In this document: one piece after another, positions 1 through 64,000 of the stretch
Position numbering within the stretch: the stretch's first letter is position 1
Layout of the letters: the number at the start of each line of letters is the position of its first letter
Virus record (IMG/VR): IMGVR_UViG_3300021425_002620
Length of the DNA stretch: 64,000 bases
Strand: one strand, 5' to 3'
DNA from: a virus
Lineage: Duplodnaviria > Caudoviricetes
Made by a program: the position numbers and the translations under genes
Notes under the pieces: model-generated
What the model saw: the letters and a program-made list of their open reading frames with translations, nothing else
What the model was told of the DNA's origin: nothing
Database searches by the model: none

Positions 1-1798
1 CTGAAACTGCTCTTAAATTGTCATAGAATGTGTCAACTTCTAAATCTGCTGTTGCATCTACACCTGCTAATGCTTTAACTTGAGTTTCTGTGTCATTAAT
101 TGCTCCAACAACTCTAGCCCATGGTGCAGTAACACTGCCATCAGCTGAACTTAGTGCTGCACTACTATCTTCAGGATATTCAGAACTGTTAGACTCTGCA
201 AGCCCTAAGAAAGTTGCATGATAGTTAGTACCTAGTGTAATATCGTAACCAACACCTTCTAGTATGTACTCCAAGTCTCTAGTACAACGTGCTTGCGGAG
301 CGTATGCTTGCCCTAAGATAATATCGTCGATTACACCTTTTAAGTGCTTATATGCAAGAACAGTTTGTTCTGTAACTGCTAGTGTTTGATCACTTTTGCT
401 AAATCCATCGTAAAAGAAGAAACGTGCTGCGTCATGTGTAGCACTGTTACCGCCATATAATACATCATATGCAACTGCTTGTACTGCAAACAATACATCT
501 CTTTCGCACTTGGCTTCAATTTGTCCTGTGTGAGATGAAAAGTAGTTTCCAATGAAACTGTTAACTTCTTCTGTTAAAAAATCTAAGTTAGCAAGAATTG
601 CATCTTTAGCTGCAATTTGTCCTGCTGTTGCACCACTAGTTGGGTTTGTATATGTAATACCTTTTAAGAAGTTTATTTGTTCTGTTTGTGTTGCAGAACT
701 ATAGTCTACTTTAGTTGGACCATCTACACAAATTGCTTCTATCCTATCAAAATAGATATCTACTGCTGCATCACCTGTTGTATCTACACCATCTAGTGCT
801 TTAACTTCTGACCTTGTATTAGCAATAGCAGTAATAACTTCTGCAGGAAGTGTATTATCATCTTGATACTCATTTGAGTTCGCTTCTGCTAGACCTTGGA
901 ATGTAGCATTATAGTTTGTTCCTAGTGTTATGTCAAGTCCTGCACCATCTAAGAAATAGCCTACATCTCTGTGACACTTAACTGCTTCATTTTGTATAAC
1001 AGATTTTTCAATAATACTGAATCTATTTTCGCTTAGATATTTTGTAGCAGTTGGATATTGATTAAAATTACTTGCTTCTTGTGCTGGCGGCTTACCACCT
1101 AGTGCATGATCTTCTAACTGTTCACCTGCTTGATTACCAAACGGCAATGGATTAACTCTAATAATAGATTGTGTACGTCTTACTACACGGAACTGGTCGC
1201 CTTCGCCTGTGTCGCTTGTTTCCCAATAGTAACCATCAAACTTATCAAAAATACCGTATTTGTTTACGCCCGGATTACGAATCTGTGGACGCTGTTCACT
1301 TCCTAACACATCGCCTTGGTAGCTTGAACTTTTAATACCAAAGGTTGCTGCAGAAACACGTCCTGGCTGATAACGGAAAAAACGCTTGGATGTTAATATT
1401 GCAACTTCGTCTGGTGGAGCAATTACCATTGCACCTGATTCTTCTGGCAAGTGCTTAACTCCCCATCCTAAGTTGCCGCCTATTCCTGAATACTGCGGTA
1501 GTGTGTTAGACACTTCGGAATACTCTAATGGCTCCGAAGACCATTCTGTTGGGTTAACATCATATGTGTTAACATCTGCAAAAATACCTAATGCAACTTC
1601 TGATCTTGGAATACCAAGTAACGAAAGTGCAACTTCTGATTGTATTTTATTCTGTTCTACAACAGGAATAGCTGTTTGGTCTGTTGCAACAACAACTGGA
1701 ATACTCTTTGCCGCAGGTTGTGCGCCCGGAGTAACTGGTGTTGTTCGACCAACGTTTACTACTGATGTGTTATTGTTTATATTGTTCAAGCTAGACAT
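1..1798 (-). CDS. Large virion structural protein, N-terminal part (runs off the left edge)
   Basis: ATG at 1798 overlaps the upstream stop (TAATG); reads MSSLNNINNNTSVVNVGRTTP..., contains RFFRYQPGRV and CxRDxxY-type repeats typical of large T4-like phage structural proteins; no stop noticed before the edge. Confidence 0.7.
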   Translation of the reverse strand, partial: MSSLNNINNNTSVVNVGRTTPVTPGAQPAAKSIPVVVATDQTAIPVVEQNKIQSEVALSLLGIPRSEVALGIFADVNTYDVNPTEWSSEPLEYSEVSNTLPQYSGIGGNLGWGVKHLPEESGAMVIAPPDEVAILTSKRFFRYQPGRVSAATFGIKSSSYQGDVLGSEQRPQIRNPGVNKYGIFDKFDGYYWETSDTGEGDQFRVVRRTQSIIRVNPLPFGNQAGEQLEDHALGGKPPAQEASNFNQYPTATKYLSENRFSIIEKSVIQNEAVKCHRDVGYFLDGAGLDITLGTNYNATFQGLAEANSNEYQDDNTLPAEVITAIANTRSEVKALDGVDTTGDAAVDIYFDRIEAICVDGPTKVDYSSATQTEQINFLKGITYTNPTSGATAGQIAAKDAILANLDFLTEEVNSFIGNYFSSHTGQIEAKCERDVLFAVQAVAYDVLYGGNSATHDAARFFFYDGFSKSDQTLAVTEQTVLAYKHLKGVIDDIILGQAYAPQARCTRDLEYILEGVGYDITLGTNYHATFLGLAESNSSEYPEDSSAALSSADGSVTAPWARVVGAINDTETQVKALAGVDATADLEVDTFYDNLRAVS

Positions 1799-4700
1799 TA
1801 GTTAATTTTCCCTTTGACGACTACAAAATTATTTTGTATTAGTATTCTTCCTGTTGTTCCGTTTGCTACATCTGTTATATCACCAAACGTATCACCAAAA
1901 TCAATACTTACAGTCTTGTTAGTAGTATTTATTGCTGTTATCTCTCCGTCCTGTGATGCATTGGGTGGAGTTGTTGCGTGATTTTCGAGTCTGATAATTG
2001 TTCCTATAGTTAATCCAGTCAAGTCATTTACTGTTACAACAAACGGCCCTCCTGGTTGTTGATTACCTTCTGATACAATACTTGCTGTACCATTGTAAAC
2101 ATATTCTGTTGCAACAATTCTGTATACTAAACCTTGTGAATTTGGATTAGCTGCACTTAGTGATGCATAGTTTGCTCTACCAAGTAAATCATTTACTTTT
2201 GCTTGCGTAATTCTAAAAGCAAAATTACCCTGTTGCATGTCGGCTGCTGATTGTATAAATTCAGCATATGGATTACCTACAATATCTTCTGAATAATCTG
2301 TTGAAAGTTCTTCAACATTGTTAGTTTTTACTAGTTCATTTATAAACATTGTAAGACGTCCTTGATTTGCTGTAAAATCAAAGAACTGGCCATTTTCTTG
2401 GTATACATATTGTGTACTATTGTAATCTGCATTTTGTTCTATTTGAATATTAACTTGATCGTATTCTGAATTCAATACATCTGGATTTTGTATAAACTCG
2501 CCTGCTGCACCAAGTATAACGTTTGGAGTAAGAATAATTTTACTTGCGCCATATGCAAATATACCCGAACCACAGTCATCAACTACATTAGGACTTACAA
2601 TTCCTTTTTGTACTGCACCAATACTAACTGGTCCTGGAAACCCTCTAAATGTATTATGAGCTATTTTAACATTCCTACATTCGTCAAAGAATACAGGACC
2701 ATATCCCTCATATACATATGTTAGTGTTCCATTTGTTATTTCGCAATTTAAAAGTGTAAGGTCTTGTGTAATTGAAGGGTCAAAGCTGTATACTCCTCCA
2801 CCAATTACATTTTGTATTTCAACATTTTCGATCAATATATCTTGACCATACATATGAACTGCATAGTTTAGATACGGATTTGCAATGTCTGAAGCAAGGA
2901 ATTGGTTTACAAAGTTTCCATCAATTCGAAGATTCTTAAGACTTACATTTTTAAAACTGGTATAATTGTCGTCATCTAGTCTAATTATTGAGTTACTTGC
3001 TGTTGCAGTATTCATTGACCATGGAGTTTTAATTAATTGAGTTTGATCGCCTTGACCATAAAAAGTAAAATCTGATGGTAAATTAAGTTCTTTAACATAG
3101 TATGTTCTATTTTCTAGTTCAACACTGTTTCTGTTTTGTGATTTAGCTTGATTAATAGATGCTTGAAGATTTATAGTATCGTCAATAACAATGCTTGTCG
3201 AAGCTGAACTTGATACAAAACTATCATCTAGTTCAAGTTGATTGTTATCAAGGTCGATGCTAGTAATTCGTGTGTCTATCCAACCTTTTACAGGATTAGC
3301 AGGCGGAACGAGCGGAACATGTACTACTCCACTAGTTTCAGTAAATGCATTTGTAAAATCTTTGCCAGCCCAATCTACTCTATCAAAATCATAATAGTCA
3401 GTCCACTGTATGTTACTTAAATTTGCTTGAAGTTCTTTTGGACCTAATACATAAATTAATTTATGCTGTACTTCTGCACCAACTTTTCTGTAAACACAGA
3501 TTGCGTGGTTAGCACTTTGTCTACTCAATGTTAATTGCACATTGTTGTTATTGTTAAACCCGCTTAGTGCTGCACTTGGAAGATCAACAATAGCACTAAT
3601 TGTTGCTGAACTAATTTTACCTGTTGTTATGTCCATTTGTGCAATTCGATAATCAAATGGTGTTTCGTCGCCAGCATCTGGCTCTCCAAATCCAACTGCT
3701 GCTACCGCTAAAGATAGATTTGTTGTTGTTTGATCTAAAGGTGGAATAGGAAGATTATCCTCATCAAGCTCTGTTGGACTTGCATTATATAATCTTACAT
3801 ATTGATTTGCTTTAAAATAGGATATATCGTTAGCGTTAACTGTAACAATATTTGTTAATGTATCTGTTAAAGTTTGAACTTGTAATAACGCACTTGTATC
3901 AAATGTTTGATCTACGTCAATTGATCCGCTAACTAAAAGATTACCGCGAATACTTACACCACCGTCAACACTTAATGCACCAGTATCAAAGTCTAATGCA
4001 CTTTGAGTACTATTAATTTTAACATCAACACCTTGTGCAATGTTTAATAGATTCGCTGATAGTGTTGCACTTTCAATACCACCGGTTGTAAATGTAAGTG
4101 TATCTTCGTCTGCACCAGCAGATGATTCAGTGGTAATTGTAGTATCTTGGTCGGCATCTTTAACGCCTCCTAGGCTACCCCAATATGTTCCGTCAAAGCC
4201 TTCATATGCATTTAATTCTGAATTAAATCTAATACCGCCTGCAGGTATAGTTCCTCTTTCTGCTGTGGTTCCTGATGGAATAACAACTGCATTAGTTCCT
4301 AAAATACCTAAATAACCTGTACCTTTTGCATTTATAGTTACATTTGTATTATCTGAAGTTGATGATATTGTTGTACCTGAAAATGACAATCCTTTGATAC
4401 TGTTTAATTCAACAAAACTAAAGTTTCCAGAACCATCTGTAACTAGATAATCATCAGCATTACCGTCTGTAATACTTAAATCTAACAATGATGTAGGTAT
4501 AACAGGCTTATCAGTTAGGTCATTATAACTTACTGCACCTGCTTCTGGTAGTGTTCTGTATTCTAAATCTCCACCACTATTAATAGTTAGGTACTGACCT
4601 TCAACACCGTCGTTTGCGATTTTTAATTTTATTTCAGATACAAAATCATCTTGAATTTGATTAAGACCAATTGTACCACTTAATTCTAAGAAATTAGATG

Positions 4701-5193
4701 CACCACCGCCTCCGCCAGTGCCTCCTGTCATTGTTATAAACTGTAGGTTACCAGCGCCGTCTGTTGCAAGAACTTGACCTGACTGACCTTCTACAACATC
4801 CAACTCGTTAACGCCAACAGTATTTGCTCGGATTTGAGCAGTGCTTGCTGTTCCGCTTAAATCGCCTCCAACAACAGGATCTTGTAAAGGTATGTTTTGA
4901 AAACTAATTATTCCAGAGCCGTTTGTTGTTAAAACTTGTCCAGATGAACCATCTAATATTCCAAGCTCTAAAATTGTACTTGGAATAGCTGGTTTGTCGC
5001 TTAGTTCTTCGTAACTACCAGTAAATTCGGTGTCTTGAATTACAATTCTCTGTGCTTCAACTGTACCAATTGCACTAATGTTTAGTGCATTTACAATACT
5101 ACTGCCAGTTAATAAAAGATTGTCACCTTCGGGTAATTCACGAAACTGGTTTCCGTTTGTGGTGTCTACTATAATTGGATATCTATTTGCCAT
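1798..5193 (-). CDS. Virion structural / tail-fibre-like protein (1131 aa) with C-terminal parallel beta-helix region
   Basis: Gly/Thr-rich N-terminal repeats (GSSGQVLTTNGSG, GQVLATDGAGNL), IVIPSGTTAERG...GGIRFNSELNAYEGF motif, beta-helix-like NVSLKNLRIDGN / IENVEIQN segments; late box upstream at 5214-5221. Confidence 0.75.
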   Translation of the reverse strand: MANRYPIIVDTTNGNQFRELPEGDNLLLTGSSIVNALNISAIGTVEAQRIVIQDTEFTGSYEELSDKPAIPSTILELGILDGSSGQVLTTNGSGIISFQNIPLQDPVVGGDLSGTASTAQIRANTVGVNELDVVEGQSGQVLATDGAGNLQFITMTGGTGGGGGASNFLELSGTIGLNQIQDDFVSEIKLKIANDGVEGQYLTINSGGDLEYRTLPEAGAVSYNDLTDKPVIPTSLLDLSITDGNADDYLVTDGSGNFSFVELNSIKGLSFSGTTISSTSDNTNVTINAKGTGYLGILGTNAVVIPSGTTAERGTIPAGGIRFNSELNAYEGFDGTYWGSLGGVKDADQDTTITTESSAGADEDTLTFTTGGIESATLSANLLNIAQGVDVKINSTQSALDFDTGALSVDGGVSIRGNLLVSGSIDVDQTFDTSALLQVQTLTDTLTNIVTVNANDISYFKANQYVRLYNASPTELDEDNLPIPPLDQTTTNLSLAVAAVGFGEPDAGDETPFDYRIAQMDITTGKISSATISAIVDLPSAALSGFNNNNNVQLTLSRQSANHAICVYRKVGAEVQHKLIYVLGPKELQANLSNIQWTDYYDFDRVDWAGKDFTNAFTETSGVVHVPLVPPANPVKGWIDTRITSIDLDNNQLELDDSFVSSSASTSIVIDDTINLQASINQAKSQNRNSVELENRTYYVKELNLPSDFTFYGQGDQTQLIKTPWSMNTATASNSIIRLDDDNYTSFKNVSLKNLRIDGNFVNQFLASDIANPYLNYAVHMYGQDILIENVEIQNVIGGGVYSFDPSITQDLTLLNCEITNGTLTYVYEGYGPVFFDECRNVKIAHNTFRGFPGPVSIGAVQKGIVSPNVVDDCGSGIFAYGASKIILTPNVILGAAGEFIQNPDVLNSEYDQVNIQIEQNADYNSTQYVYQENGQFFDFTANQGRLTMFINELVKTNNVEELSTDYSEDIVGNPYAEFIQSAADMQQGNFAFRITQAKVNDLLGRANYASLSAANPNSQGLVYRIVATEYVYNGTASIVSEGNQQPGGPFVVTVNDLTGLTIGTIIRLENHATTPPNASQDGEITAINTTNKTVSIDFGDTFGDITDVANGTTGRILIQNNFVVVKGKIN

Positions 5194-5198
5194 TCGAA

Positions 5199-5351
5199 TT
5201 AATCCTGTTTTTTATATTTATCGGAATCCGTTACTTTAGGATTTCCGTTAATCTTTACTTGCAAACGAGGACCCCTGTTTGCAATAACTGTAGTTCGTTT
5301 ACCGTTTTCGTGTACAAAACTTTTGCCCTGTTTTCTTTTACTACTAGACAT
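5199..5351 (-). CDS. Small basic hypothetical protein (50 aa, MSSSKEKQGKSFVHENGKR...)
   Basis: Hand-translated; ATG overlaps the stop of the 3064-aa gene (TAATG) and the ORF fills the gap to the next gene. Confidence 0.55.
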   Translation of the reverse strand: MSSSKRKQGKSFVHENGKRTTVIANRGPRLQVKINGNPKVTDSDKYKKQD

Positions 5352-8300
5352 TAGACTCTACCTACTACAACTTCAACAATGCCTTTTCCGTCATCGTCTT
5401 TTGTTCCAACTGCTTTACCAATTACTCTGCCTATGCTTGGATTATTATCTACCATTGCATATCCTGGTATTGCACTTGTTACAAGCATATCACCTTTAGA
5501 AACTTTACCGATTACTTTACATGGTACACGACCTTGTAATGCAATGCCAGTAACGTGATCTCCTTCTAAATGTGAGTTCATTAAATAAGCAGGATTAGTT
5601 GTTACAACACCAGCAACACGATGGTCGCCTTTTGTATTAGTTACAGTAACTTCTGCATCACCGCCAAATACTAGTACTGTTCCTGATTCGTATTCTGCAT
5701 CACCTAAATAGTTTTCTGCCAAGTCAGCATATTGTGCTTGTGTTGCTGTACCATAGAATGTAGTAGCATACATTGCTTGGAATTTTTTACTTGCAGTGCC
5801 AACAGTATTAGTGCCGTCATTGCCTCTATTTAAAATGTTGTTAGCAATTACATCTCCGCCAATAAGTGCATCATTAGCAAACCATGCATCACCTGTTTCT
5901 TCATTAAGTATAATTTTATACGAATCAAGTGTGCCACTGCCGTTGTTACCAGTATTTGTAATTCTAATTAAATCTCCAGACGCTGCTGCTGCTGTTGTTG
6001 GATTGTTACCTGTTTTTGCACCCCAATCAGTACTTCCTTTGGATGCAATATAATATAGTGTATCAATATTGCCAGCATTGTCTGTTATTTCTGTAGCAGA
6101 TCCTACTTGGAAACCATTTGTAATTTCGATGTCGTCTACATAAAGAGTTTTGTATCTATTATCATCTGTACCAATATCGTATGTAGAATCAAGATCTGGG
6201 AATGTACCAGTACTATCAAAAGTAAATGGTATCTTAACTGTATTGTTGCTGCTGTCGCCGACTACAAATCCAATTTGGCCTTCACCGCCACCTGCTGCAC
6301 CATTACCTAGTGCAATACCAGTACTTGCTAGTCCCTTTTCTCTCGGAGTTTCAATAAAGGAAGTATACATCCAATCAGCAGCAATAAATGGACTAGTTGC
6401 TGCAATCTCTGAAGCTTCTTGAAGTGTGCTGCGAGTAAAGTTATTTGCTACTTGTACAGTTCCATCTCCGTTTCCGGTATTGTTTGCAATAAATGTATCG
6501 CCAACTTTCCAATCGCCATTAGCAGATCTTTGATCAGCTGCTGCAACACAATTATTCCAGTTGGTAGGGGTTTGACCTACATCGTCGCCTAACGAAAGGA
6601 TTTCATACATAGTACTTGCTGTTAGAGAACTAGCAGAAATTTCATTAGGATCTCCCATTTTACCAATATTAACGTTTCCAGGAATCTTAACATCGGGTCC
6701 AAATCCATCAGCAGTCATATCACCTGCTGCTGATAATATAAGTCCACCTTGTATATTGCTGAGTTTTAAACCATCAGCTGTAGTAGTTGTAAGAACTGTT
6801 GGACTAGAACCTGTTCCAATTTTATAACTGTCAGCAGTAATACCACTGTTAGTATCAGTTTTTACAACAGAGTTTTTAGCACCTGCTGTGGTAAATGGTG
6901 CAACTCGATAACTGTCGTTACCAGTACGTTCCATTATACCTGCTGTTGCATAGTCAGCTGGTGATGCTAGATCGCCATTAATATCTACTGTATTGAAGTT
7001 ATCATGTTGTAGGCCGTTGCCTTCATCAACTACTGTATCAAATGTTACTTCAGCAACATTTGCACTTGACGCTGCACTATTACCTAATACAGTATCACTA
7101 CCAATTTTTTTAATTTTATCTAAAGTAATACCGTTGTTTTTTAATTGTACATAACCTCTAGTAACTCTAAAGTTGGCAAAGTCAAATGTTGATAAACCTA
7201 GCTCTGCTTGGTTGTTTTGTCTTGTAACTGTACCCTTTGGTAATGTAGAAGTACTTATTACACGTTTTACAGTACCGGTTGTAGTAGCACCTACACCTGT
7301 TAATACTGCTACAAATGTTTGGTTAGCAACATATGTATCTCCAGTAGTTCCTGCTGCATTATTCCATTGTGTTTGTGTTGTATCACCTAGACTAACAATT
7401 TGATATGTATATCCTTGTACAATGTCTGCAATGCTTTCAGTTGGAATATCTGTTTGAACTGTTACAAAGTTATCTGCTTCTTGTAGATATAATTTAGACT
7501 GTTCAATATCAGCTGCTATATTAACATCAGCATTTACAATAACTTCTGGATTGATCTGCATGTCAAAGTATGCTGTAGGTGTATCCAATATAGTTGGAGT
7601 ACCTGCTTGATCGTCGTTTTCTAATCTACGTGTAGTTAAAGATATGTCACTTACAGGTTGTGTGCCGCCTTGGCCATCATCAACAAATGGTTCTTCTGAA
7701 ATATTAATCATTTCAGCAAACGGCCCTGTAATTACTAAACCATTACGTGTGCCACTTGTAGTGATGCCAGTTAGATTTCCGTCAACATCAAATGTTCCGT
7801 CGCCGTCATAGATCGGTGTTGGATTTTCGTCTGGTGTAACTACATTGTATGAATCTGGTCCTGCTTCAAAACTTACAACAATAACATTACCTATCGAAAT
7901 ATCCAACTTAGAATAGTTGCCTACAATTTTACCAAAGTTTTGAGATCCTGTAACATCAGTTAAATATTTTCCAATTCCAAATGTTGCATTTACACCTAGC
8001 TCACTTGTTTCTGATGAGATGTAAATTGTTTTAGTATTAGTAAATCCTAAGAACTCGTTTGTTGTAGCGCCTTCGTTTTCAACATCTCTTAGACTAGTTG
8101 CCACTGCATATTCTTGAGTTTGTAGATCAACATAGTCTCTGTTTACTGCTGTTGTTCCTGGTGTACTATTAATGTCAACTGGAGCAATGTTTTCAATGGT
8201 GTTACCATTCATTTTCAAGTTGCCTAACATCGGAACAGCACCATTCTGTGTAATCACTGATGGACCTAACGGATTTGGAACAGAATTACCAGCTTGGTCG

Positions 8301-11300
8301 TAACCTAAACGTCTACTTACATAACCACGTACTGCTGATTCTGTTGGAACAGTATCGTCAGCATTATCGCTCATTGCACTGTCTGTTGAGAATTCAGTAA
8401 CAACAACACCACGTTTAAATCCAATACCGTCAACATCTGAAAGTGCAATACTTGCCGCAAATGTAACTGTACCTGTACCTTGGTCAACTGTAAAGAATCT
8501 TCCAACTCGGAAGAAACCATCTTGGTCAGTACTTACATAGAACACACGACCTTTGTTACGTTCTTGTATTTCATTTTCTTGTAATGGTTGTGTGGAAGGG
8601 AAACCTAAAATAACATTCGGATAGTTACTTTGGTTAAACGATCCTGTACCAATATCAAGGAAGTCGTGGCCTGTTGCACGACAAGTTGAAATATCAATTG
8701 TAATTGTAGCAGGTGAACCATCTTGCAAGCCCGCACGTAGTGTAATGGTTCCTGAAAAGCCTTGTGTGAGTGGTCTAACAATACCAGTTGCCTGGTTTGT
8801 AATATTTGACTCTCTAATAATTTGTGCTGATGGAATTACAGGATCACCATTTTGATCTACCATTGCAGTCCATGAACCAGTAGCTGGATCTGGATCTGCT
8901 GGATCACCTTCCCAAACTTCTAAAGCACCAGTTGTGTTAAAGTTTACACCACTCCACTCGTATAATTTGATTTCGTCTGCTCTATTGCCTGCAATTTTAA
9001 CAACACCCCAAGCAGTTTGATTTCCTACCTGTCTAATTCTTGCTTCTGAAATCCCACCTAGATAAGATACTATTCTTGGAAATGTTGTTCTTAGAGGAAC
9101 ATCTTCGCCGTTAACATCAACTAAGTCAAACGTTAATTTAACTTCTTCAATTTCTTTAAGATCAACTACTGCAAATAAATGATTTTCGTTATATACTTTT
9201 CTTTGATCATTATATAAGTTAGTTGTATCATTAAAAACAAATTCTCTATAGTTATATACATAATGTTTCTTACCATTCCATACAATAACTTTAGGAAGCT
9301 CACCAGTAAAATCATAATTTCTACTACCGTCAGTTAACCCTGATGGTCTGTAGTTTGCATCTGTTAAGAAGTTGTTATTAATTCTCCAGATGTCTCTAAT
9401 TTCAGTTAGTTTATTAATTGCTATGCTTACATCACCTGTTGTGTTACCAAGTGTAGTTCCATTAATTGGAATTGATATTTGAGCTCCGTCAAAGTCTGCA
9501 GGTGTAAGATCAATTCTTTCTCTAGCAACATTTAATCTAATATAGTCATAGCCTGAATCAAAACCAACCAATGACTGATCAATATCTAACTCGCCGCCTG
9601 CAGAATCATTAGAACCAAAACTAATTGATCTATATGTGTATGCAAAGTCTTCTTGGAAATTAATTGCTGTACTTGGTCTAATAGTTAGATCGCCTGTACT
9701 TTCAATTTCAGAGAACGTATGTGTATTGTTTTGTCTAATTGTTAGATACTGTCCGGTTGGAATATCGGCTAGTAGACCGTCATTATCAAAAGTATCATTT
9801 GAAGTACTAAAGTTTGCCTTATACACTTGACCATTACGTAAAGGAGTATAGCCTGGAATTATATTAATATCACCAGAAATACTTAAACTTCTAATAGAAC
9901 CAGTATTAATGCCTAAGTCAAAATTTTCTCTACTTTGATTAATTCTAGTAACTGTTACTGTAGCATCGTGATTTGGTGCAGCACCGTCAGTGCCGCCTAG
10001 TTTGCTGCCTTTAATTGTAAATGTGTCGCCAACTTTATAATGTTCACCTTTTTCATTATTGAATATAGCTACATTATATTTTCCACCTTCTGCTCTTACT
10101 TTTGTAATAATAATTTGTGCTTCTGTAACTGCTGTTACTGGGTCTGTTTCGTCTATTGTTCTGTTAGCTGGATCATATTCGCCAAATGCTGTAGGCGAAC
10201 CCGATGGTCCTAAGTCAGCACAGTCAATTCTATATCCATCAACAGTAATTTCGTCTACAACTTCGATATTTGCTAGTTCATACCTTGCAATTCTATCTAA
10301 AGGTGTTGCACCATCAAAGTGATAATATTCAATTTCACCTTTGTTAGTTGGAATATGTTCTATTTCATACAAGTGTATTGCTAGTGATTCTTCTTTATTC
10401 TCATATGAAGTTGTGTCGAGTATAGCAATATCTACACCAGCTGCCGGTGTACCATTGATAATAATTTCTTCACCAACAGCATATGTTCCTGTAACATCTT
10501 TTAGGAATATCTGATTTCCTACTGTAGGGAATATTACTGTACCACTACCTGTGTTATTTGAGCAGGTAATTATATCATCAACTGCAACTGTTTGTTCTGT
10601 TGTTAATGTGAGTACAACCTGCGCACTAAATGTAACAGCACCTTGCACCATGTCATTTGTTGAAACAACATCATCTGGTACCTCGTTTGGATCACTACCT
10701 TCTGATACTAGTCCATAAACACCGTTAGCGTTTGAACCTGCTACAGAACGTATTTGTCCACCGTTACCTGCATAGTACGCTGTATGACAGTAGTATGTAA
10801 ACATAGATACCATTTCAGACAAGCCGCCGTTGATAGTAACAAGACCGTAACCTAAGTCGTTAACTTGTGTAAAGTCGTTACCTAACTGTGATCGGTTACC
10901 AGCAGTTTGTAGTGTAATATCGTATCCGTCTGGATACAATACAATGTTGGTTGGGTCTGGCTCAAATCCTAAAAACTCTGTTACATTATCTGGATTAATC
11001 TTACCTGAACGTGCATCAAGTACAAGCGTTGCAGTAGCAGGACCGTTAATACCACCTCTGTCATATTCAATAATATCATTAACCTGATATCTAATACCGT
11101 CAATATAAAACGGTGCAGGTGTTTGTGGTTTTCTAATATACAAGCCCGAATTCTTTTCTGCCTCAACTCTTAATCTAAAGTTATTAATTTTACTTGTAAC
11201 TTTCATCGGAGTGTTAGCACAGAAAGCATCAACTAACATACCACCTCTAAATGCTTGTCTGTTTAAAGTCTGAGAGAAACTTGAACCTGTTTGAATATAT

Positions 11301-14300
11301 GGAGATTTAGTAAGTATTTGTCCTTCCGGATCAAGCACACACATAAATCCACCGTGACCTTGAACTGTCATATTACGCAAAATTGTTGCATCATTCATTA
11401 AGAACACGTCTAAGTCTGTTGACAATTTTGCACAGTTATAGTTTGTTTCGTCAGTAGTAACTGCTGGCTCAATAGCAAAGTCAAGTAAAGATACTTGTTT
11501 GTCTAGTATTTCTGAGTCTGCATCAATACCGTCCTCAACAACAAGATTTGTGTTGATGTATTGAACAGGATGTCCTGCTCCTCTGTACGGCTGAACAAAA
11601 TTATCTACCCAAACTAGGTTGTTAACCATATCTTGCATCATTTGCAACATATTAATCAAAGAACCAGCAAGTACCTGATCTTCATCTGGATATTCTTGTA
11701 ACTCAAAGAAGATATTAGCCTGAGCTTCTAATACATTTAAATTTTCGCCTTCTCGCAAGTCTTTTGTAATAGCGTCTACCCAAGCACCGACATAATTTCT
11801 ATATCTATCTTTTGCTTGATCATTAAAACTAGGATTGAATACATTTATAAAGCCTGCAAAGTTTGCAGCAATTCTATACTCAATAAACGCAATAATTTCT
11901 TCTTGAATAAACTCTCTGTTCTTTTCAATTAGAGTTGCTGCATTTACATAGCTACCTGGATTATCAAAAGCAAGAGTACCTAATCTGTCAACGTTTTTAG
12001 GGGCACCTGGTTTAACTAGATAGTGTCGACCAAAGTAACCATCAACTTCACCTGTTAAAGGATTTGTGTATGCCTCGCCTGATGTTGGTAAGTTTGTATC
12101 AGCTATACCAGTAACACTAGTATTTGGATTACCAGTTAAGCCATCAAATTCTTGATCTCTATAGAAGTATGTAGAAGCCCAAGGTGACTGAGACGTTCTA
12201 CGACGTGGTCTTATGATAACACGTCTAAATTCATCACCAACTAATGATACATTTGGTGGAACTTTAATTGGATAGTCTTCGTAGTATGTGCCTGTTTCTA
12301 TCTTAATGGTAATATTTCTCTCGTTCACAATATTACCATACTCTAAATTTTCTCCAACAATAAACTCAATTGGTTTTAGTAGTTCCAATTCGACTCTGTC
12401 ATCATCGGAACCTGGATTATTAACAGCATCAGCACCTGTGTAATAAGAAATAATTCTACCTAGTGCTCCGGATGTCTTACCTCTAATAATTTTACCAACT
12501 CTTAAATCTCTGTTTTGCGGATTACCTTGATCAACAAAGCCTGATTCACTTACACCGTTTACAGTATTTGAGAAGAACATAACAAAACGTGTACCTGTAG
12601 TAGGAACATCACTTGCACTAAAGACTCCATTTTTAATAATGTTACGCTGTAATTGAAGTGTGCCAGAATCACCAGCAACAAATGCTAGATCGTCTAGATC
12701 TGGAACGTCTGCACCAAAACTTATGTACTGCTGGTCGTATATACTTTGATAAACAGGATCAACTTGTGATTGAATAATTATACTACCAACTAGTGATCTT
12801 GTTCTTTCAAGTAATGTAGCAAAGACTTCTTTAATTAAGCCAGCTTGTGACCTTCCATATTCGTCTTGATAGTATTCAATTGCTGCTCTATTTGATAAGA
12901 AGTTAACTGAGTTACCACTTAGATAATCAAGTGTTGATGCATTGATTGATTTAAGGAGCTCGTCTTCAGCTAATTTTACATCAAATACACGCCCTGTCCA
13001 GTCTACAACAATATCAGCAAGATTAGTTGTAACTTTGTTTGTTATTTGTGTTTGTGCCCATGCAATAACTTCTGCAATAATAAAGTCTATGTTAGCATCA
13101 ATAATAGTTTTTGTATTTTGTCTGTTAACATTGCCACCGACACTAATGCCGCCGGTTTGTACTCTTGATTTTTCAATTACTGGAGGAGAATTAGGATCAA
13201 TAGTTCTTGAACTAATAATATCCTGCATGTAAGGACCTGGCTCATATGACGATGCAATTTGTATTGCTTCTGCTTTTCTTGCTGCTGCGCCTAGTGTTCT
13301 ATATGCGTATGCTAATGATGCACCTTCTTTACCTGGAGGCGCAATCAACTGATCATCGTCACCTACTGTACTAACAAAAAGGTTAGCACTTGATTCTTGT
13401 GATTGACTATCAACATATAATTTTGAAACTGCTTGTAAGTCATCGTCGCCATTAGGAGATCCTGCACCTGCTAAATCACCTGGGTGATCATGCAAGATAA
13501 GAGCACCTTCCATTTTATCACCTTGTCGTCTAACAACACTTTCTCTTGGCATTACTTGCTTACGTAAGAAGAACCCTTCAAGAGTTTCATCATAGTTTGC
13601 ATCTTGTAATTTTAATTCTTGAGAATCGATAAGTGATAATTTAAGACGTAATCTTTCTCTATTTGCTACATCTGAATCCAATGCATCGGCAGCATTAAAC
13701 CAAAGTCCGATGTTGTTTACATCAATAACACCAATGTACACTGTGTCACCGTTTTGAACTTTGTTATAAATTAAATTTCCATCTTCGTCTGTATCTAAAG
13801 AACTCTGAGAAACAAATTGTTGTTCAGCTTCGTCAAAAACAGTTCTTGACCAATTTAGGCCAGCACCTGTTGTTTTAAAAATATATGGAGCGCCGTCAGA
13901 ACCTCTAGTTAGTCCGTGTGCTGTGACATTAGCTCTATTATCACCTGTTAAAACACTAAAACTAAATTCGTAGTCTACTTGATCTGCAGGTTCTTCTGGA
14001 ACATTAATTGTTTCGCCTGGCAATTGGCGTGGAATATATGATTTATCAGCAAACTTTTTATCAATTACAATATCATCAACTGAAAGAGCAGTACCGTGTA
14101 CGTTGTTAAACGCAGAAATATTTGCAGTATCAACATTAGCAATAACTTGTCCAGCAGCATTTAAAGGACCACCTAGTGTTGGTGCTGGATCAGTAATCAA
14201 TCTAACATTAGCAATACTAAGAATAAGTTTACCATCAACAGATACATCAAATTGAATAGTGTCTACAGCACCCTCACCAAAGGCGCTGTCCGATGCTAGT

Positions 14301-14545
14301 TCAGATATTCTAATTCCTGTAGCGTCTTGTTTTACTACGGGTATAAATGCTTTTACTCCGCCGCCTTCAAACTCGTCTAAGGTGTCTGGTGTATCAGACA
14401 AACTAGTAAAACTAATTTGGCCACCTTTACCTACAACTGCATATATTTCTCTGAAGTTTTCGTTTACCTTACGAAACGACTCGCGGACGCTATCACCGGT
14501 TCCGTCATTACCTTCAACGCCGATATCTACTTCTTGTCTTGCCAT
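5351..14545 (-). CDS. Giant virion structural protein (3064 aa), baseplate/tail-fibre type
   Basis: N-terminal DIGVEGNDGTGDSVR motif typical of T4-like baseplate/fibre proteins; C-terminal YADLAENY...GTVLVFGG...LQGRVPCKV...IGKAV domain found at the end of large phage structural proteins. Confidence 0.8.
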   Translation of the reverse strand: MARQEVDIGVEGNDGTGDSVRESFRKVNENFREIYAVVGKGGQISFTSLSDTPDTLDEFEGGGVKAFIPVVKQDATGIRISELASDSAFGEGAVDTIQFDVSVDGKLILSIANVRLITDPAPTLGGPLNAAGQVIANVDTANISAFNNVHGTALSVDDIVIDKKFADKSYIPRQLPGETINVPEEPADQVDYEFSFSVLTGDNRANVTAHGLTRGSDGAPYIFKTTGAGLNWSRTVFDEAEQQFVSQSSLDTDEDGNLIYNKVQNGDTVYIGVIDVNNIGLWFNAADALDSDVANRERLRLKLSLIDSQELKLQDANYDETLEGFFLRKQVMPRESVVRRQGDKMEGALILHDHPGDLAGAGSPNGDDDLQAVSKLYVDSQSQESSANLFVSTVGDDDQLIAPPGKEGASLAYAYRTLGAAARKAEAIQIASSYEPGPYMQDIISSRTIDPNSPPVIEKSRVQTGGISVGGNVNRQNTKTIIDANIDFIIAEVIAWAQTQITNKVTTNLADIVVDWTGRVFDVKLAEDELLKSINASTLDYLSGNSVNFLSNRAAIEYYQDEYGRSQAGLIKEVFATLLERTRSLVGSIIIQSQVDPVYQSIYDQQYISFGADVPDLDDLAFVAGDSGTLQLQRNIIKNGVFSASDVPTTGTRFVMFFSNTVNGVSESGFVDQGNPQNRDLRVGKIIRGKTSGALGRIISYYTGADAVNNPGSDDDRVELELLKPIEFIVGENLEYGNIVNERNITIKIETGTYYEDYPIKVPPNVSLVGDEFRRVIIRPRRRTSQSPWASTYFYRDQEFDGLTGNPNTSVTGIADTNLPTSGEAYTNPLTGEVDGYFGRHYLVKPGAPKNVDRLGTLAFDNPGSYVNAATLIEKNREFIQEEIIAFIEYRIAANFAGFINVFNPSFNDQAKDRYRNYVGAWVDAITKDLREGENLNVLEAQANIFFELQEYPDEDQVLAGSLINMLQMMQDMVNNLVWVDNFVQPYRGAGHPVQYINTNLVVEDGIDADSEILDKQVSLLDFAIEPAVTTDETNYNCAKLSTDLDVFLMNDATILRNMTVQGHGGFMCVLDPEGQILTKSPYIQTGSSFSQTLNRQAFRGGMLVDAFCANTPMKVTSKINNFRLRVEAEKNSGLYIRKPQTPAPFYIDGIRYQVNDIIEYDRGGINGPATATLVLDARSGKINPDNVTEFLGFEPDPTNIVLYPDGYDITLQTAGNRSQLGNDFTQVNDLGYGLVTINGGLSEMVSMFTYYCHTAYYAGNGGQIRSVAGSNANGVYGLVSEGSDPNEVPDDVVSTNDMVQGAVTFSAQVVLTLTTEQTVAVDDIITCSNNTGSGTVIFPTVGNQIFLKDVTGTYAVGEEIIINGTPAAGVDIAILDTTSYENKEESLAIHLYEIEHIPTNKGEIEYYHFDGATPLDRIARYELANIEVVDEITVDGYRIDCADLGPSGSPTAFGEYDPANRTIDETDPVTAVTEAQIIITKVRAEGGKYNVAIFNNEKGEHYKVGDTFTIKGSKLGGTDGAAPNHDATVTVTRINQSRENFDLGINTGSIRSLSISGDINIIPGYTPLRNGQVYKANFSTSNDTFDNDGLLADIPTGQYLTIRQNNTHTFSEIESTGDLTIRPSTAINFQEDFAYTYRSISFGSNDSAGGELDIDQSLVGFDSGYDYIRLNVARERIDLTPADFDGAQISIPINGTTLGNTTGDVSIAINKLTEIRDIWRINNNFLTDANYRPSGLTDGSRNYDFTGELPKVIVWNGKKHYVYNYREFVFNDTTNLYNDQRKVYNENHLFAVVDLKEIEEVKLTFDLVDVNGEDVPLRTTFPRIVSYLGGISEARIRQVGNQTAWGVVKIAGNRADEIKLYEWSGVNFNTTGALEVWEGDPADPDPATGSWTAMVDQNGDPVIPSAQIIRESNITNQATGIVRPLTQGFSGTITLRAGLQDGSPATITIDISTCRATGHDFLDIGTGSFNQSNYPNVILGFPSTQPLQENEIQERNKGRVFYVSTDQDGFFRVGRFFTVDQGTGTVTFAASIALSDVDGIGFKRGVVVTEFSTDSAMSDNADDTVPTESAVRGYVSRRLGYDQAGNSVPNPLGPSVITQNGAVPMLGNLKMNGNTIENIAPVDINSTPGTTAVNRDYVDLQTQEYAVATSLRDVENEGATTNEFLGFTNTKTIYISSETSELGVNATFGIGKYLTDVTGSQNFGKIVGNYSKLDISIGNVIVVSFEAGPDSYNVVTPDENPTPIYDGDGTFDVDGNLTGITTSGTRNGLVITGPFAEMINISEEPFVDDGQGGTQPVSDISLTTRRLENDDQAGTPTILDTPTAYFDMQINPEVIVNADVNIAADIEQSKLYLQEADNFVTVQTDIPTESIADIVQGYTYQIVSLGDTTQTQWNNAAGTTGDTYVANQTFVAVLTGVGATTTGTVKRVISTSTLPKGTVTRQNNQAELGLSTFDFANFRVTRGYVQLKNNGITLDKIKKIGSDTVLGNSAASSANVAEVTFDTVVDEGNGLQHDNFNTVDINGDLASPADYATAGIMERTGNDSYRVAPFTTAGAKNSVVKTDTNSGITADSYKIGTGSSPTVLTTTTADGLKLSNIQGGLILSAAGDMTADGFGPDVKIPGNVNIGKMGDPNEISASSLTASTMYEILSLGDDVGQTPTNWNNCVAAADQRSANGDWKVGDTFIANNTGNGDGTVQVANNFTRSTLQEASEIAATSPFIAADWMYTSFIETPREKGLASTGIALGNGAAGGGEGQIGFVVGDSSNNTVKIPFTFDSTGTFPDLDSTYDIGTDDNRYKTLYVDDIEITNGFQVGSATEITDNAGNIDTLYYIASKGSTDWGAKTGNNPTTAAAASGDLIRITNTGNNGSGTLDSYKIILNEETGDAWFANDALIGGDVIANNILNRGNDGTNTVGTASKKFQAMYATTFYGTATQAQYADLAENYLGDAEYESGTVLVFGGDAEVTVTNTKGDHRVAGVVTTNPAYLMNSHLEGDHVTGIALQGRVPCKVIGKVSKGDMLVTSAIPGYAMVDNNPSIGRVIGKAVGTKDDDGKGIVEVVVGRV

Positions 14546-14546
14546 T

Positions 14547-14924
14547 TTATTTGAGCTCCAAAATTTGTATGTTGTCTTCTAATGACTGATTGTTGAAATT
14601 AACACTCACTCCACAGCCACATGCACTTTGTGCATTAGGATTGTTTACAACAAACTGTTGTGCAAACACGTCTGTAGTGTAATCAATTTCACTACCAAAT
14701 AAGTACATTAAACTCATAGAATCAATAACTAAATTACCTTGACCACAGTCAATAATTTCATCATTAACACCTACTTTGTCTTTATCGATCATATCCCATT
14801 CGTATTCAAACCCTGCACAACCTCCGCCTTTTAAGCCTAAATGCACACCAAAACTATCAGGTTTTGCTTTACAAAGTTCAATTATTTTGCTTTTTGCAGC
14901 TTCAGTAAGGGTAACTACGAACAA
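14547..14924 (-). CDS. iscA: HesB/IscA-family Fe-S cluster assembly accessory protein
   Basis: LKGGGCAGFEY and NPNAQSACGCGVS motifs. Confidence 0.9.
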   Translation of the reverse strand: MFVVTLTEAAKSKIIELCKAKPDSFGVHLGLKGGGCAGFEYEWDMIDKDKVGVNDEIIDCGQGNLVIDSMSLMYLFGSEIDYTTDVFAQQFVVNNPNAQSACGCGVSVNFNNQSLEDNIQILELK

Positions 14925-14985
14925 TATGGTCTCCTAATTTAATGTATTTATCGATCTGTTTTATAATCTTAATGTAAATATAGTT

Positions 14986-15273
14986 ATGTTTATAAAAGAA
15001 ATTTCAATTAGAGAGCGGCATCAAAGACGTAGTAAAAACGGTCATATGCACAATTACTACAGAGACAAAAGAGTAGTAATACTAAGATGTGATAATTGTG
15101 ATACTGAATTTGAAAGAGAACGTGGAAAAATGGATCCAAAACGTCTAAACAACAATTACTTTCACGTATGTAATAATTGCGATAGTAAGAAGTTTGCTCA
15201 GAAAAAGGGAGTAGAACGAAAACAAGTATGGAACTTGCCTGCGAGCTCTGATCTCCCTATTAGTAAGTTGTGA
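14986..15273 (+). CDS. Hypothetical protein with two CxxC pairs (zinc-binding)
   Basis: CDNC and CNNC motifs; late box GTAAATA 5 nt before ATG. Confidence 0.7.
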   Translation: MFIKEISIRERHQRRSKNGHMHNYYRDKRVVILRCDNCDTEFERERGKMDPKRLNNNYFHVCNNCDSKKFAQKKGVERKQVWNLPASSDLPISKL

Positions 15274-15441
15274 TTATTTTTCTTTTTTGAACATAGTCCA
15301 TGCACCATATGCAATAGCGCCATATGCTACGAGACTTGCGATTGGCTTAAAGATTAAGAACGCAATACCAGCACCTACCAATACAGCACCGTCTAATGTA
15401 GTACGTTCGCCTAGTCTATCAACAATAAATTTCTTAACCAT
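15274..15441 (-). CDS. Small membrane protein (55 aa, MVKKFIVDRLGERTTLDGAVLVGAG...)
   Basis: Hand-translated; AGGAG SD, two hydrophobic segments, late box at 15463-15469. Confidence 0.7.
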   Translation of the reverse strand: MVKKFIVDRLGERTTLDGAVLVGAGIAFLIFKPIASLVAYGAIAYGAWTMFKKEK

Positions 15442-15462
15442 TTTTAATCTCCTGTTGTATTA

Positions 15463-15475
15463 TATTTAGTAAATA
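15463..15475. promoter_or_regulatory. Back-to-back T4-like late promoters (TATTTA-G-TAAATA)
   Basis: Perfect inverted repeat of the TAAATA box between divergent genes 15441(-) and 15499(+). Confidence 0.65.
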
Positions 15476-15498
15476 ATTGTTCCTATAGGAGGAAAATT

Positions 15499-15777
15499 AT
15501 GATAAATTGGTTAAAGAAACTTTTAGGTATTGGAACTTCAGATCCAGTTGTGCCAGCAGCAGAGCCTGCACCAGCTGTAGAGAAAAAGGTATCTAAGCCT
15601 AAAACTACTAAAAAATCCTCTGCCAAGTCTACCAAGAAAAAAGGCTCAGGCAAAGGTTGCGATTTTGATAAGTTAACTAAAACTCAACTTCTTAAAGAAG
15701 CAAAGCATAGAGGCGTTCCTGCCAATGCAAGTCTTAAGAAGGATGAAATTTTAGCTAGACTTAAGAGCGCGAAATAG
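15499..15777 (+). CDS. Lys-rich small protein with C-terminal Rho-N/HeH-like helix pair
   Basis: FDKLTKTQLLKEAKHRGVPANASLKKDEILARL; GGAGG SD. Confidence 0.65.
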   Translation: MINWLKKLLGIGTSDPVVPAAEPAPAVEKKVSKPKTTKKSSAKSTKKKGSGKGCDFDKLTKTQLLKEAKHRGVPANASLKKDEILARLKSAK

Positions 15778-16051
15778 CAGACTGTAATTGACTAATTGCA
15801 GTTTCTTGGCGAGCGAGCTTACGTTCTAAAACGTTTATAGCCGCTCGCTGTTTTTTTGACTGTTCTTCTAGTGATCGCACATATTGAAGTGTAGGAAGTT
15901 CTTGGCTTGAACCATCTTCTCCTAACATAGTGATAGTATCTACACCTTGAGCACGAAGCCCACCAGTAACACGATTTGGATTTTTATCAGATGATGATTG
16001 GGTCTGGTCCGTAGGCTTTTTGCGCCCGTACATTTGATTCAAATAGTTCAT
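15761..16051 (-). CDS. Hypothetical coiled-coil protein (likely start MNYLNQMYG)
   Basis: Perfect TATAAATA at 16072-16079 and AAGGA SD before ATG 16051. Confidence 0.65.
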   Translation of the reverse strand: MNYLNQMYGRKKPTDQTQSSSDKNPNRVTGGLRAQGVDTITMLGEDGSSQELPTLQYVRSLEEQSKKQRAAINVLERKLARQETAISQLQSAISRS

Positions 16052-17117
16052 AATCTTCCTTTGCGTCTTTGTATTTATATAAGTCAATGCTTGCAAGATT
16101 CTTGCATTTAGACTCGACCATGATGTCTGCATAGTCTAAAAATTCTAATGCCCAATCATTTACAGCATCATTCCACATATAATCAGAATGTGCTCTTAGT
16201 TTAGCTTTTTTGTATCCTTGTTCAAGTAATGCACCCATGTCTGGTCGTATATTTGAATTAAAACCTGTGAGTACATCTTCACGGCTAACACTGTAATGAA
16301 TGACAGGACGCACACCGCGCCAACTATCGATAACACGTTCAAAGCGTTCATCATTAGGTTCAATATATTCTCCTTCCCTACACCAATGATGGTGTATGTC
16401 TAGCACCAAAGCGAGATCGTCTGCAAGCTCAAGGCTGTGTTCGAGTCCCCATTTGTTTTCGTCGTTTTCGATTGTAATACAGTTTCTTGCCTCCGGCGAG
16501 AGGCGTTTAAGTGCGTCTTTGATACCGGCTGGACCTTTGCGGCCTGAGATGTGTACGTTGCACTTGAAGTCTTGGAACTTGCGTCCATAACCCATCCAGC
16601 GGATGACATCGGTGTGATATTCAAATTCTTCTATGCTCCTCTCAACAATTTCCGGATTATCTGAGGCAAGTACAGTAAATTGTCCCGGATGCATTGATAG
16701 TCGGACATCGAGTGCTCTTGCTGTTTCTCCAACTTTTGCAAATTCTTTGTCGCAATATTCAATAACATCTGGCTTGCGCCAAAAATAACACCAAGTAGGC
16801 TCGGTATAAACAGGAAGTACATCACTACCCAATCTGACCATTCTAAGTTGAGGGGGAAGACTTCCAACATACTCAATCAACCTTTTGTATGACGCAATGT
16901 TATGGACCATAATGTCCCACAAGCGTTCTTCAGCAACATCACGTGTCTGTCTGTTGAGCCACTGTACTGTTGTGCTACGAGTATTTAGCGGACGTTGTAT
17001 TTCCTCTAGTAACTTTTTCTTTTGTGTTTGATCAGGATGCATGTACTTACATGCAAAACCGATACGTTTTTGTGTCTGCGACATATAGTCTCCGCAAGTT
17101 GTAAATTTCAAATCCAT
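15987..17117 (-). CDS. uvsE: UV-damage endonuclease UvsE/UvdE
   Basis: RLGSDVLP, RLSMHPGQFTVLAS, TIENDE, VLDIHHHW, HYS, RAHSDY and MVESKCK motifs; start could be 17117 or slightly downstream. Confidence 0.9.
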   Translation of the reverse strand: MDLKFTTCGDYMSQTQKRIGFACKYMHPDQTQKKKLLEEIQRPLNTRSTTVQWLNRQTRDVAEERLWDIMVHNIASYKRLIEYVGSLPPQLRMVRLGSDVLPVYTEPTWCYFWRKPDVIEYCDKEFAKVGETARALDVRLSMHPGQFTVLASDNPEIVERSIEEFEYHTDVIRWMGYGRKFQDFKCNVHISGRKGPAGIKDALKRLSPEARNCITIENDENKWGLEHSLELADDLALVLDIHHHWCREGEYIEPNDERFERVIDSWRGVRPVIHYSVSREDVLTGFNSNIRPDMGALLEQGYKKAKLRAHSDYMWNDAVNDWALEFLDYADIMVESKCKNLASIDLYKYKDAKEDYELFESNVRAQKAYGPDPIII

Positions 17118-17127
17118 TATAACACCT

Positions 17128-17841
17128 TTATTTCCAATTGTCAATCACCCAATCATCGTTACATTCTCGAGGATTAGGTTGTCCGTGAAATACTGCTATG
17201 CTTGTATCTTTCTTAATGTACGGATGTCCTTTTTCAGCAAATGTTCGAACTCCGTCTATTCTAGTTATCTTTGCCATGTTGCGCATTTCCCACTTATAAC
17301 TTTGTGCCCAACTGTCAGGATACAATTGATATAAATGATTACCTTTTATAACTTGTTCGTAGATATAATCTTGATCGCCGTGATGTAATCTTATGTGCTT
17401 GCGAGGATCTTTAATAAAATTTTCATAAACGTAAGAATGACTGCCGACTTCTAATCTAAAAATGCTGCTGTTAAACTTAGGCCAATCGGGGCGCATTTTT
17501 CTTGTAAAGTCTCTAAGTATACAAAACTTGTTAGGATACACATCATAAAATTTGCCAATGTCATTAAAGATTATGACGTCTAGGTCTGAATATAATATTG
17601 TACCTTGAGTAGGTAAATCAGGTTTAAAAAATAAAGGCTTGTACCACCAACCTGTTACATTGCCAACAAATGGTAAATCAAAAGTTTCAATATCTTTATT
17701 AATATTATTTCTGTTATCGGTGTAACAAGCAAAACGAACATCACTAGGTGCATTTCGTTTGAACATAGAATGCAGAGTATTCACATACTCTGCATCATAC
17801 TTAGTTCCGTGCTTTAAGCATACGAACCAGCGGTCTTGCAT
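17128..17841 (-). CDS. Glycosyltransferase-like protein
   Basis: CLKHGTKY..EYVN, YSDLDVII (DxD), FNSS, HGDQDYI, VFHGQPNP. Confidence 0.7.
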   Translation of the reverse strand: MQDRWFVCLKHGTKYDAEYVNTLHSMFKRNAPSDVRFACYTDNRNNINKDIETFDLPFVGNVTGWWYKPLFFKPDLPTQGTILYSDLDVIIFNDIGKFYDVYPNKFCILRDFTRKMRPDWPKFNSSIFRLEVGSHSYVYENFIKDPRKHIRLHHGDQDYIYEQVIKGNHLYQLYPDSWAQSYKWEMRNMAKITRIDGVRTFAEKGHPYIKKDTSIAVFHGQPNPRECNDDWVIDNWK

Positions 17842-18291
17842 TTATGCCTCGTAGATAGCTGAGTTTGCTCCGTGTTCTGCACACTCGACTCGTACACAAT
17901 AACAACGATTGTCTGTTGCTTCACGTATAAGTTTGTCTGCAAAGTTAAATGCGTGTTCAGCAAACTTCTCTGCTCCTACACCATCAAAAACACGAATCTC
18001 TGCTAGATCCATTTCTTCAAGTTCACGCATCTTATCTAAATGCGGATCATTTTTATCAACTGCTACTTTGTGATCGAAGTGATCCTCTAACCAAGCCTTC
18101 AAAGGTTTTAGTCCTCCAAAGTCTACTGCCCAGTTTTTGTTGTCTAAGTGATCACAACCAAATGTAAATGTAAATGCTAGACTGTAACCGTGTAGTAAAT
18201 GACAGTGTGAATGATCTGCGTTTGGTTGACGGAACACTGCTGATAAGCCAATGTTGTGTCCGTAATGTTTAGTGCTTAAATGTCTTGCCAT
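17842..18291 (-). CDS. queD: 6-carboxytetrahydropterin synthase (QueD/PTPS family)
   Basis: CHLLHGYS, NWAVDFGGLK, FDHKV motifs; AGGAG SD before ATG 18291. Confidence 0.85.
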   Translation of the reverse strand: MARHLSTKHYGHNIGLSAVFRQPNADHSHCHLLHGYSLAFTFTFGCDHLDNKNWAVDFGGLKPLKAWLEDHFDHKVAVDKNDPHLDKMRELEEMDLAEIRVFDGVGAEKFAEHAFNFADKLIREATDNRCYCVRVECAEHGANSAIYEA

Positions 18292-18352
18292 ATATTTTCT
18301 CCTATAAATATGTGGCGGCAGAATTAGAAGGGTTGACGCCAAGTCCTATTAG

Positions 18353-18952
18353 TTAGTCTTTATTATATATGATATTACTTATATTGTCAACCTTTACATT
18401 AGGATAATTCCAGGCTGTTGGCATTTCCCAATTGTCGGTTTGATATATAACAAACTGAATTTTAGGAAAACAGTTAAAAATCATACCTGTTTGATGTATC
18501 CAATATCTTGGATCTACTGCTCTTTTATTAGATATCGAATAGTTAGGTGTGTTTTTATAGATGTTATTAACAAGTTTGTCTTTACTGTATAGGTCAAAAC
18601 CTATTAGATTGACAAATCCTTCTTTTGCATACATTGCAGCAATAAGTATAGCATACGGTCCGCTACCCCAATGAAAGGGTTCGTCTGCTCTTTCGTCACC
18701 TTTATAAGGCAATGGCGGAACTGGACGAACACGTTCTGCTATAAATCTATCATACCAATCAGATCTTGTATATAGTAATGTGCCTTTGCCATTTACGTTT
18801 GCTCGCAAACATTCTGACATCATACGTTTATCAACACATACTAGATAATCAGTGTAGTAATCTCTCCATAGGGCATTACACCCTACTTTTGGACCTTCGA
18901 GAAGATCAATCTTGATCGGAGTCCGGCTCTCTCCGTTGCCTATTGCCCACAT
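18353..18952 (-). CDS. Hypothetical protein, glycosyl/sialyl-transferase-like fold
   Basis: AIGNGESR...VGCNAL...LVCVD and LIGFDL motifs. Confidence 0.55.
   Translation of the reverse strand: MWAIGNGESRTPIKIDLLEGPKVGCNALWRDYYTDYLVCVDKRMMSECLRANVNGKGTLLYTRSDWYDRFIAERVRPVPPLPYKGDERADEPFHWGSGPYAILIAAMYAKEGFVNLIGFDLYSKDKLVNNIYKNTPNYSISNKRAVDPRYWIHQTGMIFNCFPKIQFVIYQTDNWEMPTAWNYPNVKVDNISNIIYNKD
18362..18390 (-). promoter_or_regulatory. Sigma70-type early promoter for queD
   Basis: TTGACA-N17-TATAAT. Confidence 0.75.
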
Positions 18953-19220
18953 CTTTTTTTATCTCGCTTAGTTCATTTTTTATTGCTTCAAAATTACTCT
19001 CTACTCTGTGAGAACATTTTATCATATATACTATTTTACTTATCGCCCACCACCACCAGAATACACTGGTTGCGACAAATGTAACAGCGATTATGACTGA
19101 TGTAGGTGCTGTATCAAAGCCTAGTAGTTTTTCGCCTATAAGGATGGCTAGTGCGACAAATGGTAGTGTCCACGCCGCATAACGCCAGTATTGTGCCTGT
19201 TTTTCTGTTTTTTTATACAT
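18906..19220 (-). CDS. Membrane protein (2 TM)
   Basis: Two hydrophobic helices, WWWW, C-terminal coiled coil. Confidence 0.6.
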   Translation of the reverse strand: MYKKTEKQAQYWRYAAWTLPFVALAILIGEKLLGFDTAPTSVIIAVTFVATSVFWWWWAISKIVYMIKCSHRVESNFEAIKNELSEIKKDVGNRQRREPDSDQD

Positions 19221-19294
19221 AGATTTCCCTTTCTAGAAACTTAGTGTTCTAGCACAAATATTTATAGTGATTATTGTTAGGATTATGTTTAGTT

Positions 19295-20434
19295 TTAAAC
19301 CGATATAGAACCAAAAGTTTTCCATTCGCCTGGAGTTCCGCTTTTAACGCATACCCATCCTACATATGATGTAGGTCTTGGATCTGAATTCCAAACAATG
19401 TCGCCTTTGTTCCAATTTCCGTCTACAGGTTCTGTATTAGATACTGCAAACTTTTTACCTTCAAATCTAACAGAACCGTTAGTTTCTAGAGATACATCAT
19501 TAACTGATGTTACTCCAATACCAAGTTTGCCGTGTATATTTACATCTGCTGAATTAGCACCTCTAATACCGAATTCAACCTTGCCTGATTTACTAATACT
19601 AATTCTAGGAGTATCATCTGTAATTAAATGAACACCTGAATTACTAAATGCACCAATACGAATGTCAGTGTCGTCTACATCAACTACAAACTCACTTCCC
19701 CAGCCTTGCACTGCGAAGTTACCATTTGGTTGCTCAGTACCAATACCTAGTCTATCAGTATCAGTATTATATCTAAAACCATCGCCAAACGAAACATGTC
19801 CAGCAACATCTAAAGACTCAAGTGTACCTACAGATCTTAGTTTGCTTGATCTAACGCTATTTCCTAATCCTGATGATGATATTACCGGCTCACTACCGAT
19901 ATAATAAGCAGCATCTCTAGCCATATCAATACTAATACTAGACCACAGTCTGACTGGATTATTCTTTAATACTAGTTGTTTTGATGTGCCATCGCCTTGC
20001 CACAACAAACCTTTGTTGTATACTGTTCCGTCTGTAGCACTAAACTCTAAGGATTTTGAAGAACTATTTCTTAGGTCGCCTGCAATTTCATCTGCATATA
20101 TTTTGCGGACAGTAAGATCACCGTCTACATCTAAGTTTCCGGATACTGTAGTATCGCCTACTACTTCGTCAACATCTATTTTATCTGTGCTAATACCATC
20201 GTCGTCTATTAGTACAGATAACTTAGTAGCACTGTCTTTAATACCAACAGAACTAAAATTACTAATAGTTCCGCCATTAATTTTATTTCCGCTTATTCCA
20301 CCCTGAGGAATATCGTCCACATTAGGCTTTACATCACTTGGCACTGTTGCTAGTGTTCCTAGCAATTCTGCTAACTGAATCAAACCTTCTTGCGAATGTT
20401 TTAGAGTTATTGGGTCAACTGATTTGTTCTTCAT
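19295..20434 (-). CDS. Probable virion structural protein (beta-strand rich)
   Basis: RLGIGTEQPNG and KLGIGVTS repeats, C-terminal GDIVWN..P...GWVC..SGTPGEW; late box 5 nt before ATG 20434. Confidence 0.65.
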   Translation of the reverse strand: MKNKSVDPITLKHSQEGLIQLAELLGTLATVPSDVKPNVDDIPQGGISGNKINGGTISNFSSVGIKDSATKLSVLIDDDGISTDKIDVDEVVGDTTVSGNLDVDGDLTVRKIYADEIAGDLRNSSSKSLEFSATDGTVYNKGLLWQGDGTSKQLVLKNNPVRLWSSISIDMARDAAYYIGSEPVISSSGLGNSVRSSKLRSVGTLESLDVAGHVSFGDGFRYNTDTDRLGIGTEQPNGNFAVQGWGSEFVVDVDDTDIRIGAFSNSGVHLITDDTPRISISKSGKVEFGIRGANSADVNIHGKLGIGVTSVNDVSLETNGSVRFEGKKFAVSNTEPVDGNWNKGDIVWNSDPRPTSYVGWVCVKSGTPGEWKTFGSISV

Positions 20435-20445
20435 ATAACTATTTA

Positions 20446-21738
20446 TCAAGATACCTTTAGAAGCACTGTATCAGGATTACAGCGACCATTTAGTTTGGTA
20501 TCTGTTGTATTAATATTATCTAAGAACTTGCGTAGTGCTACTTTACCTGCGGCTTTGAACTCTTTTAATTGTTCGGGTGGCTTACGCAAAGTCTTTTGAA
20601 TACTCTGTGCTTCATCAAATCCGATAATAGTTGTACCTTTGACACTAAGTCCAGTGCCGTCACGCATTAGTCCTTTTGGATCTACATTTGACGCAACATA
20701 CTTACCTAGTTTCCGTGTTTTAACATTAAATACCCAAAGTTCGTTTGCACCTACAATAAGTGTAGGATCAATTGATGCAAGTGAATACTTGTCATCTGCT
20801 TTGTTAAACTTGAGCTTTTCAACAATCTTACTTGCTGAACGTTGCTTAGGCTTACGTGGTTTACGTGTTGCTTTTGCTTGTTCAATAATAAAGTCAAGCT
20901 CTGCATTTACAGTCTCAATTGCTTTGCGATACTTTGCAATGTCTGATTTTTTAAGATGACTATAACCTTCTTTAAGTTGTGCCCATTGATCTGCTTCAAA
21001 CTCGCTCATCTTCTTAAGTTGGCCAGCAGTAGGGAATCGTTCTAGTTCGTTAAAGTCTTCAAGTTCAGACTCCCAAAAAGATCGCATTTTACGAGCATGT
21101 GCTTGGCTAGGTTGTATCTTTTTAAAATGTTTTTTAAAGTCAAATCCTTTAGGATCAAAGTTATCTTTATCGCTAATCCAAACTTCTAACCATTCATCAA
21201 TTGGTTCTGCCATTTCGTATGCTTGATCGCGAATACGTTCTTGAATCGTAGGAACATGCTTCTTAGCTTCGTTTTTGGCTTCTTCTTTCTTTTCAACAAC
21301 AACCTTTGAGCCTTCTTCGATATAATGTTCAATTCTTTTTTGTAAAAATATCTTTGGATCTTTTGCTTCGCCTATTGTTCCTGGAAGACTTTGCCAATAT
21401 TCATCTTCAGCTTTTACATACCCCGGCATTCCATTTAGAAACTGCTTTGCAACAATAGCACTTGTAACACTAATAAAAGTGTTAGGCATTGCTTTTGCAT
21501 GTTTAATTTGTTCTTTAGTATACTCGCCACTCTTTTCCATCCATTCAAAAATTGCAGGATAAAGATCTGCGGGTTTAAATTCTTCGTAATAGAACTGACG
21601 GGTGTGTTGTCTGTGACGATGAATCTGCTGACCAGTCCATTCTTCCCAGCCGTCCCAACCCGGTGCTTCGATTTTACCACCTCGTTTGATACGAGGAGCA
21701 GCTCTAGGTGCTTTACGTTTTGTTTTTGGAAGTGCCAT
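20446..21738 (-). CDS. Conserved T4-like phage hypothetical protein (430 aa)
   Basis: C-terminal LWVFNVKTRKL...SVKGTTIIGFD...KTLRKP segment; own early promoter. Confidence 0.65.
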   Translation of the reverse strand: MALPKTKRKAPRAAPRIKRGGKIEAPGWDGWEEWTGQQIHRHRQHTRQFYYEEFKPADLYPAIFEWMEKSGEYTKEQIKHAKAMPNTFISVTSAIVAKQFLNGMPGYVKAEDEYWQSLPGTIGEAKDPKIFLQKRIEHYIEEGSKVVVEKKEEAKNEAKKHVPTIQERIRDQAYEMAEPIDEWLEVWISDKDNFDPKGFDFKKHFKKIQPSQAHARKMRSFWESELEDFNELERFPTAGQLKKMSEFEADQWAQLKEGYSHLKKSDIAKYRKAIETVNAELDFIIEQAKATRKPRKPKQRSASKIVEKLKFNKADDKYSLASIDPTLIVGANELWVFNVKTRKLGKYVASNVDPKGLMRDGTGLSVKGTTIIGFDEAQSIQKTLRKPPEQLKEFKAAGKVALRKFLDNINTTDTKLNGRCNPDTVLLKVS

Positions 21739-21770
21739 TGTATTGTCCTTGCAATTTCAATTATTTTACT

Positions 21771-21799
21771 ACTATATAGCCACTATGCTACAAAGTCAA
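21771..21799 (-). promoter_or_regulatory. Sigma70-type early promoter
   Basis: TTGACT-N17-TATAGT. Confidence 0.65.
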
Positions 21800-22199
21800 G
21801 TATTTTTGACTCATCTTCAGACCAAAAAACTCTTTTAATGCCATAGCTCTTGATTATATTAGAACAGCCTGCACAGGGTTTAGCAAGACCGTATACCCAC
21901 CTGTTAGACGCAATATGCGGTCGTTTAACACGTACTATGTGTAAGTCGCACTGTTTGAGTTGCTCGGGTGTAATCAAGCGTAGAGCGTTGCGTATAGCGT
22001 CTACTTCGGCATGCATAAACAGTTGATCTGTGCGGTATCCTTCACCTAACATCATTGGGTGAGTTTTTCTTCGATTAACACCTGTAGAAATGAGATGTTT
22101 CTTATAGGTAATGCCAGCAGCCATTGGCACTCTTCGACTTGATTCAAATCCGCCCGAACTAATAGCCAGCCGAGTAAGCATTTGATTTATACGATTCAT
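21783..22199 (-). CDS. Cytidine/deoxycytidylate deaminase-family protein
   Basis: HAEVDAI and KPCAGC zinc-deaminase motifs. Confidence 0.8.
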   Translation of the reverse strand: MNRINQMLTRLAISSGGFESSRRVPMAAGITYKKHLISTGVNRRKTHPMMLGEGYRTDQLFMHAEVDAIRNALRLITPEQLKQCDLHIVRVKRPHIASNRWVYGLAKPCAGCSNIIKSYGIKRVFWSEDESKILDFVA

Positions 22200-22438
22200 T
22201 GTGCTTTCTTTAATTCGTAGAATGTAGCATACTTATCTTTGAGTGTGCCAATAATCTTAATGCGGTGTCCATAGGTGTGAGGGTTTGGAGTAGAAGTCCA
22301 GTATACATCTTCTGCTTTTTCCATTGCCCATTTGCCTTCGGGTGTCTGCTGCCAGTTATAAATAGGCTCTGCTACATAGATTTCTACATCATCCACATCG
22401 CCCATTGTAAACTCGTGTAAGACATACTTAGCCTTCAC
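22196..22438 (-). CDS. Hypothetical protein
   Basis: ORF in a tightly packed operon with ATGA overlap. Confidence 0.6.
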   Translation of the reverse strand: MKAKYVLHEFTMGDVDDVEIYVAEPIYNWQQTPEGKWAMEKAEDVYWTSTPNPHTYGHRIKIIGTLKDKYATFYELKKAQ

Positions 22439-22467
22439 GTTCTAGATCCCACACACAAATATTTGGT

Positions 22468-23775
22468 TTAGATTTTTTCGCCGACTTCAAATCCGCGGAA
22501 GGTTTTGAACCTTGGGAAACGAAGCGAATAAGTGCCGTCTTGATTTTGCGTAATAGCATCTGCTCGTACCTCTACTAAATTGCCGATAATATCATCACGG
22601 CTGTTCCAAAAATCGTCACGATTAGCATCAGTGAAGCCGCTGCCAACATTAACGTGAATATGTCTTCCGTCGTCGATTCCCTCGCAGACAAACGCTCCAA
22701 GGCGTCCTTCGTTGCGGCCAGTACCTTCTTCAATCTCCTTTACCTCCAATGTTACTTCAATAAATGGCTTTGCTTTGAGCCAAGCATGAGTACGCTTACA
22801 TTCATACGGTGCATCAGGATCTTTGATCATAACTCCTTCATATCCACCGTCTACAGCCGCTTTATTAAGCTCTACAAAGCGTTGTTGTCCTTCGGGTGTG
22901 TCCAAGTTAACATCTTCCCATTCAAGTGCCTGTACGTGCTTTAAAACGCTTTGATGATCACGTACCCAATGGCTAGTAATAAGGCTTCTAAAACTCTGTG
23001 GTTTATCCCACTCGCCTTTTAAGAAACAACCTAATGGAATAGTATCAAACAAGTGTAGCACAGCATCATTCGCTTTTACGTTGTCCTTACGGTGCACCTG
23101 CTTCATAAGATCTTGAAAGTTAGCACTCATTACTTCTCCGTCTAAAACAAGCGGATAAGGTACAGGATGTTCTTTTAGCACCTCTTTGATTTCGTTAATG
23201 ATATGATCAAAGTTGTGAAATTGTTTACCATTACGACTAAACATTTCTACTTTGTCACCTTTAATAACTGTAAGTACTCGAACACCGTCTAGTTTAATTT
23301 CAATCTGCTTAGGACCTACCATTTTCTTTTCGTGCTTGGCACTATCATGAGCAAGAGCACAAGTAAACACAGGTACAGTTCCAGGTACTACTTTGTTTAC
23401 AGTCTTTTCACTAACACCGCAACGTAAGTCCTTGATAAGGATACGACGGTACCAATCATTCCACTGTTCTGTAGTAGCAACACCCATTGCTAGTTCAATA
23501 GCATCACGTGCCGCATGTCCAGTTAGCTCACGCTGTTGTAGTTTTTCAGCAAGTTCTTTAAACACTTCCCAAGACAATCCTTGTCCAGTTAATATGTCTG
23601 AACGCTCAGGGACTTGTTTTACACCAAATGTAATGAGAGGATCTAGGGCCATTGTAAGACCTTCAAAAAACTCTGGCAATCCTTCGTCGTATGCCGCTCG
23701 AATAATGCCTTCTTTGTCTAAGCGACTGTTGTGGATTTCAAGTTGACGAATAATTGCGTCTGGTTGTGTTCTCAT
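22468..23775 (-). CDS. ATP-dependent DNA ligase (T4 gp30-like)
   Basis: IKLDGVR active-site motif, LDGEV, EGVMIK, WLKAK, GSGFTD, SLRFPRF. Confidence 0.95.
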   Translation of the reverse strand: MRTQPDAIIRQLEIHNSRLDKEGIIRAAYDEGLPEFFEGLTMALDPLITFGVKQVPERSDILTGQGLSWEVFKELAEKLQQRELTGHAARDAIELAMGVATTEQWNDWYRRILIKDLRCGVSEKTVNKVVPGTVPVFTCALAHDSAKHEKKMVGPKQIEIKLDGVRVLTVIKGDKVEMFSRNGKQFHNFDHIINEIKEVLKEHPVPYPLVLDGEVMSANFQDLMKQVHRKDNVKANDAVLHLFDTIPLGCFLKGEWDKPQSFRSLITSHWVRDHQSVLKHVQALEWEDVNLDTPEGQQRFVELNKAAVDGGYEGVMIKDPDAPYECKRTHAWLKAKPFIEVTLEVKEIEEGTGRNEGRLGAFVCEGIDDGRHIHVNVGSGFTDANRDDFWNSRDDIIGNLVEVRADAITQNQDGTYSLRFPRFKTFRGFEVGEKI

Positions 23776-23996
23776 GCCATTGCCCTTTCAACTTTCTTTA
23801 ATACTGCTTGTGAATGCTTGCAAGCACCTCTAAATGTAAATCCAGGACAATCGCAGTTAAAACCTTTGTCATGTAGTTCTACATTATAAACATTATCTTT
23901 ACTACCTTGCATAGGCCAGATAGTGCCTACCATCCAATGGCCCTTAGGCGAAAAGACGGTAGGTCTTAGATAGCGTTCAAACTTTGACTTTTTCAT
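23772..23996 (-). CDS. SWIM zinc-finger protein
   Basis: CDCPGFTFRGACKH. Confidence 0.8.
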   Translation of the reverse strand: MKKSKFERYLRPTVFSPKGHWMVGTIWPMQGSKDNVYNVELHDKGFNCDCPGFTFRGACKHSQAVLKKVERAMA

Positions 23997-24292
23997 ACTT
24001 GCCTCGGTGTTGTGCCTGTTGCTGTATATAACTTCATTATTATACCATCAACTTCAGCTTCTGTCAACCATCCTTTTATTGTATCGCCTTCATTAGTAAT
24101 ACCTGGAAGTTCTACCATATCCGAAGCAACACCATCATTGGCATCAAACACGCCGATTTCGTATTTTCCTTGACTGCCGCCATATGAGAAATCGCTCTTG
24201 ACAATACTCAAGTGATATTTGCCAAAGTCAAGAACTGCTTGTACACCTTTAGGTACATCAGTTTCCAATAGTTTGAAATCCTTCAGTTTCAT
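23993..24292 (-). CDS. Hypothetical protein
   Basis: ORF in packed operon. Confidence 0.6.
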   Translation of the reverse strand: MKLKDFKLLETDVPKGVQAVLDFGKYHLSIVKSDFSYGGSQGKYEIGVFDANDGVASDMVELPGITNEGDTIKGWLTEAEVDGIIMKLYTATGTTPRQV

Positions 24293-24455
24293 AATATTCT
24301 GGCTCCATTTCTAGTGATTCGTGGTAATCAAAAACTGTATATCCTTGTAGTGCATACCACGTCGCTTGTTTAGGTGTAGCAAGAGCAGTAAGTCTATCAG
24401 TAATCTTACCGCCCTGCCACTTTTCAAACTCATACAATCGGTGTTCGTAAAGCAT
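24258..24455 (-). CDS. Hypothetical protein
   Basis: Short ORF bridging neighbouring genes; start uncertain. Confidence 0.45.
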   Translation of the reverse strand: MLYEHRLYEFEKWQGGKITDRLTALATPKQATWYALQGYTVFDYHESLEMEPEYYETEGFQTIGN

Positions 24456-24954
24456 CTAAGTTCACCGGAGTGTAATTAATTTGCTCTACGCAAACACATT
24501 TGTAAGGTCCTTCCGGTGAAGGATTACTATGAACGTGTCCGTGTACGTTTACAACATCTTGTCCGTCCCAGCGCAACTTTTCACCTAGTGTTTGCGGGTG
24601 CAAAGGCATGTGGGTAAACACCAAGTTATCAATGTTGTACCAGTACTGTATATCTTTGAAGAATGGAGCAAGGTGCTTAACATTATCGTGATTGCCTAGT
24701 GCAAGTTTTTTCTTGCCAGGCAACTTAGCAAAGTTTGCCTCCATCCATGCAACCTTATCCATACCAAACAACACATCTCCACAGTGAATAACTGTATCGC
24801 CGTCTTTAACAGTATCGTTCCAGTTGTCTAACATGCACTGATTCATCTCGTCTACATTAGCAAACTGCCTTGTGGGCTTGCCATCGTAATCACAAAACTC
24901 TAAAATTTTAGCGTGGTTGAAGTGAGTGTCGCTTAAAACCCAAATATCTGCCAT
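24430..24954 (-). CDS. Calcineurin-like metallophosphoesterase
   Basis: SDTHFNH, HCGDV, GNHD, HGHVH motifs. Confidence 0.9.
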   Translation of the reverse strand: MADIWVLSDTHFNHAKILEFCDYDGKPTRQFANVDEMNQCMLDNWNDTVKDGDTVIHCGDVLFGMDKVAWMEANFAKLPGKKKLALGNHDNVKHLAPFFKDIQYWYNIDNLVFTHMPLHPQTLGEKLRWDGQDVVNVHGHVHSNPSPEGPYKCVCVEQINYTPVNLDALRTPIV

Positions 24955-24990
24955 CTTGTGTGCCTCTGTGTGTGCCTAATTAATATAACT

Positions 24991-25019
24991 ATTATAAGCT
25001 CATTTTATGCTGTTGTCAA
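24991..25019 (-). promoter_or_regulatory. Sigma70-type early promoter
   Basis: TTGACA-N17-TATAAT. Confidence 0.75.
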
Positions 25020-25523
25020 CTGAAAAAGCTCTAAATCTTTGGCGTAAAAGTCATTGATTTTATTATAGTTTGCGTGTTCAGTTACATAATTTCTAATTTT
25101 TACTTTGTTTCTGTTACCATCAATTGTATTAATAATGTCTAGAGTTGCAGTCTTTCTAAAACAGTTCCAATCTTCTTGCATACGATGCAAAAGATTAGGT
25201 TCGAACTGATATAACTTTGTTCTGTTTGGATCGAGCATTTCAATAAATGTATGTTGCGGTTGTGTGTGCTTGTCTAGATGCAGTTTTTCTAAATTAAAAC
25301 TTCTAATATCTGTATTATCAAACTGCTGACATCTCCATAGGTACTCTGTTGCACCACTAATCCATCTATCTATTGGATCTCGTATTACAGCAATGTATGT
25401 GCGTCTATTGATGTGCTTGTAGTCAGTAGGTGTCCAACTACAGTATGCAGAGATTGCGGTGCTTGCATTCTTTGGAATTAATACAATACATGCTTTGTCA
25501 TTGTAAAAGCCAGTTCTAAACAT
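25005..25523 (-). CDS. Sulfotransferase-family protein (start MFRTGFY)
   Basis: IPKNASTAI (PAPS-binding loop), VIRDPIDRWISG, HTQPQ and C-terminal FYAKDLELF motifs; the longer ORF call runs into tRNA-Arg. Confidence 0.7.
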   Translation of the reverse strand: MFRTGFYNDKACIVLIPKNASTAISAYCSWTPTDYKHINRRTYIAVIRDPIDRWISGATEYLWRCQQFDNTDIRSFNLEKLHLDKHTQPQHTFIEMLDPNRTKLYQFEPNLLHRMQEDWNCFRKTATLDIINTIDGNRNKVKIRNYVTEHANYNKINDFYAKDLELFQLTTA

Positions 25524-25536
25524 GCTGTATTTACAT

Positions 25537-25613
25537 TGGCGCGGCTGAAGAGATTCGAACTCCTGACCCTTGGTTTCGTAGACCAATGCTCTATCCAGCT
25601 GAGCTACAGCCGC
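25537..25613 (-). tRNA. tRNA-Arg(ACG)
   Basis: Cloverleaf GCGGCTG...CAGCCGC-G-CCA, anticodon arm TTGGT-CT-ACG-AA-ACCAA, TTCGAAT T-loop, encoded CCA. Confidence 0.95.
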
Positions 25614-25623
25614 GTAAAATAAT

Positions 25624-25652
25624 ATTATAGTTGACTTTCATCTAAATGTCAA
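25624..25652 (-). promoter_or_regulatory. Internal sigma70-type promoter for tRNA-Arg and the sulfotransferase gene
   Basis: TTGACA-N17-TATAAT between tRNA-Cys and tRNA-Arg. Confidence 0.75.
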
Positions 25653-25655
25653 CCA

Positions 25656-25729
25656 TGGAGTGAGAGGTGAGAATCGAACTCACATACAAGGATTTGCAAT
25701 CCTCTGCGTAACCATTCCGCCACTCTCAC
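25656..25729 (-). tRNA. tRNA-Cys(GCA)
   Basis: GTGAGAG...CTCTCAC-T-CCA, anticodon arm GAGGA-TT-GCA-AA-TCCTT. Confidence 0.95.
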
Positions 25730-25734
25730 ATAAT

Positions 25735-25811
25735 TGGTCGGGGATGCAGGATTCGAACCTGCGACCTTTCCGCCCCAAACGGAACGCACTCCCAGACTGT
25801 GCTAATCCCCG
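25735..25811 (-). tRNA. tRNA-Pro(TGG)
   Basis: CGGGGAT...ATCCCCG-A-CCA, anticodon arm TTCCG-TT-TGG-GG-CGGAA. Confidence 0.95.
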
Positions 25812-25885
25812 TGGCATAGGTGGAGGGAGTCGAACCCCCGCTTGCAGTTTTGGAGACTGCCGTGCTACCATAACACTTCACCCAT
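25812..25885 (-). tRNA. tRNA-Trp(CCA)
   Basis: ATGGGTG...CACCTAT-G-CCA, anticodon arm GCAGT-CT-CCA-AA-ACTGC; position 8 is A rather than the usual U. Confidence 0.92.
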
Positions 25886-25917
25886 AAAAAAAGCCCCTTG
25901 CTTTCGCTTGGGGCTTT
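25886..25917 (-). terminator. Intrinsic terminator (attenuator 3:4 hairpin) abutting tRNA-Trp
   Basis: AAAGCCCC-AA-GC-GAAA-GC-AA-GGGGCTTT followed by T run (7 T in total), ending right at the tRNA-Trp 5' end. Confidence 0.9.
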
Positions 25918-25967
25918 CTCACGTACTCAAATATCACGTCAAGACAAGCCCCTACCTCTTGGCGGGC
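25910..25967 (-). promoter_or_regulatory. Attenuator alternative hairpins (protector 1:2 and antiterminator 2:3)
   Basis: 2:3 = GGGGCTT-G-TCTT-G-ACGTG (25952-25935) pairs with TACGT-GAGA-AAGCCCC (25925-25910); 1:2 = GCCCGCC-AAGA-GGT-AG-GGGC (25967-25948). Confidence 0.85.
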
Positions 25968-26001
25968 ACCAACGAAAATTTGTTGTAACTGTCTTGAACA
26001 T
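25939..26001 (-). CDS. Attenuator leader peptide MFKTVTTNFRWCPPRGRGLS (20 aa)
   Basis: Hand-translated; AAGGA SD; control codons CGT TGG TGC CCG CCA at 25974-25960; TGA stop lies inside the antiterminator 5' arm. Confidence 0.85.
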   Translation of the reverse strand: MFKTVTTNFRWCPPRGRGLS

Positions 26002-26030
26002 GTAAGTATCCTTTTGTTTAGTATGTTACT

Positions 26031-26059
26031 ACTATAGTATCAGTATTTAGCTTTGTCAA
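26031..26059 (-). promoter_or_regulatory. Sigma70-type promoter of the leader/tRNA operon
   Basis: TTGACA-N17-TATAGT, with a late-like CTAAATA inside the spacer. Confidence 0.8.
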
Positions 26060-26067
26060 CCATTATT

Positions 26068-26196
26068 TTAAGATGCAGCGTAAATTATAAATACCGGTAG
26101 CATTAAAATTAGTGCTGGAACTGCCGTTGCCGATATTGCCTCACAAATTTCGCAAACTGATCGATTATTTTTTAATCTAATTATCAAGTCCGTCAT
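26068..26196 (-). CDS. Small membrane protein (42 aa, MTDLIIRLKNNRSVCEICEAISATAVPALILMLPVFIIYAAS)
   Basis: Hand-translated; CxxC followed by a hydrophobic helix; last of a chain of overlapping micro-ORFs. Confidence 0.55.
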   Translation of the reverse strand: MTDLIIRLKNNRSVCEICEAISATAVPALILMLPVFIIYAAS

Positions 26197-26338
26197 TAGT
26201 TTTGTTTTCTCCTGTATGTCTGTGTTGTCGTTCGGCTTCTCTCATTGCTAGAACATATCTTAGATCATGCATAGGAGCATATTTTAGGTAAACAAAAGAA
26301 ACAATTATACAAGCAATAAAAATTAAGAATTCTATCAT
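26177..26338 (-). CDS. Small membrane protein (53 aa, MIEFLIFIACIIVSFVYLKYAPMHD...)
   Basis: Hand-translated; GGAGG SD and ATGA overlap. Confidence 0.6.
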   Translation of the reverse strand: MIEFLIFIACIIVSFVYLKYAPMHDLRYVLAMREAERQHRHTGENKTNDGLDN

Positions 26339-26448
26339 TCCTCCTCCTCATCCTGCATTGGTTGTTTCCTCCATTGCCAACCTGTATTCCAAGGTAGTAT
26401 CCAATAATGAAAAAACCATTCTGCCCAACTTTTTTTCTGTGTTATCAT
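26335..26448 (-). CDS. Trp-rich microprotein (37 aa, MITQKKSWAEWFFHYWILPWNTGWQWRKQPMQDEEEE)
   Basis: Hand-translated; GGAG SD, ATGA overlaps on both sides. Confidence 0.55.
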   Translation of the reverse strand: MITQKKSWAEWFFHYWILPWNTGWQWRKQPMQDEEEE

Positions 26449-26552
26449 AGTGGATTTACTCCGTATAAAGTCATCAAAAAAATACTCACTAGAAATCCTA
26501 CTTCAATACGATCTCGTAGTGTACTTTCGTCTAACAGTTTTTTTGATTTCAT
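26445..26552 (-). CDS. Small membrane protein (35 aa, MKSKKLLDESTLRDRIEVGFLVSIFLMTLYGVNPL)
   Basis: Hand-translated; first of the micro-ORF chain. Confidence 0.5.
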   Translation of the reverse strand: MKSKKLLDESTLRDRIEVGFLVSIFLMTLYGVNPL

Positions 26553-26646
26553 TTATAATTAGTAGTTATAATATATTATAATCATATATTATGTTTTTCA
26601 CGCTTATTTATCATTTAGAATAAAAAAACAGTAGAAAACTGGTAGT

Positions 26647-26925
26647 TTAAATATTATCAGGCGGAGCATAGGTTTCAGCAAGAGGTTTGTAACTTGCAGG
26701 ATATTTAGACAACGTTAATTGTTCACCGTCCCAAATGCACCAAATTGAAGGACGCACACCTACTTTAAATTCATGTACTTCGTAATCTCCTAAGAGAGAC
26801 TCAGGAAGTATATTGCCTTTGCGATCTCGCATTGGCCCTGTTCCACTAATGTATGTAACCTGGGCACTACCCCATCTATTCCACGCTTCATCAACTAGAT
26901 CAAAGCAGTCTGTCATGTGTTCCAT
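26647..26925 (-). CDS. Hypothetical protein
   Basis: AAGGA SD directly after tRNA-Ala. Confidence 0.6.
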   Translation of the reverse strand: MEHMTDCFDLVDEAWNRWGSAQVTYISGTGPMRDRKGNILPESLLGDYEVHEFKVGVRPSIWCIWDGEQLTLSKYPASYKPLAETYAPPDNI

Positions 26926-26939
26926 ACTATTTCCTTATT

Positions 26940-27015
26940 TGGTGGAGCCGACAGGGGTCGAACCTGCGACCTTCTGGATGCAAACCAGACGCTCTCCCAA
27001 CTGAGCTACGGCCCC
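26940..27015 (-). tRNA. tRNA-Ala(TGC)
   Basis: GGGGCCG...CGGCTCC-A-CCA with G3:U70, anticodon arm TCTGG-TT-TGC-AT-CCAGA. Confidence 0.95.
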
Positions 27016-27021
27016 TTAAAC

Positions 27022-27097
27022 TGGTGCCGGATGCAAGAGTCGAACTCGCGACCTTCTCATTACAAGTGAGCTGCTCTACCAACTGAGCTAATCCGGC
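27022..27097 (-). tRNA. tRNA-Thr(TGT)
   Basis: GCCGGAT...ATCCGGC-A-CCA, anticodon arm GCTCA-CT-TGT-AA-TGAGA (G27-A43 mismatch). Confidence 0.92.
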
Positions 27098-27098
27098 T

Positions 27099-27173
27099 TT
27101 ATCTTTTTACTCTACAATTAGGACAAAAGTCATTGTATCCTAACTCTGTCTTACATTCTGGACAAGTATTCAT
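27099..27173 (-). CDS. Zinc-ribbon microprotein (24 aa, MNTCPECKTELGYNDFCPNCRVKR)
   Basis: Hand-translated; AGGA upstream, two CPxC motifs, fills the tRNA-Ser/tRNA-Thr spacer. Confidence 0.65.
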   Translation of the reverse strand: MNTCPECKTELGYNDFCPNCRVKR

Positions 27174-27193
27174 ATTTTACTTATCCTAGTTTT

Positions 27194-27283
27194 TGGCGGA
27201 GAGTGAGGGATTCGAACCCTCGATACGCTTTCACGTATGCACCCTTAGCAGGGGTGTGCTTTCGACCACTCAGCCAACTCTCC
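27194..27283 (-). tRNA. tRNA-Ser(GCT)
   Basis: GGAGAGT...ACTCTCC-G-CCA, long variable arm, anticodon arm CACCC-CT-GCT-AA-GGGTG. Confidence 0.95.
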
Positions 27284-27344
27284 AATTACACTCCTAGTTT
27301 ATCAGTCTAGTGCAAGTTGCTATGCTTCCTGCTGAGTGTAAAAT

Positions 27345-27420
<76 letters not shown>

Positions 27421-27443
27421 ATACTCTTTACTTACCTACTTGT

Positions 27444-27836
27444 TTAATTTTTATCAAACAAATCGGCTGTAGTCATTAGAGGCTGTTCTTCCTCTCTTAG
27501 GTCATCGTCATCATATGTTTTCTTCATGATATCACTGGCCATAATTTTTACATCTTTACCAGCAAGACGATATTCCATTTCTTTGCGAAGTACCTTTTCA
27601 ACTGATCCTGGTCCTTCCCAAATTTCATTTAATGCTTCGTTAATTTTTTCAATTTTAACTCGGCTAAGTCGAATAACACCAAAATGGTGTTGCAAGAAGC
27701 CTTTGAATACTTCTGGAATTCTGCTATGTTCTGTTATAGCAAATGTTCCGTCAAATCCATTTACATAATAAGGCTTGTCAATATCCTTGGCATAGAATGC
27801 TATTCTATCTTCCATGATACCTTGTATATCTAACAT
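27444..27836 (-). CDS. Hypothetical protein
   Basis: AGGAG SD, 130 aa. Confidence 0.6.
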   Translation of the reverse strand: MLDIQGIMEDRIAFYAKDIDKPYYVNGFDGTFAITEHSRIPEVFKGFLQHHFGVIRLSRVKIEKINEALNEIWEGPGSVEKVLRKEMEYRLAGKDVKIMASDIMKKTYDDDDLREEEQPLMTTADLFDKN

Positions 27837-27844
27837 AAGTTCTC

Positions 27845-28012
27845 CTATACATCTATTATTAATGTTGCAAAAAATAGCAGTCCTACAACTGCCCCTAAAA
27901 AACCTAAAATTAAAAGAAATCCGAAAAGCATAAAATTAAAAATAGTAGGCTTAGGTGGGTCTTCTGGTAAACTACCTACACCTATTAATGCTTTTAGTAC
28001 TTCTTTGATCAT
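27845..28012 (-). CDS. Small membrane protein (MIKEVLKALIGVG...)
   Basis: Hand-translated; ATGA overlap, long hydrophobic C-terminus. Confidence 0.5.
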   Translation of the reverse strand: MIKEVLKALIGVGSLPEDPPKPTIFNFMLFGFLLILGFLGAVVGLLFFATLIIDV

Positions 28013-28203
28013 ACTTTCAAAATATGGTCACTATAATAAGTGTCCATTAACCTTTGTAACTCTTGTGACTTTGCATCTTTGCCTAGGTCTTGTTCAACAG
28101 TTTCTAAGTAATCGTACATGTCTTGACCGTTAAGTAAACGATGTTCAACCCATTGTTGCATATCATCTAGAATTAAATGTTCTAAAATTTGTCCTTCATC
28201 CAT
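28009..28203 (-). CDS. Hypothetical protein
   Basis: ORF in packed operon; start reassigned to MDEGQ. Confidence 0.5.
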   Translation of the reverse strand: MDEGQILEHLILDDMQQWVEHRLLNGQDMYDYLETVEQDLGKDAKSQELQRLMDTYYSDHILKV

Positions 28204-28399
28204 CACTCTGCCTTCCCATAATTTGATGGATAATTTTTTCTGCATCAGGATACGATGTCATAGATTGGATTTGCTCTTCAAGAAAATCCATACGTGCAAT
28301 TTCATTCATTACATTGATTTGTTTAATGGGGTCTGGCCAAGTGTAGCCGTAATAAGGTTGTGTCCAACTAAAACTATAACTAAAATCTTCAGGATTCAT
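28196..28399 (-). CDS. Hypothetical protein
   Basis: ORF in packed operon. Confidence 0.55.
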   Translation of the reverse strand: MNPEDFSYSFSWTQPYYGYTWPDPIKQINVMNEIARMDFLEEQIQSMTSYPDAEKIIHQIMGRQSDG

Positions 28400-28727
28400 T
28401 TTGCTCGTCCTCTATAATTCTTATTGACTTTAAACGATCGTATCGAAAACTTCTAAAGCCTTTTGCATCTATTACCCATACTGCAACTACTTCTTCGTTT
28501 AGTTCTCGAACTTTCTTTTGGGTAATAGGATCATCTTTTTTGGCAGGAGGTAAGTATGACTCTTGTAGTGTACAAGGCATAACTCTTTCATCACCGTTTA
28601 ATTTAGTAAAAGTAACTTCTACTATATTTTCTTTAAGTAATGCTACTAGTTCTTCTCTAGTAGGAATACCTTTTTTATCTGCAACAAACTCTTTTAGTTT
28701 GTCGGCATGCCAAATCGCTGCACTCAT
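28389..28727 (-). CDS. WYL-like SH3-fold protein conserved in T4-like phages
   Basis: VEVTFTKLNGDERVMPCTL...VWVIDAKGFRSFRYD. Confidence 0.7.
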   Translation of the reverse strand: MSAAIWHADKLKEFVADKKGIPTREELVALLKENIVEVTFTKLNGDERVMPCTLQESYLPPAKKDDPITQKKVRELNEEVVAVWVIDAKGFRSFRYDRLKSIRIIEDEQNES

Positions 28728-28888
28728 AGTTCTTCTAAAATGCCTAGTACTTCAGCGGCTGCAAAAAAGATTACAAACCAACCAATTGCGTTAGTAGCAA
28801 AGGCTGCGCCGCAACCTGCTAGTCGAAGGCCGCTTTTAGCCATGCTCATATAAAAATGCTTTTTGCTTACGTCTACTGGTTCTACCAT
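28724..28888 (-). CDS. Small membrane protein (54 aa, [26 protein letters not shown]...)
   Basis: Hand-translated; TAATG and ATGA overlaps with neighbours. Confidence 0.55.
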   Translation of the reverse strand: MVEPVDVSKKHFYMSMAKSGLRLAGCGAAFATNAIGWFVIFFAAAEVLGILEEL

Positions 28889-29505
28889 TATCTATTCTCC
28901 ACTACTTTATCAGCAAAGCCGTTTTCTACTGCTTCGTCTGCTGTTAGGAATGTATCAAACTTCATTGTTTCAAACAATTCCTCATATGTTTTGCCTGCAG
29001 AGTTGTGTTTTACATATAGCTCTGTCAGACGCTTGTTAACTTTCTGTGACTCTTCGTAGTGACGTTTGATATCTTCCATTTGCAGTTCTTGAATATGAAC
29101 ACTACCGCTTGTACCAGGAGTGCCTGAACTTACACGGTGAATCATTGTACGGCTTTCAGGTAATACAACTCGTTTACCTTCTGTACCTGCTTGTGCTAAG
29201 AAACTGCCCATTGAACATGCTTGACCCATTACAATAGTGCGTACATCACATTTAATAAACTGCATGGTATCATAAATTGCTAGTCCTGCTGTTACAGCAC
29301 CGCCTGGTGAATTAATATACAAATTAATATCTTTATCAGGGTTTTCACTTTCTAAAAATAACATTTGTGCTACAATTAGATTTGCCATATTATCCTCAAC
29401 AGGACCATTTAGCATAATAATACGATCTTTCAGCAATCGACTGTAAATATCGTATGAACGTTCTCCTCGAGCTTCTTGCTCAACTACCATAGGTATAAGT
29501 GGCAT
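28888..29505 (-). CDS. clpP: ATP-dependent Clp protease proteolytic subunit
   Basis: [28 protein letters not shown] (catalytic Ser), [20 protein letters not shown]. Confidence 0.97.
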
Positions 29506-29741
29506 TAGTATCTCCCCTTTGTATTAACTGATCTAATAACTTTAGGACCAGTAGTTGTTAATTCCATTCCATGTATGCTACCAACATAAATTCGGCCAGT
29601 CCATTTCATATGAATCTTTTCCCCGGCAACGAATGCGTTAAGCGATACGTTTTCTTTTAAGTCTGCTACTTCAGCTTCTATTGTAACATCAGTACGAGTG
29701 TTTGTCAACTGTGCTGTAGTACTGTAAATATCTTGTCTCAT
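29505..29741 (-). CDS. Hypothetical protein
   Basis: Overlapping operon ORF. Confidence 0.6.
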
Positions 29742-30010
29742 TTTTTTCCTAACAATTTTAAATTTAATACGAAGTTCTCAACTAATAGTTTAACAATAAT
29801 TGCGCCATCTGTCAAGTGATTTCTTTCCATTTGTAGCACATGTGTTGCCATCATTATGTAGGCTTGTTCTTCTGTTATCGCAAGTTCGCCCCAGTCAATT
29901 GGATCGACACCCTCGCATTCTTTTGCAAGTATAACAAGATTTCGGATTGCTTCGTCGTCTACATCAAACATATTTTGATGATTTTCTGCATCTTCTCTAA
30001 GTGTACTCAT
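29738..30010 (-). CDS. Hypothetical protein
   Basis: ATGA-coupled ORF. Confidence 0.6.
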   Translation of the reverse strand: MSTLREDAENHQNMFDVDDEAIRNLVILAKECEGVDPIDWGELAITEEQAYIMMATHVLQMERNHLTDGAIIVKLLVENFVLNLKLLGKK

Positions 30011-30324
30011 CGTTTAAATAACTCCCAGAATCTTCCAAGTAATATTAGTGCGCCTCCAAAAGCAAACCATCCAAAGACAGCACCAAATCCATCATAATAC
30101 CAAATAAATGGCATTGCACCTATCCATACTGCTTTAGCAGTATAACTTTTCCAGTTCCATAACACATAAAGCAAGCCATCGAAACTCCATAGTTTTTCAG
30201 GTTTTTCTGGTCCAAAGTCTAATTTAGCATCTCCATATTGGTTTTTAAACCAACCTAAACGCCAAAATATCAAGCAAGGTAAACCTATGACAAGTAGTAT
30301 TCCTAGTACTTCGTGTAACTCCAT
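30007..30324 (-). CDS. Membrane protein
   Basis: Three hydrophobic, Trp-rich segments. Confidence 0.6.
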   Translation of the reverse strand: MELHEVLGILLVIGLPCLIFWRLGWFKNQYGDAKLDFGPEKPEKLWSFDGLLYVLWNWKSYTAKAVWIGAMPFIWYYDGFGAVFGWFAFGGALILLGRFWELFKR

Positions 30325-30764
30325 TATACTACATAACTCTGTACTAAGTTCATTGCAACTGCTGTACCGCTGATACTCGAGCCAATCATAATAGCTCTGT
30401 CACTCCATACCATGCCAACAAACACCCAGCACATGCTGGATACGAGATATGCTATTTGACCGTACTGTGTAAAGCCTGCGCTAATTGTAAATACACCTGC
30501 TACAGCGAGTATAGTAGCGATCCACTTTACATACCAGTCTGGTGTACCAGTAGGAGTAGTAGGCGTTAAGTCTTCTACTTCTGTTTGCAGTTCAGCAAGT
30601 TCCGCTTTCAGTCGCTTTCGTTCTTTAGACAATTCCATCGCAAGGTTGCGAGCTCTTGTCTGCGAAGAGATCTCTTTGTATTCTTCTTGCGTTGTTTTGT
30701 CGTCTAATTCCAATTCTTCAATCCCAGAGGTTTTCATAATATTTTCCAAATAGTCGGAACCCAT
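30324..30764 (-). CDS. Coiled-coil plus 3-TM membrane protein
   Basis: C-terminal WYVKWIATIL...WVFVGMVWSDRAIMI hydrophobic block. Confidence 0.6.
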   Translation of the reverse strand: MGSDYLENIMKTSGIEELELDDKTTQEEYKEISSQTRARNLAMELSKERKRLKAELAELQTEVEDLTPTTPTGTPDWYVKWIATILAVAGVFTISAGFTQYGQIAYLVSSMCWVFVGMVWSDRAIMIGSSISGTAVAMNLVQSYVV

Positions 30765-31371
30765 TACTTATTCTTTCTTGATATTTCTTTCTACCTTCCC
30801 AATCATACTCTCTAGTATGCTTAGGTCCATTTACCATTTCGTAGTTACCATCTTCCAGTTTCTTCCACTGTAGATCGCTTTCACCTGACTCGAACTGTTC
30901 TTCCCAGCGTCCATCATCTACTTTAGTTTCAAACGCAAAGATCATTTCGTCTAACACCCAATCCCAACGTTCAAAGTGTGTGCTGTCAGTTTCGTGATTG
31001 TCTTTCTGTTTCTTAGTCTGCTTCTTAGGCTGTAGCTCTTTAGGCACATCCTTAGGATCAACAAATGGAGCACCGTGCTTGGTTTCTTTTAGTTGTTTGA
31101 GCATGGGAAGCACAATAAGGGCAAGAGTATGATCCATACTCCACGTATCCCAGCGGTCTATGCGTACTTTTACTGTCTGTGTGCGTCTGTCAAACCAAAT
31201 CCAGTTGAACACATTGTAAAAGTCTTGTACACGATCCTCCAGCCATTCAAGACTGCGTTCGAATCGTGTTTGTTCTGTGGGCCAATCCACGTAGCCATAT
31301 TTACGATCCATATAACGAGTATGGAATCGAGACATAAGTCTGTTAGGATAATTAGAAATTTTAACCTTCAT
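30718..31371 (-). CDS. Conserved T4-like hypothetical protein
   Basis: RIDRWDTWSMDHTLALIVLPMLKQLK...WDWVLDEMIFAF...GFRLFGKYYENLWD. Confidence 0.7.
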   Translation of the reverse strand: MKVKISNYPNRLMSRFHTRYMDRKYGYVDWPTEQTRFERSLEWLEDRVQDFYNVFNWIWFDRRTQTVKVRIDRWDTWSMDHTLALIVLPMLKQLKETKHGAPFVDPKDVPKELQPKKQTKKQKDNHETDSTHFERWDWVLDEMIFAFETKVDDGRWEEQFESGESDLQWKKLEDGNYEMVNGPKHTREYDWEGRKKYQERISNGFRLFGKYYENLWD

Positions 31372-31564
31372 AATAATCTACCACCATTACCATCTCTGGC
31401 CTGTCAGGATGTTGAAATGTTTTTGCAAACTCCATTGCTTCTTCTGCATCTTCAAACAGTTCAGGTTGCAAGTCCCAACAGTGCTCTGTTTGTTTAGTAA
31501 CATAAATCCAATCGTCCTTGCCGTCAAGACATACCATCACTGCGTACATGCTTCTTCTCCTCAT
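31361..31564 (-). CDS. Hypothetical protein
   Basis: GGAG SD, packed operon. Confidence 0.55.
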   Translation of the reverse strand: MRRRSMYAVMVCLDGKDDWIYVTKQTEHCWDLQPELFEDAEEAMEFAKTFQHPDRPEMVMVVDYYEG

Positions 31565-31796
31565 AATCGTGCATTAACATTGTCAGTTCGTCTACAGGTG
31601 TAGTTGTGCTTAATATTTCAGGACACTTCGTTGCCAAGTAGTCTAGGTTATAGCCACCTGGATAATGTCGTAAACAATAGTATGCCTGTTGTCTAATAGC
31701 CTTAGGCACACGAGGCGTTTTCTTAGGATCTAGTAGATCAACAAGAAACTGTTCAGTTCTTTGTAGAGCATGATATCGTTCGCAAGGTAGTGTCAT
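31524..31796 (-). CDS. Hypothetical protein (start MTLPCERY)
   Basis: ATGA overlap with the upstream stop; LRHYP motif. Confidence 0.6.
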   Translation of the reverse strand: MTLPCERYHALQRTEQFLVDLLDPKKTPRVPKAIRQQAYYCLRHYPGGYNLDYLATKCPEILSTTTPVDELTMLMHDYEEKKHVRSDGMS

Positions 31797-32173
31797 GATA
31801 AATCCGTGATTAGCAAATAGTTTTCCCATGCTTTTTGTTGCGCAGGAGTATGATCTTCTTGTGGTACAACACACTCTAACCAGTGATATGGCATTCTTGG
31901 AGGATGAGCACCAAACTGACGAGGCTGATGTAACTTACCTGTTTTGTATAGTTCCATTAGGATATCGTGCATTTCTCGTTCTCTATCTTCTAGGCCTGAC
32001 CACTCTGCACGGCTAAGTCCACCGTACAAGTAACCTTCCCAAATCTGACTCCAGTGTTCATCATTGAAAGGATCTACATCTGTACGTGCTACAATAACTA
32101 GCACATCGTGTAGATCTACTTTATTTTCAAGAATGTCGCGCATACAGCGACTAAGGCTTAGACCTATTTTCAT
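31793..32173 (-). CDS. Hypothetical protein (start MKIGLSLS)
   Basis: ATGA overlap. Confidence 0.6.
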   Translation of the reverse strand: MKIGLSLSRCMRDILENKVDLHDVLVIVARTDVDPFNDEHWSQIWEGYLYGGLSRAEWSGLEDREREMHDILMELYKTGKLHQPRQFGAHPPRMPYHWLECVVPQEDHTPAQQKAWENYLLITDLS

Positions 32174-32433
32174 TGTTTTCTTACCCATCTATAAAATTCA
32201 TGTTCAAAATTTTGTCCTACGTACAAGTTTTCAAAGTAGAATGTATCCTCGTATATGTCCGTCCATTTCACATGATTCCATTCGCACTTTTCTAACTGCT
32301 TGCACCAATCCTTTGCTTTACTTCTTAAGTCACTGTGTATAGGAACAGTATAACCCGGCATCCAACGTTGCTTGTATTCAAATATTTCTTGTGGTGTCAT
32401 TAGTGTATAGTCTCCGAAAAATCGTCTTGCCAA
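32170..32433 (-). CDS. Hypothetical protein
   Basis: Packed operon. Confidence 0.55.
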   Translation of the reverse strand: MARRFFGDYTLMTPQEIFEYKQRWMPGYTVPIHSDLRSKAKDWCKQLEKCEWNHVKWTDIYEDTFYFENLYVGQNFEHEFYRWVRKQ

Positions 32434-32633
32434 AAATCATCTTCTTCACGCTCTTCTTCGAAGTTCATTCCGAAGTACTGTTCCATAATTACAATTATTG
32501 CTTCAGGTACTTCATCCTCGTCACTTCCGTCTGGTATAAACAATCCTTTTAGTTTTCCATCACCATCAATTACAATAGCCCAATCATCATTACCTAGTTG
32601 TTCTTCTAATGTTTTCTTTTTATCATCGTCCAT
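32400..32633 (-). CDS. Acidic hypothetical protein
   Basis: Packed operon. Confidence 0.55.
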   Translation of the reverse strand: MDDDKKKTLEEQLGNDDWAIVIDGDGKLKGLFIPDGSDEDEVPEAIIVIMEQYFGMNFEEEREEDDFWQDDFSETIH

Positions 32634-33072
32634 AAGAATAGTCCCCTATTGCTACTAGGTCGTCAATATCTTTAGCAATGAACTTGCCGTTAGTAATTCG
32701 CATAACAACATTACATCCACTAGACCTAATATACTGTCGGCCGCCGTCAATCATTTTGTCTCCTACTACCTTATAATCATGATGTGATTGACTGTAATAG
32801 TACTTACCGTCTACTTCGATCATACCAAACTCAAGTGACTCTACAATGTCTGCGTTTGTAATCATAAGATGACCTCTAACGTGATCGTGATACAAGCCAA
32901 AATAACGATTACCAAACTCAGGATGAGGCGTTTCTCTATAATACACATCAACAGGCACATCACTAGCATTAAGATCTGTAGTGCAAACATATGTCACAGG
33001 TACTCCGTCTTTTTTACTATAATGTTCTGTAATAAGTGCTACATCAAAATTGGGTTTATGTTCAATGTTCAT
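32623..33072 (-). CDS. Hypothetical protein
   Basis: YSQSHHDY...MIDGGRQYIR motif. Confidence 0.6.
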   Translation of the reverse strand: MNIEHKPNFDVALITEHYSKKDGVPVTYVCTTDLNASDVPVDVYYRETPHPEFGNRYFGLYHDHVRGHLMITNADIVESLEFGMIEVDGKYYYSQSHHDYKVVGDKMIDGGRQYIRSSGCNVVMRITNGKFIAKDIDDLVAIGDYSYGR

Positions 33073-33268
33073 TTGGTCTCATACCTTTTCGTGTAAATTC
33101 TTTTGCTCTTTTATTAAGATCCTTATCGCTCAACTTGCTAGTTGCAAGATGTTGTTTCCATTCTTTTAGTAATTTTTTACTCTGCTCTTTAGAGAGTTTG
33201 TTCTGGGTCATCAGCACGTACCTTTTTTGCAATATTTTTATAAATGCCTGGATTGACATGCAATACAT
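33062..33268 (-). CDS. Basic hypothetical protein
   Basis: Packed operon; start uncertain. Confidence 0.45.
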   Translation of the reverse strand: MYCMSIQAFIKILQKRYVLMTQNKLSKEQSKKLLKEWKQHLATSKLSDKDLNKRAKEFTRKGMRPNEH

Positions 33269-33797
33269 GAGGCATCATTTCATGCCTAATATAGTTTCTA
33301 GTATAACACGTATCTGTGTTGCTGTCATCCTCTACATAAGGTACTTGTTTTAAATTTTTCCAAAGTTCTAAGTCACGTTTGCGGGTAAGGCGAAAAGGAC
33401 GAATAACATTACGATTGCGATACGGAATAATTTTTCCTTGTCCATGCATACTGCTCCATACCCATGTTTCTACACAATCATCTAAATGATGTGCTGTAAT
33501 AATTGGTGCGTCAATACTATGAAAGAATTTGTATCTTTCATTACGCCAAAATTCTTCTGGGCTTTGTTCTTTAGGTTTTTCTTTGTTAAGAACACCTAGA
33601 AGTAACGGAATAGAGTTTACATGACAATACCAATTGACAAACTCATGTGCTTGGTCACTAGCTAGTGTTCCATGATTGTAGAAGCATATAGTTACATCGT
33701 GATTATTACGCAAAAAGTCAACAATAGCCATACTGTCGACTCCGCCACTACATGCTACAAAAACTTCTCTTGGTAACTTAGTTTGAAGTTTGATCAT
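33189..33797 (-). CDS. tilS: tRNA(Ile)-lysidine synthetase, PP-loop domain only
   Basis: ACSGGVDSM PP-loop, RNERY, TAHHLDDCVET, IRPF, DDSN...YTRNYIRH. Confidence 0.85.
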   Translation of the reverse strand: MIKLQTKLPREVFVACSGGVDSMAIVDFLRNNHDVTICFYNHGTLASDQAHEFVNWYCHVNSIPLLLGVLNKEKPKEQSPEEFWRNERYKFFHSIDAPIITAHHLDDCVETWVWSSMHGQGKIIPYRNRNVIRPFRLTRKRDLELWKNLKQVPYVEDDSNTDTCYTRNYIRHEMMPHVLHVNPGIYKNIAKKVRADDPEQTL

Positions 33798-34017
33798 CGC
33801 ACCACTCGGTCCAAGGGATGATCTCCATATTATTACCGTGCCCTTGTGTTTTAATTACTTTTTGCTCAATTAAACTATCGATCACTTTTTCAGCTACACT
33901 TTTTACAGCATATTTGTAACCAATATAAAGACCAAATAAAGTTCCTACAACATAAGCAAGAAGTAGCCAAGTATGATCTGCACTAAAAAAGTCCATATTA
34001 ATTTCCTTCAATCTCAC
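33778..34017 (-). CDS. Small membrane protein
   Basis: N-terminal TM helix. Confidence 0.55.
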   Translation of the reverse strand: MRLKEINMDFFSADHTWLLLAYVVGTLFGLYIGYKYAVKSVAEKVIDSLIEQKVIKTQGHGNNMEIIPWTEWCDDQTSN

Positions 34018-34249
34018 GAATTAATTTTTCGTTTTCTCTGTCAATTTCGTCCTTTGACATCTGCCAGGTAAGTCTTATCATCATAGCTAAACTCGGAATA
34101 ATTATCATACTAGCAAGTATAGCAACAAACCCCCACTTACCATATAAGTCTTCAGCAAAGTTAGCAATCGAAAAGGCAATTACCACGTATACCATCATAC
34201 CAATTGGTTCTGCAATTTTACGCAGAAAACGTTTTGTAACTCTATCCAT
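33998..34249 (-). CDS. Small membrane protein (2 TM)
   Basis: Two hydrophobic helices. Confidence 0.55.
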   Translation of the reverse strand: MDRVTKRFLRKIAEPIGMMVYVVIAFSIANFAEDLYGKWGFVAILASMIIIPSLAMMIRLTWQMSKDEIDRENEKLIREIEGN

Positions 34250-34925
34250 TTTTAATCTCCATCATATCAAAAAGTTCATTCTTCCATAGTTGTGAAAATT
34301 CACAATTTCTGTAGTTTTCAAACCAAGGTCCACCTTCTGTGTAGTGTATCAACTTTGGATTCTCAATGTCATCATAAACTCCAACAAGGTAATTCCAAGT
34401 ATGATCTAATTTGCCAATTTCTTCATCTGTTAACCAACTAAATCTATGCAGATATGCTCCGTTTATTTCTGGACTATTTACTAAGTCCATTGTAAGTGCA
34501 GCATTACTTGGATGCGCACAATTAAACAACATTACACTTGACCAGTTTTTACGTGGATATGTAGTTTGCTTTTGTCCATCCATTTTAAAACGTTCTTTAG
34601 GTGTGTAATCATGTTGTACACACATGACAGCATATTGATCATCTGTTTGATCAAACAGCTCTTTAATGTCTGTTGTAAGGATCATGTCGCAATCCATAAA
34701 CAGTGCCCAACCCTTATAGTCTGCAAGAGCTGGAACTAAGAATCTTGTAAAAGTAAATTCTGTACTTGCTAATTTGTCAACATCCCTGTAATACCAACCT
34801 GCATCACGTAGTTCTTTTTGATTTAAAGGACTTACTTCTGCATTAGGTTGCTTTGATAAGATACTATGCTTACACACTTGATAAGCAATATCTTCTCTTG
34901 TATCATATCCTATGAATACCTTCAT
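34242..34925 (-). CDS. Glycosyltransferase (GT-A, family 8-like)
   Basis: FIGYDTRE, STEFTFTRFLVP, FMDCDM, YPRKNWSSVMLFNC, IHYTEGGPW. Confidence 0.85.
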   Translation of the reverse strand: MKVFIGYDTREDIAYQVCKHSILSKQPNAEVSPLNQKELRDAGWYYRDVDKLASTEFTFTRFLVPALADYKGWALFMDCDMILTTDIKELFDQTDDQYAVMCVQHDYTPKERFKMDGQKQTTYPRKNWSSVMLFNCAHPSNAALTMDLVNSPEINGAYLHRFSWLTDEEIGKLDHTWNYLVGVYDDIENPKLIHYTEGGPWFENYRNCEFSQLWKNELFDMMEIKNG

Positions 34926-34926
34926 T

Positions 34927-35802
34927 TTAAACCTTATATAATCTTACGTAGTTTAAACGAGACTCGTCTGCGCTAAACATACGGTTTTTACTTTGAGCTT
35001 TTACTTTGGCTTTGATTCGTTTCATTGTGCCAACTTCGTGTGCATACTTGTTCATAAAACTAACAAGGTTGCCATCCATAACTGCAACATAGTTATAAGA
35101 CTCCCAGCGAGAACTCCAAACTCTATCAAGAAACTTAATAACGCCTTCTACTGAATCGCCTACGTTGCCTACGTATTTGCTGTCGCGATACTCTACACGA
35201 ATTTCTTTTTTAAGACCTGACTCTTGCATATCACGTTTAATAAACTGCGGAGCAAATGCAATACGTCCCATACCAACAACACGAACTTCATCTTGCGACA
35301 GTTCTTTTACCATGTCTGCTTTAAAGTCATCTAGATCGCCAAGGCCTAGCATTACATAACGCTTCATCCACTTGCGAGCTTCTTCTACTTTAGCATAATC
35401 TTCTTCAGTAGGTTCAAACATTACAAAGTCTGTAGGAAGATACTGTGCTTCGTTAGTGTTTAATTTCTTAGTCCAGTAGTAACGAACAAGACTTTTGTTA
35501 TCAAACTGTGTTGGATTGTCTTCACTGAAGCGACGAGTATCTTTGATATATTGTTCGTTGTTAATGCGAAATGCCGCATATGCTACAGCAAGAGCTTCTG
35601 TAAGGGGTACAGTCTTAGGAGGAAGAGGCTTATCGTAACGAACCTGTTTGCCAGACTCGTCTGCAAGCTCGTATTCAAGTTCCCAACGTTTGAACTCGCT
35701 CTTGCTCATTGATCCCCAATCTAGTGTATTTGGATCTGGAAGTGTATTTTTCTTCATTTGATTTGCCCATCCAATTGGTTTATAAATTGTCGTTGCTGAC
35801 AT
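34927..35802 (-). CDS. Hypothetical protein with possible C-terminal OB fold
   Basis: 291-aa ORF; YVGNVGDSVEG...IKAKVK C-terminus. Confidence 0.6.
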   Translation of the reverse strand: MSATTIYKPIGWANQMKKNTLPDPNTLDWGSMSKSEFKRWELEYELADESGKQVRYDKPLPPKTVPLTEALAVAYAAFRINNEQYIKDTRRFSEDNPTQFDNKSLVRYYWTKKLNTNEAQYLPTDFVMFEPTEEDYAKVEEARKWMKRYVMLGLGDLDDFKADMVKELSQDEVRVVGMGRIAFAPQFIKRDMQESGLKKEIRVEYRDSKYVGNVGDSVEGVIKFLDRVWSSRWESYNYVAVMDGNLVSFMNKYAHEVGTMKRIKAKVKAQSKNRMFSADESRLNYVRLYKV

Positions 35803-36190
35803 GTTGTGCCTCTTCCAATTTGCCTATTAACTCTTCTATAGTATATACTGTTTCTCCGTCTGTGTCAACCGAAAAAACATGATAATGATAACCTTTGATA
35901 GTTTCGTTAATCTGTTCTAGAATTTTATCTTCTGTTTCGTAAACCCATTCTGTAAAGCCACGTCCTTCAAATTGAATAGCATATCCAAATTGATTCTTAA
36001 GTGTCTTTTCAAGTTCCTTAACAGGATTGTCTTCACCATACCACACACGATTAAATGTAGCAAGGTGACTCTTACCTGGAAATGAGTTTTGGTATGTGCC
36101 AAGTCTTACCTTGGCACTGCGAAATGATGTTATTCCAATCTTGTTAGCATCACTGCCAAACGGGTCACGCATTAAGTATAAAAGTTTCAT
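35780..36190 (-). CDS. GIY-YIG/T5orf172-like protein
   Basis: LLYLM...NKIGIT...RLGTYQ...ELEKTL...TEW pattern. Confidence 0.6.
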   Translation of the reverse strand: MKLLYLMRDPFGSDANKIGITSFRSAKVRLGTYQNSFPGKSHLATFNRVWYGEDNPVKELEKTLKNQFGYAIQFEGRGFTEWVYETEDKILEQINETIKGYHYHVFSVDTDGETVYTIEELIGKLEEAQHVSNDNL

Positions 36191-36753
36191 TCTAGTACCT
36201 CAAAAAAATTGTTAAAAGACTCACTTGCAAGTTTAGGCAAGTATTCTGCACCAGGCAATTGGTCCCAATCTCTGTAAAATATAGTATCCTTGTTGCCTTC
36301 TTTAAATACATCAATTGTATGAACATATCTAATGTTTGAAATCGTTTCAAACAGTGTTTCAATTACTGAATATGTTTGATTGCAATCTAATTTAAACAAC
36401 TCAGTACCAATTACTTCTGGACCCGCATAATATTTACGTAACAAACGATGTATTTGTGATTCTAGCCTTTTCACATTATTTCTTGAATTGGTTGTTACAC
36501 TCCAAAAAAGTCTAGTGTCACTGCCTACTTGATTATATGCACGTTGTCTGTTAGCAATGCTTTGTGCTTTTCCTATTTTGGTAAAATCTGATGGAAACCA
36601 TTCACCATTAATTCTAAAGTAAGGTTTCATTGCATATACACCCCATGGGCATCCTGTACCATAATCCAATTCTGTTGCAGTAACACAATATTCATTCATT
36701 AAGATTTCTCTAGTATCAAAAACATCAATACCTTGCATAATTACCACCGACAC
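36187..36753 (-). CDS. GIY-YIG/T5orf172-like protein
   Basis: GVY...TKIGKA...RQRAYN...LESQIH...TELF pattern. Confidence 0.6.
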   Translation of the reverse strand: MSVVIMQGIDVFDTREILMNEYCVTATELDYGTGCPWGVYAMKPYFRINGEWFPSDFTKIGKAQSIANRQRAYNQVGSDTRLFWSVTTNSRNNVKRLESQIHRLLRKYYAGPEVIGTELFKLDCNQTYSVIETLFETISNIRYVHTIDVFKEGNKDTIFYRDWDQLPGAEYLPKLASESFNNFFEVLE

Positions 36754-37844
36754 TGTGCTGTTGGAAGTTGAATGCGTTTAATTTTCTTGTTGTACAAGTT
36801 AATAATCGCATCATACACACGCCACTGATCGTGGTCTCGAGGCTCCTTAAAGCCATTTGTATGCAGTTCGTTGTAGTATTCGTCCTTAAGACTTTGCTGT
36901 ACTGTGTTAGGATCGCCATACAACTTAACAAACAAATTGCCTAGTTCAATATCAAACTGTTCGTCTAATACAAAGCCTTGTAATTCTGCTTCTTTGTAAA
37001 GCAGTGCCATAGGACGCCATACTTCTAGTTCTGCAGGTGCCAAGTCCCAGGTACGCTTATGGAACTGTAGAGCACGTTTGAAATATTTGCCCCTGCTACC
37101 ATATTCGTCTGTCATATCAAAGATTGCTTGTCCACTCTTAATCTGACTAAATGCATTGTTTGTGTTTGCATTACGCTTAGGAGTAAATCCTGCGGCAGTT
37201 AAGATATTGTTCATTTGAACAGTATGTGTATCTTTTGTTTCTAACAAAATCATAAACTCATCGTATGCGTGTAGTTTACGCTTGTTACGACTGTTAATAC
37301 GGATCATGTTCTGTCCTGCAAGCCACACACCGTATTCTACTTTGTCGTCAAATCCTGCGGCACTAACTTCGTCATCTGTGATTAAGTCGGTATCAATGTA
37401 CCATACAGGAAACGCTGTATAATTTTGTCGCTTCATTGCTTGTGCAGTGTGATGTCCGTCCCACAGCATGTACTTGCCATTAATTTTAATTGCTGTTGGA
37501 ACAATCACACAGGTAGGATCAAAATCTTGTTCAATTTTGTATAAATGGTTTGGCGCAACATCACGTTGGAATCGCGGCCAAAGAAATAATTCTTCCCAAG
37601 TTACGTATGCAAATTTGACTACGCCATCGCGAGGATCAAATGGATCACGTTCTTGTGGATGTTTTTGAGGACCTAGCACAATATCAATTGCTTCTGCAAT
37701 ATCTGCTAGTGGAATAATACCATTCTCGTAGTTGTCTGCCATTGTACGTGTGTCAATAGCATCGTCTTTCATTTCAAAAGACACATTAAATTTAGATTGG
37801 TATTTGTTAATTTCAACCAGACGGTTGTAAGGTTTCGTTTTCAT
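36741..37844 (-). CDS. ParB/Srx-like domain protein
   Basis: FQRDV and YMLWDGHHTAQA motifs. Confidence 0.65.
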   Translation of the reverse strand: MKTKPYNRLVEINKYQSKFNVSFEMKDDAIDTRTMADNYENGIIPLADIAEAIDIVLGPQKHPQERDPFDPRDGVVKFAYVTWEELFLWPRFQRDVAPNHLYKIEQDFDPTCVIVPTAIKINGKYMLWDGHHTAQAMKRQNYTAFPVWYIDTDLITDDEVSAAGFDDKVEYGVWLAGQNMIRINSRNKRKLHAYDEFMILLETKDTHTVQMNNILTAAGFTPKRNANTNNAFSQIKSGQAIFDMTDEYGSRGKYFKRALQFHKRTWDLAPAELEVWRPMALLYKEAELQGFVLDEQFDIELGNLFVKLYGDPNTVQQSLKDEYYNELHTNGFKEPRDHDQWRVYDAIINLYNKKIKRIQLPTAQCRW

Positions 37845-37942
37845 GTTTTTTCCTTTGCTACTTTACTTTTGCGTTTAGTGTAGTGCGTAACGAATTACTG
37901 GCTACAACTATATAATAACATCTATAGGTTAGATGTCAACCA

Positions 37943-38422
37943 TTAAATGACTTCTTGAGTCCATTTATATTTTGCTAGATCGTTTGCTTCAGCCCACTGA
38001 ATAAACAAGCCTGCTTCTCGGCCGTGTGCTTCAATTTCCCAAGGCATATCCCAATAGTTAAGATTTTTGCTAACCCACTTTCCTTGCCAACGTTGCTTTG
38101 CAAGACGTGTGCTGTCGTACAGCTCACCTTTTGCATACTGTTTAGCATGTACCATTTCATGTGCAACAGTTTCAAGAACTCTACGTAGACGCATATTCTT
38201 GTGTACTTCGATCATAAAATGTCGTGGACGATCTGAACGTTCGGATTCGCCATCTGGATCAGAAGTACAAAATCCATACGCATGTTGCTTTGTGAGATCT
38301 TTTAGATGGATTCTAATTTCGACTACGTCTTTGATACGTGGCATAAACTTATCTACACAAAACTGTGCTAGACTAGCCACATGCTTTTTTTGACTCTTAG
38401 ATCCACCAAATACTGTAATCAT
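37943..38422 (-). CDS. Zinc metallopeptidase (SprT-like/zincin)
   Basis: AHEMVHAKQ (HExxH) and PWEIEA. Confidence 0.8.
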   Translation of the reverse strand: MITVFGGSKSQKKHVASLAQFCVDKFMPRIKDVVEIRIHLKDLTKQHAYGFCTSDPDGESERSDRPRHFMIEVHKNMRLRRVLETVAHEMVHAKQYAKGELYDSTRLAKQRWQGKWVSKNLNYWDMPWEIEAHGREAGLFIQWAEANDLAKYKWTQEVI

Positions 38423-38454
38423 TAGATTAGTTCCTTTGTTGTGTTTATTTGTAT

Positions 38455-38483
38455 ATTATACACTATTCAGGAGGTGTGGTCAA
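38455..38483 (-). promoter_or_regulatory. Sigma70-type early promoter
   Basis: TTGACC-N17-TATAAT. Confidence 0.7.
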
Positions 38484-38526
38484 GTAAAATCGTAATTTTA
38501 AATTCTAGTAGAATCAATGACTTACG

Positions 38527-38745
38527 TTAAAGTCTGAAAATAATTCTGCCTTTTGACAGATCATATGGGCTCATTTCTACTCGTACTTTGTCGCCCAATA
38601 TCATTCTTATTTTATACTGACGCATTTTTCCGCCCGTATATGCAGTTATTTCATGTCCGTTTTCCAAACGTACTTTGAACATTTGATTAGGGAGAACATT
38701 AACTATTTCTCCTTCTATTTCTAATAACCCTTTATCTTTTGACAA
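38527..38745 (-). CDS. infA: Translation initiation factor IF-1 (TTG start)
   Basis: [22 protein letters not shown]...[33 protein letters not shown]. Confidence 0.97.
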
Positions 38746-38754
38746 TTTTAGTTT

Positions 38755-38958
38755 TTACTCCTTGACCCAGTCAATTTTAATACCGCGTCTTTTTAGTTCG
38801 TTTATGCACTTTTGCTTTAATTTTGGCTTTGTGCTAGTTTTATTAATTGCTTCAAAAAGTTCTTCTTTTGAAGTATTTTTTATATAGTGTCGTTGTATGG
38901 ACTTCTTACCTGTTTTTCTATCAACTGTTATCGAGTCCTCCTTGAATTTCACTGGCAT
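38755..38958 (-). CDS. Basic hypothetical protein
   Basis: Packed operon. Confidence 0.55.
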   Translation of the reverse strand: MPVKFKEDSITVDRKTGKKSIQRHYIKNTSKEELFEAINKTSTKPKLKQKCINELKRRGIKIDWVKE

Positions 38959-39145
38959 CGTCGTTCTCCTTAACTTCTGTGATTATGACCGTTCCGTGGT
39001 CGCCAATTTCAAATTTTAGATTAGTTCCTTCAACCCAACCTTGGGCATCTAAAATTTCTTGTGGGATATTCATTAGAATGTTTTCATCATCTCCTGGTAT
39101 ATCTTCAAAAATTTCTTCTGCTTTATATGTAAATGTCTTACTCAT
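38921..39145 (-). CDS. AbrB/SpoVT-like small protein
   Basis: MNIPQEILDAQGWVEGTNLKFEI...GTVIITEV. Confidence 0.65.
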   Translation of the reverse strand: MSKTFTYKAEEIFEDIPGDDENILMNIPQEILDAQGWVEGTNLKFEIGDHGTVIITEVKENDDASEIQGGLDNS

Positions 39146-39176
39146 TTTCTAGTCTCCCAATAAGGTAAATATTTAT

Positions 39177-39602
39177 ATGAAAGATGAATACACAACAGTA
39201 TTCTTTGATGCTGTACGTGAAACCCAGACTTCAACAGGGTATGAACTGCCCGAACATATAGAAGCATACATTGTAATGCTTTTAAGCAGTTATGTGGATA
39301 AAGAAGATTTTCCGCCTGACTTAACATTTACCGAACAATACCTTACTCTCAAAAACTCTTATCAAGCCAAAGAGCTTGGTGATACCTGTTTGTTTATAAG
39401 CGGAGCATTTCCTCATTTTAAAAAACGTCGCGGAATGAATAGACGATTTTATATAGATATTGGATCATCGTCATACGAAATAGCAAGCACAATGAACAAT
39501 GATTTGTTTCCTGTGCTTGCTACTCATTTTGTATTTTTATCCGAATTTATAGAAACTACTATTCATTCGCCCAAACGTAAGCTGAATAGCCTTTTCCGTT
39601 AG
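39177..39602 (+). CDS. Hypothetical protein
   Basis: KELGDTCLFISGAF...YIDIGSSSY; preceded by palindromic TAAATATTTA late boxes. Confidence 0.65.
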   Translation: MKDEYTTVFFDAVRETQTSTGYELPEHIEAYIVMLLSSYVDKEDFPPDLTFTEQYLTLKNSYQAKELGDTCLFISGAFPHFKKRRGMNRRFYIDIGSSSYEIASTMNNDLFPVLATHFVFLSEFIETTIHSPKRKLNSLFR

Positions 39603-40278
39603 TATCGCCGCCGTTGTTGTCAACTTCCTGATCATCATAATGAACTTCCGTAATAACATCTTCACCATTTGGATATTCAGTTGTAACAAACTTTAGTTTT
39701 TTAGGATCAAAGTCTCCATAAGTTTCAATGACACCGTCCCAGAAGCCGCCTTTTTCTGCGCTATAGAACTGTAAAACATATTCCATGTCGTCTGGTCCCA
39801 TGTCTTCGTCACCTTCAACTTGTTCGACTTCCCAGTCAGTTTCTTCACCAATTCTATCAATGAATGAACTTACTTCCTCGCCTTCTATTACATCAGCAAC
39901 AAAACTTGAGCCCCAGCCATCGCCGTCGACTTCTTCAACAGTTAGATATGCACTGTCATATGAAACTCCATACTGGTGAATTTCTTCAGTAGGTGCTTCG
40001 TACCATTGTGATTTAAAATCATCTTCTGTTAAAAAGTCAGCTTCTTCCGGTACTCCGTCAATATCATCGAAATCGTATTCTTCTGGATCATCAGTTACAC
40101 AATAGTTAACTAGATCAGAATCTCCATATTCGTCGCAAACATTATTCCAAAAATCAAATGCTTCTTTGGTTAATTTAATATATGCTGCTTCACCACCGTA
40201 TCCACTAAGTGATAATCTATAATAACGTCTTCCTTTTAATGCGTCGACTGTTTCTTGTCTTTCTTCTGGGCTTGCCAT
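39559..40278 (-). CDS. Very acidic hypothetical protein
   Basis: 239-aa ORF, AAGGA SD. Confidence 0.65.
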   Translation of the reverse strand: MASPEERQETVDALKGRRYYRLSLSGYGGEAAYIKLTKEAFDFWNNVCDEYGDSDLVNYCVTDDPEEYDFDDIDGVPEEADFLTEDDFKSQWYEAPTEEIHQYGVSYDSAYLTVEEVDGDGWGSSFVADVIEGEEVSSFIDRIGEETDWEVEQVEGDEDMGPDDMEYVLQFYSAEKGGFWDGVIETYGDFDPKKLKFVTTEYPNGEDVITEVHYDDQEVDNNGGDTNGKGYSAYVWANE

Positions 40279-40288
40279 AATATAATCC

Positions 40289-40840
40289 TTATGCTGGCTC
40301 TAACACGCTTTCAAAATATGCAATAACGTTTTCAGGTGAAGTTTCTCCATATGGATCAGGATCATCTGCTGTGCCTACTGGTTCAACAAATGATTTTACT
40401 ACTACACCATCCTCTAGGACAACTGCAAAACGTCTAGAACGCTTGCCAAAGCCTACATCACTCATATCAATAAACATACCTAAACTATCAGCAAATTCCC
40501 CATTTCCGTCTGGAATAACTTTTACATTTTTAATATCTAGATAATCAGCCCAGGCGTTCATAACAAAGCCGTCATTTACTGATGATACATAGATTTCATC
40601 TACTTTGTACTTTTCACAGATTTCATCATAGTTTTCTTCAAAGCCTGGTAATTGGTATGTTGAACAGGTTGGAGTGTATGCGCCCGGTAGGCTGAATACA
40701 ATTACTCTTTTTCCTGCAAACAAATCTTCTGTTGTGGTGGGAACAAACTCGCCACCAATTGGACAGCCACCATCTTCGGGGGCTTCATCACCTTCTCTAT
40801 ACATAAAGGTGATATCTGGGATCACTTTACCTTCAATCAT
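40289..40840 (-). CDS. Peroxiredoxin (Prx5/Redoxin family)
   Basis: FSLPGAYTPTCSTYQLPGF, SVNDGFVMNAW, DGNGEFA, RSRRFA. Confidence 0.93.
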   Translation of the reverse strand: MIEGKVIPDITFMYREGDEAPEDGGCPIGGEFVPTTTEDLFAGKRVIVFSLPGAYTPTCSTYQLPGFEENYDEICEKYKVDEIYVSSVNDGFVMNAWADYLDIKNVKVIPDGNGEFADSLGMFIDMSDVGFGKRSRRFAVVLEDGVVVKSFVEPVGTADDPDPYGETSPENVIAYFESVLEPA

Positions 40841-40897
40841 ATTTTATCTCCTGTGTGTATGACTGTATGGCGAGATGTTTATCATCTCACACTACTA

Positions 40898-40925
40898 ATT
40901 ATACACAATAATAATCTATTGTCAA
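40898..40925 (-). promoter_or_regulatory. Sigma70-type early promoter for the peroxiredoxin
   Basis: TTGACA-N16-TATAAT. Confidence 0.65.
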
Positions 40926-40961
40926 CCATTTTCTTTATATTTTTTAAAGATAAATATTAAT

Positions 40962-41138
40962 ATGAAGCAAGATCCAGAACTAATAAGTCAACCCGAGGGC
41001 GCGATGATATATGAAAAATGTGTGGTGTGCGGCCATGCATGTCATCACGGGGATGTCTGCAAAGTTAAGGACTGTTCTTGCGGAGTTTGCTATCACGAAG
41101 TTGAAGAGGTAGATGATTATATAAACATGGAGGGCTAA
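40962..41138 (+). CDS. Cys/His-rich microprotein (58 aa)
   Basis: Hand-translated CVVCGHACHHGDVCKVKDCSCGVCYH; late box 5 nt upstream; TAATG-coupled to the next gene. Confidence 0.65.
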   Translation: MKQDPELISQPEGAMIYEKCVVCGHACHHGDVCKVKDCSCGVCYHEVEEVDDYINMEG

Positions 41139-41416
41139 TGGATTTTTTATCATTAGTAAGTGAAGTAGGATTTCCTATTGCGGGGGCTATTGCGGCAGGA
41201 TATTTTGTATATCTTACACTAAGATTTATTTTAGCAGGTGTTACTGGATCGGTAACTACACTTAAAAATATCATAGGACAACTAGACAATCGTGTACAAA
41301 CAATGAACAACGATCTTGTTAAAATAGATGCACTACTATCTTATACACTTGGTGTAAAACCCAATGTGGATCGTATTGCAGCAAACGAAGGTAAAGAAGA
41401 CGCAAGGAGAGATTAA
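41138..41416 (+). CDS. YvrJ-like single-TM coiled-coil protein, paralog 1
   Basis: SEVGFPIAGAIAAGYFVY motif. Confidence 0.65.
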   Translation: MDFLSLVSEVGFPIAGAIAAGYFVYLTLRFILAGVTGSVTTLKNIIGQLDNRVQTMNNDLVKIDALLSYTLGVKPNVDRIAANEGKEDARRD

Positions 41417-41547
41417 TGTCAAATATCGTTGAAATAGTAGATAACATAAAAAATAGATTAGAGCAGAAAGCATTAGAAGAGACGCCGCCCGAATTAATTA
41501 AAATAACAGATAATAGTACTGCTGTTGAATCAAAAAAGAAAAAATAA

Positions 41548-41910
41548 ATGGAAGCTGACCTCGCAACAACAATTAAGGATTTAGGATTCCCAATAGTGGC
41601 AGCACTAGGAATGGGATACTTCATCTACTTCATTTGGAAGTGGGTAACAGAAACTATTGATCCTATTATTGGCGAGACAATGGGAACACTTATTAAACTA
41701 GTTGACCGTGTTCGTATGTTAGATAATGATATGATACGTATGAATATGAAACTAGCAATGGTGTTAGAGCATAGACATTTATTAGAAGAAAAATTGTCGC
41801 CAGAACAAGTTAGCGAACTAGATGAAATAATTACTCGTTACCAAAGTAGAAATAACGAATTTGACTCTACAGGGAAAGCTCCGGGAGGAAGCGATGAGCC
41901 AAAAAAGTAA
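41548..41910 (+). CDS. YvrJ-like single-TM coiled-coil protein, paralog 2
   Basis: KDLGFPIVAALGMGYFIY motif; DRV..LDND shared with paralog 1 (NRV..MNND). Confidence 0.65.
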   Translation: MEADLATTIKDLGFPIVAALGMGYFIYFIWKWVTETIDPIIGETMGTLIKLVDRVRMLDNDMIRMNMKLAMVLEHRHLLEEKLSPEQVSELDEIITRYQSRNNEFDSTGKAPGGSDEPKK

Positions 41911-42200
41911 CTACTTGCCAGAAGAAAAAAAGTACGATTCCATGGATCGGTTTATTGAGTTTTTATGCAAGCACGATGATTGGATTATTACTTTTGGGAT
42001 TGTTAGTTCTATAATGGCGTTATTTCAAGCAGTATGTTTTTTGGGGATTATATAAATGTTTAAATCTAAATGGGATATATGGTTAGAAAACCAAAACGAA
42101 GCTACTAGAGTTTATCTAAAAAATCAAATGAAAGAAGATGATAAACTTATTTGGCTCGGTTTTGGTTTAGGCATACCTGTAGGATTATTACTAGCAGTTA

Positions 42201-44240
42201 TTATTTACTCTGCGCTATAAACACACCGTTCCAATCTTTAGGTAACTTTTGCGTTTTCTGGAACTCACAGCGTTCAATCCACATTTTATAATAACCTTCC
42301 ATTTTTCCATCAAAATGCCGCATAAGTTTATTACATTCTGTAATTGCTTGATCAAACTTTTGTGCTCTATAACAATCGTGCATACGTTCGTGTATTTCTT
42401 TGCTTTTTAGTTGTGCAGGTGTTCCAGCAATATCTAATACTGTATAAATGCTTAGTCCAACACTTTTACCTTTAACTTGTAGATCATCTACTTTTAAGTA
42501 GAAGAAGTCATTTTTAGTTTCTTTGTAGGTTGATTCTCCGACAAGGAGTAAGCATCCGTATTCTTTACACTTTGACTCAATTCTTGCTGCTGTGGAAACA
42601 GCGTCTCCCAAAACGTCATATGAGTGTCTTTTTGTTGAGCCCATTTCACCAAGATATCCAAGGCCTGTGTTGATACCGGCTCCCATTCCAACTGGCGGCC
42701 TTCCTTCTGCTGTAATTTTGTCATTAAACTTCTCCACTGCTCGCAACATTTCTAGCCCACATTGTACTGCTGTTTTAGGATGATCTGGATCTTCTATAGG
42801 TGCATTATGTATATGCATACTTGCATCGCCTATGTATTTGATAATCATTCCGTCCATATCAAGTACAGGCTGTGTGATAGCATCCATATATCCATTCATG
42901 ATTTTTGTTAGTCCTTTAACATCGTCGCCAAAACTTTCACCTAATGGTGTAAAGCCACGCAAGTCTGAGAATAAAATACTAACTTCTCGTTTCATACCTT
43001 CTTTAATAAGTGCAGGATTTTCTTGTAATAGTCTTACTACAGTAGGTGATGCATAACCTGCAAACTGTTTCTTTATCGCTTGTTTTTCAAGGAACTCACG
43101 AACAAACTTAATTCCGTATACTTGTAATGCAATAATAACCAAAGTAATGATAGGTGCTGTAACATCAATTAACGCCTTTTCTGTTGCAAACATATGCCAT
43201 GAGTAAGGTAGTACTCCACTAATTAATCCTACTGTAACTACTAGTCCTACTAGCATCCATCGACTGAGTAAAATCAATAATAAACCACCTATAGCAAGCC
43301 CTACAAGCTCTGCTGTTGGCGCCCAGTCAGGTCGTTGTATATTTGTACCGTTAAACATTGTACCTATTACTGCGGCTTGGGTAGTACCTGCAAACTGTGC
43401 GCCTGTTGCTGTAGGAACAGGATTAGCAATACCTGCTGCTGTTACATCTACAATAACAACTGCTCCGCCAAAATCACTAGGCAAGTCTGCTACACTTACA
43501 CGTTTTGATTGTTGACTCCAGTCAATCCACACACGCCCTTCTGAATCAGTAGGTATAGGACCAAACTGAGGTATACGCATTTTTTCTACGCCAAACTGAT
43601 TTAACTTAATTTGAAAGTTTGGATCGCCTGCTATAACACGCAGTGTTTCTAATGCTAAACTAGGATATAATGTGCCGTCAACTACTGCTACAGTTGGCAT
43701 ACGTCTTACTACACCGTCAATTTCGGGCTCTGTACTTACAATACCTGCTCCAACACTGCTGTTTTCTAGTATAGGAATATTAGCAATAATGCCACCATAT
43801 GGAAGTATACGATCTAAGTATTGAGGTTGTAGAATTGCTGCTCCAGGATTAATAGGCAAGTTAACAGTTTTATCGCTAGGACGACTTGCTAGTATTACAG
43901 GCAATGCCATCATAGTTTCTGCTAATTCTGTATCACCTCCAAAGCGATCTTTTTCAGGCATCATTACGTTCCATATAACTATACCTGCTCCTCTGTTATA
44001 TAGATCTTTTATAATGTCTGAATATATGTTTCTAGGAAAAGGATACTGTCCGTAAATCTCTAATGCAGCATCGTCTATTTCTGCTACATAGATATTGTTT
44101 TCTACAGGTTCCTGATTTACAATAAGTTGATCAAAATAATTTAATTTAACACTTTGGAAAAAAGCAGGCGGTGTCATAAACAAATATATTAGAGCAGATA
44201 GTGTTAATAATGCCCACCACGGACTTAGTAATTTTTTCAT
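42201..44240 (-). CDS. CHASE2-domain class III adenylate/guanylate cyclase
   Basis: N-terminal TM, CHASE2 (IDDAAL..YGQYPFPR, DGVVRR), three TM helices, cyclase motifs SILFSDLRGFT, IKYIGDA, GAGINTG, YDVLGDAVSTAARIE. Confidence 0.93.
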   Translation of the reverse strand: MKKLLSPWWALLTLSALIYLFMTPPAFFQSVKLNYFDQLIVNQEPVENNIYVAEIDDAALEIYGQYPFPRNIYSDIIKDLYNRGAGIVIWNVMMPEKDRFGGDTELAETMMALPVILASRPSDKTVNLPINPGAAILQPQYLDRILPYGGIIANIPILENSSVGAGIVSTEPEIDGVVRRMPTVAVVDGTLYPSLALETLRVIAGDPNFQIKLNQFGVEKMRIPQFGPIPTDSEGRVWIDWSQQSKRVSVADLPSDFGGAVVIVDVTAAGIANPVPTATGAQFAGTTQAAVIGTMFNGTNIQRPDWAPTAELVGLAIGGLLLILLSRWMLVGLVVTVGLISGVLPYSWHMFATEKALIDVTAPIITLVIIALQVYGIKFVREFLEKQAIKKQFAGYASPTVVRLLQENPALIKEGMKREVSILFSDLRGFTPLGESFGDDVKGLTKIMNGYMDAITQPVLDMDGMIIKYIGDASMHIHNAPIEDPDHPKTAVQCGLEMLRAVEKFNDKITAEGRPPVGMGAGINTGLGYLGEMGSTKRHSYDVLGDAVSTAARIESKCKEYGCLLLVGESTYKETKNDFFYLKVDDLQVKGKSVGLSIYTVLDIAGTPAQLKSKEIHERMHDCYRAQKFDQAITECNKLMRHFDGKMEGYYKMWIERCEFQKTQKLPKDWNGVFIAQSK

Positions 44241-44351
44241 TATAATATTCCTAAATAAACAGCATACCTATTAAAAATCCAATATTAAGTCCTAGTGAAC
44301 AATACAATAAAAGATCTTTCCCATAACTGTAAGGTTGGTATTCTACTTCGT

Positions 44352-44651
44352 TCATGCCCTTCTTCCCATTAGTTTTGCTTTTAACGCATTCATTTCTGCA
44401 TCTCTGCTTGTTTTTTCAGATGTTGTACCCAAGTCTTTTTGCGTAACATTTGTTTCCTTGGGTTGGCGTATATCTCTGGGTGTCGAATAACGATTAAGTC
44501 GTCTGTTCTGTTCTGCAATTCTTCTTCTGATATCTCGAACTTTGGCTTCAAGATCCACGGTACTATTTTGTCTGTCACTGTTTGCCCTTTCTGCGACTGT
44601 GTCTGTCGCGCCCTTATTTCCACAAATGATTCTGCACAACCATTGCCTCAT
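44352..44651 (-). CDS. Basic hypothetical protein
   Basis: Perfect TATAAATA 4 nt before ATG. Confidence 0.55.
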   Translation of the reverse strand: MRQWLCRIICGNKGATDTVAERANSDRQNSTVDLEAKVRDIRRRIAEQNRRLNRYSTPRDIRQPKETNVTQKDLGTTSEKTSRDAEMNALKAKLMGRRA

Positions 44652-44789
44652 AACGTATTTATATTACACCTAAGAAGGCTAGCCTAAGAATTGCTAGCCA
44701 AGCTGTTACTGATACTAACAGCCACAAGTAATGTCTATAAGTTGTGTCCTTATAGTGCCACATTTATACGCCCTCTAAACGTATTTATT

Positions 44790-45473
44790 TTAATTATTAC
44801 GATTAACTGTGACTGAACAGCCACCTAATGTTGCACAAGTACCTGTAATGCTAAATGAATCAGAAGCAGTAGTAACATTTTGAGTAAGAGTATAATTGTA
44901 GGCTCCGCCACCGTTTGTTAGATCTATTGCGGCACTTGCACTTTTGCTTCCACGCTGATCAACATCTACACTATGACCATCACCTGTAAGAACTATGTCA
45001 GCCCACTTTTGTCCGCCGTTGCCTCTTTGCAGTAAATCTACAGTATTACCGTCGCCTTGTATTTCTACAAATCCATCGTGTCCTGCTTTGCCCATTTGTA
45101 TGTGTTCAACTGTATTGCTGTCACCATTTACAATGTTTGCTAGATGATGCGGTGCTCCGCCTCCGCCACCTCTATTTTCATCTGTTTGATAACTGGCTAC
45201 TGTGTTTCCATCTCCAGTTACAGTCCAGTATGCTTCGTGGCCGCCTGTTTCGTCTTGATCTATTGTACCATCTTTGTGCATGCCTTGACGTATTGTAATA
45301 TTATTGTTTGGTCCAGTAGAATTCAAACTAACGTAGTTGTCTACACTACGTTGTTGTATTTCTAAGTCGAGATTATCTCCACTTTGTGTTACATAAATTT
45401 CGTTAGCACTACTTTTGAATGATATTAATGTTGTTGTTACCAACACCAAGAAGGTAGTCATAAACTGCTTCAT
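44790..45473 (-). CDS. Secreted curlin-repeat protein (CsgA/B-like), start MKQFMTT
   Basis: Signal peptide; repeated x-G-D-(G/S)-N-T-V-x-x-x-Q units (TGDGNTVASYQ, NGDSNTVEHIQ, QGDGNTVDLLQ, TGDGHSVDVDQ). Confidence 0.75.
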   Translation of the reverse strand: MKQFMTTFLVLVTTTLISFKSSANEIYVTQSGDNLDLEIQQRSVDNYVSLNSTGPNNNITIRQGMHKDGTIDQDETGGHEAYWTVTGDGNTVASYQTDENRGGGGGAPHHLANIVNGDSNTVEHIQMGKAGHDGFVEIQGDGNTVDLLQRGNGGQKWADIVLTGDGHSVDVDQRGSKSASAAIDLTNGGGAYNYTLTQNVTTASDSFSITGTCATLGGCSVTVNRNN

Positions 45474-46542
45474 CGCCTTGCTCCACGTTAAGTTTGTATC
45501 CATAATTTCCGTTCAAATATAAATCTATTGTATTTTCTACACTAGAATCTTGTCTTTTAATATGCCACATAGGATCTTCGTAATCTAAGAAAAATCCTGT
45601 TTCTTCGTCATAACCTAATTGACGCTGTCTAAAAAATTCTTGGTTTTGAGCTTCTAGTTCGTCTTTAAAACTATTTAGTAATGCTTGATTAAGAGCATCT
45701 ATCATATCAACAAGTATTTCTCTAAGATAATAATCTGCTCCTTTATCTAATTCTGTTACCCAAATATCTTTAATGCTATCAGCTAGTGCATCTTGATCAA
45801 GATCATCAAATTTTAAAAAATCAAAATCTAATACACTTACACTAGCTTCTTGTTGCAGCTCTTTTTCTATTGCTGCATCAATAGGATCTTTACGCCTTAC
45901 AATAAGCATACCAGTAATTTGTGGCTCTGTTAGCTCAACAATAATAGGAGGGCTAGGAGACTTCCAAAGACTTTCTACACGAGTCATTTGGAATGGTTGA
46001 TTCATTATAACCATTCCTGCATCATTCTCAACACTAATTTCACCTGTCACGCACTCTAACTCTACGCCGTTTTCTGTTTGACAACTAGGTAATAGTGTTA
46101 CATAACTTTCGCCTATTTCATTTACAATCATAGCAAAGTCTGTACCACGAACTGATATAGTTGCAGTTGGTGTTCTTAGTCTTACATTTTGTCTTGAGTT
46201 TTTTGCAATTTGTCCACTTGCATAACGAACAGCACCTAGTGTTGCTCGCATATCTAACACGCCCTTGCCCGAAGCTGGATCATATATAAATTCATCAATA
46301 ACAACTCTACTATGATCAACTACATCAAGTCGAGTGTCATCAACAAAATCAATACGCATTTTACCTGCATTAGTAACGGCTTCGTCCAATTGTTGGACGC
46401 TAGTGCCTACTTCGTTACCTGCATTGTTTCTGTCGCGTAAGATTTGTCCATCCCCGTCTAGTTCAGTAACGGTACCAATTGAGGACTGTGCCGCAGATGC
46501 GACAGAGAAAAATAAACTAAAGAGTAAGACTAGCACTCTCAT
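45409..46542 (-). CDS. Secreted FecR-domain protein
   Basis: Signal peptide; IDFVDDTRL...SRVVIDEFIYD, GAVRYASG, TPTATISVRGTDF FecR motifs. Confidence 0.88.
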   Translation of the reverse strand: MRVLVLLFSLFFSVASAAQSSIGTVTELDGDGQILRDRNNAGNEVGTSVQQLDEAVTNAGKMRIDFVDDTRLDVVDHSRVVIDEFIYDPASGKGVLDMRATLGAVRYASGQIAKNSRQNVRLRTPTATISVRGTDFAMIVNEIGESYVTLLPSCQTENGVELECVTGEISVENDAGMVIMNQPFQMTRVESLWKSPSPPIIVELTEPQITGMLIVRRKDPIDAAIEKELQQEASVSVLDFDFLKFDDLDQDALADSIKDIWVTELDKGADYYLREILVDMIDALNQALLNSFKDELEAQNQEFFRQRQLGYDEETGFFLDYEDPMWHIKRQDSSVENTIDLYLNGNYGYKLNVEQGDEAVYDYLLGVGNNNINIIQK

Positions 46543-46549
46543 ACTAGTC

Positions 46550-47305
46550 TTAATCTATTTGTGTGATGTCAATAGTACTACCGTTTGTTGTAGCATCAAT
46601 ATCAATAACGTTATCGTATACTCCGCCTTGCGAAATAGTGAATACATTGCCGCCGCCTGTTAAATCTAGATTGATAAAGTGGCCGTTTGCATCTCCATCG
46701 CCGTCTACGTCGATATCAATAATGTTACCTGCATTAGATGCACTCAAACTTACGTCTGTAGCACTAGTTGCGCCTGTTGTGTGTAAACTTGCACTATTAT
46801 TAACAACAACTGTGATATCTGAATCAACACCATCAACATCTGCATCAACTACGTTGTCGTCACCTGTTACTGTAAACGCAACTGTTGACGAACCTGCGTC
46901 TGCATTTTCGCCGATGTAGAATTTAAATGTGTTATCGTCACCTGTAGTTGTAATATCTAGTTGTACACTTTCACAATTTCCTGCACCTGCTGTTCCTAAA
47001 CTGTCACACTTCATGTCTACGACATTAGTATTGCCAGTGAAACTCCAAGTACCTGTGTATGAATCACCATTGATGATTGCTGCAATATCATTAGTATCAC
47101 CTGTTTGGGTAATAGAAAATACCATGCTGTCACCTGTTAAAGTCACACCCGTGGTGCTGTCACCAAACTGGTTATTCTGCCCATCTTGAGTAATGTCTAA
47201 ATCTAAGCTATCACCAACTTGCGTAATGTAAATATCATTCGCTAGGGCTGGTGTCGCTAGTAGCACTGTCATCAACGCCGATAATGTCAACGTCTTCAAC
47301 TTCAT
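46550..47305 (-). CDS. Secreted curlin-repeat protein (CsgA/B-like)
   Basis: Signal peptide (ALA-ND); IYITQVGD, ITQDGQNN, ITQTGDTN, TGDDNT, TGDDNV, ISQGGVYDN repeats. Confidence 0.75.
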   Translation of the reverse strand: MKLKTLTLSALMTVLLATPALANDIYITQVGDSLDLDITQDGQNNQFGDSTTGVTLTGDSMVFSITQTGDTNDIAAIINGDSYTGTWSFTGNTNVVDMKCDSLGTAGAGNCESVQLDITTTGDDNTFKFYIGENADAGSSTVAFTVTGDDNVVDADVDGVDSDITVVVNNSASLHTTGATSATDVSLSASNAGNIIDIDVDGDGDANGHFINLDLTGGGNVFTISQGGVYDNVIDIDATTNGSTIDITQID

Positions 47306-48107
47306 AACTTCCCTCCTGTTGGAACTTCCAAAGTCCCTTTCTTTCGCCTTCGTAAACTAGTTCAACTACCGCTTGCTCGATAGCAGCCCTCGTAGCATAA
47401 TTTACGGGCTCATTAACTGAAAAACCTGTTTCAGTCTCGAGTAACTCAGTTCCCATGTCCAAGAACTTAAATACATCCGCTCCGGACTGGTGGCTTGCAA
47501 TCGTTTTTTCGGTTGCAATACTTAAAAGTACTTTCCCTGTACTTACACTTACAATTCTTAAAGAAATTGTAACTGTATCGATGCGATATTGCGTATTTGC
47601 GCCAACACCTAACCATCTTGCGCCGACACCGCCTACTGCGACATTACTATCGTAGCCAATTATCCCCCCTTCTAATAAAAGTCCTGCAAATAGCAAGGGT
47701 TTTAATTGTGGTGCATCTGGGCCTTCGTATTGATCTCTAGTCTGTCTTATTAGTTGTCTTTCTTTGATAAGATTGTCCATCCCTACTCGCTCAACTACGT
47801 CAAACCATCCTTCGTCGCCTACATCTTGCAGAGCCTTAATTACCCAAACTTCTCCACCTTGCGTGACTGCTGAGCTTAATTTTGCTACACCGTCACTTGG
47901 TTTACGTTGTCCTGTTTTATCACTAAACTGATAAACAGCAATAGTAATTTTAGGTCCGTCAATTTTTGGTACATCTTCAAGACGTTGCTGAATTGGAGAT
48001 GGTTGTACTATCGGTGATGTCTCTGCTTCCTGTAGTTTTAATAAACTCGGAGTCATTGCACAACCGCCTAGTAGAGCTAAAGATAGTACGAGAAACAGAT
48101 GCTTCAT
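47235..48107 (-). CDS. csgG: Curli assembly/transport outer-membrane lipoprotein
   Basis: Lipobox LGGC; IAVYQFSDKTGQRKP, AVTQG, VVERVGMDNLIKERQLIR, GGIIGYDSN, TQYRID.VTISLR. Confidence 0.93.
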   Translation of the reverse strand: MKHLFLVLSLALLGGCAMTPSLLKLQEAETSPIVQPSPIQQRLEDVPKIDGPKITIAVYQFSDKTGQRKPSDGVAKLSSAVTQGGEVWVIKALQDVGDEGWFDVVERVGMDNLIKERQLIRQTRDQYEGPDAPQLKPLLFAGLLLEGGIIGYDSNVAVGGVGARWLGVGANTQYRIDTVTISLRIVSVSTGKVLLSIATEKTIASHQSGADVFKFLDMGTELLETETGFSVNEPVNYATRAAIEQAVVELVYEGERKGLWKFQQEGSYEVEDVDIIGVDDSATSDTSPSE

Positions 48108-48559
48108 TAGAAACTAAAGTCTCCTTCTGCCGGAATAGTAATCTCTGTAACTGTGCCATCTTCTTGGACAATAGTTATAGTGATCATTCCGTCTGCCTTT
48201 ACCCAAGTAATTGTTGACCCTTCAATCTCTGCTGTGCCTGTGTTAGAACATGTATCTGTGCAATCAGCAAACATAGCGTCAACCATCTGTTTGGATAATT
48301 GGGCATATATTCTTGATTCAACATTCCGAATAAACTTATTCAAAATGCTATTTTCTAGCTCACGTTCAATTCTTCTAGCCTCTGCTTCTGCCTTGTCTTT
48401 AATATCTTGCTTGCGATTGAACGATAATTGTTCTGTACTTAAAACGTGTGCAGAATAACCTTGTCCACTAAAACTTGGGTTTTTAAATCCCCAAACTAAT
48501 TCGCTTGCCTGAGCTACAGAGCTCATAAAGAACAACGTGAGTACGGCATATTTAATCAT
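48107..48559 (-). CDS. csgF: Curli assembly protein CsgF-like
   Basis: Signal peptide then ASELVWGFKNPSFSG; C-terminal ITIVQEDGTVTEITIP. Confidence 0.85.
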   Translation of the reverse strand: MIKYAVLTLFFMSSVAQASELVWGFKNPSFSGQGYSAHVLSTEQLSFNRKQDIKDKAEAEARRIERELENSILNKFIRNVESRIYAQLSKQMVDAMFADCTDTCSNTGTAEIEGSTITWVKADGMITITIVQEDGTVTEITIPAEGDFSF

Positions 48560-48607
48560 AATGGATTCCCTCTTTCATATATTTATTAAAACGTTGCCCT
48601 AATCACG

Positions 48608-48625
48608 TAAATACACTTGTATTTA
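48608..48625. promoter_or_regulatory. Palindromic divergent late promoters TAAATACA-CT-TGTATTTA
   Basis: Perfect 8-bp inverted repeat containing a TAAATA box on each strand; an extra AATAAATA (minus) at 48580-48587. Confidence 0.6.
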
Positions 48626-48632
48626 TCTGATG

Positions 48633-48652
48633 GGTGTTAAAATTCTAACACC
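48633..48652. repeat. Near-perfect 20-bp palindrome GGTGTTAaAATTcTAACACC (candidate operator or 5' hairpin)
   Basis: Read directly; lies between csgF and the Fis-like gene. Confidence 0.55.
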
Positions 48653-48678
48653 ATATTACTTCGATAGGAACAAGACAA

Positions 48679-48927
48679 ATGAAAGATAAAATGACTGAAG
48701 ACGAATTACGAGCGGCTGAGCAAGATGCCCTTTGGAGAATATGTGAAGAACTAAGTGCCTATCATGATACAAGGCCTGTGGATTTGTCTCAAGAAGTTAG
48801 CGAATTAGAACAACAAGAGATTGAACGTGCATTAAGAGCGTGTGATGATAATCAAACAAAGGCAGCTAAATTATTAAAACTTAATCGCACTACACTTCTT
48901 GCTAAAATGAAAAAGTACAATATTTAA
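48679..48927 (+). CDS. Fis-family helix-turn-helix protein
   Basis: ELEQQEIERALRACDDNQTKAAKLLKLNRTTLLAKMKKY. Confidence 0.88.
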   Translation: MKDKMTEDELRAAEQDALWRICEELSAYHDTRPVDLSQEVSELEQQEIERALRACDDNQTKAAKLLKLNRTTLLAKMKKYNI

Positions 48928-50588
48928 GAAGCAATATATCCAGGTGTTGGCGTTTGCTGATCGTCGTTCCAGTTAAAGCCGCCGCCTGTTATAATTTTAT
49001 CTCCGCCCATTTGCTGTACTAAATCATCAGCGTCTTTAAAGATAACATAGTTTAGATTGTCTGTTCTAAGCAACATAACAGTAGTAATACCATCTGCTAA
49101 ATGATAACTTGAATACGCAATTTTAGAATATGCTATATTCATTTTCTTCATATCAACTGTACCGTCATCGTTAATAGCATCAGCAATAAGTTCGCCCGGA
49201 TTAAATGGTTTATGATGTTTGTTACCTGCTTGTTCTTTGCTTAACTTATCATAGTTTTGTACTAGTGCTTTGATAGTAGATTCAAAGAGTTCATATGTTT
49301 CTCTCTTGTTAGCATAAGGTTGTAAGACTTCAATATTAAGTGCTTTGAAACCTGAATTGTTCCAGTTGTATTTTGAACCTTCTTTTGCTTTCTTTTTGAT
49401 AACGTTATATCTATTACCGTTATACTTTCTTGCAGGTACTAGTTTTTCTGAACCATCTTTTTGTGTAACAGAGACTGTTGCGTCTTCTGGTGCATTCTGC
49501 ATTATTTGATTAATACCTTTTGCCCACGTAGACCAACCTGTTGTTGCTTTTGCAATAGCCTTACTATTAAATCGTCCACCAGTCTTTGCACTTGCTTTAA
49601 TTTCAACTTCTTCGTCACCTATCTTAAGATCACCCTTTTTGCCTTTTTCAGCAGGGTTACCCATCATTGACAGTGCCATTTCGCCTGGACCGATTGCACC
49701 TGATGTTGTACCTGGAGAATAACTAAAAATGTTTTCTTCAACAAATACATCAAACACTTTTTGGTATTTAGGATTTACATGATTCTTAATGTTACCCTCT
49801 GATCTACTAATAACATCAAGCATGTTAATAACATCGCCTTTTACACAGGCACCTAAAAAATCTTTTATTTCTTCACTTGTTACATCGCTGCCTTCTTGTA
49901 TGTCAAGTATTTTACCAAACAGTGCTTGCTTTAGTGTCTTGGTAAACTTTTCTGCATTAACAGCCATCTTTTTATATGAAGCTCTGTCTGTTGATGTCAT
50001 TGCAGAAGTGTCTGCATCTGCTGAATAGCCTTGTACCTTGTTTCCTAATGTGACAAGAATACCAGTTACTTCTTTTACAAAATTTATAGCTTCATCACGC
50101 TCTGATCTTGCTTGATCACGTTGCGCACGAACTACTTCAAATTCTTTTACTAATTGATCTAATGGTTTATTGATGTCTGCAATAACTTTTTCTTTTTGTG
50201 CATCATCAATAGGTAATTTAGCAACTGCCGAAACTGCATCTTTAATTTCTTTAATTGCTTTTTCAGCTCTTGCATCAGCTGCTTCATAATCCTTAATTGA
50301 ATATAACTTCTTTTGTACTTGTGGATTTGCTTTAGCTTCTTGTTGTTGTGGTTGTGGAGCAGACTTTGCTTGATTTGTAACTCTGTTAACAAATGCTGTA
50401 ACATCTTTAGCCATTTTTTCTAGTTTAGAAACTAGAGTCATTTTAGCATCTACTTTTTCAGTAGGTATTTGTGATATAGAAGAACTAATGGCTTCTAAAT
50501 CGTGTAACGTGTGTTGTGTTTCTAAACCAGCATTAGCTGCTTTATTTTCTGCAAGTTGAATTGATACTTTGATGTCACTAAAACGCAT
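48924..50588 (-). CDS. Coiled-coil protein with possible C-terminal PD-(D/E)xK-like nuclease domain
   Basis: GPGEMAL...KGDLKIGDEEVEIKAS motif; late box and SD upstream. Confidence 0.5.
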   Translation of the reverse strand: MRFSDIKVSIQLAENKAANAGLETQHTLHDLEAISSSISQIPTEKVDAKMTLVSKLEKMAKDVTAFVNRVTNQAKSAPQPQQQEAKANPQVQKKLYSIKDYEAADARAEKAIKEIKDAVSAVAKLPIDDAQKEKVIADINKPLDQLVKEFEVVRAQRDQARSERDEAINFVKEVTGILVTLGNKVQGYSADADTSAMTSTDRASYKKMAVNAEKFTKTLKQALFGKILDIQEGSDVTSEEIKDFLGACVKGDVINMLDVISRSEGNIKNHVNPKYQKVFDVFVEENIFSYSPGTTSGAIGPGEMALSMMGNPAEKGKKGDLKIGDEEVEIKASAKTGGRFNSKAIAKATTGWSTWAKGINQIMQNAPEDATVSVTQKDGSEKLVPARKYNGNRYNVIKKKAKEGSKYNWNNSGFKALNIEVLQPYANKRETYELFESTIKALVQNYDKLSKEQAGNKHHKPFNPGELIADAINDDGTVDMKKMNIAYSKIAYSSYHLADGITTVMLLRTDNLNYVIFKDADDLVQQMGGDKIITGGGFNWNDDQQTPTPGYIAS

Positions 50589-50616
50589 TAAATTATTTCC
50601 TAAATGTTTTTAGTAT

Positions 50617-51309
50617 TTATACTATTTTAGGAAATAACATATCCGTGCAGAATTTATCTACATCTGCTTCTGGTAATCCTAAACTTTTCATTGTACGTGG
50701 AGTGTGCGGATTTTGTTGTTGATTATGACAGTAATAGTTTTGTGCGGCAGCAACTAATGGTACTTCACCTGAACCATCGCTTTGACCTATTTCATCAAAA
50801 TATGCACGAAGATTGTTTAATGCTAGTTCTACGATAGCAACTGCTTCTTCTTCAGTGTTTACATTACCTGCGGCAACCATTTTATCAGTAAAAATATTTT
50901 TAGCCCACTGCGGAAGCTCACGTTGTTTCTTAGGAATAAAATCTGCTACTGCTTCATAATAGCCTTGTATCATATCATGATCTTCATTGGTAGTAGGAGA
51001 AAAATCATGGAATGCTCCTGTCATTTTATTCTTACCTGCAATCACATCAAAGCCATATATTGGTCCGTCATTATTTAAATTAGGAAAGACACATACATGC
51101 ATCATCCAAAGGCCTTTGCTATCTCTAGCATCCACAACGTCAATGTGTGCCCTGCGAACACTACTGTTAGCCCACACACGGTTAATCCAACCGTTATCAG
51201 GTTGGTTAAAAGCATCAAGTCCTTCTTCATTATATTCTGTTGCTTTTTCGTTGAATATATTTATAATTTCGTCTTGACATTCAATTAGTTTAGTCCAAAT
51301 AATACTCAA
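50617..51309 (-). CDS. Ferredoxin-dependent bilin reductase (PcyX/PcyA-like), TTG start
   Basis: RRAHIDVVD, WMMHVCVFP, PIYGFDVIAG, TGAFHDFSP, RELPQWAKNIFT, QQQNPHTPR motifs; GGAGG SD 6 nt before TTG 51309; adjacent to heme oxygenase. Confidence 0.88.
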   Translation of the reverse strand: MSIIWTKLIECQDEIINIFNEKATEYNEEGLDAFNQPDNGWINRVWANSSVRRAHIDVVDARDSKGLWMMHVCVFPNLNNDGPIYGFDVIAGKNKMTGAFHDFSPTTNEDHDMIQGYYEAVADFIPKKQRELPQWAKNIFTDKMVAAGNVNTEEEAVAIVELALNNLRAYFDEIGQSDGSGEVPLVAAAQNYYCHNQQQNPHTPRTMKSLGLPEADVDKFCTDMLFPKIV

Positions 51310-51859
51310 GAGCAACCTCCATCATTTCTTGAAATAATTCTGTAGCAGATGTAAACACCCATTTGGCTTCTTCTGCTTGTCCGTCGTGTGTATATGTTCT
51401 TAAATTTTCTTTAAGATCTTTTACATCACCTTTAAACTGATACATGCGGCCTTCACCAGGTATCTTCTTTTTAATCATTTGCCCGCCACTAAGGTCACCC
51501 ATATGTAGTACATATACGTGTGCCATAAGCAGGTCTTTGTTGTCTTTAATTTCTTCAATTCTATCTAAGTACTTCCAAGTACTAGGTAGTGTTATTGGTG
51601 TCCTATTAGCAATGTCCCAAAGCTCTTGCCAATCATCTTCTATCTTTTTCATTTGTTTGATGTCAAATAATTTTAAATCATCTGCCCAAACACCTAACTG
51701 ATCTAATGCTTCTTCGAGTGCTTCGTACTTCTTCCATTGATTATATAAGTATGTTGCATAAAAATCAGGATTGATTTTACCACTCATTAATACTTTGACA
51801 AACTCTTGTCTTTCGGCGTTTTGGTGATGCTCCCAAGTTAGCTCTTTTAAATTGCTCAA
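51290..51859 (-). CDS. hemO: Heme oxygenase (TTG start)
   Basis: LKELTWEHHQNAE (proximal His), AHVYVLHMGDLSGGQMIKK, EEAKWVF. Confidence 0.92.
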   Translation of the reverse strand: MSNLKELTWEHHQNAERQEFVKVLMSGKINPDFYATYLYNQWKKYEALEEALDQLGVWADDLKLFDIKQMKKIEDDWQELWDIANRTPITLPSTWKYLDRIEEIKDNKDLLMAHVYVLHMGDLSGGQMIKKKIPGEGRMYQFKGDVKDLKENLRTYTHDGQAEEAKWVFTSATELFQEMMEVALEYYLD

Positions 51860-52174
51860 TTAGTCCTCCTCTTCCATTTTGATTTGCAATGGAAAGCCTT
51901 TTTGTCTACTTGCCTGAACAGCTTCGTTGGTCTTTGTTTCAGCAATTTCAAAACTATACACGCCTGCTATTCCACTTCCTTCTGTATGTATCGTCATTGT
52001 AAGTTGTTCTGCAGAAATATGGCTGTGTTTGAATACAACAGTAAGTAATTCTATTACCCATTCTACCGGAGTATGATTATCATTTAAAAAAATAACTTTG
52101 TAGCGTTTTGGAACTTCAACAGTCTTTTCTATTTTTTCATCAATTTGAATATCTTCTACAATATCTGTACTCAT
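51860..52174 (-). CDS. clpS: N-degron adaptor ClpS
   Basis: YKVIFLNDNHTPVEWVI, MTIHTEGSGIAG, FPLQIKME. Confidence 0.93.
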   Translation of the reverse strand: MSTDIVEDIQIDEKIEKTVEVPKRYKVIFLNDNHTPVEWVIELLTVVFKHSHISAEQLTMTIHTEGSGIAGVYSFEIAETKTNEAVQASRQKGFPLQIKMEEED

Positions 52175-52191
52175 TTATTTTTCCTTAAAAT

Positions 52192-52217
52192 GTTAGGGGA
52201 GACAATGCTCCCCTAAC
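52192..52217 (-). terminator. Stem-loop between hsp20 and clpS
   Basis: GTTAGGGGAG-6nt-CTCCCCTAAC, 10-bp stem, weak U tail. Confidence 0.55.
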
Positions 52218-52224
52218 AACTCTA

Positions 52225-52683
52225 TTACTCGACTTCGCCGTTAATTACAGGTGAACCAACATTGATGTTGATTTTCTTAGGTTGTAGTTCTTCAGGTACT
52301 TCACGAACTAAAGTAATGTTTAACATACCTAGTTCAAGATTTGCCTGCTCTACTTCCATATGATCTGCAAGTGTAAATTCTCTACGGAAATTACGTCCTG
52401 CAATACCTTTGTGCAAGTAATTTACATCATCGTCACCCTTTGGTGCTAAACCTTCTACACGAAGAATATTACCCTCTTTAGTAATATCCAACTCGTCCAT
52501 AGCAAAGCCTGCAACGGCAAGTGAGATTACATACTCATCATCAGATATCTGTACAATATTATACGGAGGATATCCTGTTGATTGTGAATTAGAAAATTGT
52601 CTTTCTAATTCGTTAAACATTCTATCAAAGCCAATTGTGGCCCTGTGAAAATGTGGTAGGTCTAAAGTTGTTAGTCTTGTCAT
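52225..52683 (-). CDS. ibpA: Small heat-shock protein (Hsp20, IbpA-like)
   Basis: IGFDRMF, YPPYNI, LAVAGF, YLHKGIAGRNFRREFTLAD, LGMLNITL. Confidence 0.95.
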   Translation of the reverse strand: MTRLTTLDLPHFHRATIGFDRMFNELERQFSNSQSTGYPPYNIVQISDDEYVISLAVAGFAMDELDITKEGNILRVEGLAPKGDDDVNYLHKGIAGRNFRREFTLADHMEVEQANLELGMLNITLVREVPEELQPKKININVGSPVINGEVE

Positions 52684-52740
52684 TTTATTTCTCCTTATTA
52701 AGCAAGATTAATGTGTAGAGCCCAAATGGCACTCTACACA
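52684..52740 (-). promoter_or_regulatory. ROSE-like RNA thermometer in the hsp20 5' UTR
   Basis: UCUUGCU-UAAUA-AGGAGA hairpin pairing the SD with a bulged G, preceded by a 5' hairpin; late box at 52743-52750. Confidence 0.7.
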
Positions 52741-52748
52741 ATTATTTA

Positions 52749-54644
52749 TTAAGATGCTTCGTCAAACTCTGCATCAATTATATCCTCAGCTTCAATTGGA
52801 CCTTCGTCTGTTGCTGCTGAAGAATCTTTTTGCTGTTTAGCCGCCATTACTGCGCCGGCTGCGGTAGCAAACTCCGTGATCTTAGCGTTGATAGCATCTG
52901 TATCATCGCCTTTAACTGCTTCTTCTAATGCATCACGTGCTTCAGTATAAGCAGTAACTTGTTCTTCTGTTAAGTCTGCTTGCACTTCTTCAAAGTCACG
53001 GTTGGCTTGAGCAATGTGTTGCTCTGCACCATTACGTGCTTCAACAAGGGCTCTACGCTTCTTGTCTTCTTCTGCATTAGCTTCTGCATCTTTCACCATT
53101 TGTTCAATTTCAGACTCAGACAAGCCGCCGTCACTTTGAATAGTTAACTTTTGTTCTTTGCCTGTGCCTTTGTCTGTAGCACTTACACTTAGAATACCGT
53201 TTGCATCAATATCAAATTTTACTTCAATTTGAGGAATACCACGCATTGCTGGTGCAATACCTTCTAAGTTAAACATGCCAAGATGTTTGTTATCTCTGAT
53301 AAACTCACGCTCACCTTGTGCTACATTAATTGTAACTGCTGGTTGGTTGTCTTCTGCTGTTGAGAAAACTTGTGACTTTGATGTAGGAATAGTTGTATTC
53401 TTATCAATCAATTTAGTCATAATGCCACCCATTGTTTCAATACCTAGTGACAATGGAGTAACGTCTAATAATAGTACGTCCTGCTTGTCGCCTGCTAGTA
53501 CTGCACCCTGGATCGCTGCACCTGCTGCAACTGCTTCATCTGGATTTACATCCTTGCGTGGAGCCTTACCAAAGTATTTTTCAACAGCCGTTTGTACTGC
53601 TGGCATACGTGTTTGGCCACCTACAAGAATAACTTCGTCAATGTCACTTGGCTTTAGTCCTGCATCTTTAACTGCAACTTTACATGGCTCAATTGAACGT
53701 GCAACAAGGTCATTCACCATTGCTTCGTACTTTGAACGTGTAAGGTTAATAGCCATATGCTTAGGACCACTAGCATCAGCAGTCACATACGGAAGGTTAA
53801 TTTCAGTTTGTTCTGTGCTTGATAGTTCTACTTTTGCCTTTTCTGCCGCTTCCTTCAAACGCTGAAGAGCCATTTTATCTGTCGATAGATCAACAGCATC
53901 TGACTTTTTAAATTCTGCAATCAAATAGTCAATAATTGCTTGGTCAAAATCTTCACCGCCTAAGAATGTGTCGCCGTTTGTAGCAAGAACTTCAAACTGC
54001 TTTTCACCGTCAACATCTGATATTTCAATAATTGAGATATCAAAAGTACCACCACCTAAGTCGTATACTGCAATCTTCTTATCACCTTTGCCGCCTTTAT
54101 CAACACCATATGCTAGTGCTGCTGCCGTTGGCTCGTTGATAATACGTAGGACTTCAAGACCTGCAATCTTACCAGCGTCTTTAGTTGCTTGACGTTGCGA
54201 GTCGTTAAAGTATGCAGGAACTGTAATAACTGCTTGTGTTACAGGCTCACTTAGATATGCTTCTGCATCTTGTTTAATTTTGCGTAGGATTTCTGCACTA
54301 ATTTGCTGTGGTGCATACTTTTCTTCACCTACTTGTACCCATGCATCTTTGTTGTCTGCTTCGACAATTTTAAAGGGCATGTTTTTGATATCTTTTTGTA
54401 CTGCTTTGTCTTTGAACTTACGTCCAATCAAACGTTTTACAGCAAATACTGTACTATCTGCGTTTGTTACGCCTTGACGCTTTGCAGTAGTACCTACTAG
54501 AACTTCACCGTCGTCCTTATAGGCAACAATACTTGGGGTAGTTCTGTTACCTTCTTTGTTTTCGATGATTTTATATGATGATCCGTCTACAATAGATAGA
54601 CATGAATTTGTTGTACCGAGATCGATACCGATTACTTTTGCCAT
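52749..54644 (-). CDS. dnaK: Chaperone DnaK (Hsp70)
   Basis: [57 protein letters not shown]. Confidence 0.98.
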
Positions 54645-54694
54645 TTTATTCTCCTTTATTAAGCAAGATTAATATTCGAACCCTTTCGGCGTTC
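54645..54694 (-). promoter_or_regulatory. ROSE-like RNA thermometer in the dnaK 5' UTR
   Basis: 18 nt identical to the hsp20 UTR (54656-54673 vs 52695-52712) including UCUUGCU; upstream GAAC-GCC-GAAA-GG-GUUC hairpin; late box at 54700-54707. Confidence 0.65.
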
Positions 54695-54705
54695 ATTTTT
54701 ATTTA

Positions 54706-54990
54706 TCACGAGAAAACCGCTACTATTTCATTATTGGTAACAGAAATGTATTCTTCATCCTCATGAGTAAATTTTGTTCCACCATTTGCATTTACCAAGA
54801 TACGATCTCCTGGAGATACATTTGGCTTTGTAAACTTACCTTTGTTATCGTAAGTTCCTTCACCTACTGCTAAAACTTCAGCTTCTACTACGCCATCGTT
54901 TTTAGCATTAGCTAAAATAATTCCGCCTGATGTTATTTCATCAGGATCATTTTGTTTAATAATGATATTTGCGTGAATTGGTCTTAACAT
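54706..54990 (-). CDS. groES: Co-chaperonin GroES
   Basis: LRPIHANIII, TSGGIIL, VLAVGEG, GDRIL. Confidence 0.93.
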   Translation of the reverse strand: MLRPIHANIIIKQNDPDEITSGGIILANAKNDGVVEAEVLAVGEGTYDNKGKFTKPNVSPGDRILVNANGGTKFTHEDEEYISVTNNEIVAVFS

Positions 54991-54991
54991 A

Positions 54992-56140
54992 TCAATTTCC
55001 TATTGTTGATTTTTCGTATACAGCATTATGTGTTTGCGTACATCTAACAAATGTAGTGCATTTACTTAAATGCTTTAATTTTACTGCGCCTGCGTAAGTA
55101 CAAGTAGAACGCACCCCACCAAGGATATCTTGAATAGTACGAGCCACTGTTCCTCTGTAAGGCACAAGAACCGTTCGTCCTTCACTGCTACGGTACTCCT
55201 TTAGTCCGCCAAAATGTTTATCGTTTGCACTTTCACTACTCATACCGTAGAACTGCACAAACTGTTTTGTTTCTTTTACATAACTTCCAGTTGCTCCAGA
55301 AGGTATTATTTCATTTGTAACATAAGTCTTTGTAATTACTTCGCCGCCGCCTTCATCGTGTCCAGCAAGCATACCACCAAGCATTACAAAGTCGGCCCCG
55401 CCCGCAAAAGCCTTAGCAATATCGCCAGGACAGGTACAACCACCGTCAGCAATAATATGACCACCAAGGCCATGAGCGGCATCAGCGCACTCCATAACGG
55501 CACTGAGTTGTGGATATCCCACACCAGTTTGTATCCTAGTAGTGCAAACGCTACCAGGCCCGATACCCACTTTAACAATATCTGCTCCTGCAAGAATAAG
55601 TTCCTCCGTCATTTCGCCTGTAACAACATTGCCTGCAATTATTACAATATGTGGATAAGTCTCACGCATCTTTGCAACAAAGTCACGAAAGCGATTTGAA
55701 TATCCGTTAGCTACATCAATGCAAACATATTTTAGATTGCCGTCTGCACGTTCGTATACATTTTCAAACTTGTACCAGTCATTACCACCAATACCAATGC
55801 TCATTGCTACATAGTTTGTACGTTCGTACATATCTGTATCGAAGTATTCAACGAGTTCGTCTACGGTATAAGTTTTAACTAGACATGTAAACAAGCCGCC
55901 TTCTGCCATCTTGTCTGCCATTTCAAATGTACCAACACCGTCCATATTAGCAGCCATAATAGGCACACCTACCCAATGCGGAATATCTCGCATGGTTTCT
56001 ATACTCATGTCTTCAGGTTGCCAGTTACGCCAATTATATTCTCTATTAAGATCTACTTCTTTACGACTTCCTAATGTGCTACGTTTTGGTCGAATCAAAA
56101 CGTCTTTGTAGTCAAGTTTTAGATCCTCTTCAAGGCGCAT
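54992..56140 (-). CDS. guaC: GMP reductase
   Basis: [61 protein letters not shown]. Confidence 0.96.
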
Positions 56141-56141
56141 T

Positions 56142-56405
56142 TTAAAATCCTCTTTCTTGTTCCTGTTTGCGTAATTTTTTCAACCAACGAGCCCTGCCGG
56201 CTGCTTTTGCTTTTTTACGAAGTTCACTTGGCTTAGTGTAACGCTCACGTTCTCTAAGCTCTTGTAAGATTCCATCTTCTTGGACTTTCTTTTTAAAAAT
56301 TCTTAGTGCTTTGTTAAAGTCACCGTTTTTAACTTCAACACTTAAACCTTTGAAGTTACTTTCGTTTTGATATCGATTCCGATTATTTTTGCGATTAAAC
56401 GCCAT
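56142..56405 (-). CDS. rpsU: Ribosomal protein bS21
   Basis: [38 protein letters not shown]. Confidence 0.92.
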
Positions 56406-56775
56406 TCATATCTCCTTCTTTTAAGAATGATAAATCATATACTCTGTTAATGCTTATATTATTATATACTGAATCGATAGAGTTTGTCAACCAGTATGTG
56501 TTCGGATTAGCAATAATATAACTTGCTAGATCTCTAACTTCTGATGTAGAGTTATCAACATCAAATATAACATAATCTACAATTTTTGACACAGTTAATA
56601 ACCAATCAAAATTATGTTCTTTTAACTCGTACACGTAAAGATTAAAACTTATGTTCCAGTCTTGTACAACAGTTTGAAACTCAGATTTAAGAGATTCACT
56701 AGGATAAATTAAAAGTATTGATTTGCTATGATTAAGGACTTTGTCGGGTGGTGTAACTAATGTTATATTTGGCAT
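56395..56775 (-). CDS. Conserved phage hypothetical protein
   Basis: ITLVTPPD N-terminus; contains the TTGACA/TATAAT promoter for rpsU (56461-56490). Confidence 0.6.
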   Translation of the reverse strand: MPNITLVTPPDKVLNHSKSILLIYPSESLKSEFQTVVQDWNISFNLYVYELKEHNFDWLLTVSKIVDYVIFDVDNSTSEVRDLASYIIANPNTYWLTNSIDSVYNNISINRVYDLSFLKEGDMNGV

Positions 56776-56782
56776 TTATGAC

Positions 56783-58606
56783 CTATTTGTCTCGTATCTC
56801 TTTCCAAATAGAATTGTTTGATTGCTCTGCATTTTGAACATAACCTTCTTCTGGTATCCATGGCAAACTATTGATTCTACCATGTATGTATAACTTTTTA
56901 TACATCTTGAGGTTCTCGTTTGGATGCTCTGCTTTCCACTGTTGTTTTAATGTTTTTATATCGTCACGTAGTTCTTGTTCTTCAATGTATTCTTTACGTT
57001 GTCTTTGTTCTTCAGTTTCAATATGTATTTCTTCGTCGGCTTCAGGATCAATTTTTACTTCTGTTTCTTTAGACTGCACTTCATCAGGTTGTACTTCTGA
57101 CTGTTCCAGTTCTGTATCCACTGCATCTGCCACGGCAGTATCTGCTTCTGGTACCACGTCTCCCAAATCATCATCTGTTGTAGTAGTAGGTTCTGTAACA
57201 TCTACTTGTCTTTCTTCTTGCGAAGTTTCAACCACAACTGAATCATCTCCAGTCTCTGACGGAACGCTTTCTTTAGGTTCCCCGTCGCGAAGTTCTTCAG
57301 CATCTTGCTGTTTTTCTTCTGTAGTTTCTCGTCTATCTTCTTCATCTTTTTCCTCCTTAGGAGTATTAACATTAAAGCCAGGGTTGTCAACTATACGCTG
57401 TGCTCTTGCTTGCTCGTATTGCCGAAGCCAGCCACCGTTATCATCTTTGCGTGATCTCCACTCAAAGGTATATTGGCTTGCTATCAATAATAAGACTGCT
57501 AGTGGATCAAATACAAATATAATAATTATAATTACCCAGCGAACTGCTTCTTCAAGCATATTCTTGTCTGCTTGTTCGCCATAAACAAATTCAGCAATAT
57601 ATTTAATTGGACCTACTTCTGCTTCTAGTTTGCGGTACTCGCTTTCTAGTGTTATTTTTTCGTCTGTTAAGCGATCAATCTCAAATGACGCTGTTCGAAC
57701 ACGTTCGTTCTGTTCATCTATGTCAGATTGAATTTGTTTTGAATTATCTTCGCTTGCTATGTTGTTTTGCAATCTAGCAATAAGTGATTGACTTTGTTGT
57801 ACTTGATTTTCAGCACCTCGTCTTAGTCTTGCTATTTCTTCTCGAGCTGCTTGTACTGTAGGGCTATTTGCGGCATTTTGTATTTTTTCTAACCACTCAT
57901 CGCGCTCTTGTTTTTTACGGTCTTGATAGGCTGTAAATGCGGCGGCCGTTCTTGGACCGTAGTCGCCGTCTACCTTTGCTCCTACCATTGCTTGTGCTTT
58001 TTCAATATCGTTTGTATCGATATAATTTTGTAGTGTTGCAAGTTCGTTATCAATTCTTGTAAGCTCTGCTTGGAATAATGCTGTTACATTATTGATTATT
58101 TCGTTTTGCTCATCTATTGCAGGTTGAATACGAGTAAATGCACTATCAATACGTTCTTGCTCTCTATCTATTTGAGCTTGAACGTTTGCATCACTGCCTG
58201 TTCCTACATTTTCTAGTTGTTCAATTCTGTCTTCTGCTCTAGAAATTATATTTTGATTTCTATCTATTTCTGATTGCAGAGTTTCTATTTTTGCAATATT
58301 ATCTTCGCTTGCACTTGTTTGTTCTATATGTGCTTTTGATAAGAAACCAAAAATACCCATACTTGTTATGAGCATTAGAACAAGAACTGCTGTGGAGAGA
58401 TAAGTCTTTAGCCACCAGGTAGCCTGACTCCAGTATCTATGTAACCAAACTGCTGTAACTAGTTTGCCTATTTCTAATACACTGCCCATTATTATAATAG
58501 GCACTGCGGCCGCGGCGAATATAGCGACCAAACCTGCCACTGAATAGTATATTGCTACTGCCGAAATGCTTAAGGCAGTAATTAAAGTTAGTATTCCTAA
58601 AAGCAT
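56783..58606 (-). CDS. Membrane-anchored coiled-coil protein with a peptidoglycan-binding-like motif
   Basis: Three N-terminal TMs, long coiled coil with GAKVDGDYGPRTAAAF, IFVFDPLAVLLL TM, acidic tail. Confidence 0.7.
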   Translation of the reverse strand: MLLGILTLITALSISAVAIYYSVAGLVAIFAAAAVPIIIMGSVLEIGKLVTAVWLHRYWSQATWWLKTYLSTAVLVLMLITSMGIFGFLSKAHIEQTSASEDNIAKIETLQSEIDRNQNIISRAEDRIEQLENVGTGSDANVQAQIDREQERIDSAFTRIQPAIDEQNEIINNVTALFQAELTRIDNELATLQNYIDTNDIEKAQAMVGAKVDGDYGPRTAAAFTAYQDRKKQERDEWLEKIQNAANSPTVQAAREEIARLRRGAENQVQQSQSLIARLQNNIASEDNSKQIQSDIDEQNERVRTASFEIDRLTDEKITLESEYRKLEAEVGPIKYIAEFVYGEQADKNMLEEAVRWVIIIIIFVFDPLAVLLLIASQYTFEWRSRKDDNGGWLRQYEQARAQRIVDNPGFNVNTPKEEKDEEDRRETTEEKQQDAEELRDGEPKESVPSETGDDSVVVETSQEERQVDVTEPTTTTDDDLGDVVPEADTAVADAVDTELEQSEVQPDEVQSKETEVKIDPEADEEIHIETEEQRQRKEYIEEQELRDDIKTLKQQWKAEHPNENLKMYKKLYIHGRINSLPWIPEEGYVQNAEQSNNSIWKEIRDK

Positions 58607-58645
58607 AATGTATTTATTGGGTTCTCCTATGCCTATTAAAGCATG

Positions 58646-59086
58646 TTATTTCTTTATAAAATACCAATGGTCGTCTTCATAGTGTTTTTTACAAGCAGTT
58701 TCATCAAACTGTCGAGTTGTACCTCTAACAGTAATTGCAGAAAATATAACTCTACAAAACCCTACACCTTGCGGATATCCATGTACTGCTTTTACTGCGC
58801 CCATTGCATCTTGTTCGTACCAATGTATAACTTTACCATAGTCTGATGCTAGTGCTGTATACACTGCCTGTGTTTGTTTGAGCTTTTGGTCTTTGTCCAA
58901 ACTGTATCGATTAGCAATGTAAACATGTTGTACCGCAGAAACAATCATACTCCCGCCACCATTTGGTGCTGTAACTACAGGAGTTGATATTGTACTACTT
59001 TGATATGGTGTTACACTACAGGCAGATAAACTAACTATTATTGCCGTTGATATTAACAATCTCAAGTGAACCGTCAAACTTTTCAC
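58646..59086 (-). CDS. Lipoprotein, 17-kDa surface-antigen-like C-terminus
   Basis: Lipobox LSAC; C-terminal W...G.V....CRVIF...ETACK. Confidence 0.7.
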   Translation of the reverse strand: MKSLTVHLRLLISTAIIVSLSACSVTPYQSSTISTPVVTAPNGGGSMIVSAVQHVYIANRYSLDKDQKLKQTQAVYTALASDYGKVIHWYEQDAMGAVKAVHGYPQGVGFCRVIFSAITVRGTTRQFDETACKKHYEDDHWYFIKK

Positions 59087-59357
59087 AGGCTACTCCTTTT
59101 TGTTTTACAAGGTTACCATTACGTCTCTCAGTGTACCAAAACTCTCTGCAAGATGCATCAACACCAGCACGTTGTATTGCTGTTTGTTGTCCAGGTCTAT
59201 CTGTACATTGAAGGACTGTTTCACTGCCTACTTGATTGCCATTACTCATTGTAATAGTTTCATCAGTATAACAGTAAGGAGCAGTATAATTGTACTGTGT
59301 ACTACTACATGCTCCTAAGAACAGTATACTAGTTAGCAGAAGCGATAGCCGTTGCAT
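59031..59357 (-). CDS. Lipoprotein, Cys-rich
   Basis: Lipobox LGAC. Confidence 0.7.
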   Translation of the reverse strand: MQRLSLLLTSILFLGACSSTQYNYTAPYCYTDETITMSNGNQVGSETVLQCTDRPGQQTAIQRAGVDASCREFWYTERRNGNLVKQKGVACEKFDGSLEIVNINGNNS

Positions 59358-59835
59358 CTTTAGCCTCAGTAATTAGTCTGTCAAATGTTTCGAGTGGCAT
59401 TTTAATACGCACATAGGTGTGTACATGACCAGTGCTTGCTAGTTGATAAGACTTTTTCTTAACTTCTAAATGCTCTCTAATAACAGTATCTTCTACAGAG
59501 TGCTTTACATAAGTCTGTGTAGTGCGCAGATCATTATTAATGTCTACTTCAGTAAAACTATTTACTGTACCATTAATGCGTTCTGCAAATCCTTTGACAG
59601 CAAATGCATATGCTTGTGCTTCACTTGCTTGTTCATATCTACTTTCGCCCATGCCACATGCATATGCGTAGTCAGTTTTCCAAAACAAGAAACCTTCAGA
59701 TCCGATTTGTTCGCAATCTTCATACCAATTAGGATTGGCTTTAGTTTCTCTTACTTCGATTGTTTTCATTGAGCTACACGCACCTAGTCCAATAAGAAGT
59801 GCGCCCAAACTCAATGCCTTAATTGTGCCTTTCAT
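59329..59835 (-). CDS. Lipoprotein (LPP20-like), start MKGTIK
   Basis: Lipobox LGAC; PNWY...YACGMG motif; GGAGG SD before 59835. Confidence 0.7.
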   Translation of the reverse strand: MKGTIKALSLGALLIGLGACSSMKTIEVRETKANPNWYEDCEQIGSEGFLFWKTDYAYACGMGESRYEQASEAQAYAFAVKGFAERINGTVNSFTEVDINNDLRTTQTYVKHSVEDTVIREHLEVKKKSYQLASTGHVHTYVRIKMPLETFDRLITEAKDATAIASAN

Positions 59836-59866
59836 ATATGCCTCCATTAGGTCATTTAATTTTTAA

Positions 59867-59895
59867 AGTATACAACCACACGTTTACATTGTCAA
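59867..59895 (-). promoter_or_regulatory. Sigma70-type early promoter for the lipoprotein cluster
   Basis: TTGACA-N17-TATACT. Confidence 0.7.
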
Positions 59896-59898
59896 CCA

Positions 59899-60417
59899 TT
59901 ATTTTTCCCATCGGTAAAATATATGATCTTCAATTTCGATTGTTTTAGTTTTAGTTTTAGCCCATGCAGGCATTACATAATCTGCATGGTAGTGAGTTGC
60001 ACCTTCGGTAATATCTACTACAGTGATTTCACCTCGTACAACAAGTGCGGCTAAACTATAAATCTCATTATAGACTTTTTGGTCATAGATAGTATCAGCC
60101 TTGCCATCGCAATACCAACTAAACTGGCAACGATTTCGTACAGGAATCATTTCTCCTGTGCCTTTCCAACTGGGTCGAGTTGGACCTTGTTTTACAACTT
60201 CACAAACTGTATCAGGATATCTGTCATCTTGAACCCTATTTGATGTAACTGCAATAACTGCTAGTCGTCCAGCGGTTCCCTGTCCACGAGCTTCGTGATA
60301 GACGTTTTGAGCCATACACTCAACTTGTTTTTCTAACCACACGTTGTCTGATGTTTTTGCTTCGTTGACGGGTGATACTGAAAGGATAGTTGTTAGAATA
60401 ATTTCAGAAATAGTCAT
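59899..60417 (-). CDS. Cell-wall hydrolase (SleB/Hydrolase_2 family)
   Basis: CMAQNVYHEARGQ, NRV..DRYPDTVCEVV, CQFSWYCDG, GATHYHA, IEDHIFY. Confidence 0.93.
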   Translation of the reverse strand: MTISEIILTTILSVSPVNEAKTSDNVWLEKQVECMAQNVYHEARGQGTAGRLAVIAVTSNRVQDDRYPDTVCEVVKQGPTRPSWKGTGEMIPVRNRCQFSWYCDGKADTIYDQKVYNEIYSLAALVVRGEITVVDITEGATHYHADYVMPAWAKTKTKTIEIEDHIFYRWEK

Positions 60418-60420
60418 TTG

Positions 60421-60852
60421 TTACCTCCGCATTTTGGCTATTTCTTCAGCCTGTTTTGTTCCTCGCATTACTGGTACTGCGTTTGACTTGTGCATTGTAG
60501 CAATACCAACAATAAGATCGCCAGTATATTTCATAGGTTCTTTTCTAGTGCCACCACCTGTTGGTATGCTGTTTGTTAGTGATGGATAGTTTGGGGTTTC
60601 ACGTTGATAACTTTGATCTCCTTTATAGGGAACAAATTCACGTTTAGTCTTAGGTTTGCTCTCGCCTCTACAATATGCAATATAATCTTCTAGTTTTTCA
60701 TACTGAAGATCATGCATATGATTTTTGCGCATTGATTTATTATGTTGACGCCATTGAACAGTGTATTGTTCAATTTGCTTTTGTGTTAGAGGTTTCTTCT
60801 TACGCTTTTTGGTATTGATGGTTGTAAGGCCTCTAGCCAAATGCATAGTCAT
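60421..60852 (-). CDS. Conserved T4-like hypothetical protein
   Basis: YTGDLIVGIATMHKSNAVPV motif. Confidence 0.7.
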   Translation of the reverse strand: MTMHLARGLTTINTKKRKKKPLTQKQIEQYTVQWRQHNKSMRKNHMHDLQYEKLEDYIAYCRGESKPKTKREFVPYKGDQSYQRETPNYPSLTNSIPTGGGTRKEPMKYTGDLIVGIATMHKSNAVPVMRGTKQAEEIAKMRR

Positions 60853-60916
60853 AAAAAAACTCCTGCTATTTTGTTAATAGTAAAACTATTATAGCAGGAG
60901 TTTAGTAAGGTGTCAA
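60853..60916 (-). promoter_or_regulatory. Overlapping terminator, early promoter and SD-sequestering hairpin
   Basis: TTGACA-N17-TATAAT (60916-60888) overlaps the 5' arm of a 13-bp hairpin AAACTCCTGCTAT/ATAGCAGGAGTTT followed by a T run and ATG. Confidence 0.7.
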
Positions 60917-60922
60917 CCGATT

Positions 60923-61168
60923 TTATGCAAAAACTTTTGCTCTAGAACCGTTTACATCTCTTGCTGATACTGAATATCTAGTCTTGCCAGTTGTAGCAAC
61001 GTCAGTATTCACTTTTAAGCCAGCTGCTCTAAATTCGCTCATTCTTGCAGGTAGTTGCTGGATACCGAATCTTGCTTTAGCGTCTGCTGCTGTAAGAGTC
61101 TTACCAGTACCTCTAAGATAATTCTCTAAGAATGTTTTTTGGTTAGTTTTAATTGTAGTAAATGCCAT
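60923..61168 (-). CDS. Small winged-HTH-like protein
   Basis: LTAADAKARFGIQQLPARMSEFRAAG; GGAGG SD; promoter at 61224-61252. Confidence 0.65.
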   Translation of the reverse strand: MAFTTIKTNQKTFLENYLRGTGKTLTAADAKARFGIQQLPARMSEFRAAGLKVNTDVATTGKTRYSVSARDVNGSRAKVFA

Positions 61169-61248
61169 TTAGGGCCTCCTTTATAAAAATTAATAAACAT
61201 ACTAATTTTCTTAGTATTCTATTATTATACGGTCGCCCTAATGTATTG

Positions 61249-61740
61249 TCAACCTTTTTCTTCCATTAATTTTACAGCCGCATCATAATCTTCTTGTTTG
61301 ATTACACCTTCGCGCAATAGTTTTGCTCTATTGGCTTCGTGTTTCATTTGCACTTCTTCTTTGCTTCCGCCAAAGTATGCAACTGCATGTCCTTCTTCAA
61401 TAAGAATATCTGTAACTTTTGCCCAGCGATCGTGTGTACCATCGTAAACTCTAAAATCACCTAAGATACGTCCGAACTTGCCTTTCATATCTTCGCCTTT
61501 GCGATCTTCTGTGGTAATAAGTTTGCCACCGTTCTTCATAAGTTCCTTTAGTCTTGCCTTTGCGGCTTCACCAAATAGATCTTCTACTTTGTCTCTTGTT
61601 CTCGATTCTGGAGTGTCAATGCCCATAATACGAACACGTTCGTCTTTTAAACATACGCCAAATCCTAGATCAATATCTACATCAACTGTGTCGCCGTCGA
61701 CGACTTTTAATACAGTAACATCATACTCGTTTTGTGTCAT
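61249..61740 (-). CDS. Thermonuclease (SNase-like)
   Basis: VVDGDTVD, RVRIMGIDTPE, KGKFGRILG, LIEEGHA. Confidence 0.9.
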   Translation of the reverse strand: MTQNEYDVTVLKVVDGDTVDVDIDLGFGVCLKDERVRIMGIDTPESRTRDKVEDLFGEAAKARLKELMKNGGKLITTEDRKGEDMKGKFGRILGDFRVYDGTHDRWAKVTDILIEEGHAVAYFGGSKEEVQMKHEANRAKLLREGVIKQEDYDAAVKLMEEKG

Positions 61741-61782
61741 TTGGATTATCCCCTCTAAATAATATGCCCATATTATTTAGTC

Positions 61783-61813
61783 AAAAATAAAGGGGCAAGT
61801 TTCCCTGCCCCTT
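61783..61813 (-). terminator. Intrinsic terminator
   Basis: AAGGGGCA...TGCCCCTT stem then TATTTTT. Confidence 0.75.
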
Positions 61814-61840
61814 GACACCGCTTTGTTCTGTGTGCTTATC

Positions 61841-62236
61841 TTAGAACGAGAATGTAGCTGTTGCTGTGATCTCGCCACGCTCTTCTGCTTCTAGGTCATA
61901 TGATGTGCCTAGTTCTAGTTCTACATTGTCCATCATTGCTGGTACATATGTTGCACCAAACTTTAGTGTTGGTAGAGTGTCGAACTCGTCACCCAGTGTG
62001 AAACCACCATCGTTGTCCCATACTGATAGAGTTGTGTCAGCTGTTAGGCTTAGTGGACCGTCAACCATTGGTTGCCACTCTAGTTCTGGTGTGATTGTTA
62101 GTGTAGTTGCTTCTGCATCAAACTTGTGCTCTGCTACTACGTCTGTGTTTAGCGCCAAACCTGGAACTGGTAAGTCCATGGCTGTCGCTGATGTTGCAGC
62201 CATTGCGGCTACCATTGCTAATACTGCTGTACGCAT
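61841..62236 (-). CDS. Small secreted outer-membrane beta-barrel-like protein
   Basis: Signal peptide (ATA-MD), alternating beta-strand pattern, C-terminal TATFSF. Confidence 0.7.
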   Translation of the reverse strand: MRTAVLAMVAAMAATSATAMDLPVPGLALNTDVVAEHKFDAEATTLTITPELEWQPMVDGPLSLTADTTLSVWDNDGGFTLGDEFDTLPTLKFGATYVPAMMDNVELELGTSYDLEAEERGEITATATFSF

Positions 62237-62343
62237 TCATAAATTTCCTTATTATTATTATTTTGATATGAGCGGAGGGTTTTTGTTTGCTCACAATATT
62301 AGTTATCTTATTCTAACACAAAATTTACAGATGCGACAACCAT

Positions 62344-62376
62344 AAAAAAAGAGTGCGGCATTTCTGCAACACTCTT
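62344..62376 (-). terminator. Intrinsic terminator
   Basis: AAGAGTG...CACTCTT stem then T run. Confidence 0.75.
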
Positions 62377-62396
62377 ATTCTACGTTTTAATTTAAA

Positions 62397-62999
62397 TTAA
62401 AACTTTACAGCAAAAGCCACTAGTGCTTCTCTGTCTACTTTGTTAAAGTCCGCATCCATTGTTTGCATTACTGCTACTGAAACTACAGTGTTTGATGTAA
62501 CGCTGAACCTTGTGCCAACTTTTCCATAACTGTCTGACTTACGAAAATCTAGAAAATTTCCATCATCTGATTTGAAGTCATAACCTAATTCGACAAAAGG
62601 AACTAAGACTGAAATGTTTCTTAATTCAATTCCTGCATATGGACTAAGCAATAGTTCACTACCGTCAATTGAATCGCCAAAGTCGAAATGTGCTTCTGCT
62701 GCACCATATCCTGTAAAAGCACCTAATGGAACTTCACCGCGTGTTGACACGTTGATACGGTAATCCTGTACACTGTTGTCATCAATAATTTGAACGCCAA
62801 CATTTACAGGTCTGTTTACTGTGAATACACCTAGCCTACGTGAGTCTGCTGAAAAATCACGAGAAGCGCCTGTACCAAGCGACACTCCAAATTTTTCACC
62901 ATGAGCTGACACATATACTCCGGTATTATCAAAGTCGTCTGCTAAAGCAGAAGTAGTTAGGCCAAAAAACAAGCCTAATGCTAATATAATATTTCTCAT
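62397..62999 (-). CDS. Outer-membrane beta-barrel protein (start MRNII)
   Basis: Signal peptide (ALA-DD), amphipathic strands, C-terminal VAFAVKF. Confidence 0.75.
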   Translation of the reverse strand: MRNIILALGLFFGLTTSALADDFDNTGVYVSAHGEKFGVSLGTGASRDFSADSRRLGVFTVNRPVNVGVQIIDDNSVQDYRINVSTRGEVPLGAFTGYGAAEAHFDFGDSIDGSELLLSPYAGIELRNISVLVPFVELGYDFKSDDGNFLDFRKSDSYGKVGTRFSVTSNTVVSVAVMQTMDADFNKVDREALVAFAVKF

Positions 63000-63087
63000 T
63001 TTATTATTTCCTTTATTTTTGTTTGCCACCTGGCAAACACAATACTTACTTATGATGGATAACTATTTTTATGTTTAATTCTGGCAG

Positions 63088-63113
63088 AAAAGAAAAGCAC
63101 CCGAAGGTGCTTT
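63088..63113 (-). terminator. Intrinsic terminator after tmRNA
   Basis: AAAGCACC-TTCG-GGTGCTTT then TCTTTTC (UUCG loop). Confidence 0.85.
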
Positions 63114-63114
63114 C

Positions 63115-63480
63115 CTGCTATTTTTGGTAACAAGGTATAACTACCCCGTAGCGATCACGCCGCTAATGCAAAGTTTTCGTTTGCGTTTGTTTTGTTTCTT
63201 GCGTTAACCGAGCTTGCGCCGGACAACTCCACTCATCTATGCCGTGTATCGATCCTAGTTCGCCCCCATCATAAAAACACTATCCACAACACTTTGGCTT
63301 TTGTCTGCCTGCTCTCCAAGCACGGAAATCGATAACCCATTTCGTCACACACATTCCTAGTAGTGCGGCTAAACTTGTGTATTGTATTCCTGTCCAAATT
63401 AATGCCATTATAGTGTCCTTATGGTGGAGGCGCCGGGTACCGCCCCCGGGTCTACTCCGTCGTCAAATTGCTTCAACATT
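63115..63480 (-). ncRNA. ssrA: Circularly permuted two-piece tmRNA (alphaproteobacterial type)
   Basis: Acceptor piece ends GACCCGGGGGCGGTACCCGGCGCCTCCACCA (3' end 63422); coding piece starts GGGGGCGAACTAGGATCGA at 63267; tag reading frame ANENFALAA-TGA at 63184-63155; outer ends approximate. Confidence 0.93.
63280..63408 (-). CDS. 42-aa putative membrane peptide inside the tmRNA intervening segment (MALIWTGIQYTSLAALLGMCVTKWVIDFRAWRAGRQKPKCCG)
   Basis: Hand-translated; TAAGGA SD 7 nt before ATG, immediately after the acceptor CCA. Confidence 0.6.
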   Translation of the reverse strand: MALIWTGIQYTSLAALLGMCVTKWVIDFRAWRAGRQKPKCCG

Positions 63481-63486
63481 GTATAT

Positions 63487-63519
63487 TATTTATAACACAC
63501 TCAGACCGAGTAAGTCAAG
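63487..63519 (-). promoter_or_regulatory. Composite promoter of tmRNA: perfect late box TATAAATA (63494-63487) with TTGACT upstream
   Basis: Read directly; overlaps the stop of the upstream ORF. Confidence 0.7.
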
Positions 63520-63804
63520 TTCTAATTCTTCTTGTTCTTTAGATTTTTTACCTGGTCGAATAGGTTCTAACCAAGTGTCTGCAATATATGCTCTAGGGCT
63601 CGGTCCTAGTTGAATGTCTAAATCTTCTGCTTCAATCCACCAATAGTGATCTGATACTAATGCTTGACATACTACACCTCTAAAGGCAAACTGTGAACCC
63701 TGTTGAAACTTTCCAATATACTCTGCTACTTTAACAATTCGTCCTACATTGCTAGGATTCATAGAGTATATTATTTTTGCTACATCACCTTTGTTACACT
63801 TCAT
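63490..63804 (-). CDS. Hypothetical protein
   Basis: 104-aa ORF, ATGA-type overlap upstream; IADTWLEPI motif. Confidence 0.6.
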   Translation of the reverse strand: MKCNKGDVAKIIYSMNPSNVGRIVKVAEYIGKFQQGSQFAFRGVVCQALVSDHYWWIEAEDLDIQLGPSPRAYIADTWLEPIRPGKKSKEQEELELDLLGLSVL

Positions 63805-64000
63805 TCTTTTTTATTTTATTACTTTCATGTTTTATTAGTAGTGCATTGACTTCATCTGTTTTACGCAACCAACCGTCTTCATCTACTATGTAAACATCAC
63901 CTGGGCTATATAAGACGGTCTTGTCAGGAATTTTATTACCATCCTTATCAAAGCCCATTACTTCTCCGGGCCAGTCGCCTTCTACTCTAAATCTATTTAA

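Follow-up and report, generated by a model that had tools for sequence, protein, structure and literature searches.

Phage tRNA genes are usually viewed as constitutive add-ons that serve codon usage or counter-defence, and to our knowledge essentially nothing is known of how their expression is regulated. The question raised by the locus described here is whether a phage may withhold such genes until ribosomes run short of the tRNAs that they encode, and by what means a shortage would be sensed. The locus, a tRNA module, lies at positions 25537-26059 (minus strand) of a 64,000-nt stretch of viral DNA (Duplodnaviria; Caudoviricetes; IMGVR_UViG_3300021425_002620), the whole of which is referred to below as the window. 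An initial inspection of the nucleotide sequence (the sequence-only reading) proposed that the module contains a ribosome-dependent attenuator whose control codons match the tRNA genes that it gates. The evidence presented here is entirely computational, no experimental data being available, and suggests that a ribosome-mediated leader-peptide transcription attenuator likely gates the phage tRNA operon, with sensing codons that are those read by the gated tRNAs.

Organization of the tRNA Module

The promoter, SD, leader, terminator and four tRNA genes described in the sequence-only reading were all recovered where it had placed them (Table 1). The terminator T run ends one base before tRNA-Trp, and neither the junction of T run and tRNA-Trp nor the junctions joining the Trp, Pro and Cys tRNAs leave room for a promoter; a separate tRNA-Trp promoter past the terminator, which would have refuted the proposal, was therefore not borne out. 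A simple terminator scan missed this terminator because its loop limit was 8 nt. The caveat that tRNA-Arg possesses its own promoter also held, and as a result this gene can be only partly gated by the attenuator. An Rfam gathering-threshold scan of the whole window returned tRNAs and a permuted tmRNA only, and no similar leader was found when sought before other tRNA blocks, including the Asn-Ser-Thr-Ala cluster of the window.

Table 1. Features of the tRNA module, with positions in the window.
Feature	Position	Strand	Details
Sigma-70-type promoter, TTGACA-N17-TATAGT	26059-26031	minus	11/12 consensus matches; drives leader and putatively gated tRNA block
SD, AAGGA	26013-26009	minus	7 nt 5' of ATG
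Segment 1a (protector 5' strand)	26002-25989	minus	Includes start codon; 13 pairs with 25947-25935 (stop-codon region)
Leader ORF, MFKTVTTNFRWCPPRGRGLS	26001-25939	minus	20 codons plus TGA; lies between promoter and first regulated gene
Control codons TGG (Trp) / TGC (Cys)	25971-25969 / 25968-25966	minus	CGT (25974-25972) before; CCG-CCA (25965-25960) after
Segment 1b, GCCCGCC	25967-25961	minus	Cys and Pro codons; pairs with 25956-25948, GG..GGGGC of segment 2
Segment 2, GGGGCTTGTCTTGACGTG	25952-25935	minus	Last leader codons and stop codon; antiterminator 5' arm
Segment 3	25925-25910	minus	Antiterminator 3' arm; overlaps terminator 5' arm (25920-25910)
Terminator stem	25920-25910 with 25897-25887	minus	-19.3 kcal/mol, z -5.0; T run ends at 25886
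Segment 4, GGGGCTT and T run	25897-25886	minus	Terminator 3' arm and T run; abuts tRNA-Trp
tRNA-Trp(cca)	25885-25812	minus	ARAGORN and Rfam
tRNA-Pro(tgg)	25811-25735	minus	ARAGORN and Rfam
tRNA-Cys(gca)	25729-25656	minus	ARAGORN and Rfam
Putatively gated block, tRNA-Trp/Pro/Cys	25885-25656	minus	Contiguous, downstream of terminator
Second promoter	25652-25624	minus	Before tRNA-Arg; 12/12 consensus matches
tRNA-Arg(acg)	25613-25537	minus	ARAGORN and Rfam; preceded by own promoter

Within the leader, five consecutive codons (CGT-TGG-TGC-CCG-CCA, 25974-25960) are those read by the four tRNAs of the module. Codons of these tRNAs make up 7.6% of the phage's own codons (n=9,717), and the chance of five such codons running together in a 19-codon ORF is 3e-5, or 2.5e-6 if all four tRNAs must be represented. 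The match noted in the sequence-only reading thus held, and is rarer than its hand estimate of 1e-3.

Distribution and Conservation of the Leader

Eighty loci were initially gathered by way of a neighbouring phosphoesterase protein, and for this reason constitute a sample that is independent of the element itself; the module is present in almost every one of these loci having tRNA-Trp. Pattern scans of marine viral and metagenome contigs raised the total to at least 143 distinct copies, and the element is abundant in marine metagenomes. The pattern-scan query included the GGGG and CCCC of the antiterminator, a fact that bears on the apparent conservation of those arms. A search for related loci with the protein encoded at 25005-25523 found nothing, and megablast and blastn comparisons with 50,697 phage records yielded matches confined to tRNA genes; no cultured carrier of the element is therefore known. 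The DNA ligase shows no more than 37% identity to that of any cultured phage.

The elements of the module are both present and conserved in this family. Nearly all of the 143 copies possess a promoter, an SD and an open ORF with an invariant Trp codon, and place tRNA-Trp first, as is the case in 138 of 141 untruncated copies. The sequence GGTTGACA-N17-TATAGT or TATTAT was found at the same place in each of the 25 relatives with upstream sequence inspected, and the SD is retained as AAGGA or AGGAA. Homologous leader ORFs of 15-24 codons were identified in about 141 distinct relatives, and always run in frame from an ATG (117) or GTG (29) start codon within the 5' strand of the protector helix described below to a stop codon in, or adjoining, segment 2. 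The ORF is kept open through indels, demonstrating that the reading frame is preserved across the family, and some of these indels move the frame relative to conserved nucleotides, with TACAACAA being read as Thr-Thr in one class of leader and as Gln-Gln in another.

The terminator is likewise associated with one type of array, being carried by 247 of 250 Trp-led blocks as compared to 0-4 for every other array-start type. Among relatives, all 17 distinct gaps of ~42-47 nt that precede Glu, Arg, Ala or Gly tRNAs carry TTGACN-N16-18-TANNNT, as does the gap before tRNA-Arg in the window. No strict promoter was found in the 68-95-nt inserts that some relatives carry.

Predicted RNA Structures

The sequence GGGGCTT occurs twice within the module, at 25952-25946 and again in the terminator 3' arm (25897-25891), and conservation across the family is highest in segment 2, with the consensus GGGG(T/C)(A/T)TGTCTT(G/A)AC. 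Pairing of 25952-25935 with 25925-25910 generates an antiterminator of 16 pairs (-21.2 kcal/mol, z -3.6), as compared to -19.3 kcal/mol for the terminator, and this is still the lowest-energy fold when the terminator 3' arm is included in the RNA left free by ribosome stalling at the Trp or Cys codon. The full-length leader is predicted to fold into the protector and the terminator (-47.3 kcal/mol, z -4.9), and the inner pairing of segment 1b is found in the folds of relatives as well. The SD of the window is partly sequestered, 26012-26003 pairing with 25929-25921. Taken together, folding with and without the ribosome-covered region upheld the GGGGCTT duplication, the antiterminator and the protector hairpin of the sequence-only reading.

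The three folds are predicted in essentially every copy. In the absence of a ribosome, the terminator is predicted in 143/143 copies and the protector in 141/143; with a ribosome at the Trp codon, the antiterminator is predicted in 142/143 (mean -20.4 kcal/mol), the CCCC of segment 3 pairing upstream; and with a ribosome at the stop codon, the terminator is again predicted in 143/143. Geometry of the trp type, proposed for the window, was thus upheld there and in essentially every member of the family at the level of predicted folds. When the complete RNA is folded with a ribosome at the Trp codon, the terminator remains the equilibrium fold in 133 of 143 copies, and the switch must therefore be kinetic, as it is in trp.

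Support from covariation differs between the helices. Firstly, the protector co-varies: ATG changes to GTG together with CGTG to CGCG, and TGA to TAA together with TCAAGAC to TTAAGA. The mean energy of the protector duplex is -12.4 kcal/mol for cognate strands as compared to -10.2 kcal/mol for non-cognate strands, the cognate pairing being the better in 87% of copies, and one clade (L032) keeps the helix with different sequences. Secondly, segments 2, 3 and 4 shift jointly in the same clade, from GGGG/CCCC to CGGGGG/CCCCCG. Outside this clade the antiterminator is conserved but unproven by covariation, the duplex-energy test yielding no signal (p = 0.42) because both arms are nearly invariant. 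These comparisons rest upon per-sequence folds and cognate versus non-cognate duplex energies, used in place of RNAalifold, which on the MAFFT alignment A1 yielded the GGGG:CCCC stem of the antiterminator only and missed the protector because the helix slips one register between clades.

These data bear on the alternative that the peptide encoded by the small ORF is itself functional, or that the terminated leader RNA acts in trans, the terminator being a constitutive, leaky insulator and the tRNAs being produced from a fixed fraction of read-through. In support of this alternative, the ends of the peptide are conserved (MFKT/MIKT... and ...G(R)GMS), and attenuator-derived RNAs and leader peptides acting in trans have been reported, namely rnTrpL and peTrpL of Sinorhizobium (PMC6614838, PMC7298713). 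However, the nucleotides that encode the conserved ends are those of segment 2 and of the two protector strands, and these conserved nucleotides are read in different frames in different clades, indicating a constraint on the RNA and not on the peptide. The middle of the peptide, moreover, is its variable part and tracks the tRNAs, and a constitutive insulator would have no need of a conserved antiterminator and protector. We thus regard this alternative as very unlikely.

Covariation of Leader Codons and tRNA Genes

Evidence for attenuation with matched sensing codons is found in the relationship between leader codons and tRNA content across the family. When cognate correlations are summed over 114 distinct leader/array combinations, the total is 3.8 as compared to a null of 0.17 +/- 0.6 (z = 6, p < 1e-5), and the presence of Cys, Ser(UGA), Gln, Ile(UAU), Tyr, His and Asp tRNAs is predicted better by the cognate codon set than by any other. 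This codon/tRNA covariation is an in-frame property: z is 5.9 in the frame of the ORF and -1.4 and -0.3 in the other two. The frame test stands in place of a control based on the codon usage of ordinary ORFs nearby. A cognate codon is present in the leader for 112 of the 115 tRNAs contiguous with tRNA-Trp (shuffled mean 82, maximum 96), and when Cys, CAU and Gly are excluded 46 of 47 remain covered (p < 3e-4, even with arrays shuffled only within clusters of similar flanks). For tRNAs situated behind their own internal promoter, on the other hand, a cognate leader codon is present in only 9/26. In addition, sister leaders differ at the matching codon: Pro changes to Ser with tRNA-Ser (twice), Tyr to His with tRNA-His, Leu to Phe with tRNA-Phe, His to Tyr with tRNA-Tyr, and Asn to Cys with tRNA-Cys. 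Phylogenetically independent pairs changing in the same versus the opposite direction number 5.7/0 for ATA, 5.1/0.4 for Ser, 5.1/0.1 for Gln and 5.0/0 for Cys. The search of related phage contigs for covariation of this kind, which the sequence-only reading had put forward as a check, was therefore positive, and the outcome that would have counted against it, hairpins retained without the ORF or the codon match, was not borne out, as both are conserved together with the hairpins.

Such a match could in principle have arisen incidentally, through shared ancestry or through codon usage across the genome as a whole, given that adjacent DNA is co-inherited and that phages rich in a codon tend to carry the matching tRNA. 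Leader and array are adjacent, and any two of their features will correlate through descent; consistent with this, the independent-pairs test also returned a positive result for one non-cognate control, tRNA-Gln versus Ser codons, which is attributable to the co-occurrence of Gln and Ser tRNAs. Yet cognate pairs far exceed non-cognate pairs in the same data, the signal disappears when the same nucleotides are read in either of the remaining frames and survives both within-cluster shuffling and the use of independent pairs, and it is weak for equally close tRNAs behind their own promoter. This explanation is accordingly considered very improbable.

The individual codons of the window vary in the strength of the case that can be made for them. 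The Trp codon does not vary across the family, and 13, 16 or 19 nt separate it from the GGGG of segment 2 further downstream; the Cys codon tracks tRNA-Cys, with 0/66 tRNA-Cys arrays lacking the codon. Pro codons, by contrast, are universal, and their correlation with tRNA-Pro in the block is about 0; being independent of tRNA-Pro and paired with segment 2, those of the window provide no evidence of sensing. Arg codons track tRNA-Arg weakly, because this gene has its own promoter, and a CGT directly before the Trp codon is found in 5 leaders, only 2 of which have tRNA-Arg(acg), so the Arg match in the window may have arisen by chance. The claim that the leader senses tRNA shortage is thus supported for Trp and Cys, unsupported for Pro and weak for Arg.

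The behaviour of the Pro codons lends support to a further alternative, in which the attenuator senses general translation capacity and not particular tRNAs. Candidate inputs include ribosome availability, EF-P-dependent slowing at Trp-Pro-Pro, and transcription-translation coupling, the Trp, Cys and Pro codons being conserved for RNA pairing and nascent-peptide pausing. Trp-Pro-Pro and Pro-Pro motifs are prone to stalling, the Cys and Pro codons (GCCCGCC) are base-paired with segment 2 in the predicted fold, and Pro codons, universal irrespective of tRNA-Pro, number two or more in 79/114 leaders. Against this alternative, a single Pro codon is all that many leaders contain (WPS, WPL, WCPS, WYPIL), and the geometry predicts that a ribosome halted at a second Pro codon would cover GGGG and so favour termination, not read-through, in agreement with the earlier caveat that a late Pro stall may partly cover segment 2. 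It also leaves unexplained why the variable codons follow specific tRNA content, and do so only in the frame of the ORF. Sensing of general capacity alone is for these reasons unlikely.

Geometry bears as well on the reading that we prefer, the sensing of particular tRNAs. For nearly every gated tRNA, 13 nt or more separate a cognate codon from the GGGG downstream, a distance at which a stalled ribosome is predicted to leave segment 2 uncovered. Some matching codons are closer to GGGG, at 7-10 nt (Ser at +2 or +3, Asp at +4), and a ribosome stalled there is predicted to cover segment 2, which counts against sensing at those positions. Leaders also often retain codons whose tRNA is missing from the block.

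Proposed Mechanism

In the mechanism that we propose, host RNA polymerase would start at the strong early-type promoter and a ribosome would load on the 20-codon leader. Were the leader to go untranslated, the start region would pair with the stop region and GCCCGCC with GGGG, leaving segment 3 free, such that the terminator would form and transcription would end one base before tRNA-Trp. Were decoding fast, the ribosome would arrive at the stop codon and cover segment 2, and the terminator would again form. A ribosome stalled at the codon for Trp or Cys, or, in relatives, at one of the further sensing codons that immediately precede them, would hold segments 1a and 1b occupied or apart; GGGGCTTGTCTTGACGTG, beginning 19 nt beyond the Trp codon, would remain free, pair with ...AAGCCCC and consume the terminator 5' arm, allowing polymerase to read into tRNA-Trp, Pro and Cys. 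As the tRNA output would remove the cause of the stall, the result would be negative feedback on the supply of decodable tRNA.

Both the stalling of ribosomes at the leader and the rise in read-through upon stalling are inferred. The fact that leader codons track block tRNAs in ~140 relatives nonetheless makes it likely, again by inference, that the phage makes the block tRNAs only when ribosomes run short of them. What would limit decoding in nature is a matter of inference only: host tRNA loss during infection, a host anticodon nuclease, a mismatch in codon usage or starvation are all possible, and anticodon nuclease and starvation, the triggers put forward in the sequence-only reading, remain conjecture. 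It may be objected that a ribosome senses charged tRNA, and that extra tRNA would be of no help under amino-acid starvation. Most of the contigs from public RNA runs that match the region do so through tRNAs of other organisms; a single contig of 197 nt from an RNA library spans 25820-25914, from the terminator into tRNA-Trp, and DNA carry-over cannot be excluded.

A bolder reading can be entertained, in which the leader is an evolvable "table of contents" that acts as a multi-input OR gate over the gated tRNA block, each read-through-dependent tRNA owns at least one sensor codon that is gained or lost together with its gene, and the whole operates during infection as a closed-loop homeostat of decodable tRNA, for example against host tRNA loss or an anticodon-nuclease defence. 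Taken jointly, the balance of the evidence tips only slightly in favor of these three propositions.

Comparison with Known Regulatory Systems

Several similarities exist between the phage element and the leader-peptide attenuators of amino-acid operons, including trpL, hisL, pheL, leuL, thrL and ilvL of enterobacteria and trpL of Sinorhizobium (PMC6614838). Firstly, each comprises a promoter, an SD and a short ORF. Secondly, four segments form a protector (1:2), an antiterminator (2:3) and an intrinsic terminator (3:4). Thirdly, the stop codon lies in, or adjoins, segment 2, and the control codons lie 13-19 nt before it; the second Trp codon of E. coli trpL is about 17 nt before its segment 2. 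Additionally, several kinds of codon are combined in one leader, as in the ilv and thr leaders. Despite these similarities, the phage element differs in that it regulates tRNA-Trp, Pro and Cys and no biosynthesis enzymes or synthetases, so that the product would act directly on the decoding step that is sensed. Sensing would moreover rely upon single codons, one or a few for each input, without the runs observed in the his, phe and leu leaders, and the codon set changes with the gain and loss of tRNA genes. Finally, the protector pairs the start codon with the stop codon, and the element is viral.

T-box riboswitches are similar to the phage element in that the state of a specific tRNA is coupled to terminator read-through by way of a competing antiterminator. 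T-boxes, however, recognize uncharged tRNA by direct binding, with no ribosome or ORF involved, and control genes for synthetases, biosynthesis and transport, whereas the phage element has a conserved, translated ORF; no T-box (stem I with a specifier loop, T-box antiterminator) was matched in the window at the Rfam gathering threshold. Cellular tRNA and rRNA operons are under promoter-level control (ppGpp/DksA, Fis, growth-rate control), which adjusts tRNA synthesis to translational demand, as the phage element would. Unlike the phage element, such control is global, is exerted at initiation, and relies on neither a leader peptide nor a terminator nor any codon-specific input. In the full-text literature searched, tRNA genes were nowhere described as being under leader-peptide control, in agreement with the sequence-only reading, which knew of no such attenuator for a tRNA operon. 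The textbook attenuator design with tRNA genes, and not biosynthetic genes, as its regulated output is thus likely to be new.

Implications of the Proposed Attenuation of tRNA Operons

If correct, the proposed mechanism would represent the most direct known feedback loop on decoding capacity, the product being the very tRNA that is sensed, and would extend a textbook attenuation mechanism to a new class of genes. The about 140 variants constitute a natural "codon swap" set, in which sensor codons follow the gain and loss of tRNAs, and the element, a compact part of ~175 nt with a consensus sigma-70 promoter, could find use as a sensor that reports tRNA availability for specific codons. Leader codons would, in addition, reveal the decoding identity of unusual phage tRNAs without recourse to further data than the sequence: the CAU-anticodon tRNAs of the family would read AUA, like tRNA-Ile2 of the lysidine type. 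In sequence comparison, the CAU-anticodon tRNA and the UAU tRNAs are about 60% identical.

Conservation of the Leader Element

The sequence-only reading had proposed that a leader-peptide attenuator gates a group of phage tRNA genes, and every part that it listed was located on the minus strand of the window (see table). To sample relatives independently of the element itself, 80 loci were gathered via a neighboring phosphoesterase gene. In nearly all of those with tRNA-Trp, that gene is directly preceded by the same set of elements (promoter, SD, small ORF, hairpins, terminator), and the tRNAs that follow it vary widely. Three DNA-pattern scans (viral contigs twice, metagenome contigs once) extended the collection to at least 364 loci and at least 143 distinct elements; because pattern-scan loci were chosen by GGGG...GTYTTRA...GCCCC...GGGGCTTTTT, these motifs are present by construction in that subset.

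Several features lying outside the search pattern are nonetheless conserved, including the promoter and SD, a start codon (ATG, 117; GTG, 29), an ORF of mostly 19-22 codons whose stop codon is always in or just before segment 2 (the GGGG-containing segment), one invariant Trp codon, and tRNA-Trp heading the array in 138 of the 141 copies that are not truncated. Additionally, leader indels preserve the open frame even when they shift it against conserved nucleotides. Specifically, TACAACAA encodes Thr-Thr in one leader class and Gln-Gln in another; that it is read in two frames while the ORF is kept open indicates that the constraint is on translation through the leader and not on the N-terminal peptide sequence. 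Among the tRNA blocks compared, a terminator of this kind occurs only before the Trp-led block.

Features in the window (all minus strand)
Feature	Position	Detail
Leader promoter	26059-26031	TTGACA-N17-TATAGT
Inverted repeat	26020-26040	TAGTA-N6-TACTA; over -10 box and transcription start of leader promoter
SD	26013-26009	AAGGA
Leader ORF	26001-25939	MFKTVTTNFRWCPPRGRGLS
Protector, outer (predicted)	26002-25989 with 25947-25935	start-codon region with stop-codon region
Protector, inner (predicted)	25967-25961 with 25956-25948	GCCCGCC at 25967-25961
Antiterminator (predicted)	25952-25935 with 25925-25910	16 pairs
Terminator	25920-25886	hairpin and T run; ends one base before tRNA-Trp
Trp(cca), Pro(tgg), Cys(gca)		tRNA order after terminator
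Second promoter	25652-25624	12/12 consensus, TTGACA-N17-TATAAT; followed by tRNA-Arg(acg)
Further promoters	24991-25019; 24039-24067	12/12 consensus, TTGACA-N17-TATAAT
Cys-rich ORF	27099-27173	24 codons, MNTCPECKTELGYNDFCPNCRVKR
tmRNA	63155-63497	permuted, alpha-type, two-piece

The inverted repeat at the leader promoter is found at the same place in relatives as AGTAT..ATACT or TATTAT..ATAATA, both sides having changed, and might represent an operator or a 5' stem. Three 12/12 promoters within 2 kb are typical of a strong early region. The Cys-rich ORF, zinc-ribbon-like, is wedged between tRNA-Ser and tRNA-Thr, ending 2 nt before the latter with no terminator after it.

Leader Codons Follow the tRNAs of the Proposed Gated Block

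Given an ORF of this size and the phage's own codon usage, the five-codon run of the window, in which all four tRNAs are represented, has a chance probability of ~2.5e-6. Codon-to-tRNA correspondence was analyzed across 114 distinct combinations of leader and downstream tRNA array. The summed cognate correlation between the presence of each tRNA and its own codons is 3.8, as compared to 0.17 +/- 0.6 under permutation of the tRNA labels (z = 6, p < 1e-5). For Cys, Ser(UGA), Gln, Ile(UAU), Tyr, His and Asp, it is the cognate codon set that best predicts the tRNA. Read in either of the alternative frames, this nucleotide sequence shows no association (z -1.4 and -0.3).

The rule is one-sided: a tRNA in the block implies its codon in the leader. 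None of 66 tRNA-Cys arrays lacks a leader Cys codon, and a tRNA with a UAU or CAU anticodon accompanies 21 of the 24 leaders with at least two ATA codons vs. 0 of the 90 without. Among tRNAs contiguous with tRNA-Trp, 112 of 115 have a codon in the leader that precedes them, against a mean of 82 and a maximum of 96 after shuffling; all three exceptions are tRNA-Gly(UCC), where the leader has GGT adjoining the Trp codon. With Cys, CAU and Gly excluded, coverage is 46/47 (p < 3e-4 even when shuffling is limited to elements with similar non-coding flanks). For nearly all gated tRNAs, a cognate codon precedes GGGG by 13 nt or more.

As these sequences are related, naive p-values are inflated; kinship was addressed by within-cluster shuffles, the frame control, an own-promoter contrast and independent pairs. 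The ~45-nt gaps preceding Glu, Arg, Ala or Gly tRNAs contain a consensus promoter in 17 of 17 cases, and only 9 of 26 tRNAs behind their own promoter are represented in the leader. In independent pairs, taken from a tree of the flanks and tRNA-Trp combined, the codon state shifted in the direction of the tRNA state and almost never against it (same/opposite: ATA 5.7/0, Ser 5.1/0.4, Gln 5.1/0.1, Cys 5.0/0). Three of four non-cognate controls were null in this test, the fourth being positive because Gln and Ser tRNAs co-occur. Sister leaders displayed 23 matching vs. 8 opposing codon differences, most of the latter involving TCC, which is poorly read by a UGA anticodon. The covariation of control codons with tRNA content in related contigs, which the sequence-only reading had put forward as a check, therefore held: on computational evidence, leader codons follow the tRNA content of the gated block.

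Which codons act as sensors is less uniformly supported. That the Trp and Cys codons of the window sense their tRNAs, as originally claimed, is well supported by the family comparison and appears likely, the evidence being computational only. The Pro codons, also claimed as control codons, hold up only in part, in that they are present but independent of tRNA-Pro: Pro codons are universal among leaders regardless of tRNA-Pro, and the two of the window form the protector strand against GGGG; structure, pausing, sensing or all three are possible roles. Lastly, the proposed Arg codon and its tRNA are both present, but a sensor role for CGT is weakly supported, since a separate promoter precedes tRNA-Arg and relatives lacking tRNA-Arg(acg) can also have CGT before the Trp codon.

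Predicted Folds of the Leader

The fold behavior envisaged in the initial reading was borne out in predicted folds of the window. The full leader (-47.3 kcal/mol, z -4.9) is predicted to form protector plus terminator. In the RNA left free behind a ribosome at a Trp or Cys codon, the antiterminator (-21.2 kcal/mol, z -3.6) is lower in energy than the terminator (-19.3), and including the terminator 3' arm does not displace it as the minimum-energy structure.

Each of 143 distinct elements was then folded singly with three ribosome positions. Without a ribosome, the terminator is predicted in 143/143 and pairing of start and stop regions in 141/143; with the Trp codon in the A site and the 3' arm unmade, the terminator's CCCC is predicted to pair upstream, as antiterminator, in 142/143 (mean -20.4 kcal/mol); with the ribosome at the stop codon, the terminator is predicted in all 143. 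When the RNA is complete and the ribosome is at Trp, the equilibrium fold is the terminator in 133 of 143 copies, and the decision must therefore be kinetic, as in trp. GGGG follows the Trp codon at a distance of 13, 16 or 19 nt, which resembles the control-codon spacing of E. coli trpL.

The protector helix covaries, ATG to GTG occurring together with CGTG to CGCG, and TGA to TAA together with TCAAGAC to TTAAGA, and one clade of related loci (L032) builds it from different sequences. Start/stop duplexes average -12.4 kcal/mol when cognate vs. -10.2 when non-cognate, the cognate pairing being the better of the two in 87% of copies. Outside the L032 clade, no covariation signal was observed for the antiterminator arms across elements, because these barely vary; within that clade, segments 2, 3 and 4 shift jointly from GGGG/CCCC to CGGGGG/CCCCCG.

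Known Regulators, Phage and Host

The phage element meets every structural criterion of trp/his-type attenuators, and fails only that of having biosynthetic genes as its output. An Rfam scan rejected T-box identity for the window element. The literature searched yielded no account of tRNA genes being controlled by a leader peptide.

The window is 36-40% GC with all genes on one strand. No cultured relatives of the phage were found; related contigs, of up to 236 kb, come from marine and estuarine metagenomes. The window tmRNA (Rfam tmRNA_permuted 91 bits, alpha_tmRNA 79 bits; ARAGORN tag peptide ANENFALAA) is of a permuted alpha type that suggests an alphaproteobacterial host, and a marine alphaproteobacterium is inferred as the probable host.

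Unusual tRNAs and Inserts in Relatives

In many relatives (e.g., L029 at ~5680-5770, L153, L239), the T run and tRNA-Trp are separated by 77-95 nt of conserved, structured sequence. This insert is closed by a stem ACTACACTA...TAGTGTAGT, has several hairpins inside it and lacks a promoter, and is likely a small stable RNA made on one transcript with the tRNAs. An alternative ~68-nt insert in four loci (L144, L361, L299, L320) has its own SD and a 15-codon ORF (M..EYWRWM..) directly before tRNA-Trp, with no terminator after it.

The UAU-anticodon tRNAs, last in the gated block (e.g., of L120, L137, L153 and L094), are 92-94 nt long with a long extra arm (..GTCTCCAGATTAGAGAGCG..) that is unusual for tRNA-Ile, leaving their amino-acid identity uncertain. 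Since ATA-rich leaders nearly always precede UAU or CAU tRNAs, those called Met(cat) (e.g., in L169, L233, L208, L009) could be lysidine-type tRNA-Ile2 reading AUA and not tRNA-Met. Other tRNA blocks of related loci contain, by ARAGORN, A-at-wobble tRNAs, namely Ser(act) at 40 array starts, Asp(atc), Asn(att), Ile(aat) and Thr(agt), as well as one suppressor-like (tta) call, all anticodons unusual for bacteria-infecting phages.

Follow-up and report, generated by a model that had tools for sequence, protein, structure and literature searches.

Organization of the locus

The window analyzed here is a 64,000-nucleotide stretch of a virus of the Caudoviricetes (IMG/VR record IMGVR_UViG_3300021425_002620). 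Between positions 42201 and 48559 it contains six genes, all on the minus strand, which a preliminary description had proposed to form an apparently complete curli-like secretion operon followed by a cyclase gene. In order of transcription, these are csgF (48107-48559, 150 aa), csgG (47235-48107, 290 aa), a first curlin-like subunit gene designated curA (46550-47305, 251 aa), a gene for a protein headed by a FecR domain (45409-46542, 377 aa; the FecR-head protein), a second subunit gene designated curB (44790-45503) and a gene for a CHASE2 class III cyclase (42201-44240, 679 aa). The start of curB was placed at Met11 of the longest open reading frame, which extends to 45503; this gives a likely start at 45473 and a protein of 227 aa. 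Pfam and PHROG profile matches bear out the identities and positions of these genes, and the proposal of a complete fibre-export gene set, with a pore, a cap and two curlin subunits, is upheld. The contiguity described earlier holds from csgF to curB, which overlap or abut one another (the csgF stop codon overlaps the csgG start), but the cyclase gene is separated from curB by a 549-nt spacer.

Export signals were found on all five envelope proteins of the cluster. PHROG matches, the presence of eight tRNAs and a tmRNA, and relatedness to Melnitz and HTVC008M support the phage setting, that of a marine T4-like phage. Near-identical copies of the locus turn up in seawater and marine metagenome runs of several studies. 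Within csgG and curA lie three short metatranscriptome contigs with 98.5-99.6% identity, a weak observation because RNA contigs can include contaminating DNA; metatranscriptome matches for relatives have been published (Wittmers et al. 2022, mSystems, PMC9599517).

The late-type boxes noted previously were located as minus-strand ATAAATA sequences, two of them late-promoter-like and upstream of csgF (48580-48586 and 48620-48626) and one in the variable spacer (44782-44788). The spacer contains a further ATAAATA box at 44656-44662, which is a perfect TATAAATA. The csgF-proximal box ends 21 nt upstream of the csgF ATG, and an AAGAGGG Shine-Dalgarno sequence lies in the interval. Over the whole window ATAAATA is not enriched (22 observed versus 27 expected). 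Across related loci, a box lies within 120 nt upstream of csgF in 25 of 58, compared with 2.8% of random 120-nt windows. Because late-type boxes are conserved at this position, late expression of the cluster is plausible.

The CsgF and CsgG proteins

The match of CsgF to PF10614 (E = 6e-17; phrog_35372, 1.5e-51) covers positions 5-132 of the 132 in the profile. The protein has a signal peptide ending in AQA and a conserved N-terminal F-K-x-P-x-F-x-G-x-G-Y-S motif. CsgG matches PF03783 (E = 2e-51), carries the lipobox LLGGC and aligns over residues 1-267 with the E. coli CsgG structures (3x2r/6l7a; 2.5e-52); its C-terminus is an acidic extension of ~25 aa that overlaps curA. From these features, CsgG is assigned as an outer-membrane lipoprotein pore and CsgF as the pore cap. 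The constriction residues Y51/N55/F56 of E. coli CsgG align to S/K/L in the phage protein, and the 66 phage CsgGs compared keep an L-S-S-A-V-T-Q-G motif preceded by a variable loop. Since the E. coli constriction residues are not kept, substrate passage is not guaranteed. No Pfam family corresponding to CsgE, CsgC, CsgH or CsgD was found among the cluster ORFs. Alphaproteobacterial curli systems also lack these four proteins (PMC9599517), and they are therefore not regarded as defining the system.

Two families of curlin-repeat subunits

The profile search that had been proposed matched Curlin_rpt to CurB (E = 2.5e-8), whereas CurA alone is below the Pfam threshold (E = 0.013). CurB has a signal peptide, a mature end that opens with NEIYVTQ and a C-terminus with C-x5-C, and 27 of 31 of its relatives match Curlin_rpt (best 5.5e-25) in a family ranging from 139 to 494 aa. 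The curlin kernel motif, N-x-psi-x-psi-x-Q as defined in PMC10192328, occurs four times in CurB, a count reached in 0 of 2,000 shuffles. CurA likewise has a signal peptide, its mature end opens with the kernel NDIYITQ, and it contains three kernel motifs (shuffle p = 0.005); its central repeats are long and degenerate and include a Cys pair. Among 50 CurA relatives, 32 match Curlin_rpt (best 6e-10). Comparison by hhalign shows CurA and CurB to be homologues (99.85%, E = 1e-30). It is these family matches and this homology, rather than its own score, that give CurA its curlin status; against solved curlins its profile scores only weakly (E = 0.37 and 0.48). Both subunit families are accordingly classed, by sequence, as curlin-repeat proteins. 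CurA is conserved and present throughout, and CurB varies in repeat number and is sometimes missing.

In agreement with the solenoid fold anticipated for the subunits, the AlphaFold2 model of CurA, the subunit for which this check was made, is an all-beta solenoid (pLDDT 83.8, pTM 0.80), and CurA is confidently predicted to fold as a beta-solenoid. A structure search with this model ranked beta-helix proteins best (Z up to 16.9) and gave no direct structural match to solved CsgA; in the ESM Atlas it lies closest to clusters of viral curlin-repeat proteins (TM 0.83). The Sec-type signal peptides of CurA and CurB would take both subunits out of the cytoplasm, where virions assemble, and the virion-associated fibres considered earlier are thus unlikely.

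The subunits also bear on a possible role for CsgG, with or without CsgF, in helping to time lysis as a pinholin, a secretin or a gated channel of the outer membrane, with the curlin-like genes accessory or vestigial (Buchholz et al. 2022). Such a role would be in keeping with a constriction loop unlike that of E. coli and with the lack of clumping in Melnitz-infected cultures (Buchholz et al., PMC9004378). Two paralogous small membrane coiled-coil proteins of phrog_18771 (plus strand; 41138-41416, 92 aa, and 41548-41910, 120 aa) also invariably flank the cluster; both have an N-terminal transmembrane segment and a coiled coil, and the named Atlas clusters closest to them, at scores of 0.82-0.89, are holin-like peptides (YvrJ and BhlA/UviB), which is a lead only. 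A pore without fibres is nevertheless improbable, given that hundreds of contigs retain two curlin families bearing signal peptides and kernel motifs and that CsgF, which is dispensable for pore assembly, is conserved including its N-terminal motif. An outer-membrane pore alone, moreover, does not depolarize the inner membrane.

The FecR-head protein and the CHASE2 cyclase

The FecR-head protein (PF04773, E = 1e-6; phrog_37870, 6.5e-91) comprises, in its AlphaFold2 model, a signal peptide, a FecR beta-sandwich (residues 20-205), an acidic disordered linker (211-273), a helix (270-304) and a small C-terminal beta domain (310-377) that ends in NNINIIQK. The kernel strand at this C-terminus (N-x-I-x-I-x-Q) is conserved. 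The periplasmic FecR-type beta-sandwich is shared with the FecR/PupR anti-sigma regulators (PupR CCSSD, 6ovk, Z = 15.2; 4m0n, Z = 14.3), and the head also resembles an RTX-adhesin retention module (5ix9, Z = 8.8), on which residues 19-113 superpose with an rmsd of 2.3 Å (73 of 76 residues, 22% identity). Assignment as an anti-sigma or iron regulator was rejected, as a cleavable signal peptide stands in place of the cytoplasmic anti-sigma domain and transmembrane anchor of those proteins.

This architecture is relevant to the idea, raised in PMC7029224 and PMC9599517, that an ungated CsgG admits larger nutrients or cofactors to the periplasm while the cell is infected, with FecR as an iron- or siderophore-linked regulator. 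The missing CsgE and the iron signaling suggested by the FecR name would be consistent with uptake. Nutrient uptake is, however, highly improbable: besides the architecture of the FecR-head protein itself, the ORFs scanned at 39.5-50.6 kb include neither an ECF sigma factor nor a TonB-dependent transducer, the nearest bacterial FecR relatives head adhesin-like proteins rather than anti-sigma factors, and two conserved subunit genes would be left unexplained.

In those closest bacterial relatives, FecR is the head domain of large adhesin-like proteins (FG-GAP, cadherin or RTX) that are 700-3600 aa long. At least 20 of the 55 bacterial loci have adjoining FecR and CHASE2 genes, frequently together with HlyD and TolC-like genes. 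Because the bacterial FecR relatives adjoin type I secretion and CHASE2 genes, and because the head has a retention-plug-like fold, the phage FecR and CHASE2 proteins look like a borrowed sensor pair tied to secretion. A FecR-head protein that couples export status to the cyclase, as suggested in the preliminary description, would fit these bacterial neighborhoods. As in the LapA/MpIBP RTX adhesins (5ix9; bioRxiv 10.1101/198937), a retention-module-like head is followed by a long flexible linker; in contrast to them, the phage protein has just 377 aa and a Sec signal peptide, lies beside a type VIII secretion system (T8SS) rather than a type I system, and has a CHASE2 cyclase rather than LapD/LapG as its signaling neighbor. 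Pairs of a secreted FecR-domain protein and a CHASE2 membrane sensor encoded beside each other are also known from bacteria, with the BiofilmReg operon of B. contaminans (PMC5192318) and the S. meliloti CHASE2 cyclases CyaD1, CyaD2 and CyaK (PMC5498481) as the cases compared. These bacterial cases involve neither a secretion pore nor fibre genes, and they have either a histidine kinase as output or a cyclase on its own.

The cyclase (PF05226, 3e-31; PF00211, 4e-17; phrog_35576, 2e-177) has a predicted transmembrane segment at residues 4-28, a periplasmic CHASE2 domain at about 29-305, three transmembrane segments at 306-381 and a cytoplasmic catalytic domain. Of the residues expected in the catalytic domain, namely two metal Asp, a Lys/Asp substrate pair and a transition-state Asn/Arg, Asp426, Asp472, Lys468 and Arg553 are invariant and Asp542 is present. 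Either cAMP or cGMP had been named as the product; the specificity residues Lys468 and Asp542 predict cAMP and not cGMP, and the sensor pair thus probably makes cAMP. The position of the transition-state Asn is occupied by Ser549, which suggests that activity may be low or altered. Ser is characteristic of this clade, occupying the position in 27 of the 37 sequences compared; the bacterial and the deeper phage sequences have Asn.

Conservation and comparison with known systems

Gene sets of this kind have already been published, and the window adds a further member. In pelagiphage myo- and podoviruses, Wittmers et al. 2022 described CsgF and CsgG together with FecR, an adenylate cyclase and either one or two CsgA/B (PMC9599517). 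The earlier statement that phages have been reported with csgF and csgG mostly without subunits is outdated, as subunits, FecR and cyclase are present in myophages (PMC9599517) and all six genes are annotated in the GenBank entry of Melnitz. Added here are the curlin assignment of both subunit families, the cAMP prediction, the relation of the FecR protein to adhesins and the association with phrog_18771. CsgG relatives occur on at least 588 viral contigs in IMG/VR. Among 80 IMG/VR loci, the six-gene order is kept in nearly all where the contig reaches, and the cluster genes lie within 10 kb of the 92-aa phrog_18771 protein in 72 of 72 assessable loci.

The pelagiphage T8SS module of HTVC008M (KC465899) and Melnitz (MZ577097) shares with the window the order csgF, csgG, curlin, FecR, curlin, cyclase and the flanking pair of small membrane proteins, with 33-58% amino-acid identity over matched segments. 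What sets the window apart from that module is the inversion of the cluster with respect to the small-protein pair, late-type boxes of its own, an additional spacer of 549 nt containing small ORFs and the acidic C-terminal extension of CsgG. Alphaproteobacterial curli loci have csgF, csgG and curlin in the same order (Dueholm 2012, to the extent relayed in PMC9599517), their CsgG is 42-50% identical to the phage protein, and they too are without CsgE, CsgC and CsgD; on the other hand, FecR and CHASE2 genes are absent to a distance of about 9 kb at the seven loci inspected, and the curlins are very diverged (hhalign 74% for CurB, 4% for CurA). With the E. coli Csg system (6l7a, 6si7, 8enq) the phage shares the CsgG fold family, the CsgF family, the kernel and a solenoid subunit. 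It differs in its constriction residues, in the absence of CsgE, CsgC and CsgD, in the long degenerate central repeats of CurA and in subunits that lack an N22-like degenerate leader, both mature ends opening directly on a perfect kernel strand.

The cyclase and FecR protein might instead constitute a host-takeover signaling unit unrelated to curli and merely co-resident in a hypervariable island. The cluster is indeed situated in a variable region, many loci carry extra genes between curB and the cyclase gene, bacterial FecR and CHASE2 genes occur without curli genes, and bacterial csgFG loci occur without FecR/CHASE2. Mere co-residence is still very unlikely, because in almost all loci the FecR gene is flanked on either side by a subunit gene that it overlaps or abuts, the whole set stays together even when inverted relative to its neighbors, and it has moved as a unit between phage families.

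Proposed mechanism

The cluster is reasonably likely to be a pelagiphage-type type VIII (curli) secretion module that the phage expresses in a host without curli genes. Late in infection, the subunits would cross the inner membrane via Sec, pass unfolded through CsgG-CsgF and polymerize on the infected cell as beta-solenoid fibres. The FecR-head protein, residing in the periplasm or retained in the pore, would signal the condition of the export machinery to the CHASE2 domain, which would set cAMP output. The FecR/CHASE2 pair may have been acquired from bacteria, in whose modules the genes for FecR-headed adhesins, type I secretion and CHASE2 cyclases adjoin. The most likely pay-off would be an altered cell surface, leading to aggregation ("sibling capture") or shielding against other phages. 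Evidence against this reading is that fibres have yet to be seen and that Melnitz-infected cultures did not clump (PMC9004378).

A more specific and rather doubtful arrangement would have the FecR head act as a periplasmic plug, in the manner of the LapA-type retention module, followed by an acidic linker that threads CsgG-CsgF. The small C-terminal beta domain ending in N-x-I-x-I-x-Q would cap, nucleate or anchor the fibre on the outside, and the head would report pore occupancy to CHASE2. If this arrangement is true, cAMP would give the phage a readout of export or fibre state, through a secretion-sensing logic taken over from a bacterial T1SS-adhesin module that is seemingly undescribed.

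Phages of this kind are abundant in the sea, and hosts without curli genes would receive from them an entire surface-fibre export system. Among major ocean bacteria, the module could alter how cells aggregate, how particles form and how phages compete with one another. Its regulatory half is now testable, with a cAMP-type cyclase, an adhesin-retention-related FecR head and an obligatory pair of small membrane proteins.

Spacer and flanking genes

The variable spacer between curB and the cyclase gene (44352-44788, minus strand) contains, beside its two ATAAATA boxes, an ORF for a 99-aa basic coiled-coil protein (44352-44651). This ORF matched no Pfam or PHROG family, and its only homologue was found in one related locus (L004). 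By-eye reading of the sequence shows two possible 34-codon membrane peptides flanking it. At the other end of the cluster, an 82-aa Fis-type HTH protein (48679-48927, plus strand; HTH_8, E = 8.5e-12) is encoded divergently from csgF. Of the 80 IMG/VR loci fetched with CsgG, 20 have this gene adjoining or within the cluster in the opposite orientation; it may encode a regulator or be a passenger.

Gene content of the cluster

The six minus-strand genes of the cluster are confirmed by Pfam profile matches at the positions first assigned to them from sequence alone: csgF (48107-48559, 150 aa; PF10614, E 6e-17), csgG (47235-48107, 290 aa, lipobox LLGGC; PF03783, E 2e-51), the curlin-like gene curA (46550-47305, 251 aa; Curlin_rpt, E 0.013), a gene for a FecR-domain protein (45409-46542, 377 aa; PF04773, E 1e-6), the curlin gene curB (44790-45503, probable start 45473, 227 aa; Curlin_rpt, E 2.5e-8) and a CHASE2 cyclase gene (42201-44240, 679 aa; PF05226, 3e-31; PF00211, 4e-17). 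Matches to the CsgF, CsgG and curlin-repeat profiles are thus present, with CurA alone below threshold. The genes from csgF through curB overlap or abut, and a 549-nt spacer lies between curB and the cyclase gene. The cluster belongs to a large marine T4-like phage. Within the window are phage families for ligase, endonuclease and tail fibres, together with eight tRNAs and a tmRNA in two pieces (tag ANENFALAA). The window also carries, at 50617-54644, 25537-27420 and 63064-63514 (all minus), a bilin reductase-like gene (PHROG 'ferredoxin oxidoreductase'), a full-length DnaK, tRNAs and the tmRNA.

The nearest cultured relatives of the cluster are found in the Methylophilales phage Melnitz and the Pelagibacter phage HTVC008M, whose GenBank records contain the identical six-gene set in the identical order. 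The operon was termed partial, with CsgA and CsgB missing, by Zaragoza-Solas 2020 (PMC7029224) and likewise by Buchholz 2022 (PMC9004378). Wittmers 2022 (PMC9599517) described CsgF, CsgG, one or two CsgA/B, FecR and an adenylate cyclase in podo- and myoviral pelagiphages, and reported an alphaproteobacterial origin of the module, its transfer between phage families and its presence at all 65 GOV2.0 stations, with metatranscriptome matches. Because that work and the Melnitz and HTVC008M records show the subunits, the premise of the preliminary description that phages mostly lack them is out of date, and the system of the window belongs to an already published kind. The remaining interest lies in the function of the module, predicted here from sequence, and in its regulatory half. 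Our own survey found at least 588 IMG/VR contigs that encode a CsgG relative. In nearly all of 80 fetched IMG/VR loci, the gene order csgF-csgG-curA-FecR-(curB)-cyclase is kept where the contig reaches, and curA, FecR and cyclase genes are present in nearly all of them. CurB varies from 139 to 494 aa depending on repeat number and is absent from some loci; extra genes often follow curB.

Two ATAAATA boxes lie 5' of csgF (48580-48586 and 48620-48626) and two in the spacer between curB and the cyclase gene (44782-44788 and 44656-44662). This box occurs within 120 nt upstream of csgF in 25 of 58 distinct related loci versus 2.8% of random windows; in the loci that lack it, a coding gene runs directly into csgF. 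The spacer (44250-44790, minus) contains a 99-aa basic coiled-coil ORF, common to the related locus L004 only and preceded by a perfect TATAAATA, together with two possible 34-codon membrane peptides read by eye. Neither TATAAATA nor ATAAATA is enriched across the whole window. Divergent from csgF is a gene for a Fis-type HTH protein (48679-48927, plus; HTH_8, E 8.5e-12). Of the 80 IMG/VR loci fetched with CsgG, 20 have homologues of this protein on the opposite strand, located either between csgG and curA or 5' of csgF. Immediately upstream of the cluster, at 48924-50588 (minus), lies the gene for a 554-aa protein that matches no Pfam or PHROG family and has homologues in the same position in loci L031 and L078 only (65% identity).

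Five seawater or marine metagenome runs, from four studies, contain the locus in near-identical form (0.90-0.97 of sampled words); one of these is possibly the source of the window. Estuary and wetland runs contain part of the locus. No metatranscriptome run covering the whole stretch was listed. Six metatranscriptome runs contain 6-11% of the csgG-curA words, and three of the four runs examined for contigs each yielded one fully fitting short contig (241, 227 and 202 nt, from three studies), wholly within csgG or curA and 98.5-99.6% identical, with the remaining cluster uncovered. These contigs are a weak hint of csgG/curA expression, since RNA libraries can contain DNA.

Curlin subunits and secretion channel

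The AlphaFold2 model of CurA is confident and all-beta (pLDDT 83.8, pTM 0.80), and in an exhaustive structural comparison it groups with beta-helix and solenoid proteins (Z up to 16.9). In the ESM Atlas, the clusters closest to the model consist of viral curlin-repeat proteins (TM 0.83). For CurA, these results agree with the solenoid fold that had been expected of both subunits. A Foldseek comparison of the model with the PDB and with Swiss-Prot models gave no significant match: the rows were weak ones to beta-helix proteins, and none was to CsgA. The CurA profile searched against PDB sequences reached the curlins 8c50 and 8enq weakly (E 0.37 and 0.48); CurB alone gave nothing useful against PDB sequences. 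In the family alignment of CurA, Q-x-G and N positions are invariant in the N- and C-terminal repeats. Curlin_rpt is matched by 32 of 50 CurA relatives (best 6e-10) and by 27 of 31 CurB relatives (best 5.5e-25, both Pfam), and the two families are homologous to each other (hhalign 99.85%, E 1e-30). In hhalign comparisons with one alphaproteobacterial curlin, CurB gave 74% and CurA 4%.

The signature of the curlin kernel is N-x-psi-x-psi-x-Q (Sleutel 2023, PMC10192328). Judged against shuffled sequences, CurA has three kernel motifs (p 0.005) and CurB four, a count reached in none of 2,000 shuffles. Both mature subunits start with a perfect kernel strand, NDIYITQ in CurA and NEIYVTQ in CurB. 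Some CurB relatives (L024:6836-8290 and L082:5685-7169; 484-494 aa) have an extra N-terminal domain of ~250 aa before the curlin repeats, and one of these relatives matches ThuA (E 5e-4). Such an arrangement points to fibre subunits with a globular domain on display.

An N-terminal export signal is present on each of the five envelope proteins, which argues against a role inside virions and thereby against the virion-associated fibres that had been considered. CsgG is clearly related to the solved E. coli pore (E 2.5e-52), but the constriction residues of the E. coli protein are replaced by S, K and L. Its acidic C-terminal extension of ~25 aa is lacking in related phage CsgGs, and the corresponding region (47235-47305) shares 71 nt with the beginning of curA. 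CsgF has no match among PDB sequences at E ≤0.01.

FecR-head protein and CHASE2 cyclase

In the model of the FecR-domain protein, a signal-peptide helix is followed by a FecR beta-sandwich (residues 20-205; pLDDT above 90). Next come a disordered, acidic linker (211-273) and a helix (270-304), and residues 310-377 form a small beta domain. The protein has neither an anti-sigma domain nor a TM anchor, and does not look like an iron regulator. Residues 50-215 resemble the PupR cell-surface signalling domain (Z 15.2), and residues 19-113 resemble 5ix9 (Z 8.8, rmsd 2.3 Å, 73 of 76 residues), the N-terminal retention module of the RTX adhesin MpIBP and the template for the LapA retention module (bioRxiv 10.1101/198937). 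The C-terminal domain was also considered as a curlin repeat, an assignment that is not supported: hhalign gave 4% with CurB, against CurA the signal peptides alone aligned, and the single kernel motif in the domain has a shuffle p of 0.07.

The cyclase has a TM segment followed by a periplasmic CHASE2 domain, three further TM segments and the catalytic domain. Lys468, Arg553 and the two metal-binding Asp residues are invariant among 37 cyclase sequences. Based on Asp542 and Lys468, ATP is the predicted substrate and cAMP therefore the predicted product, so that of the cAMP or cGMP proposed in the preliminary description the former is favored and the latter is not. In the clade of the window (27 of the 37 sequences), the transition-state Asn is replaced by Ser (Ser549, codon 42595-42597); the bacterial relatives and a deeper phage clade keep this Asn and have Ser or Thr at the Asp542 position. 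Ser549 and Asp542 are a paired, derived active-site change. A crude regex for the cyclic-nucleotide-binding signature found none within the window. One complex prediction run with the CHASE2 periplasmic domain (29-305) and the FecR head (20-205) gave an uninformative score of 0.00.

Bacterial relatives

The FecR family profile was searched against 185,579 species genomes. Eleven matches (L083-L093) fall in MAGs of unrelated phyla, with labels that include Rhodobacteraceae, Legionellales, Pirellulales, Polynucleobacter, Pelagibacter, Flavobacteriaceae, Luteolibacter and Bacteroidetes. The phage cluster is present in ten of these; L091, from an actinobacterial MAG, is a 1.6-kb fragment with FecR alone. 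Most likely, all eleven are phage contigs that binning misassigned to bacterial genomes, and they could mislead inferences about host or origin. A further 55 matches are genuine bacterial loci, mostly from Alphaproteobacteria, Micavibrio and Bdellovibrio-like organisms, and no csgG, csgF or curlin gene was found near them. In at least 20 of the 55, a full-length CHASE2 cyclase gene adjoins the FecR gene, often with HlyD and TolC-like genes of type I secretion, and the FecR domain is the head of a 700-3600 aa protein with FG-GAP, cadherin, Calx-beta or RTX repeats. Such pairs of a FecR-headed adhesin-like protein and a CHASE2 cyclase are seen in Micavibrio, Sneathiella, other Alphaproteobacteria and Bdellovibrio-like MAGs (including L105, L110, L115, L116, L121, L123, L126, L128, L131, L136, L138 and L139). 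The Burkholderia BiofilmReg operon likewise places a FecR-domain protein beside a CHASE2 sensor (PMC5192318). In a literature search, none of the papers found connected CHASE2 to type I secretion.

Conversely, at seven alphaproteobacterial csgFG loci, where CsgG is 42-50% identical to that of the phage, no FecR or CHASE2 gene is present within ~9 kb; one of the seven has csgF-csgG-curlin in the same order as the phage. Among these 55 and seven loci, no bacterial donor of the whole set was found. Because the FecR-CHASE2 and csgFG loci occur apart in these bacteria, the phage module looks like an alphaproteobacterial T8SS core fused with a FecR-head/CHASE2 sensor pair that accompanies type I secreted adhesins in bacteria.

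Proposed working of the module

The gene identities, export signals, conserved order and bacterial neighbourhoods are observed. Beyond these, the cluster would most likely be transcribed late, and its subunits would be exported via Sec and then pass unfolded through CsgG-CsgF, so that fibres grow on the infected cell. The FecR head may link the condition of the export apparatus to the CHASE2 cyclase, and in this way to cAMP. The preliminary interpretation, of a complete curli-like operon with such a coupling, is supported in part. A bolder version of the coupling, which we regard as unlikely, would have the FecR head plug the periplasmic side while the linker threads CsgG-CsgF and the C-terminal domain anchors the fibre, the head signalling to the cyclase. 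It draws on the likeness to 5ix9, the length of the linker, the setting of the bacterial relatives and a conserved N-x-I-x-I-x-Q strand at the C-terminus. Several points count against fibres. To our knowledge, nobody has seen fibres of a phage curli module. The replaced constriction residues of CsgG are a second point, and the lack of clumping in Melnitz cultures (Buchholz 2022, PMC9004378) is a third.

A flanking pair of small proteins

Two small paralogues, each with a coiled coil and an N-terminal TM segment, are encoded beside the cluster (41138-41416 and 41548-41910, plus; phrog_18771). The pair adjoins the cluster in 54 of 82 loci (the 80 fetched with CsgG, Melnitz and HTVC008M), in three arrangements that include the inverted one of the window, and of 50,697 phage records only those of Melnitz and HTVC008M contain it. 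The best conserved member is the 92-aa protein (79% identity to Melnitz, up to 97% in IMG/VR). When it was used as an independent seed, cluster genes were present within 10 kb in 72 of 79 loci, and the other seven loci end within 2 kb of the pair. A Pfam search of the small flanking proteins found no histidine-kinase or any other domain, and the named Atlas clusters closest to them, YvrJ and BhlA/UviB holin-like peptides, have scores that serve as leads only. The pair may correspond to the 'histidine kinase, sometimes two' that Wittmers 2022 (PMC9599517) placed before csgF.

Follow-up and report, generated by a model that had tools for sequence, protein, structure and literature searches.

A candidate small protein gene in the intervening segment of a permuted marine phage tmRNA, and signs of a slot shared by diverse small genes

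Can the intervening segment of a two-piece tmRNA, treated as throw-away RNA, be the seat of a protein gene? The question is raised by a locus in the window (the whole stretch of 64,000 nucleotides of phage DNA that was analysed), where an ORF for a peptide of 42 residues, MALIW...KPKCCG, fills the 154-nt spacer between the two pieces of a permuted tmRNA. Two-piece tmRNA of the Alphaproteobacteria was reportedly described by Keiler, Shapiro and Williams in 2000, and the window gene resembles the two-piece tmRNAs of Alphaproteobacteria and marine phages in its acceptor piece, intervening segment (IVS) and coding piece, its G3.U70 pair and its tag ending in ...ALAA. The comparisons described here indicate that such segments do carry selected protein genes and that they form a widely used slot in marine phages. 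We put at roughly three in four (0.75) the probability of our preferred reading, namely that the spacer loop carries a real gene for a 42-residue peptide and that the spacer is a generic cargo slot which borrows the tmRNA promoter.

The tmRNA transcription unit

ARAGORN identifies a permuted tmRNA with the tag ANENFALAA at 63064-63514 on the minus strand. The same locus scores 91.1 bits with the Rfam model tmRNA_permuted (RF04321; gathering score 47) and 78.6 bits with alpha_tmRNA (RF01849; gathering score 50). The acceptor piece lies upstream of the coding piece, which gives the permuted alpha-type order, and both Rfam alignments contain a long insertion between ...CCUCCACCA and GGGGGCGAA. 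On a reading of the sequence, pairing of GGGGGCG with CGCCUCC provides the G3.U70 alanine identity pair; this pair, a CCA end and a tag frame ending in ...LAA are all present, as in a permuted alpha-type tmRNA. The tmRNA, spacer, ORF, Shine-Dalgarno (SD) sequence and stem described in an initial annotation of this DNA were all found where it had placed them (Table 1).

The promoter, as read, has the form TTGACT-N18-TATAAAT (63518-63488) and is sigma-70-like, with a -10-like element that overlaps the stop codon of an upstream 104-aa gene. In relatives, TTGAC(A/T), a gap of about 17-18 nt and TATAAAT recur upstream of the acceptor piece, and the sequence of the gap diverges. A consensus promoter scanner did not call the window tmRNA promoter because its -10 hexamer ends in A. 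At the other end, the terminator-like hairpin is the end of the tmRNA transcription unit. We conclude that the window tmRNA gene, which belongs to a large marine phage, is a self-contained unit of about 385-400 nt, made up of a sigma-70-like promoter, acceptor piece, spacer, coding piece and terminator. A blastn search of the locus against isolate phages returned a 40-nt acceptor match in Rhodobacter phage RcRudolph and nothing else, and the tmRNA region is absent from the nearest virus record compared, G001 (29% shared words).

Table 1. Features of the permuted tmRNA unit and its spacer, in window positions
Feature	Position	Strand	Basis
-35-like hexamer TTGACT, inferred tmRNA promoter	63513..63518	-	sequence reading and recurrence in relatives
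-10-like TATAAAT, inferred	63488..63494	-	sequence reading; kept in relatives
tmRNA acceptor piece, 3' half of tRNA-like domain and T arm, ...CGCCUCCACCA	63422..63483	-	RF04321 match from 63483; ARAGORN
Acceptor-piece CCA	63424-63422	-	sequence reading
Intervening segment (IVS), 154 nt, not in mature tmRNA	63268..63421	-	Rfam insertion and sequence reading
5' strand of closing stem (CAUAAGGACACUAU), includes SD AAGGA 63420-63416	63410..63423	-	RNAfold
42-codon gene (MALIWTGIQYTSLAALLGMCVTKWVIDFRAWRAGRQKPKCCG) and TAG stop	63280..63408	-	ORF list, comparison of homologs
3' strand of closing stem (AUAGUGUUUUUAUG), includes TAG 63282-63280	63270..63283	-	RNAfold, covariation
tmRNA coding piece, 5' acceptor strand GGGGGCG	63114..63267	-	ARAGORN, Rfam; 3' end approximate
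Tag reading frame ANENFALAA*	63184-63155	-	ARAGORN
Terminator-like hairpin, then T-run	63094..63113	-	hairpin finder; T-rich tail by sequence reading

Coding character and position of the spacer ORF

An AAGGA motif precedes the ATG of the spacer ORF by 7 nt. By its length alone the ORF is weakly supported. About 23% of dinucleotide shuffles of the segment contain a 42-codon ORF somewhere, and about 6% of shuffles of the window spacer contain a start-anchored, loop-filling ORF; neither result is significant (p about 0.06-0.23). Shuffling of ORF length in a single sequence being uninformative in this sense, comparative tests were used instead. An exact-pattern scan of IMG/VR with an acceptor 26-mer gave 117 loci. 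One relative, L114, has the window's IVS with three substitutions, two of them synonymous; protein searches supplied a more distant copy of the ORF on a TARA contig (P0001/L119), and back-translated scans of metagenomes and viral contigs supplied 15 more ORF loci. The homolog set comprises 18 loci with 12 distinct ORF DNAs, from marine viromes and metagenomes.

The frame is intact in all 12 distinct ORF sequences, each with an SD sequence and ATG, and AAGGA or AGGAG stands 5-8 nt before the ATG at every one of the 18 loci, in both of the genomic positions that the gene occupies. Variable sites among the 12 variants (33 in all) are distributed over codon positions 1/2/3 as 8/2/23 (binomial p=2e-5), and several of those at the first position exchange one Leu codon for another. 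Averaged over pairs, dN is 0.029 and dS 0.408, a ratio of 0.07 that rests on a shallow tree, all homologs being 88-100% identical in protein. For spacer-type pairs only, the window differs from L119 by dN 0.074 and dS 0.87, and from L127 by dN 0.031 and dS 0.64. Nucleotide identity of the ORF is 83-98%, compared with 58-88% for the flanking acceptor and coding pieces. Third-position bias, low dN/dS and an ORF more conserved than its flanks together imply selection on the protein rather than on RNA structure and, as far as sequence comparison can tell, purifying selection acts strongly on the spacer ORF, which is a genuine gene. The initial annotation had claimed a protein-coding gene in the spacer and had proposed its conservation in related phages as the check. 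The dN/dS of about 0.07 and the third-position bias bear out the claim, and frame, SD and ATG are kept in all spacer-type relatives.

The same gene is found in two arrangements. In nine sequence variants it lies in the IVS. In L125, L126, L128/L134 and L130/L131 its start lies 13 nt beyond the full-length alpha_tmRNA match (L125:1501-1629, L128:1501-1629 and L130:1501-1629 for the 42-codon gene), and the IVSs of the tmRNAs with this 3'-placed gene are 29-92 nt long and hold no loop-filling ORF. The tmRNAs of L127 and L128 are near-identical, with the gene in the IVS of the former and at the 3' end of the latter, implying that a small cassette moved within the tmRNA locus. Neither layout leaves room for a separate promoter, and the peptide mRNA is therefore expected to be part of the tmRNA primary transcript. 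On the layout of these loci, then, the gene is always a physical part of the tmRNA transcript, whether it is nested in the spacer or joined to the 3' end of the tmRNA. The proposal that the precursor or the excised piece doubles as an mRNA agrees with this, the ORF being transcribable only within the tmRNA precursor. Horizontal spread of the ORF cassette between diverged tmRNAs was considered and rejected: synonymous divergence (0.26, for instance, between the window and L120) resembles tmRNA divergence, so that vertical descent with purifying selection suffices.

The closing stem and other occupants of the spacer

How is the ORF related to the stem that encloses it? The 10-bp pairing proposed at the outset is confirmed, and RNAfold lengthens it to 14 bp (63423-63410 with 63283-63270) in a window IVS fold with an MFE of -43.6 kcal/mol and z = -3.1. 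At their shortest, the IVSs of this phage tmRNA lineage consist of a hairpin and nothing more, as in the 29-nt TAAACACA-loop-TGTGCTTATGAT. Over 90 unique phage IVS stems, 84% of positions are paired in register, compared with 32-59% when the strands are shifted, and stem positions 3-11 show several compensatory pair types. Spacers without an ORF, those of 29 nt included, also have the covarying stem. From this covariation the closing stem is best read as an ancestral, selected processing hairpin of the tmRNA precursor, the long IVSs representing enlarged loops. It is not a device built for the window ORF, which sits in its loop.

Only in the window's sub-lineage does the SD sequence lie inside the stem. 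Here the 5' strand, UAAGGACAC, doubles as the SD by means of G.U pairs, with a predicted unpaired probability of 0.01. The diverged homolog L119 has UAAACACACUA as its stem, with both the SD (AGGAG) and the AUG in the loop (predicted unpaired 0.68 and 0.90); where the gene follows the tmRNA, the folds (L125, L128, L130) have no stem closing the ORF. The TAAGGA architecture recurs in many other IVSs, the 3' strands of which covary to match. Matches to the 14-mer CTCCACCATAAGGA in a scan were mostly due to chance, and a match was retained only if a coding-piece motif of tmRNA followed it downstream. The description of the SD and stop codon as locked in the closing stem holds for the predicted fold of the window, where both are within it, but the stem itself is ancestral and is shared with spacers that have no ORF.

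The window ORF is far from the only one of its kind. Unique IVSs from the loci compared form 36 sequence clusters of at least 85 nt, and these were surveyed for an ORF starting within the first 30 nt and running to the loop end or beyond. Such a start-anchored, loop-filling ORF is present in 29 clusters, whereas shuffles predict 5.6 and the reverse strand has 5; a value of 29 was not attained in any of 200,000 simulated draws. Every one of the 17 clusters that measure at least 130 nt has such an ORF, and most of the ORFs in the census have a recognisable SD. The cargo peptides, of 20-68 aa, are mutually unrelated; basic, Cys-rich, coiled-coil-like and hydrophobic types occur and many are soluble. 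In five cargo families that include diverged members, a third-position bias is seen and dN/dS is 0.13-0.4. One of the cargo families, with 62 residues (L156:244-429, L186:1723-1908 and L251), occupies spacers of about 200 nt and has a dN/dS of 0.13; with its hydrophobic N-terminus and conserved cysteines, it looks from its sequence like a small secreted or membrane Cys-rich protein.

One of the five families with diverged members, made up of basic peptides in the spacers of L046, L071, L104 and L070, matches phrog_16066 (E=7e-10). Its free-standing homolog is an unannotated 53-codon ORF of Puniceispirillum phage HMO-2011 (L118:1495-1656; NC_021864.1, about 15465-15626), located between the ribonucleotide reductase (RNR) gene and gp19, and no tmRNA was found in the region around it. 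Ten further cargo peptides had no match in PHROGs. We conclude that the spacer in related phages is, to judge from these ORFs, a commonly used slot for diverse small genes, and the diversity of the cargo together with the free-standing homolog favours a generic slot over a dedicated link with trans-translation. The suggestion that the function of the window peptide is coupled to tmRNA processing fares poorly here, since unrelated cargo peptides, many of them soluble or basic, share the slot in other phages.

In about a dozen cargo ORF families the reading frame extends past the RNase P site, and its stop codon is the UAG of GGGGGCGAAAUAG, which belongs to the 5' end of the mature tmRNA (L046, L049, L068, L075, L104, L147, L207 and others). 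These ORFs end in GGGGGCGAA(A/C)UAG, for which the equivalent window position is 63267-63255; the window ORF itself stops before the RNase P site. With a stop codon beyond that site, cleavage would leave non-stop mRNAs. One spacer of a different kind, in L042 (about 8330-8440 on the minus strand, 110 nt), has no ORF and contains a T-arm-like GGTTCGAATCC; ARAGORN called no tRNA in it.

Expression, possible functions and known systems

A trace of the transcript may be present in the marine metatranscriptome run X15, in which a 171-nt contig corresponds to 63243-63413, spanning the whole ORF and the coding-piece junction with its RNase P site, and bears exactly the L114 substitutions. Word depth in X15 is 3.5 for this ORF contig, 7.9 for a contig over part of the coding piece and 2.7 for the upstream gene. 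Most other metatranscriptome contigs corresponded to conserved portions of the tmRNAs of other organisms, and the X15 contig is the only one to cover the ORF. The X15 contig is weakly indicative at best: it is compatible with an unprocessed precursor, but it is shallow and could derive from DNA carry-over.

How might such a gene be expressed? Small genes in the spacer would borrow the strong early promoter of the tmRNA, and the conserved tmRNA flanks, which may act as recombination arms, probably favour the exchange of cargo between phages. The SD is almost fully paired in the fold of the window lineage, implying that translation from the mature fold should be poor. Ribosomes could load on the SD of the nascent RNA, while the 3' strand of the stem, about 130 nt further on, is still to be transcribed. 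Translation would end at the TAG within that strand, the stem would then close and bury the SD, and the closed stem would present the junction to RNase P and to 3'-end trimming, with release of the two tmRNA pieces. Translation from the precursor or from the excised segment may provide an additional or alternative route. The locus may offer a natural case of competition, on a single transcript, between translation and the processing of a stable RNA. A stronger proposal is that the precursor is a bifunctional RNA, that translating the spacer ORF precludes tmRNA maturation and vice versa, and that non-stop cargo products are tagged by the same tmRNA; to this we give little credence. If it were true, the stem would permit only a brief burst of co-transcriptional translation, and the dose of peptide would follow the rates of tmRNA transcription and processing; the non-stop cargo mRNAs made by RNase P would set up a self-referential feedback between a ribosome-rescue RNA and the gene nested within it.

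The peptide itself offers few clues. AlphaFold2 predicts a single helix for residues 3-36 of the 42-aa window peptide (pLDDT 78). Residues W5, W24, W31, C20 and the C-terminal KCCG are invariant in the homologs. The initial annotation had described a hydrophobic N-terminal helix and a basic, Cys-containing tail. The tail is as described, with a net charge of +5 from K23 onwards, but the hydrophobicity of the helix is moderate, with a best Kyte-Doolittle score over 19 residues of 1.46, just short of the 1.6 usually required for a membrane span. Searches with the window peptide gave no Pfam match at E<=1, and it is thus not assigned to S23p (PF05635); PHROGs gave one marginal match, to phrog_19977 (E=0.003), a family of unknown function. 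Nothing significant was found by tblastn against isolate phages, and no relative among 185,579 prokaryote genomes; no look-alike in the ESM Atlas reached a useful score. Among 1.8 billion representative proteins, HMMER matched P0001 alone, a predicted gene on the TARA contig whose frame extends through the acceptor piece. As to a type I toxin, no Rfam antitoxin RNA was found in the window and no toxin-family match for the peptide; as to a holin, Pfam and PHROGs gave no holin-family match, and the gene shares the tmRNA promoter and does not adjoin the endolysin-like gene. Action at the host membrane is plausible and would be the most likely one for the peptide, though its hydropathy score leaves membrane location uncertain.

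Several known systems combine some of these elements. The 23S rRNA intervening sequences with an S23p ORF in Coxiella burnetii and Leptospira (PMC4990558) likewise consist of a stem-closed segment that is excised from a stable-RNA precursor, leaves a two-piece mature RNA and has a small ORF inside. The likeness is architectural only: the S23p ORF is unrelated to the window peptide, the segment interrupts helix 45 of an rRNA and not a tmRNA, RNase III excises it, and the tmRNA slot carries many different cargo genes. The S23p ORF is moreover reported to be unexpressed in vivo and decaying (PMC4990558), whereas purifying selection on the window ORF is strong. Group I introns with homing-endonuclease genes occur in the T-loop of tmRNA genes (PMC11915505), and here too a protein ORF lies within a segment removed from the tmRNA precursor. 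In contrast, the window has no intron (no Rfam intron match), self-splicing fold or endonuclease, and its segment is released by end-processing of a permuted gene. Dual-function RNAs such as SgrS/SgrT and RNAIII/hld join a functional RNA and a small peptide in one transcript, and in hok mRNA, 5'-3' pairing is a fold-back regulation of a toxin, hiding the SD until the RNA is remodelled. The window transcript would share these features, but in dual-function RNAs the peptide ORF is inside the functional RNA, whereas the window ORF is in the discarded part, and the counterpart of the hok-type long-range pairing is the conserved tmRNA processing stem.

The literature on two-piece tmRNA treats the IVS as non-coding, in contrast with the selected gene that the window IVS appears to carry. 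Phage-borne alpha-type tmRNAs are known from marine myophages, such as Melnitz, in the description of which the spacer is unmentioned (PMC9004378). A 2025 census of tmRNA (PMC11915505) draws attention to two spacers, of which one holds a full tRNA gene and the other a repetitive element; spacer ORFs are unmentioned in it. Searches of the openly accessible literature gave no report of a protein gene in the intervening sequence of a tmRNA. Such spacers open a new place in which hidden small phage proteins may be sought, as annotators pass over ORFs within an RNA gene, and long spacers deserve a mark as potentially coding in tmRNA gene finders and databases.

What, then, of explanations other than a gene in a generic slot? 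The extreme alternative is that nothing is encoded, and that the segment is a conserved RNA structure for folding or processing of the tmRNA in which the frame is incidental. The segment does fold better than its shuffles, and the length of the ORF alone is not significant; yet the concentration of substitutions at third positions, with the synonymous Leu changes, and the conservation of the same ORF outside the spacer are contrary to it, as are spacers of 8-30 nt, which show that the content of the loop is dispensable for the tmRNA. We regard this explanation as scarcely tenable. A silent hitchhiker, that is, an ORF untranslated in the spacer like the S23p ORF of the Coxiella 23S rRNA IVS, is also very improbable. 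Its closest analog is indeed reported not to be synthesised in vivo and to be decaying (PMC4990558), the SD is buried in the predicted fold, and the support for expression is the shallow X15 contig. Decay would, however, give frameshifts and stops, and intact cargo ORFs are present in the 29 of 36 independent clusters; frame, SD and ATG are kept in 9/9 spacer-type variants, pairs at dS 0.6-0.9 included, with dN/dS about 0.07.

Two further readings accept the gene and differ over its role. The peptide could be membrane-active and resemble a type I toxin or a holin, made from an mRNA that is silenced by a hok-type fold-back until a set time, and acting by depolarisation, phage exclusion or the timing of lysis. 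This would suit the one long predicted helix, the +5 C-terminal tail and the aromatic residues W5, W24 and W31, the sequestration of the SD by pairing of the two ends, and the presence of an endolysin-like gene and two signal-peptide proteins within 3.5 kb downstream. We nevertheless find it doubtful. Hydropathy is under the usual threshold for a membrane span, there is no Pfam toxin or holin match and the marginal phrog_19977 is uninformative, no antisense RNA was identified, and the endolysin-like gene is about 2.9 kb away with other genes between; the early-type sigma-70-like promoter is shared with the tmRNA and does not suggest lysis-cassette expression, and the fold-back stem belongs to the tmRNA, not to the gene. 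Alternatively, peptide and tmRNA may be functionally coupled, the peptide working with or reporting on trans-translation so that its output times or senses tmRNA processing or, in a variant, modulating a membrane protease, such as FtsH, that handles tagged proteins. Persistent linkage of the 42-codon gene to the tmRNA transcript, in 18/18 loci and in both arrangements, keeps such coupling alive, and the SD and stop within the processing stem of the window lineage and the non-stop mRNAs expected upon cleavage from about a dozen other cargo ORFs are in its favour. But the linkage may be plain synteny, the stem is older than the ORFs, and the SD is outside the closing stem in L119 and in L125, L128 and L130. 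The many unrelated peptides, basic, soluble, Cys-rich or hydrophobic, in the same slot, and the one family that is also free-standing where no tmRNA was found, count further against coupling, which we consider unlikely.

Finally, and as context only, the neighbourhood of the tmRNA unit has some features of its own. Directly downstream, and on the same strand, are genes for proteins of 210 aa (62397-63029) and 131 aa (61841-62236), each with an N-terminal signal-peptide-like sequence and a C-terminal Phe. Neither has a match in Pfam or PHROG; in sequence they are reminiscent of outer-membrane beta-barrel proteins. An endonuclease gene (61252-61740 (-), phrog_452, E=1e-28) and an endolysin-like gene (59902-60417 (-), phrog_938, E=1e-23) lie a few kb downstream, the latter separated from the tmRNA unit by five other ORFs. 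Elsewhere in the window, at 25537-27420 (-), eight tRNA genes (Arg, Cys, Pro, Trp, Ala, Thr, Ser and Asn) lie on the tmRNA strand.
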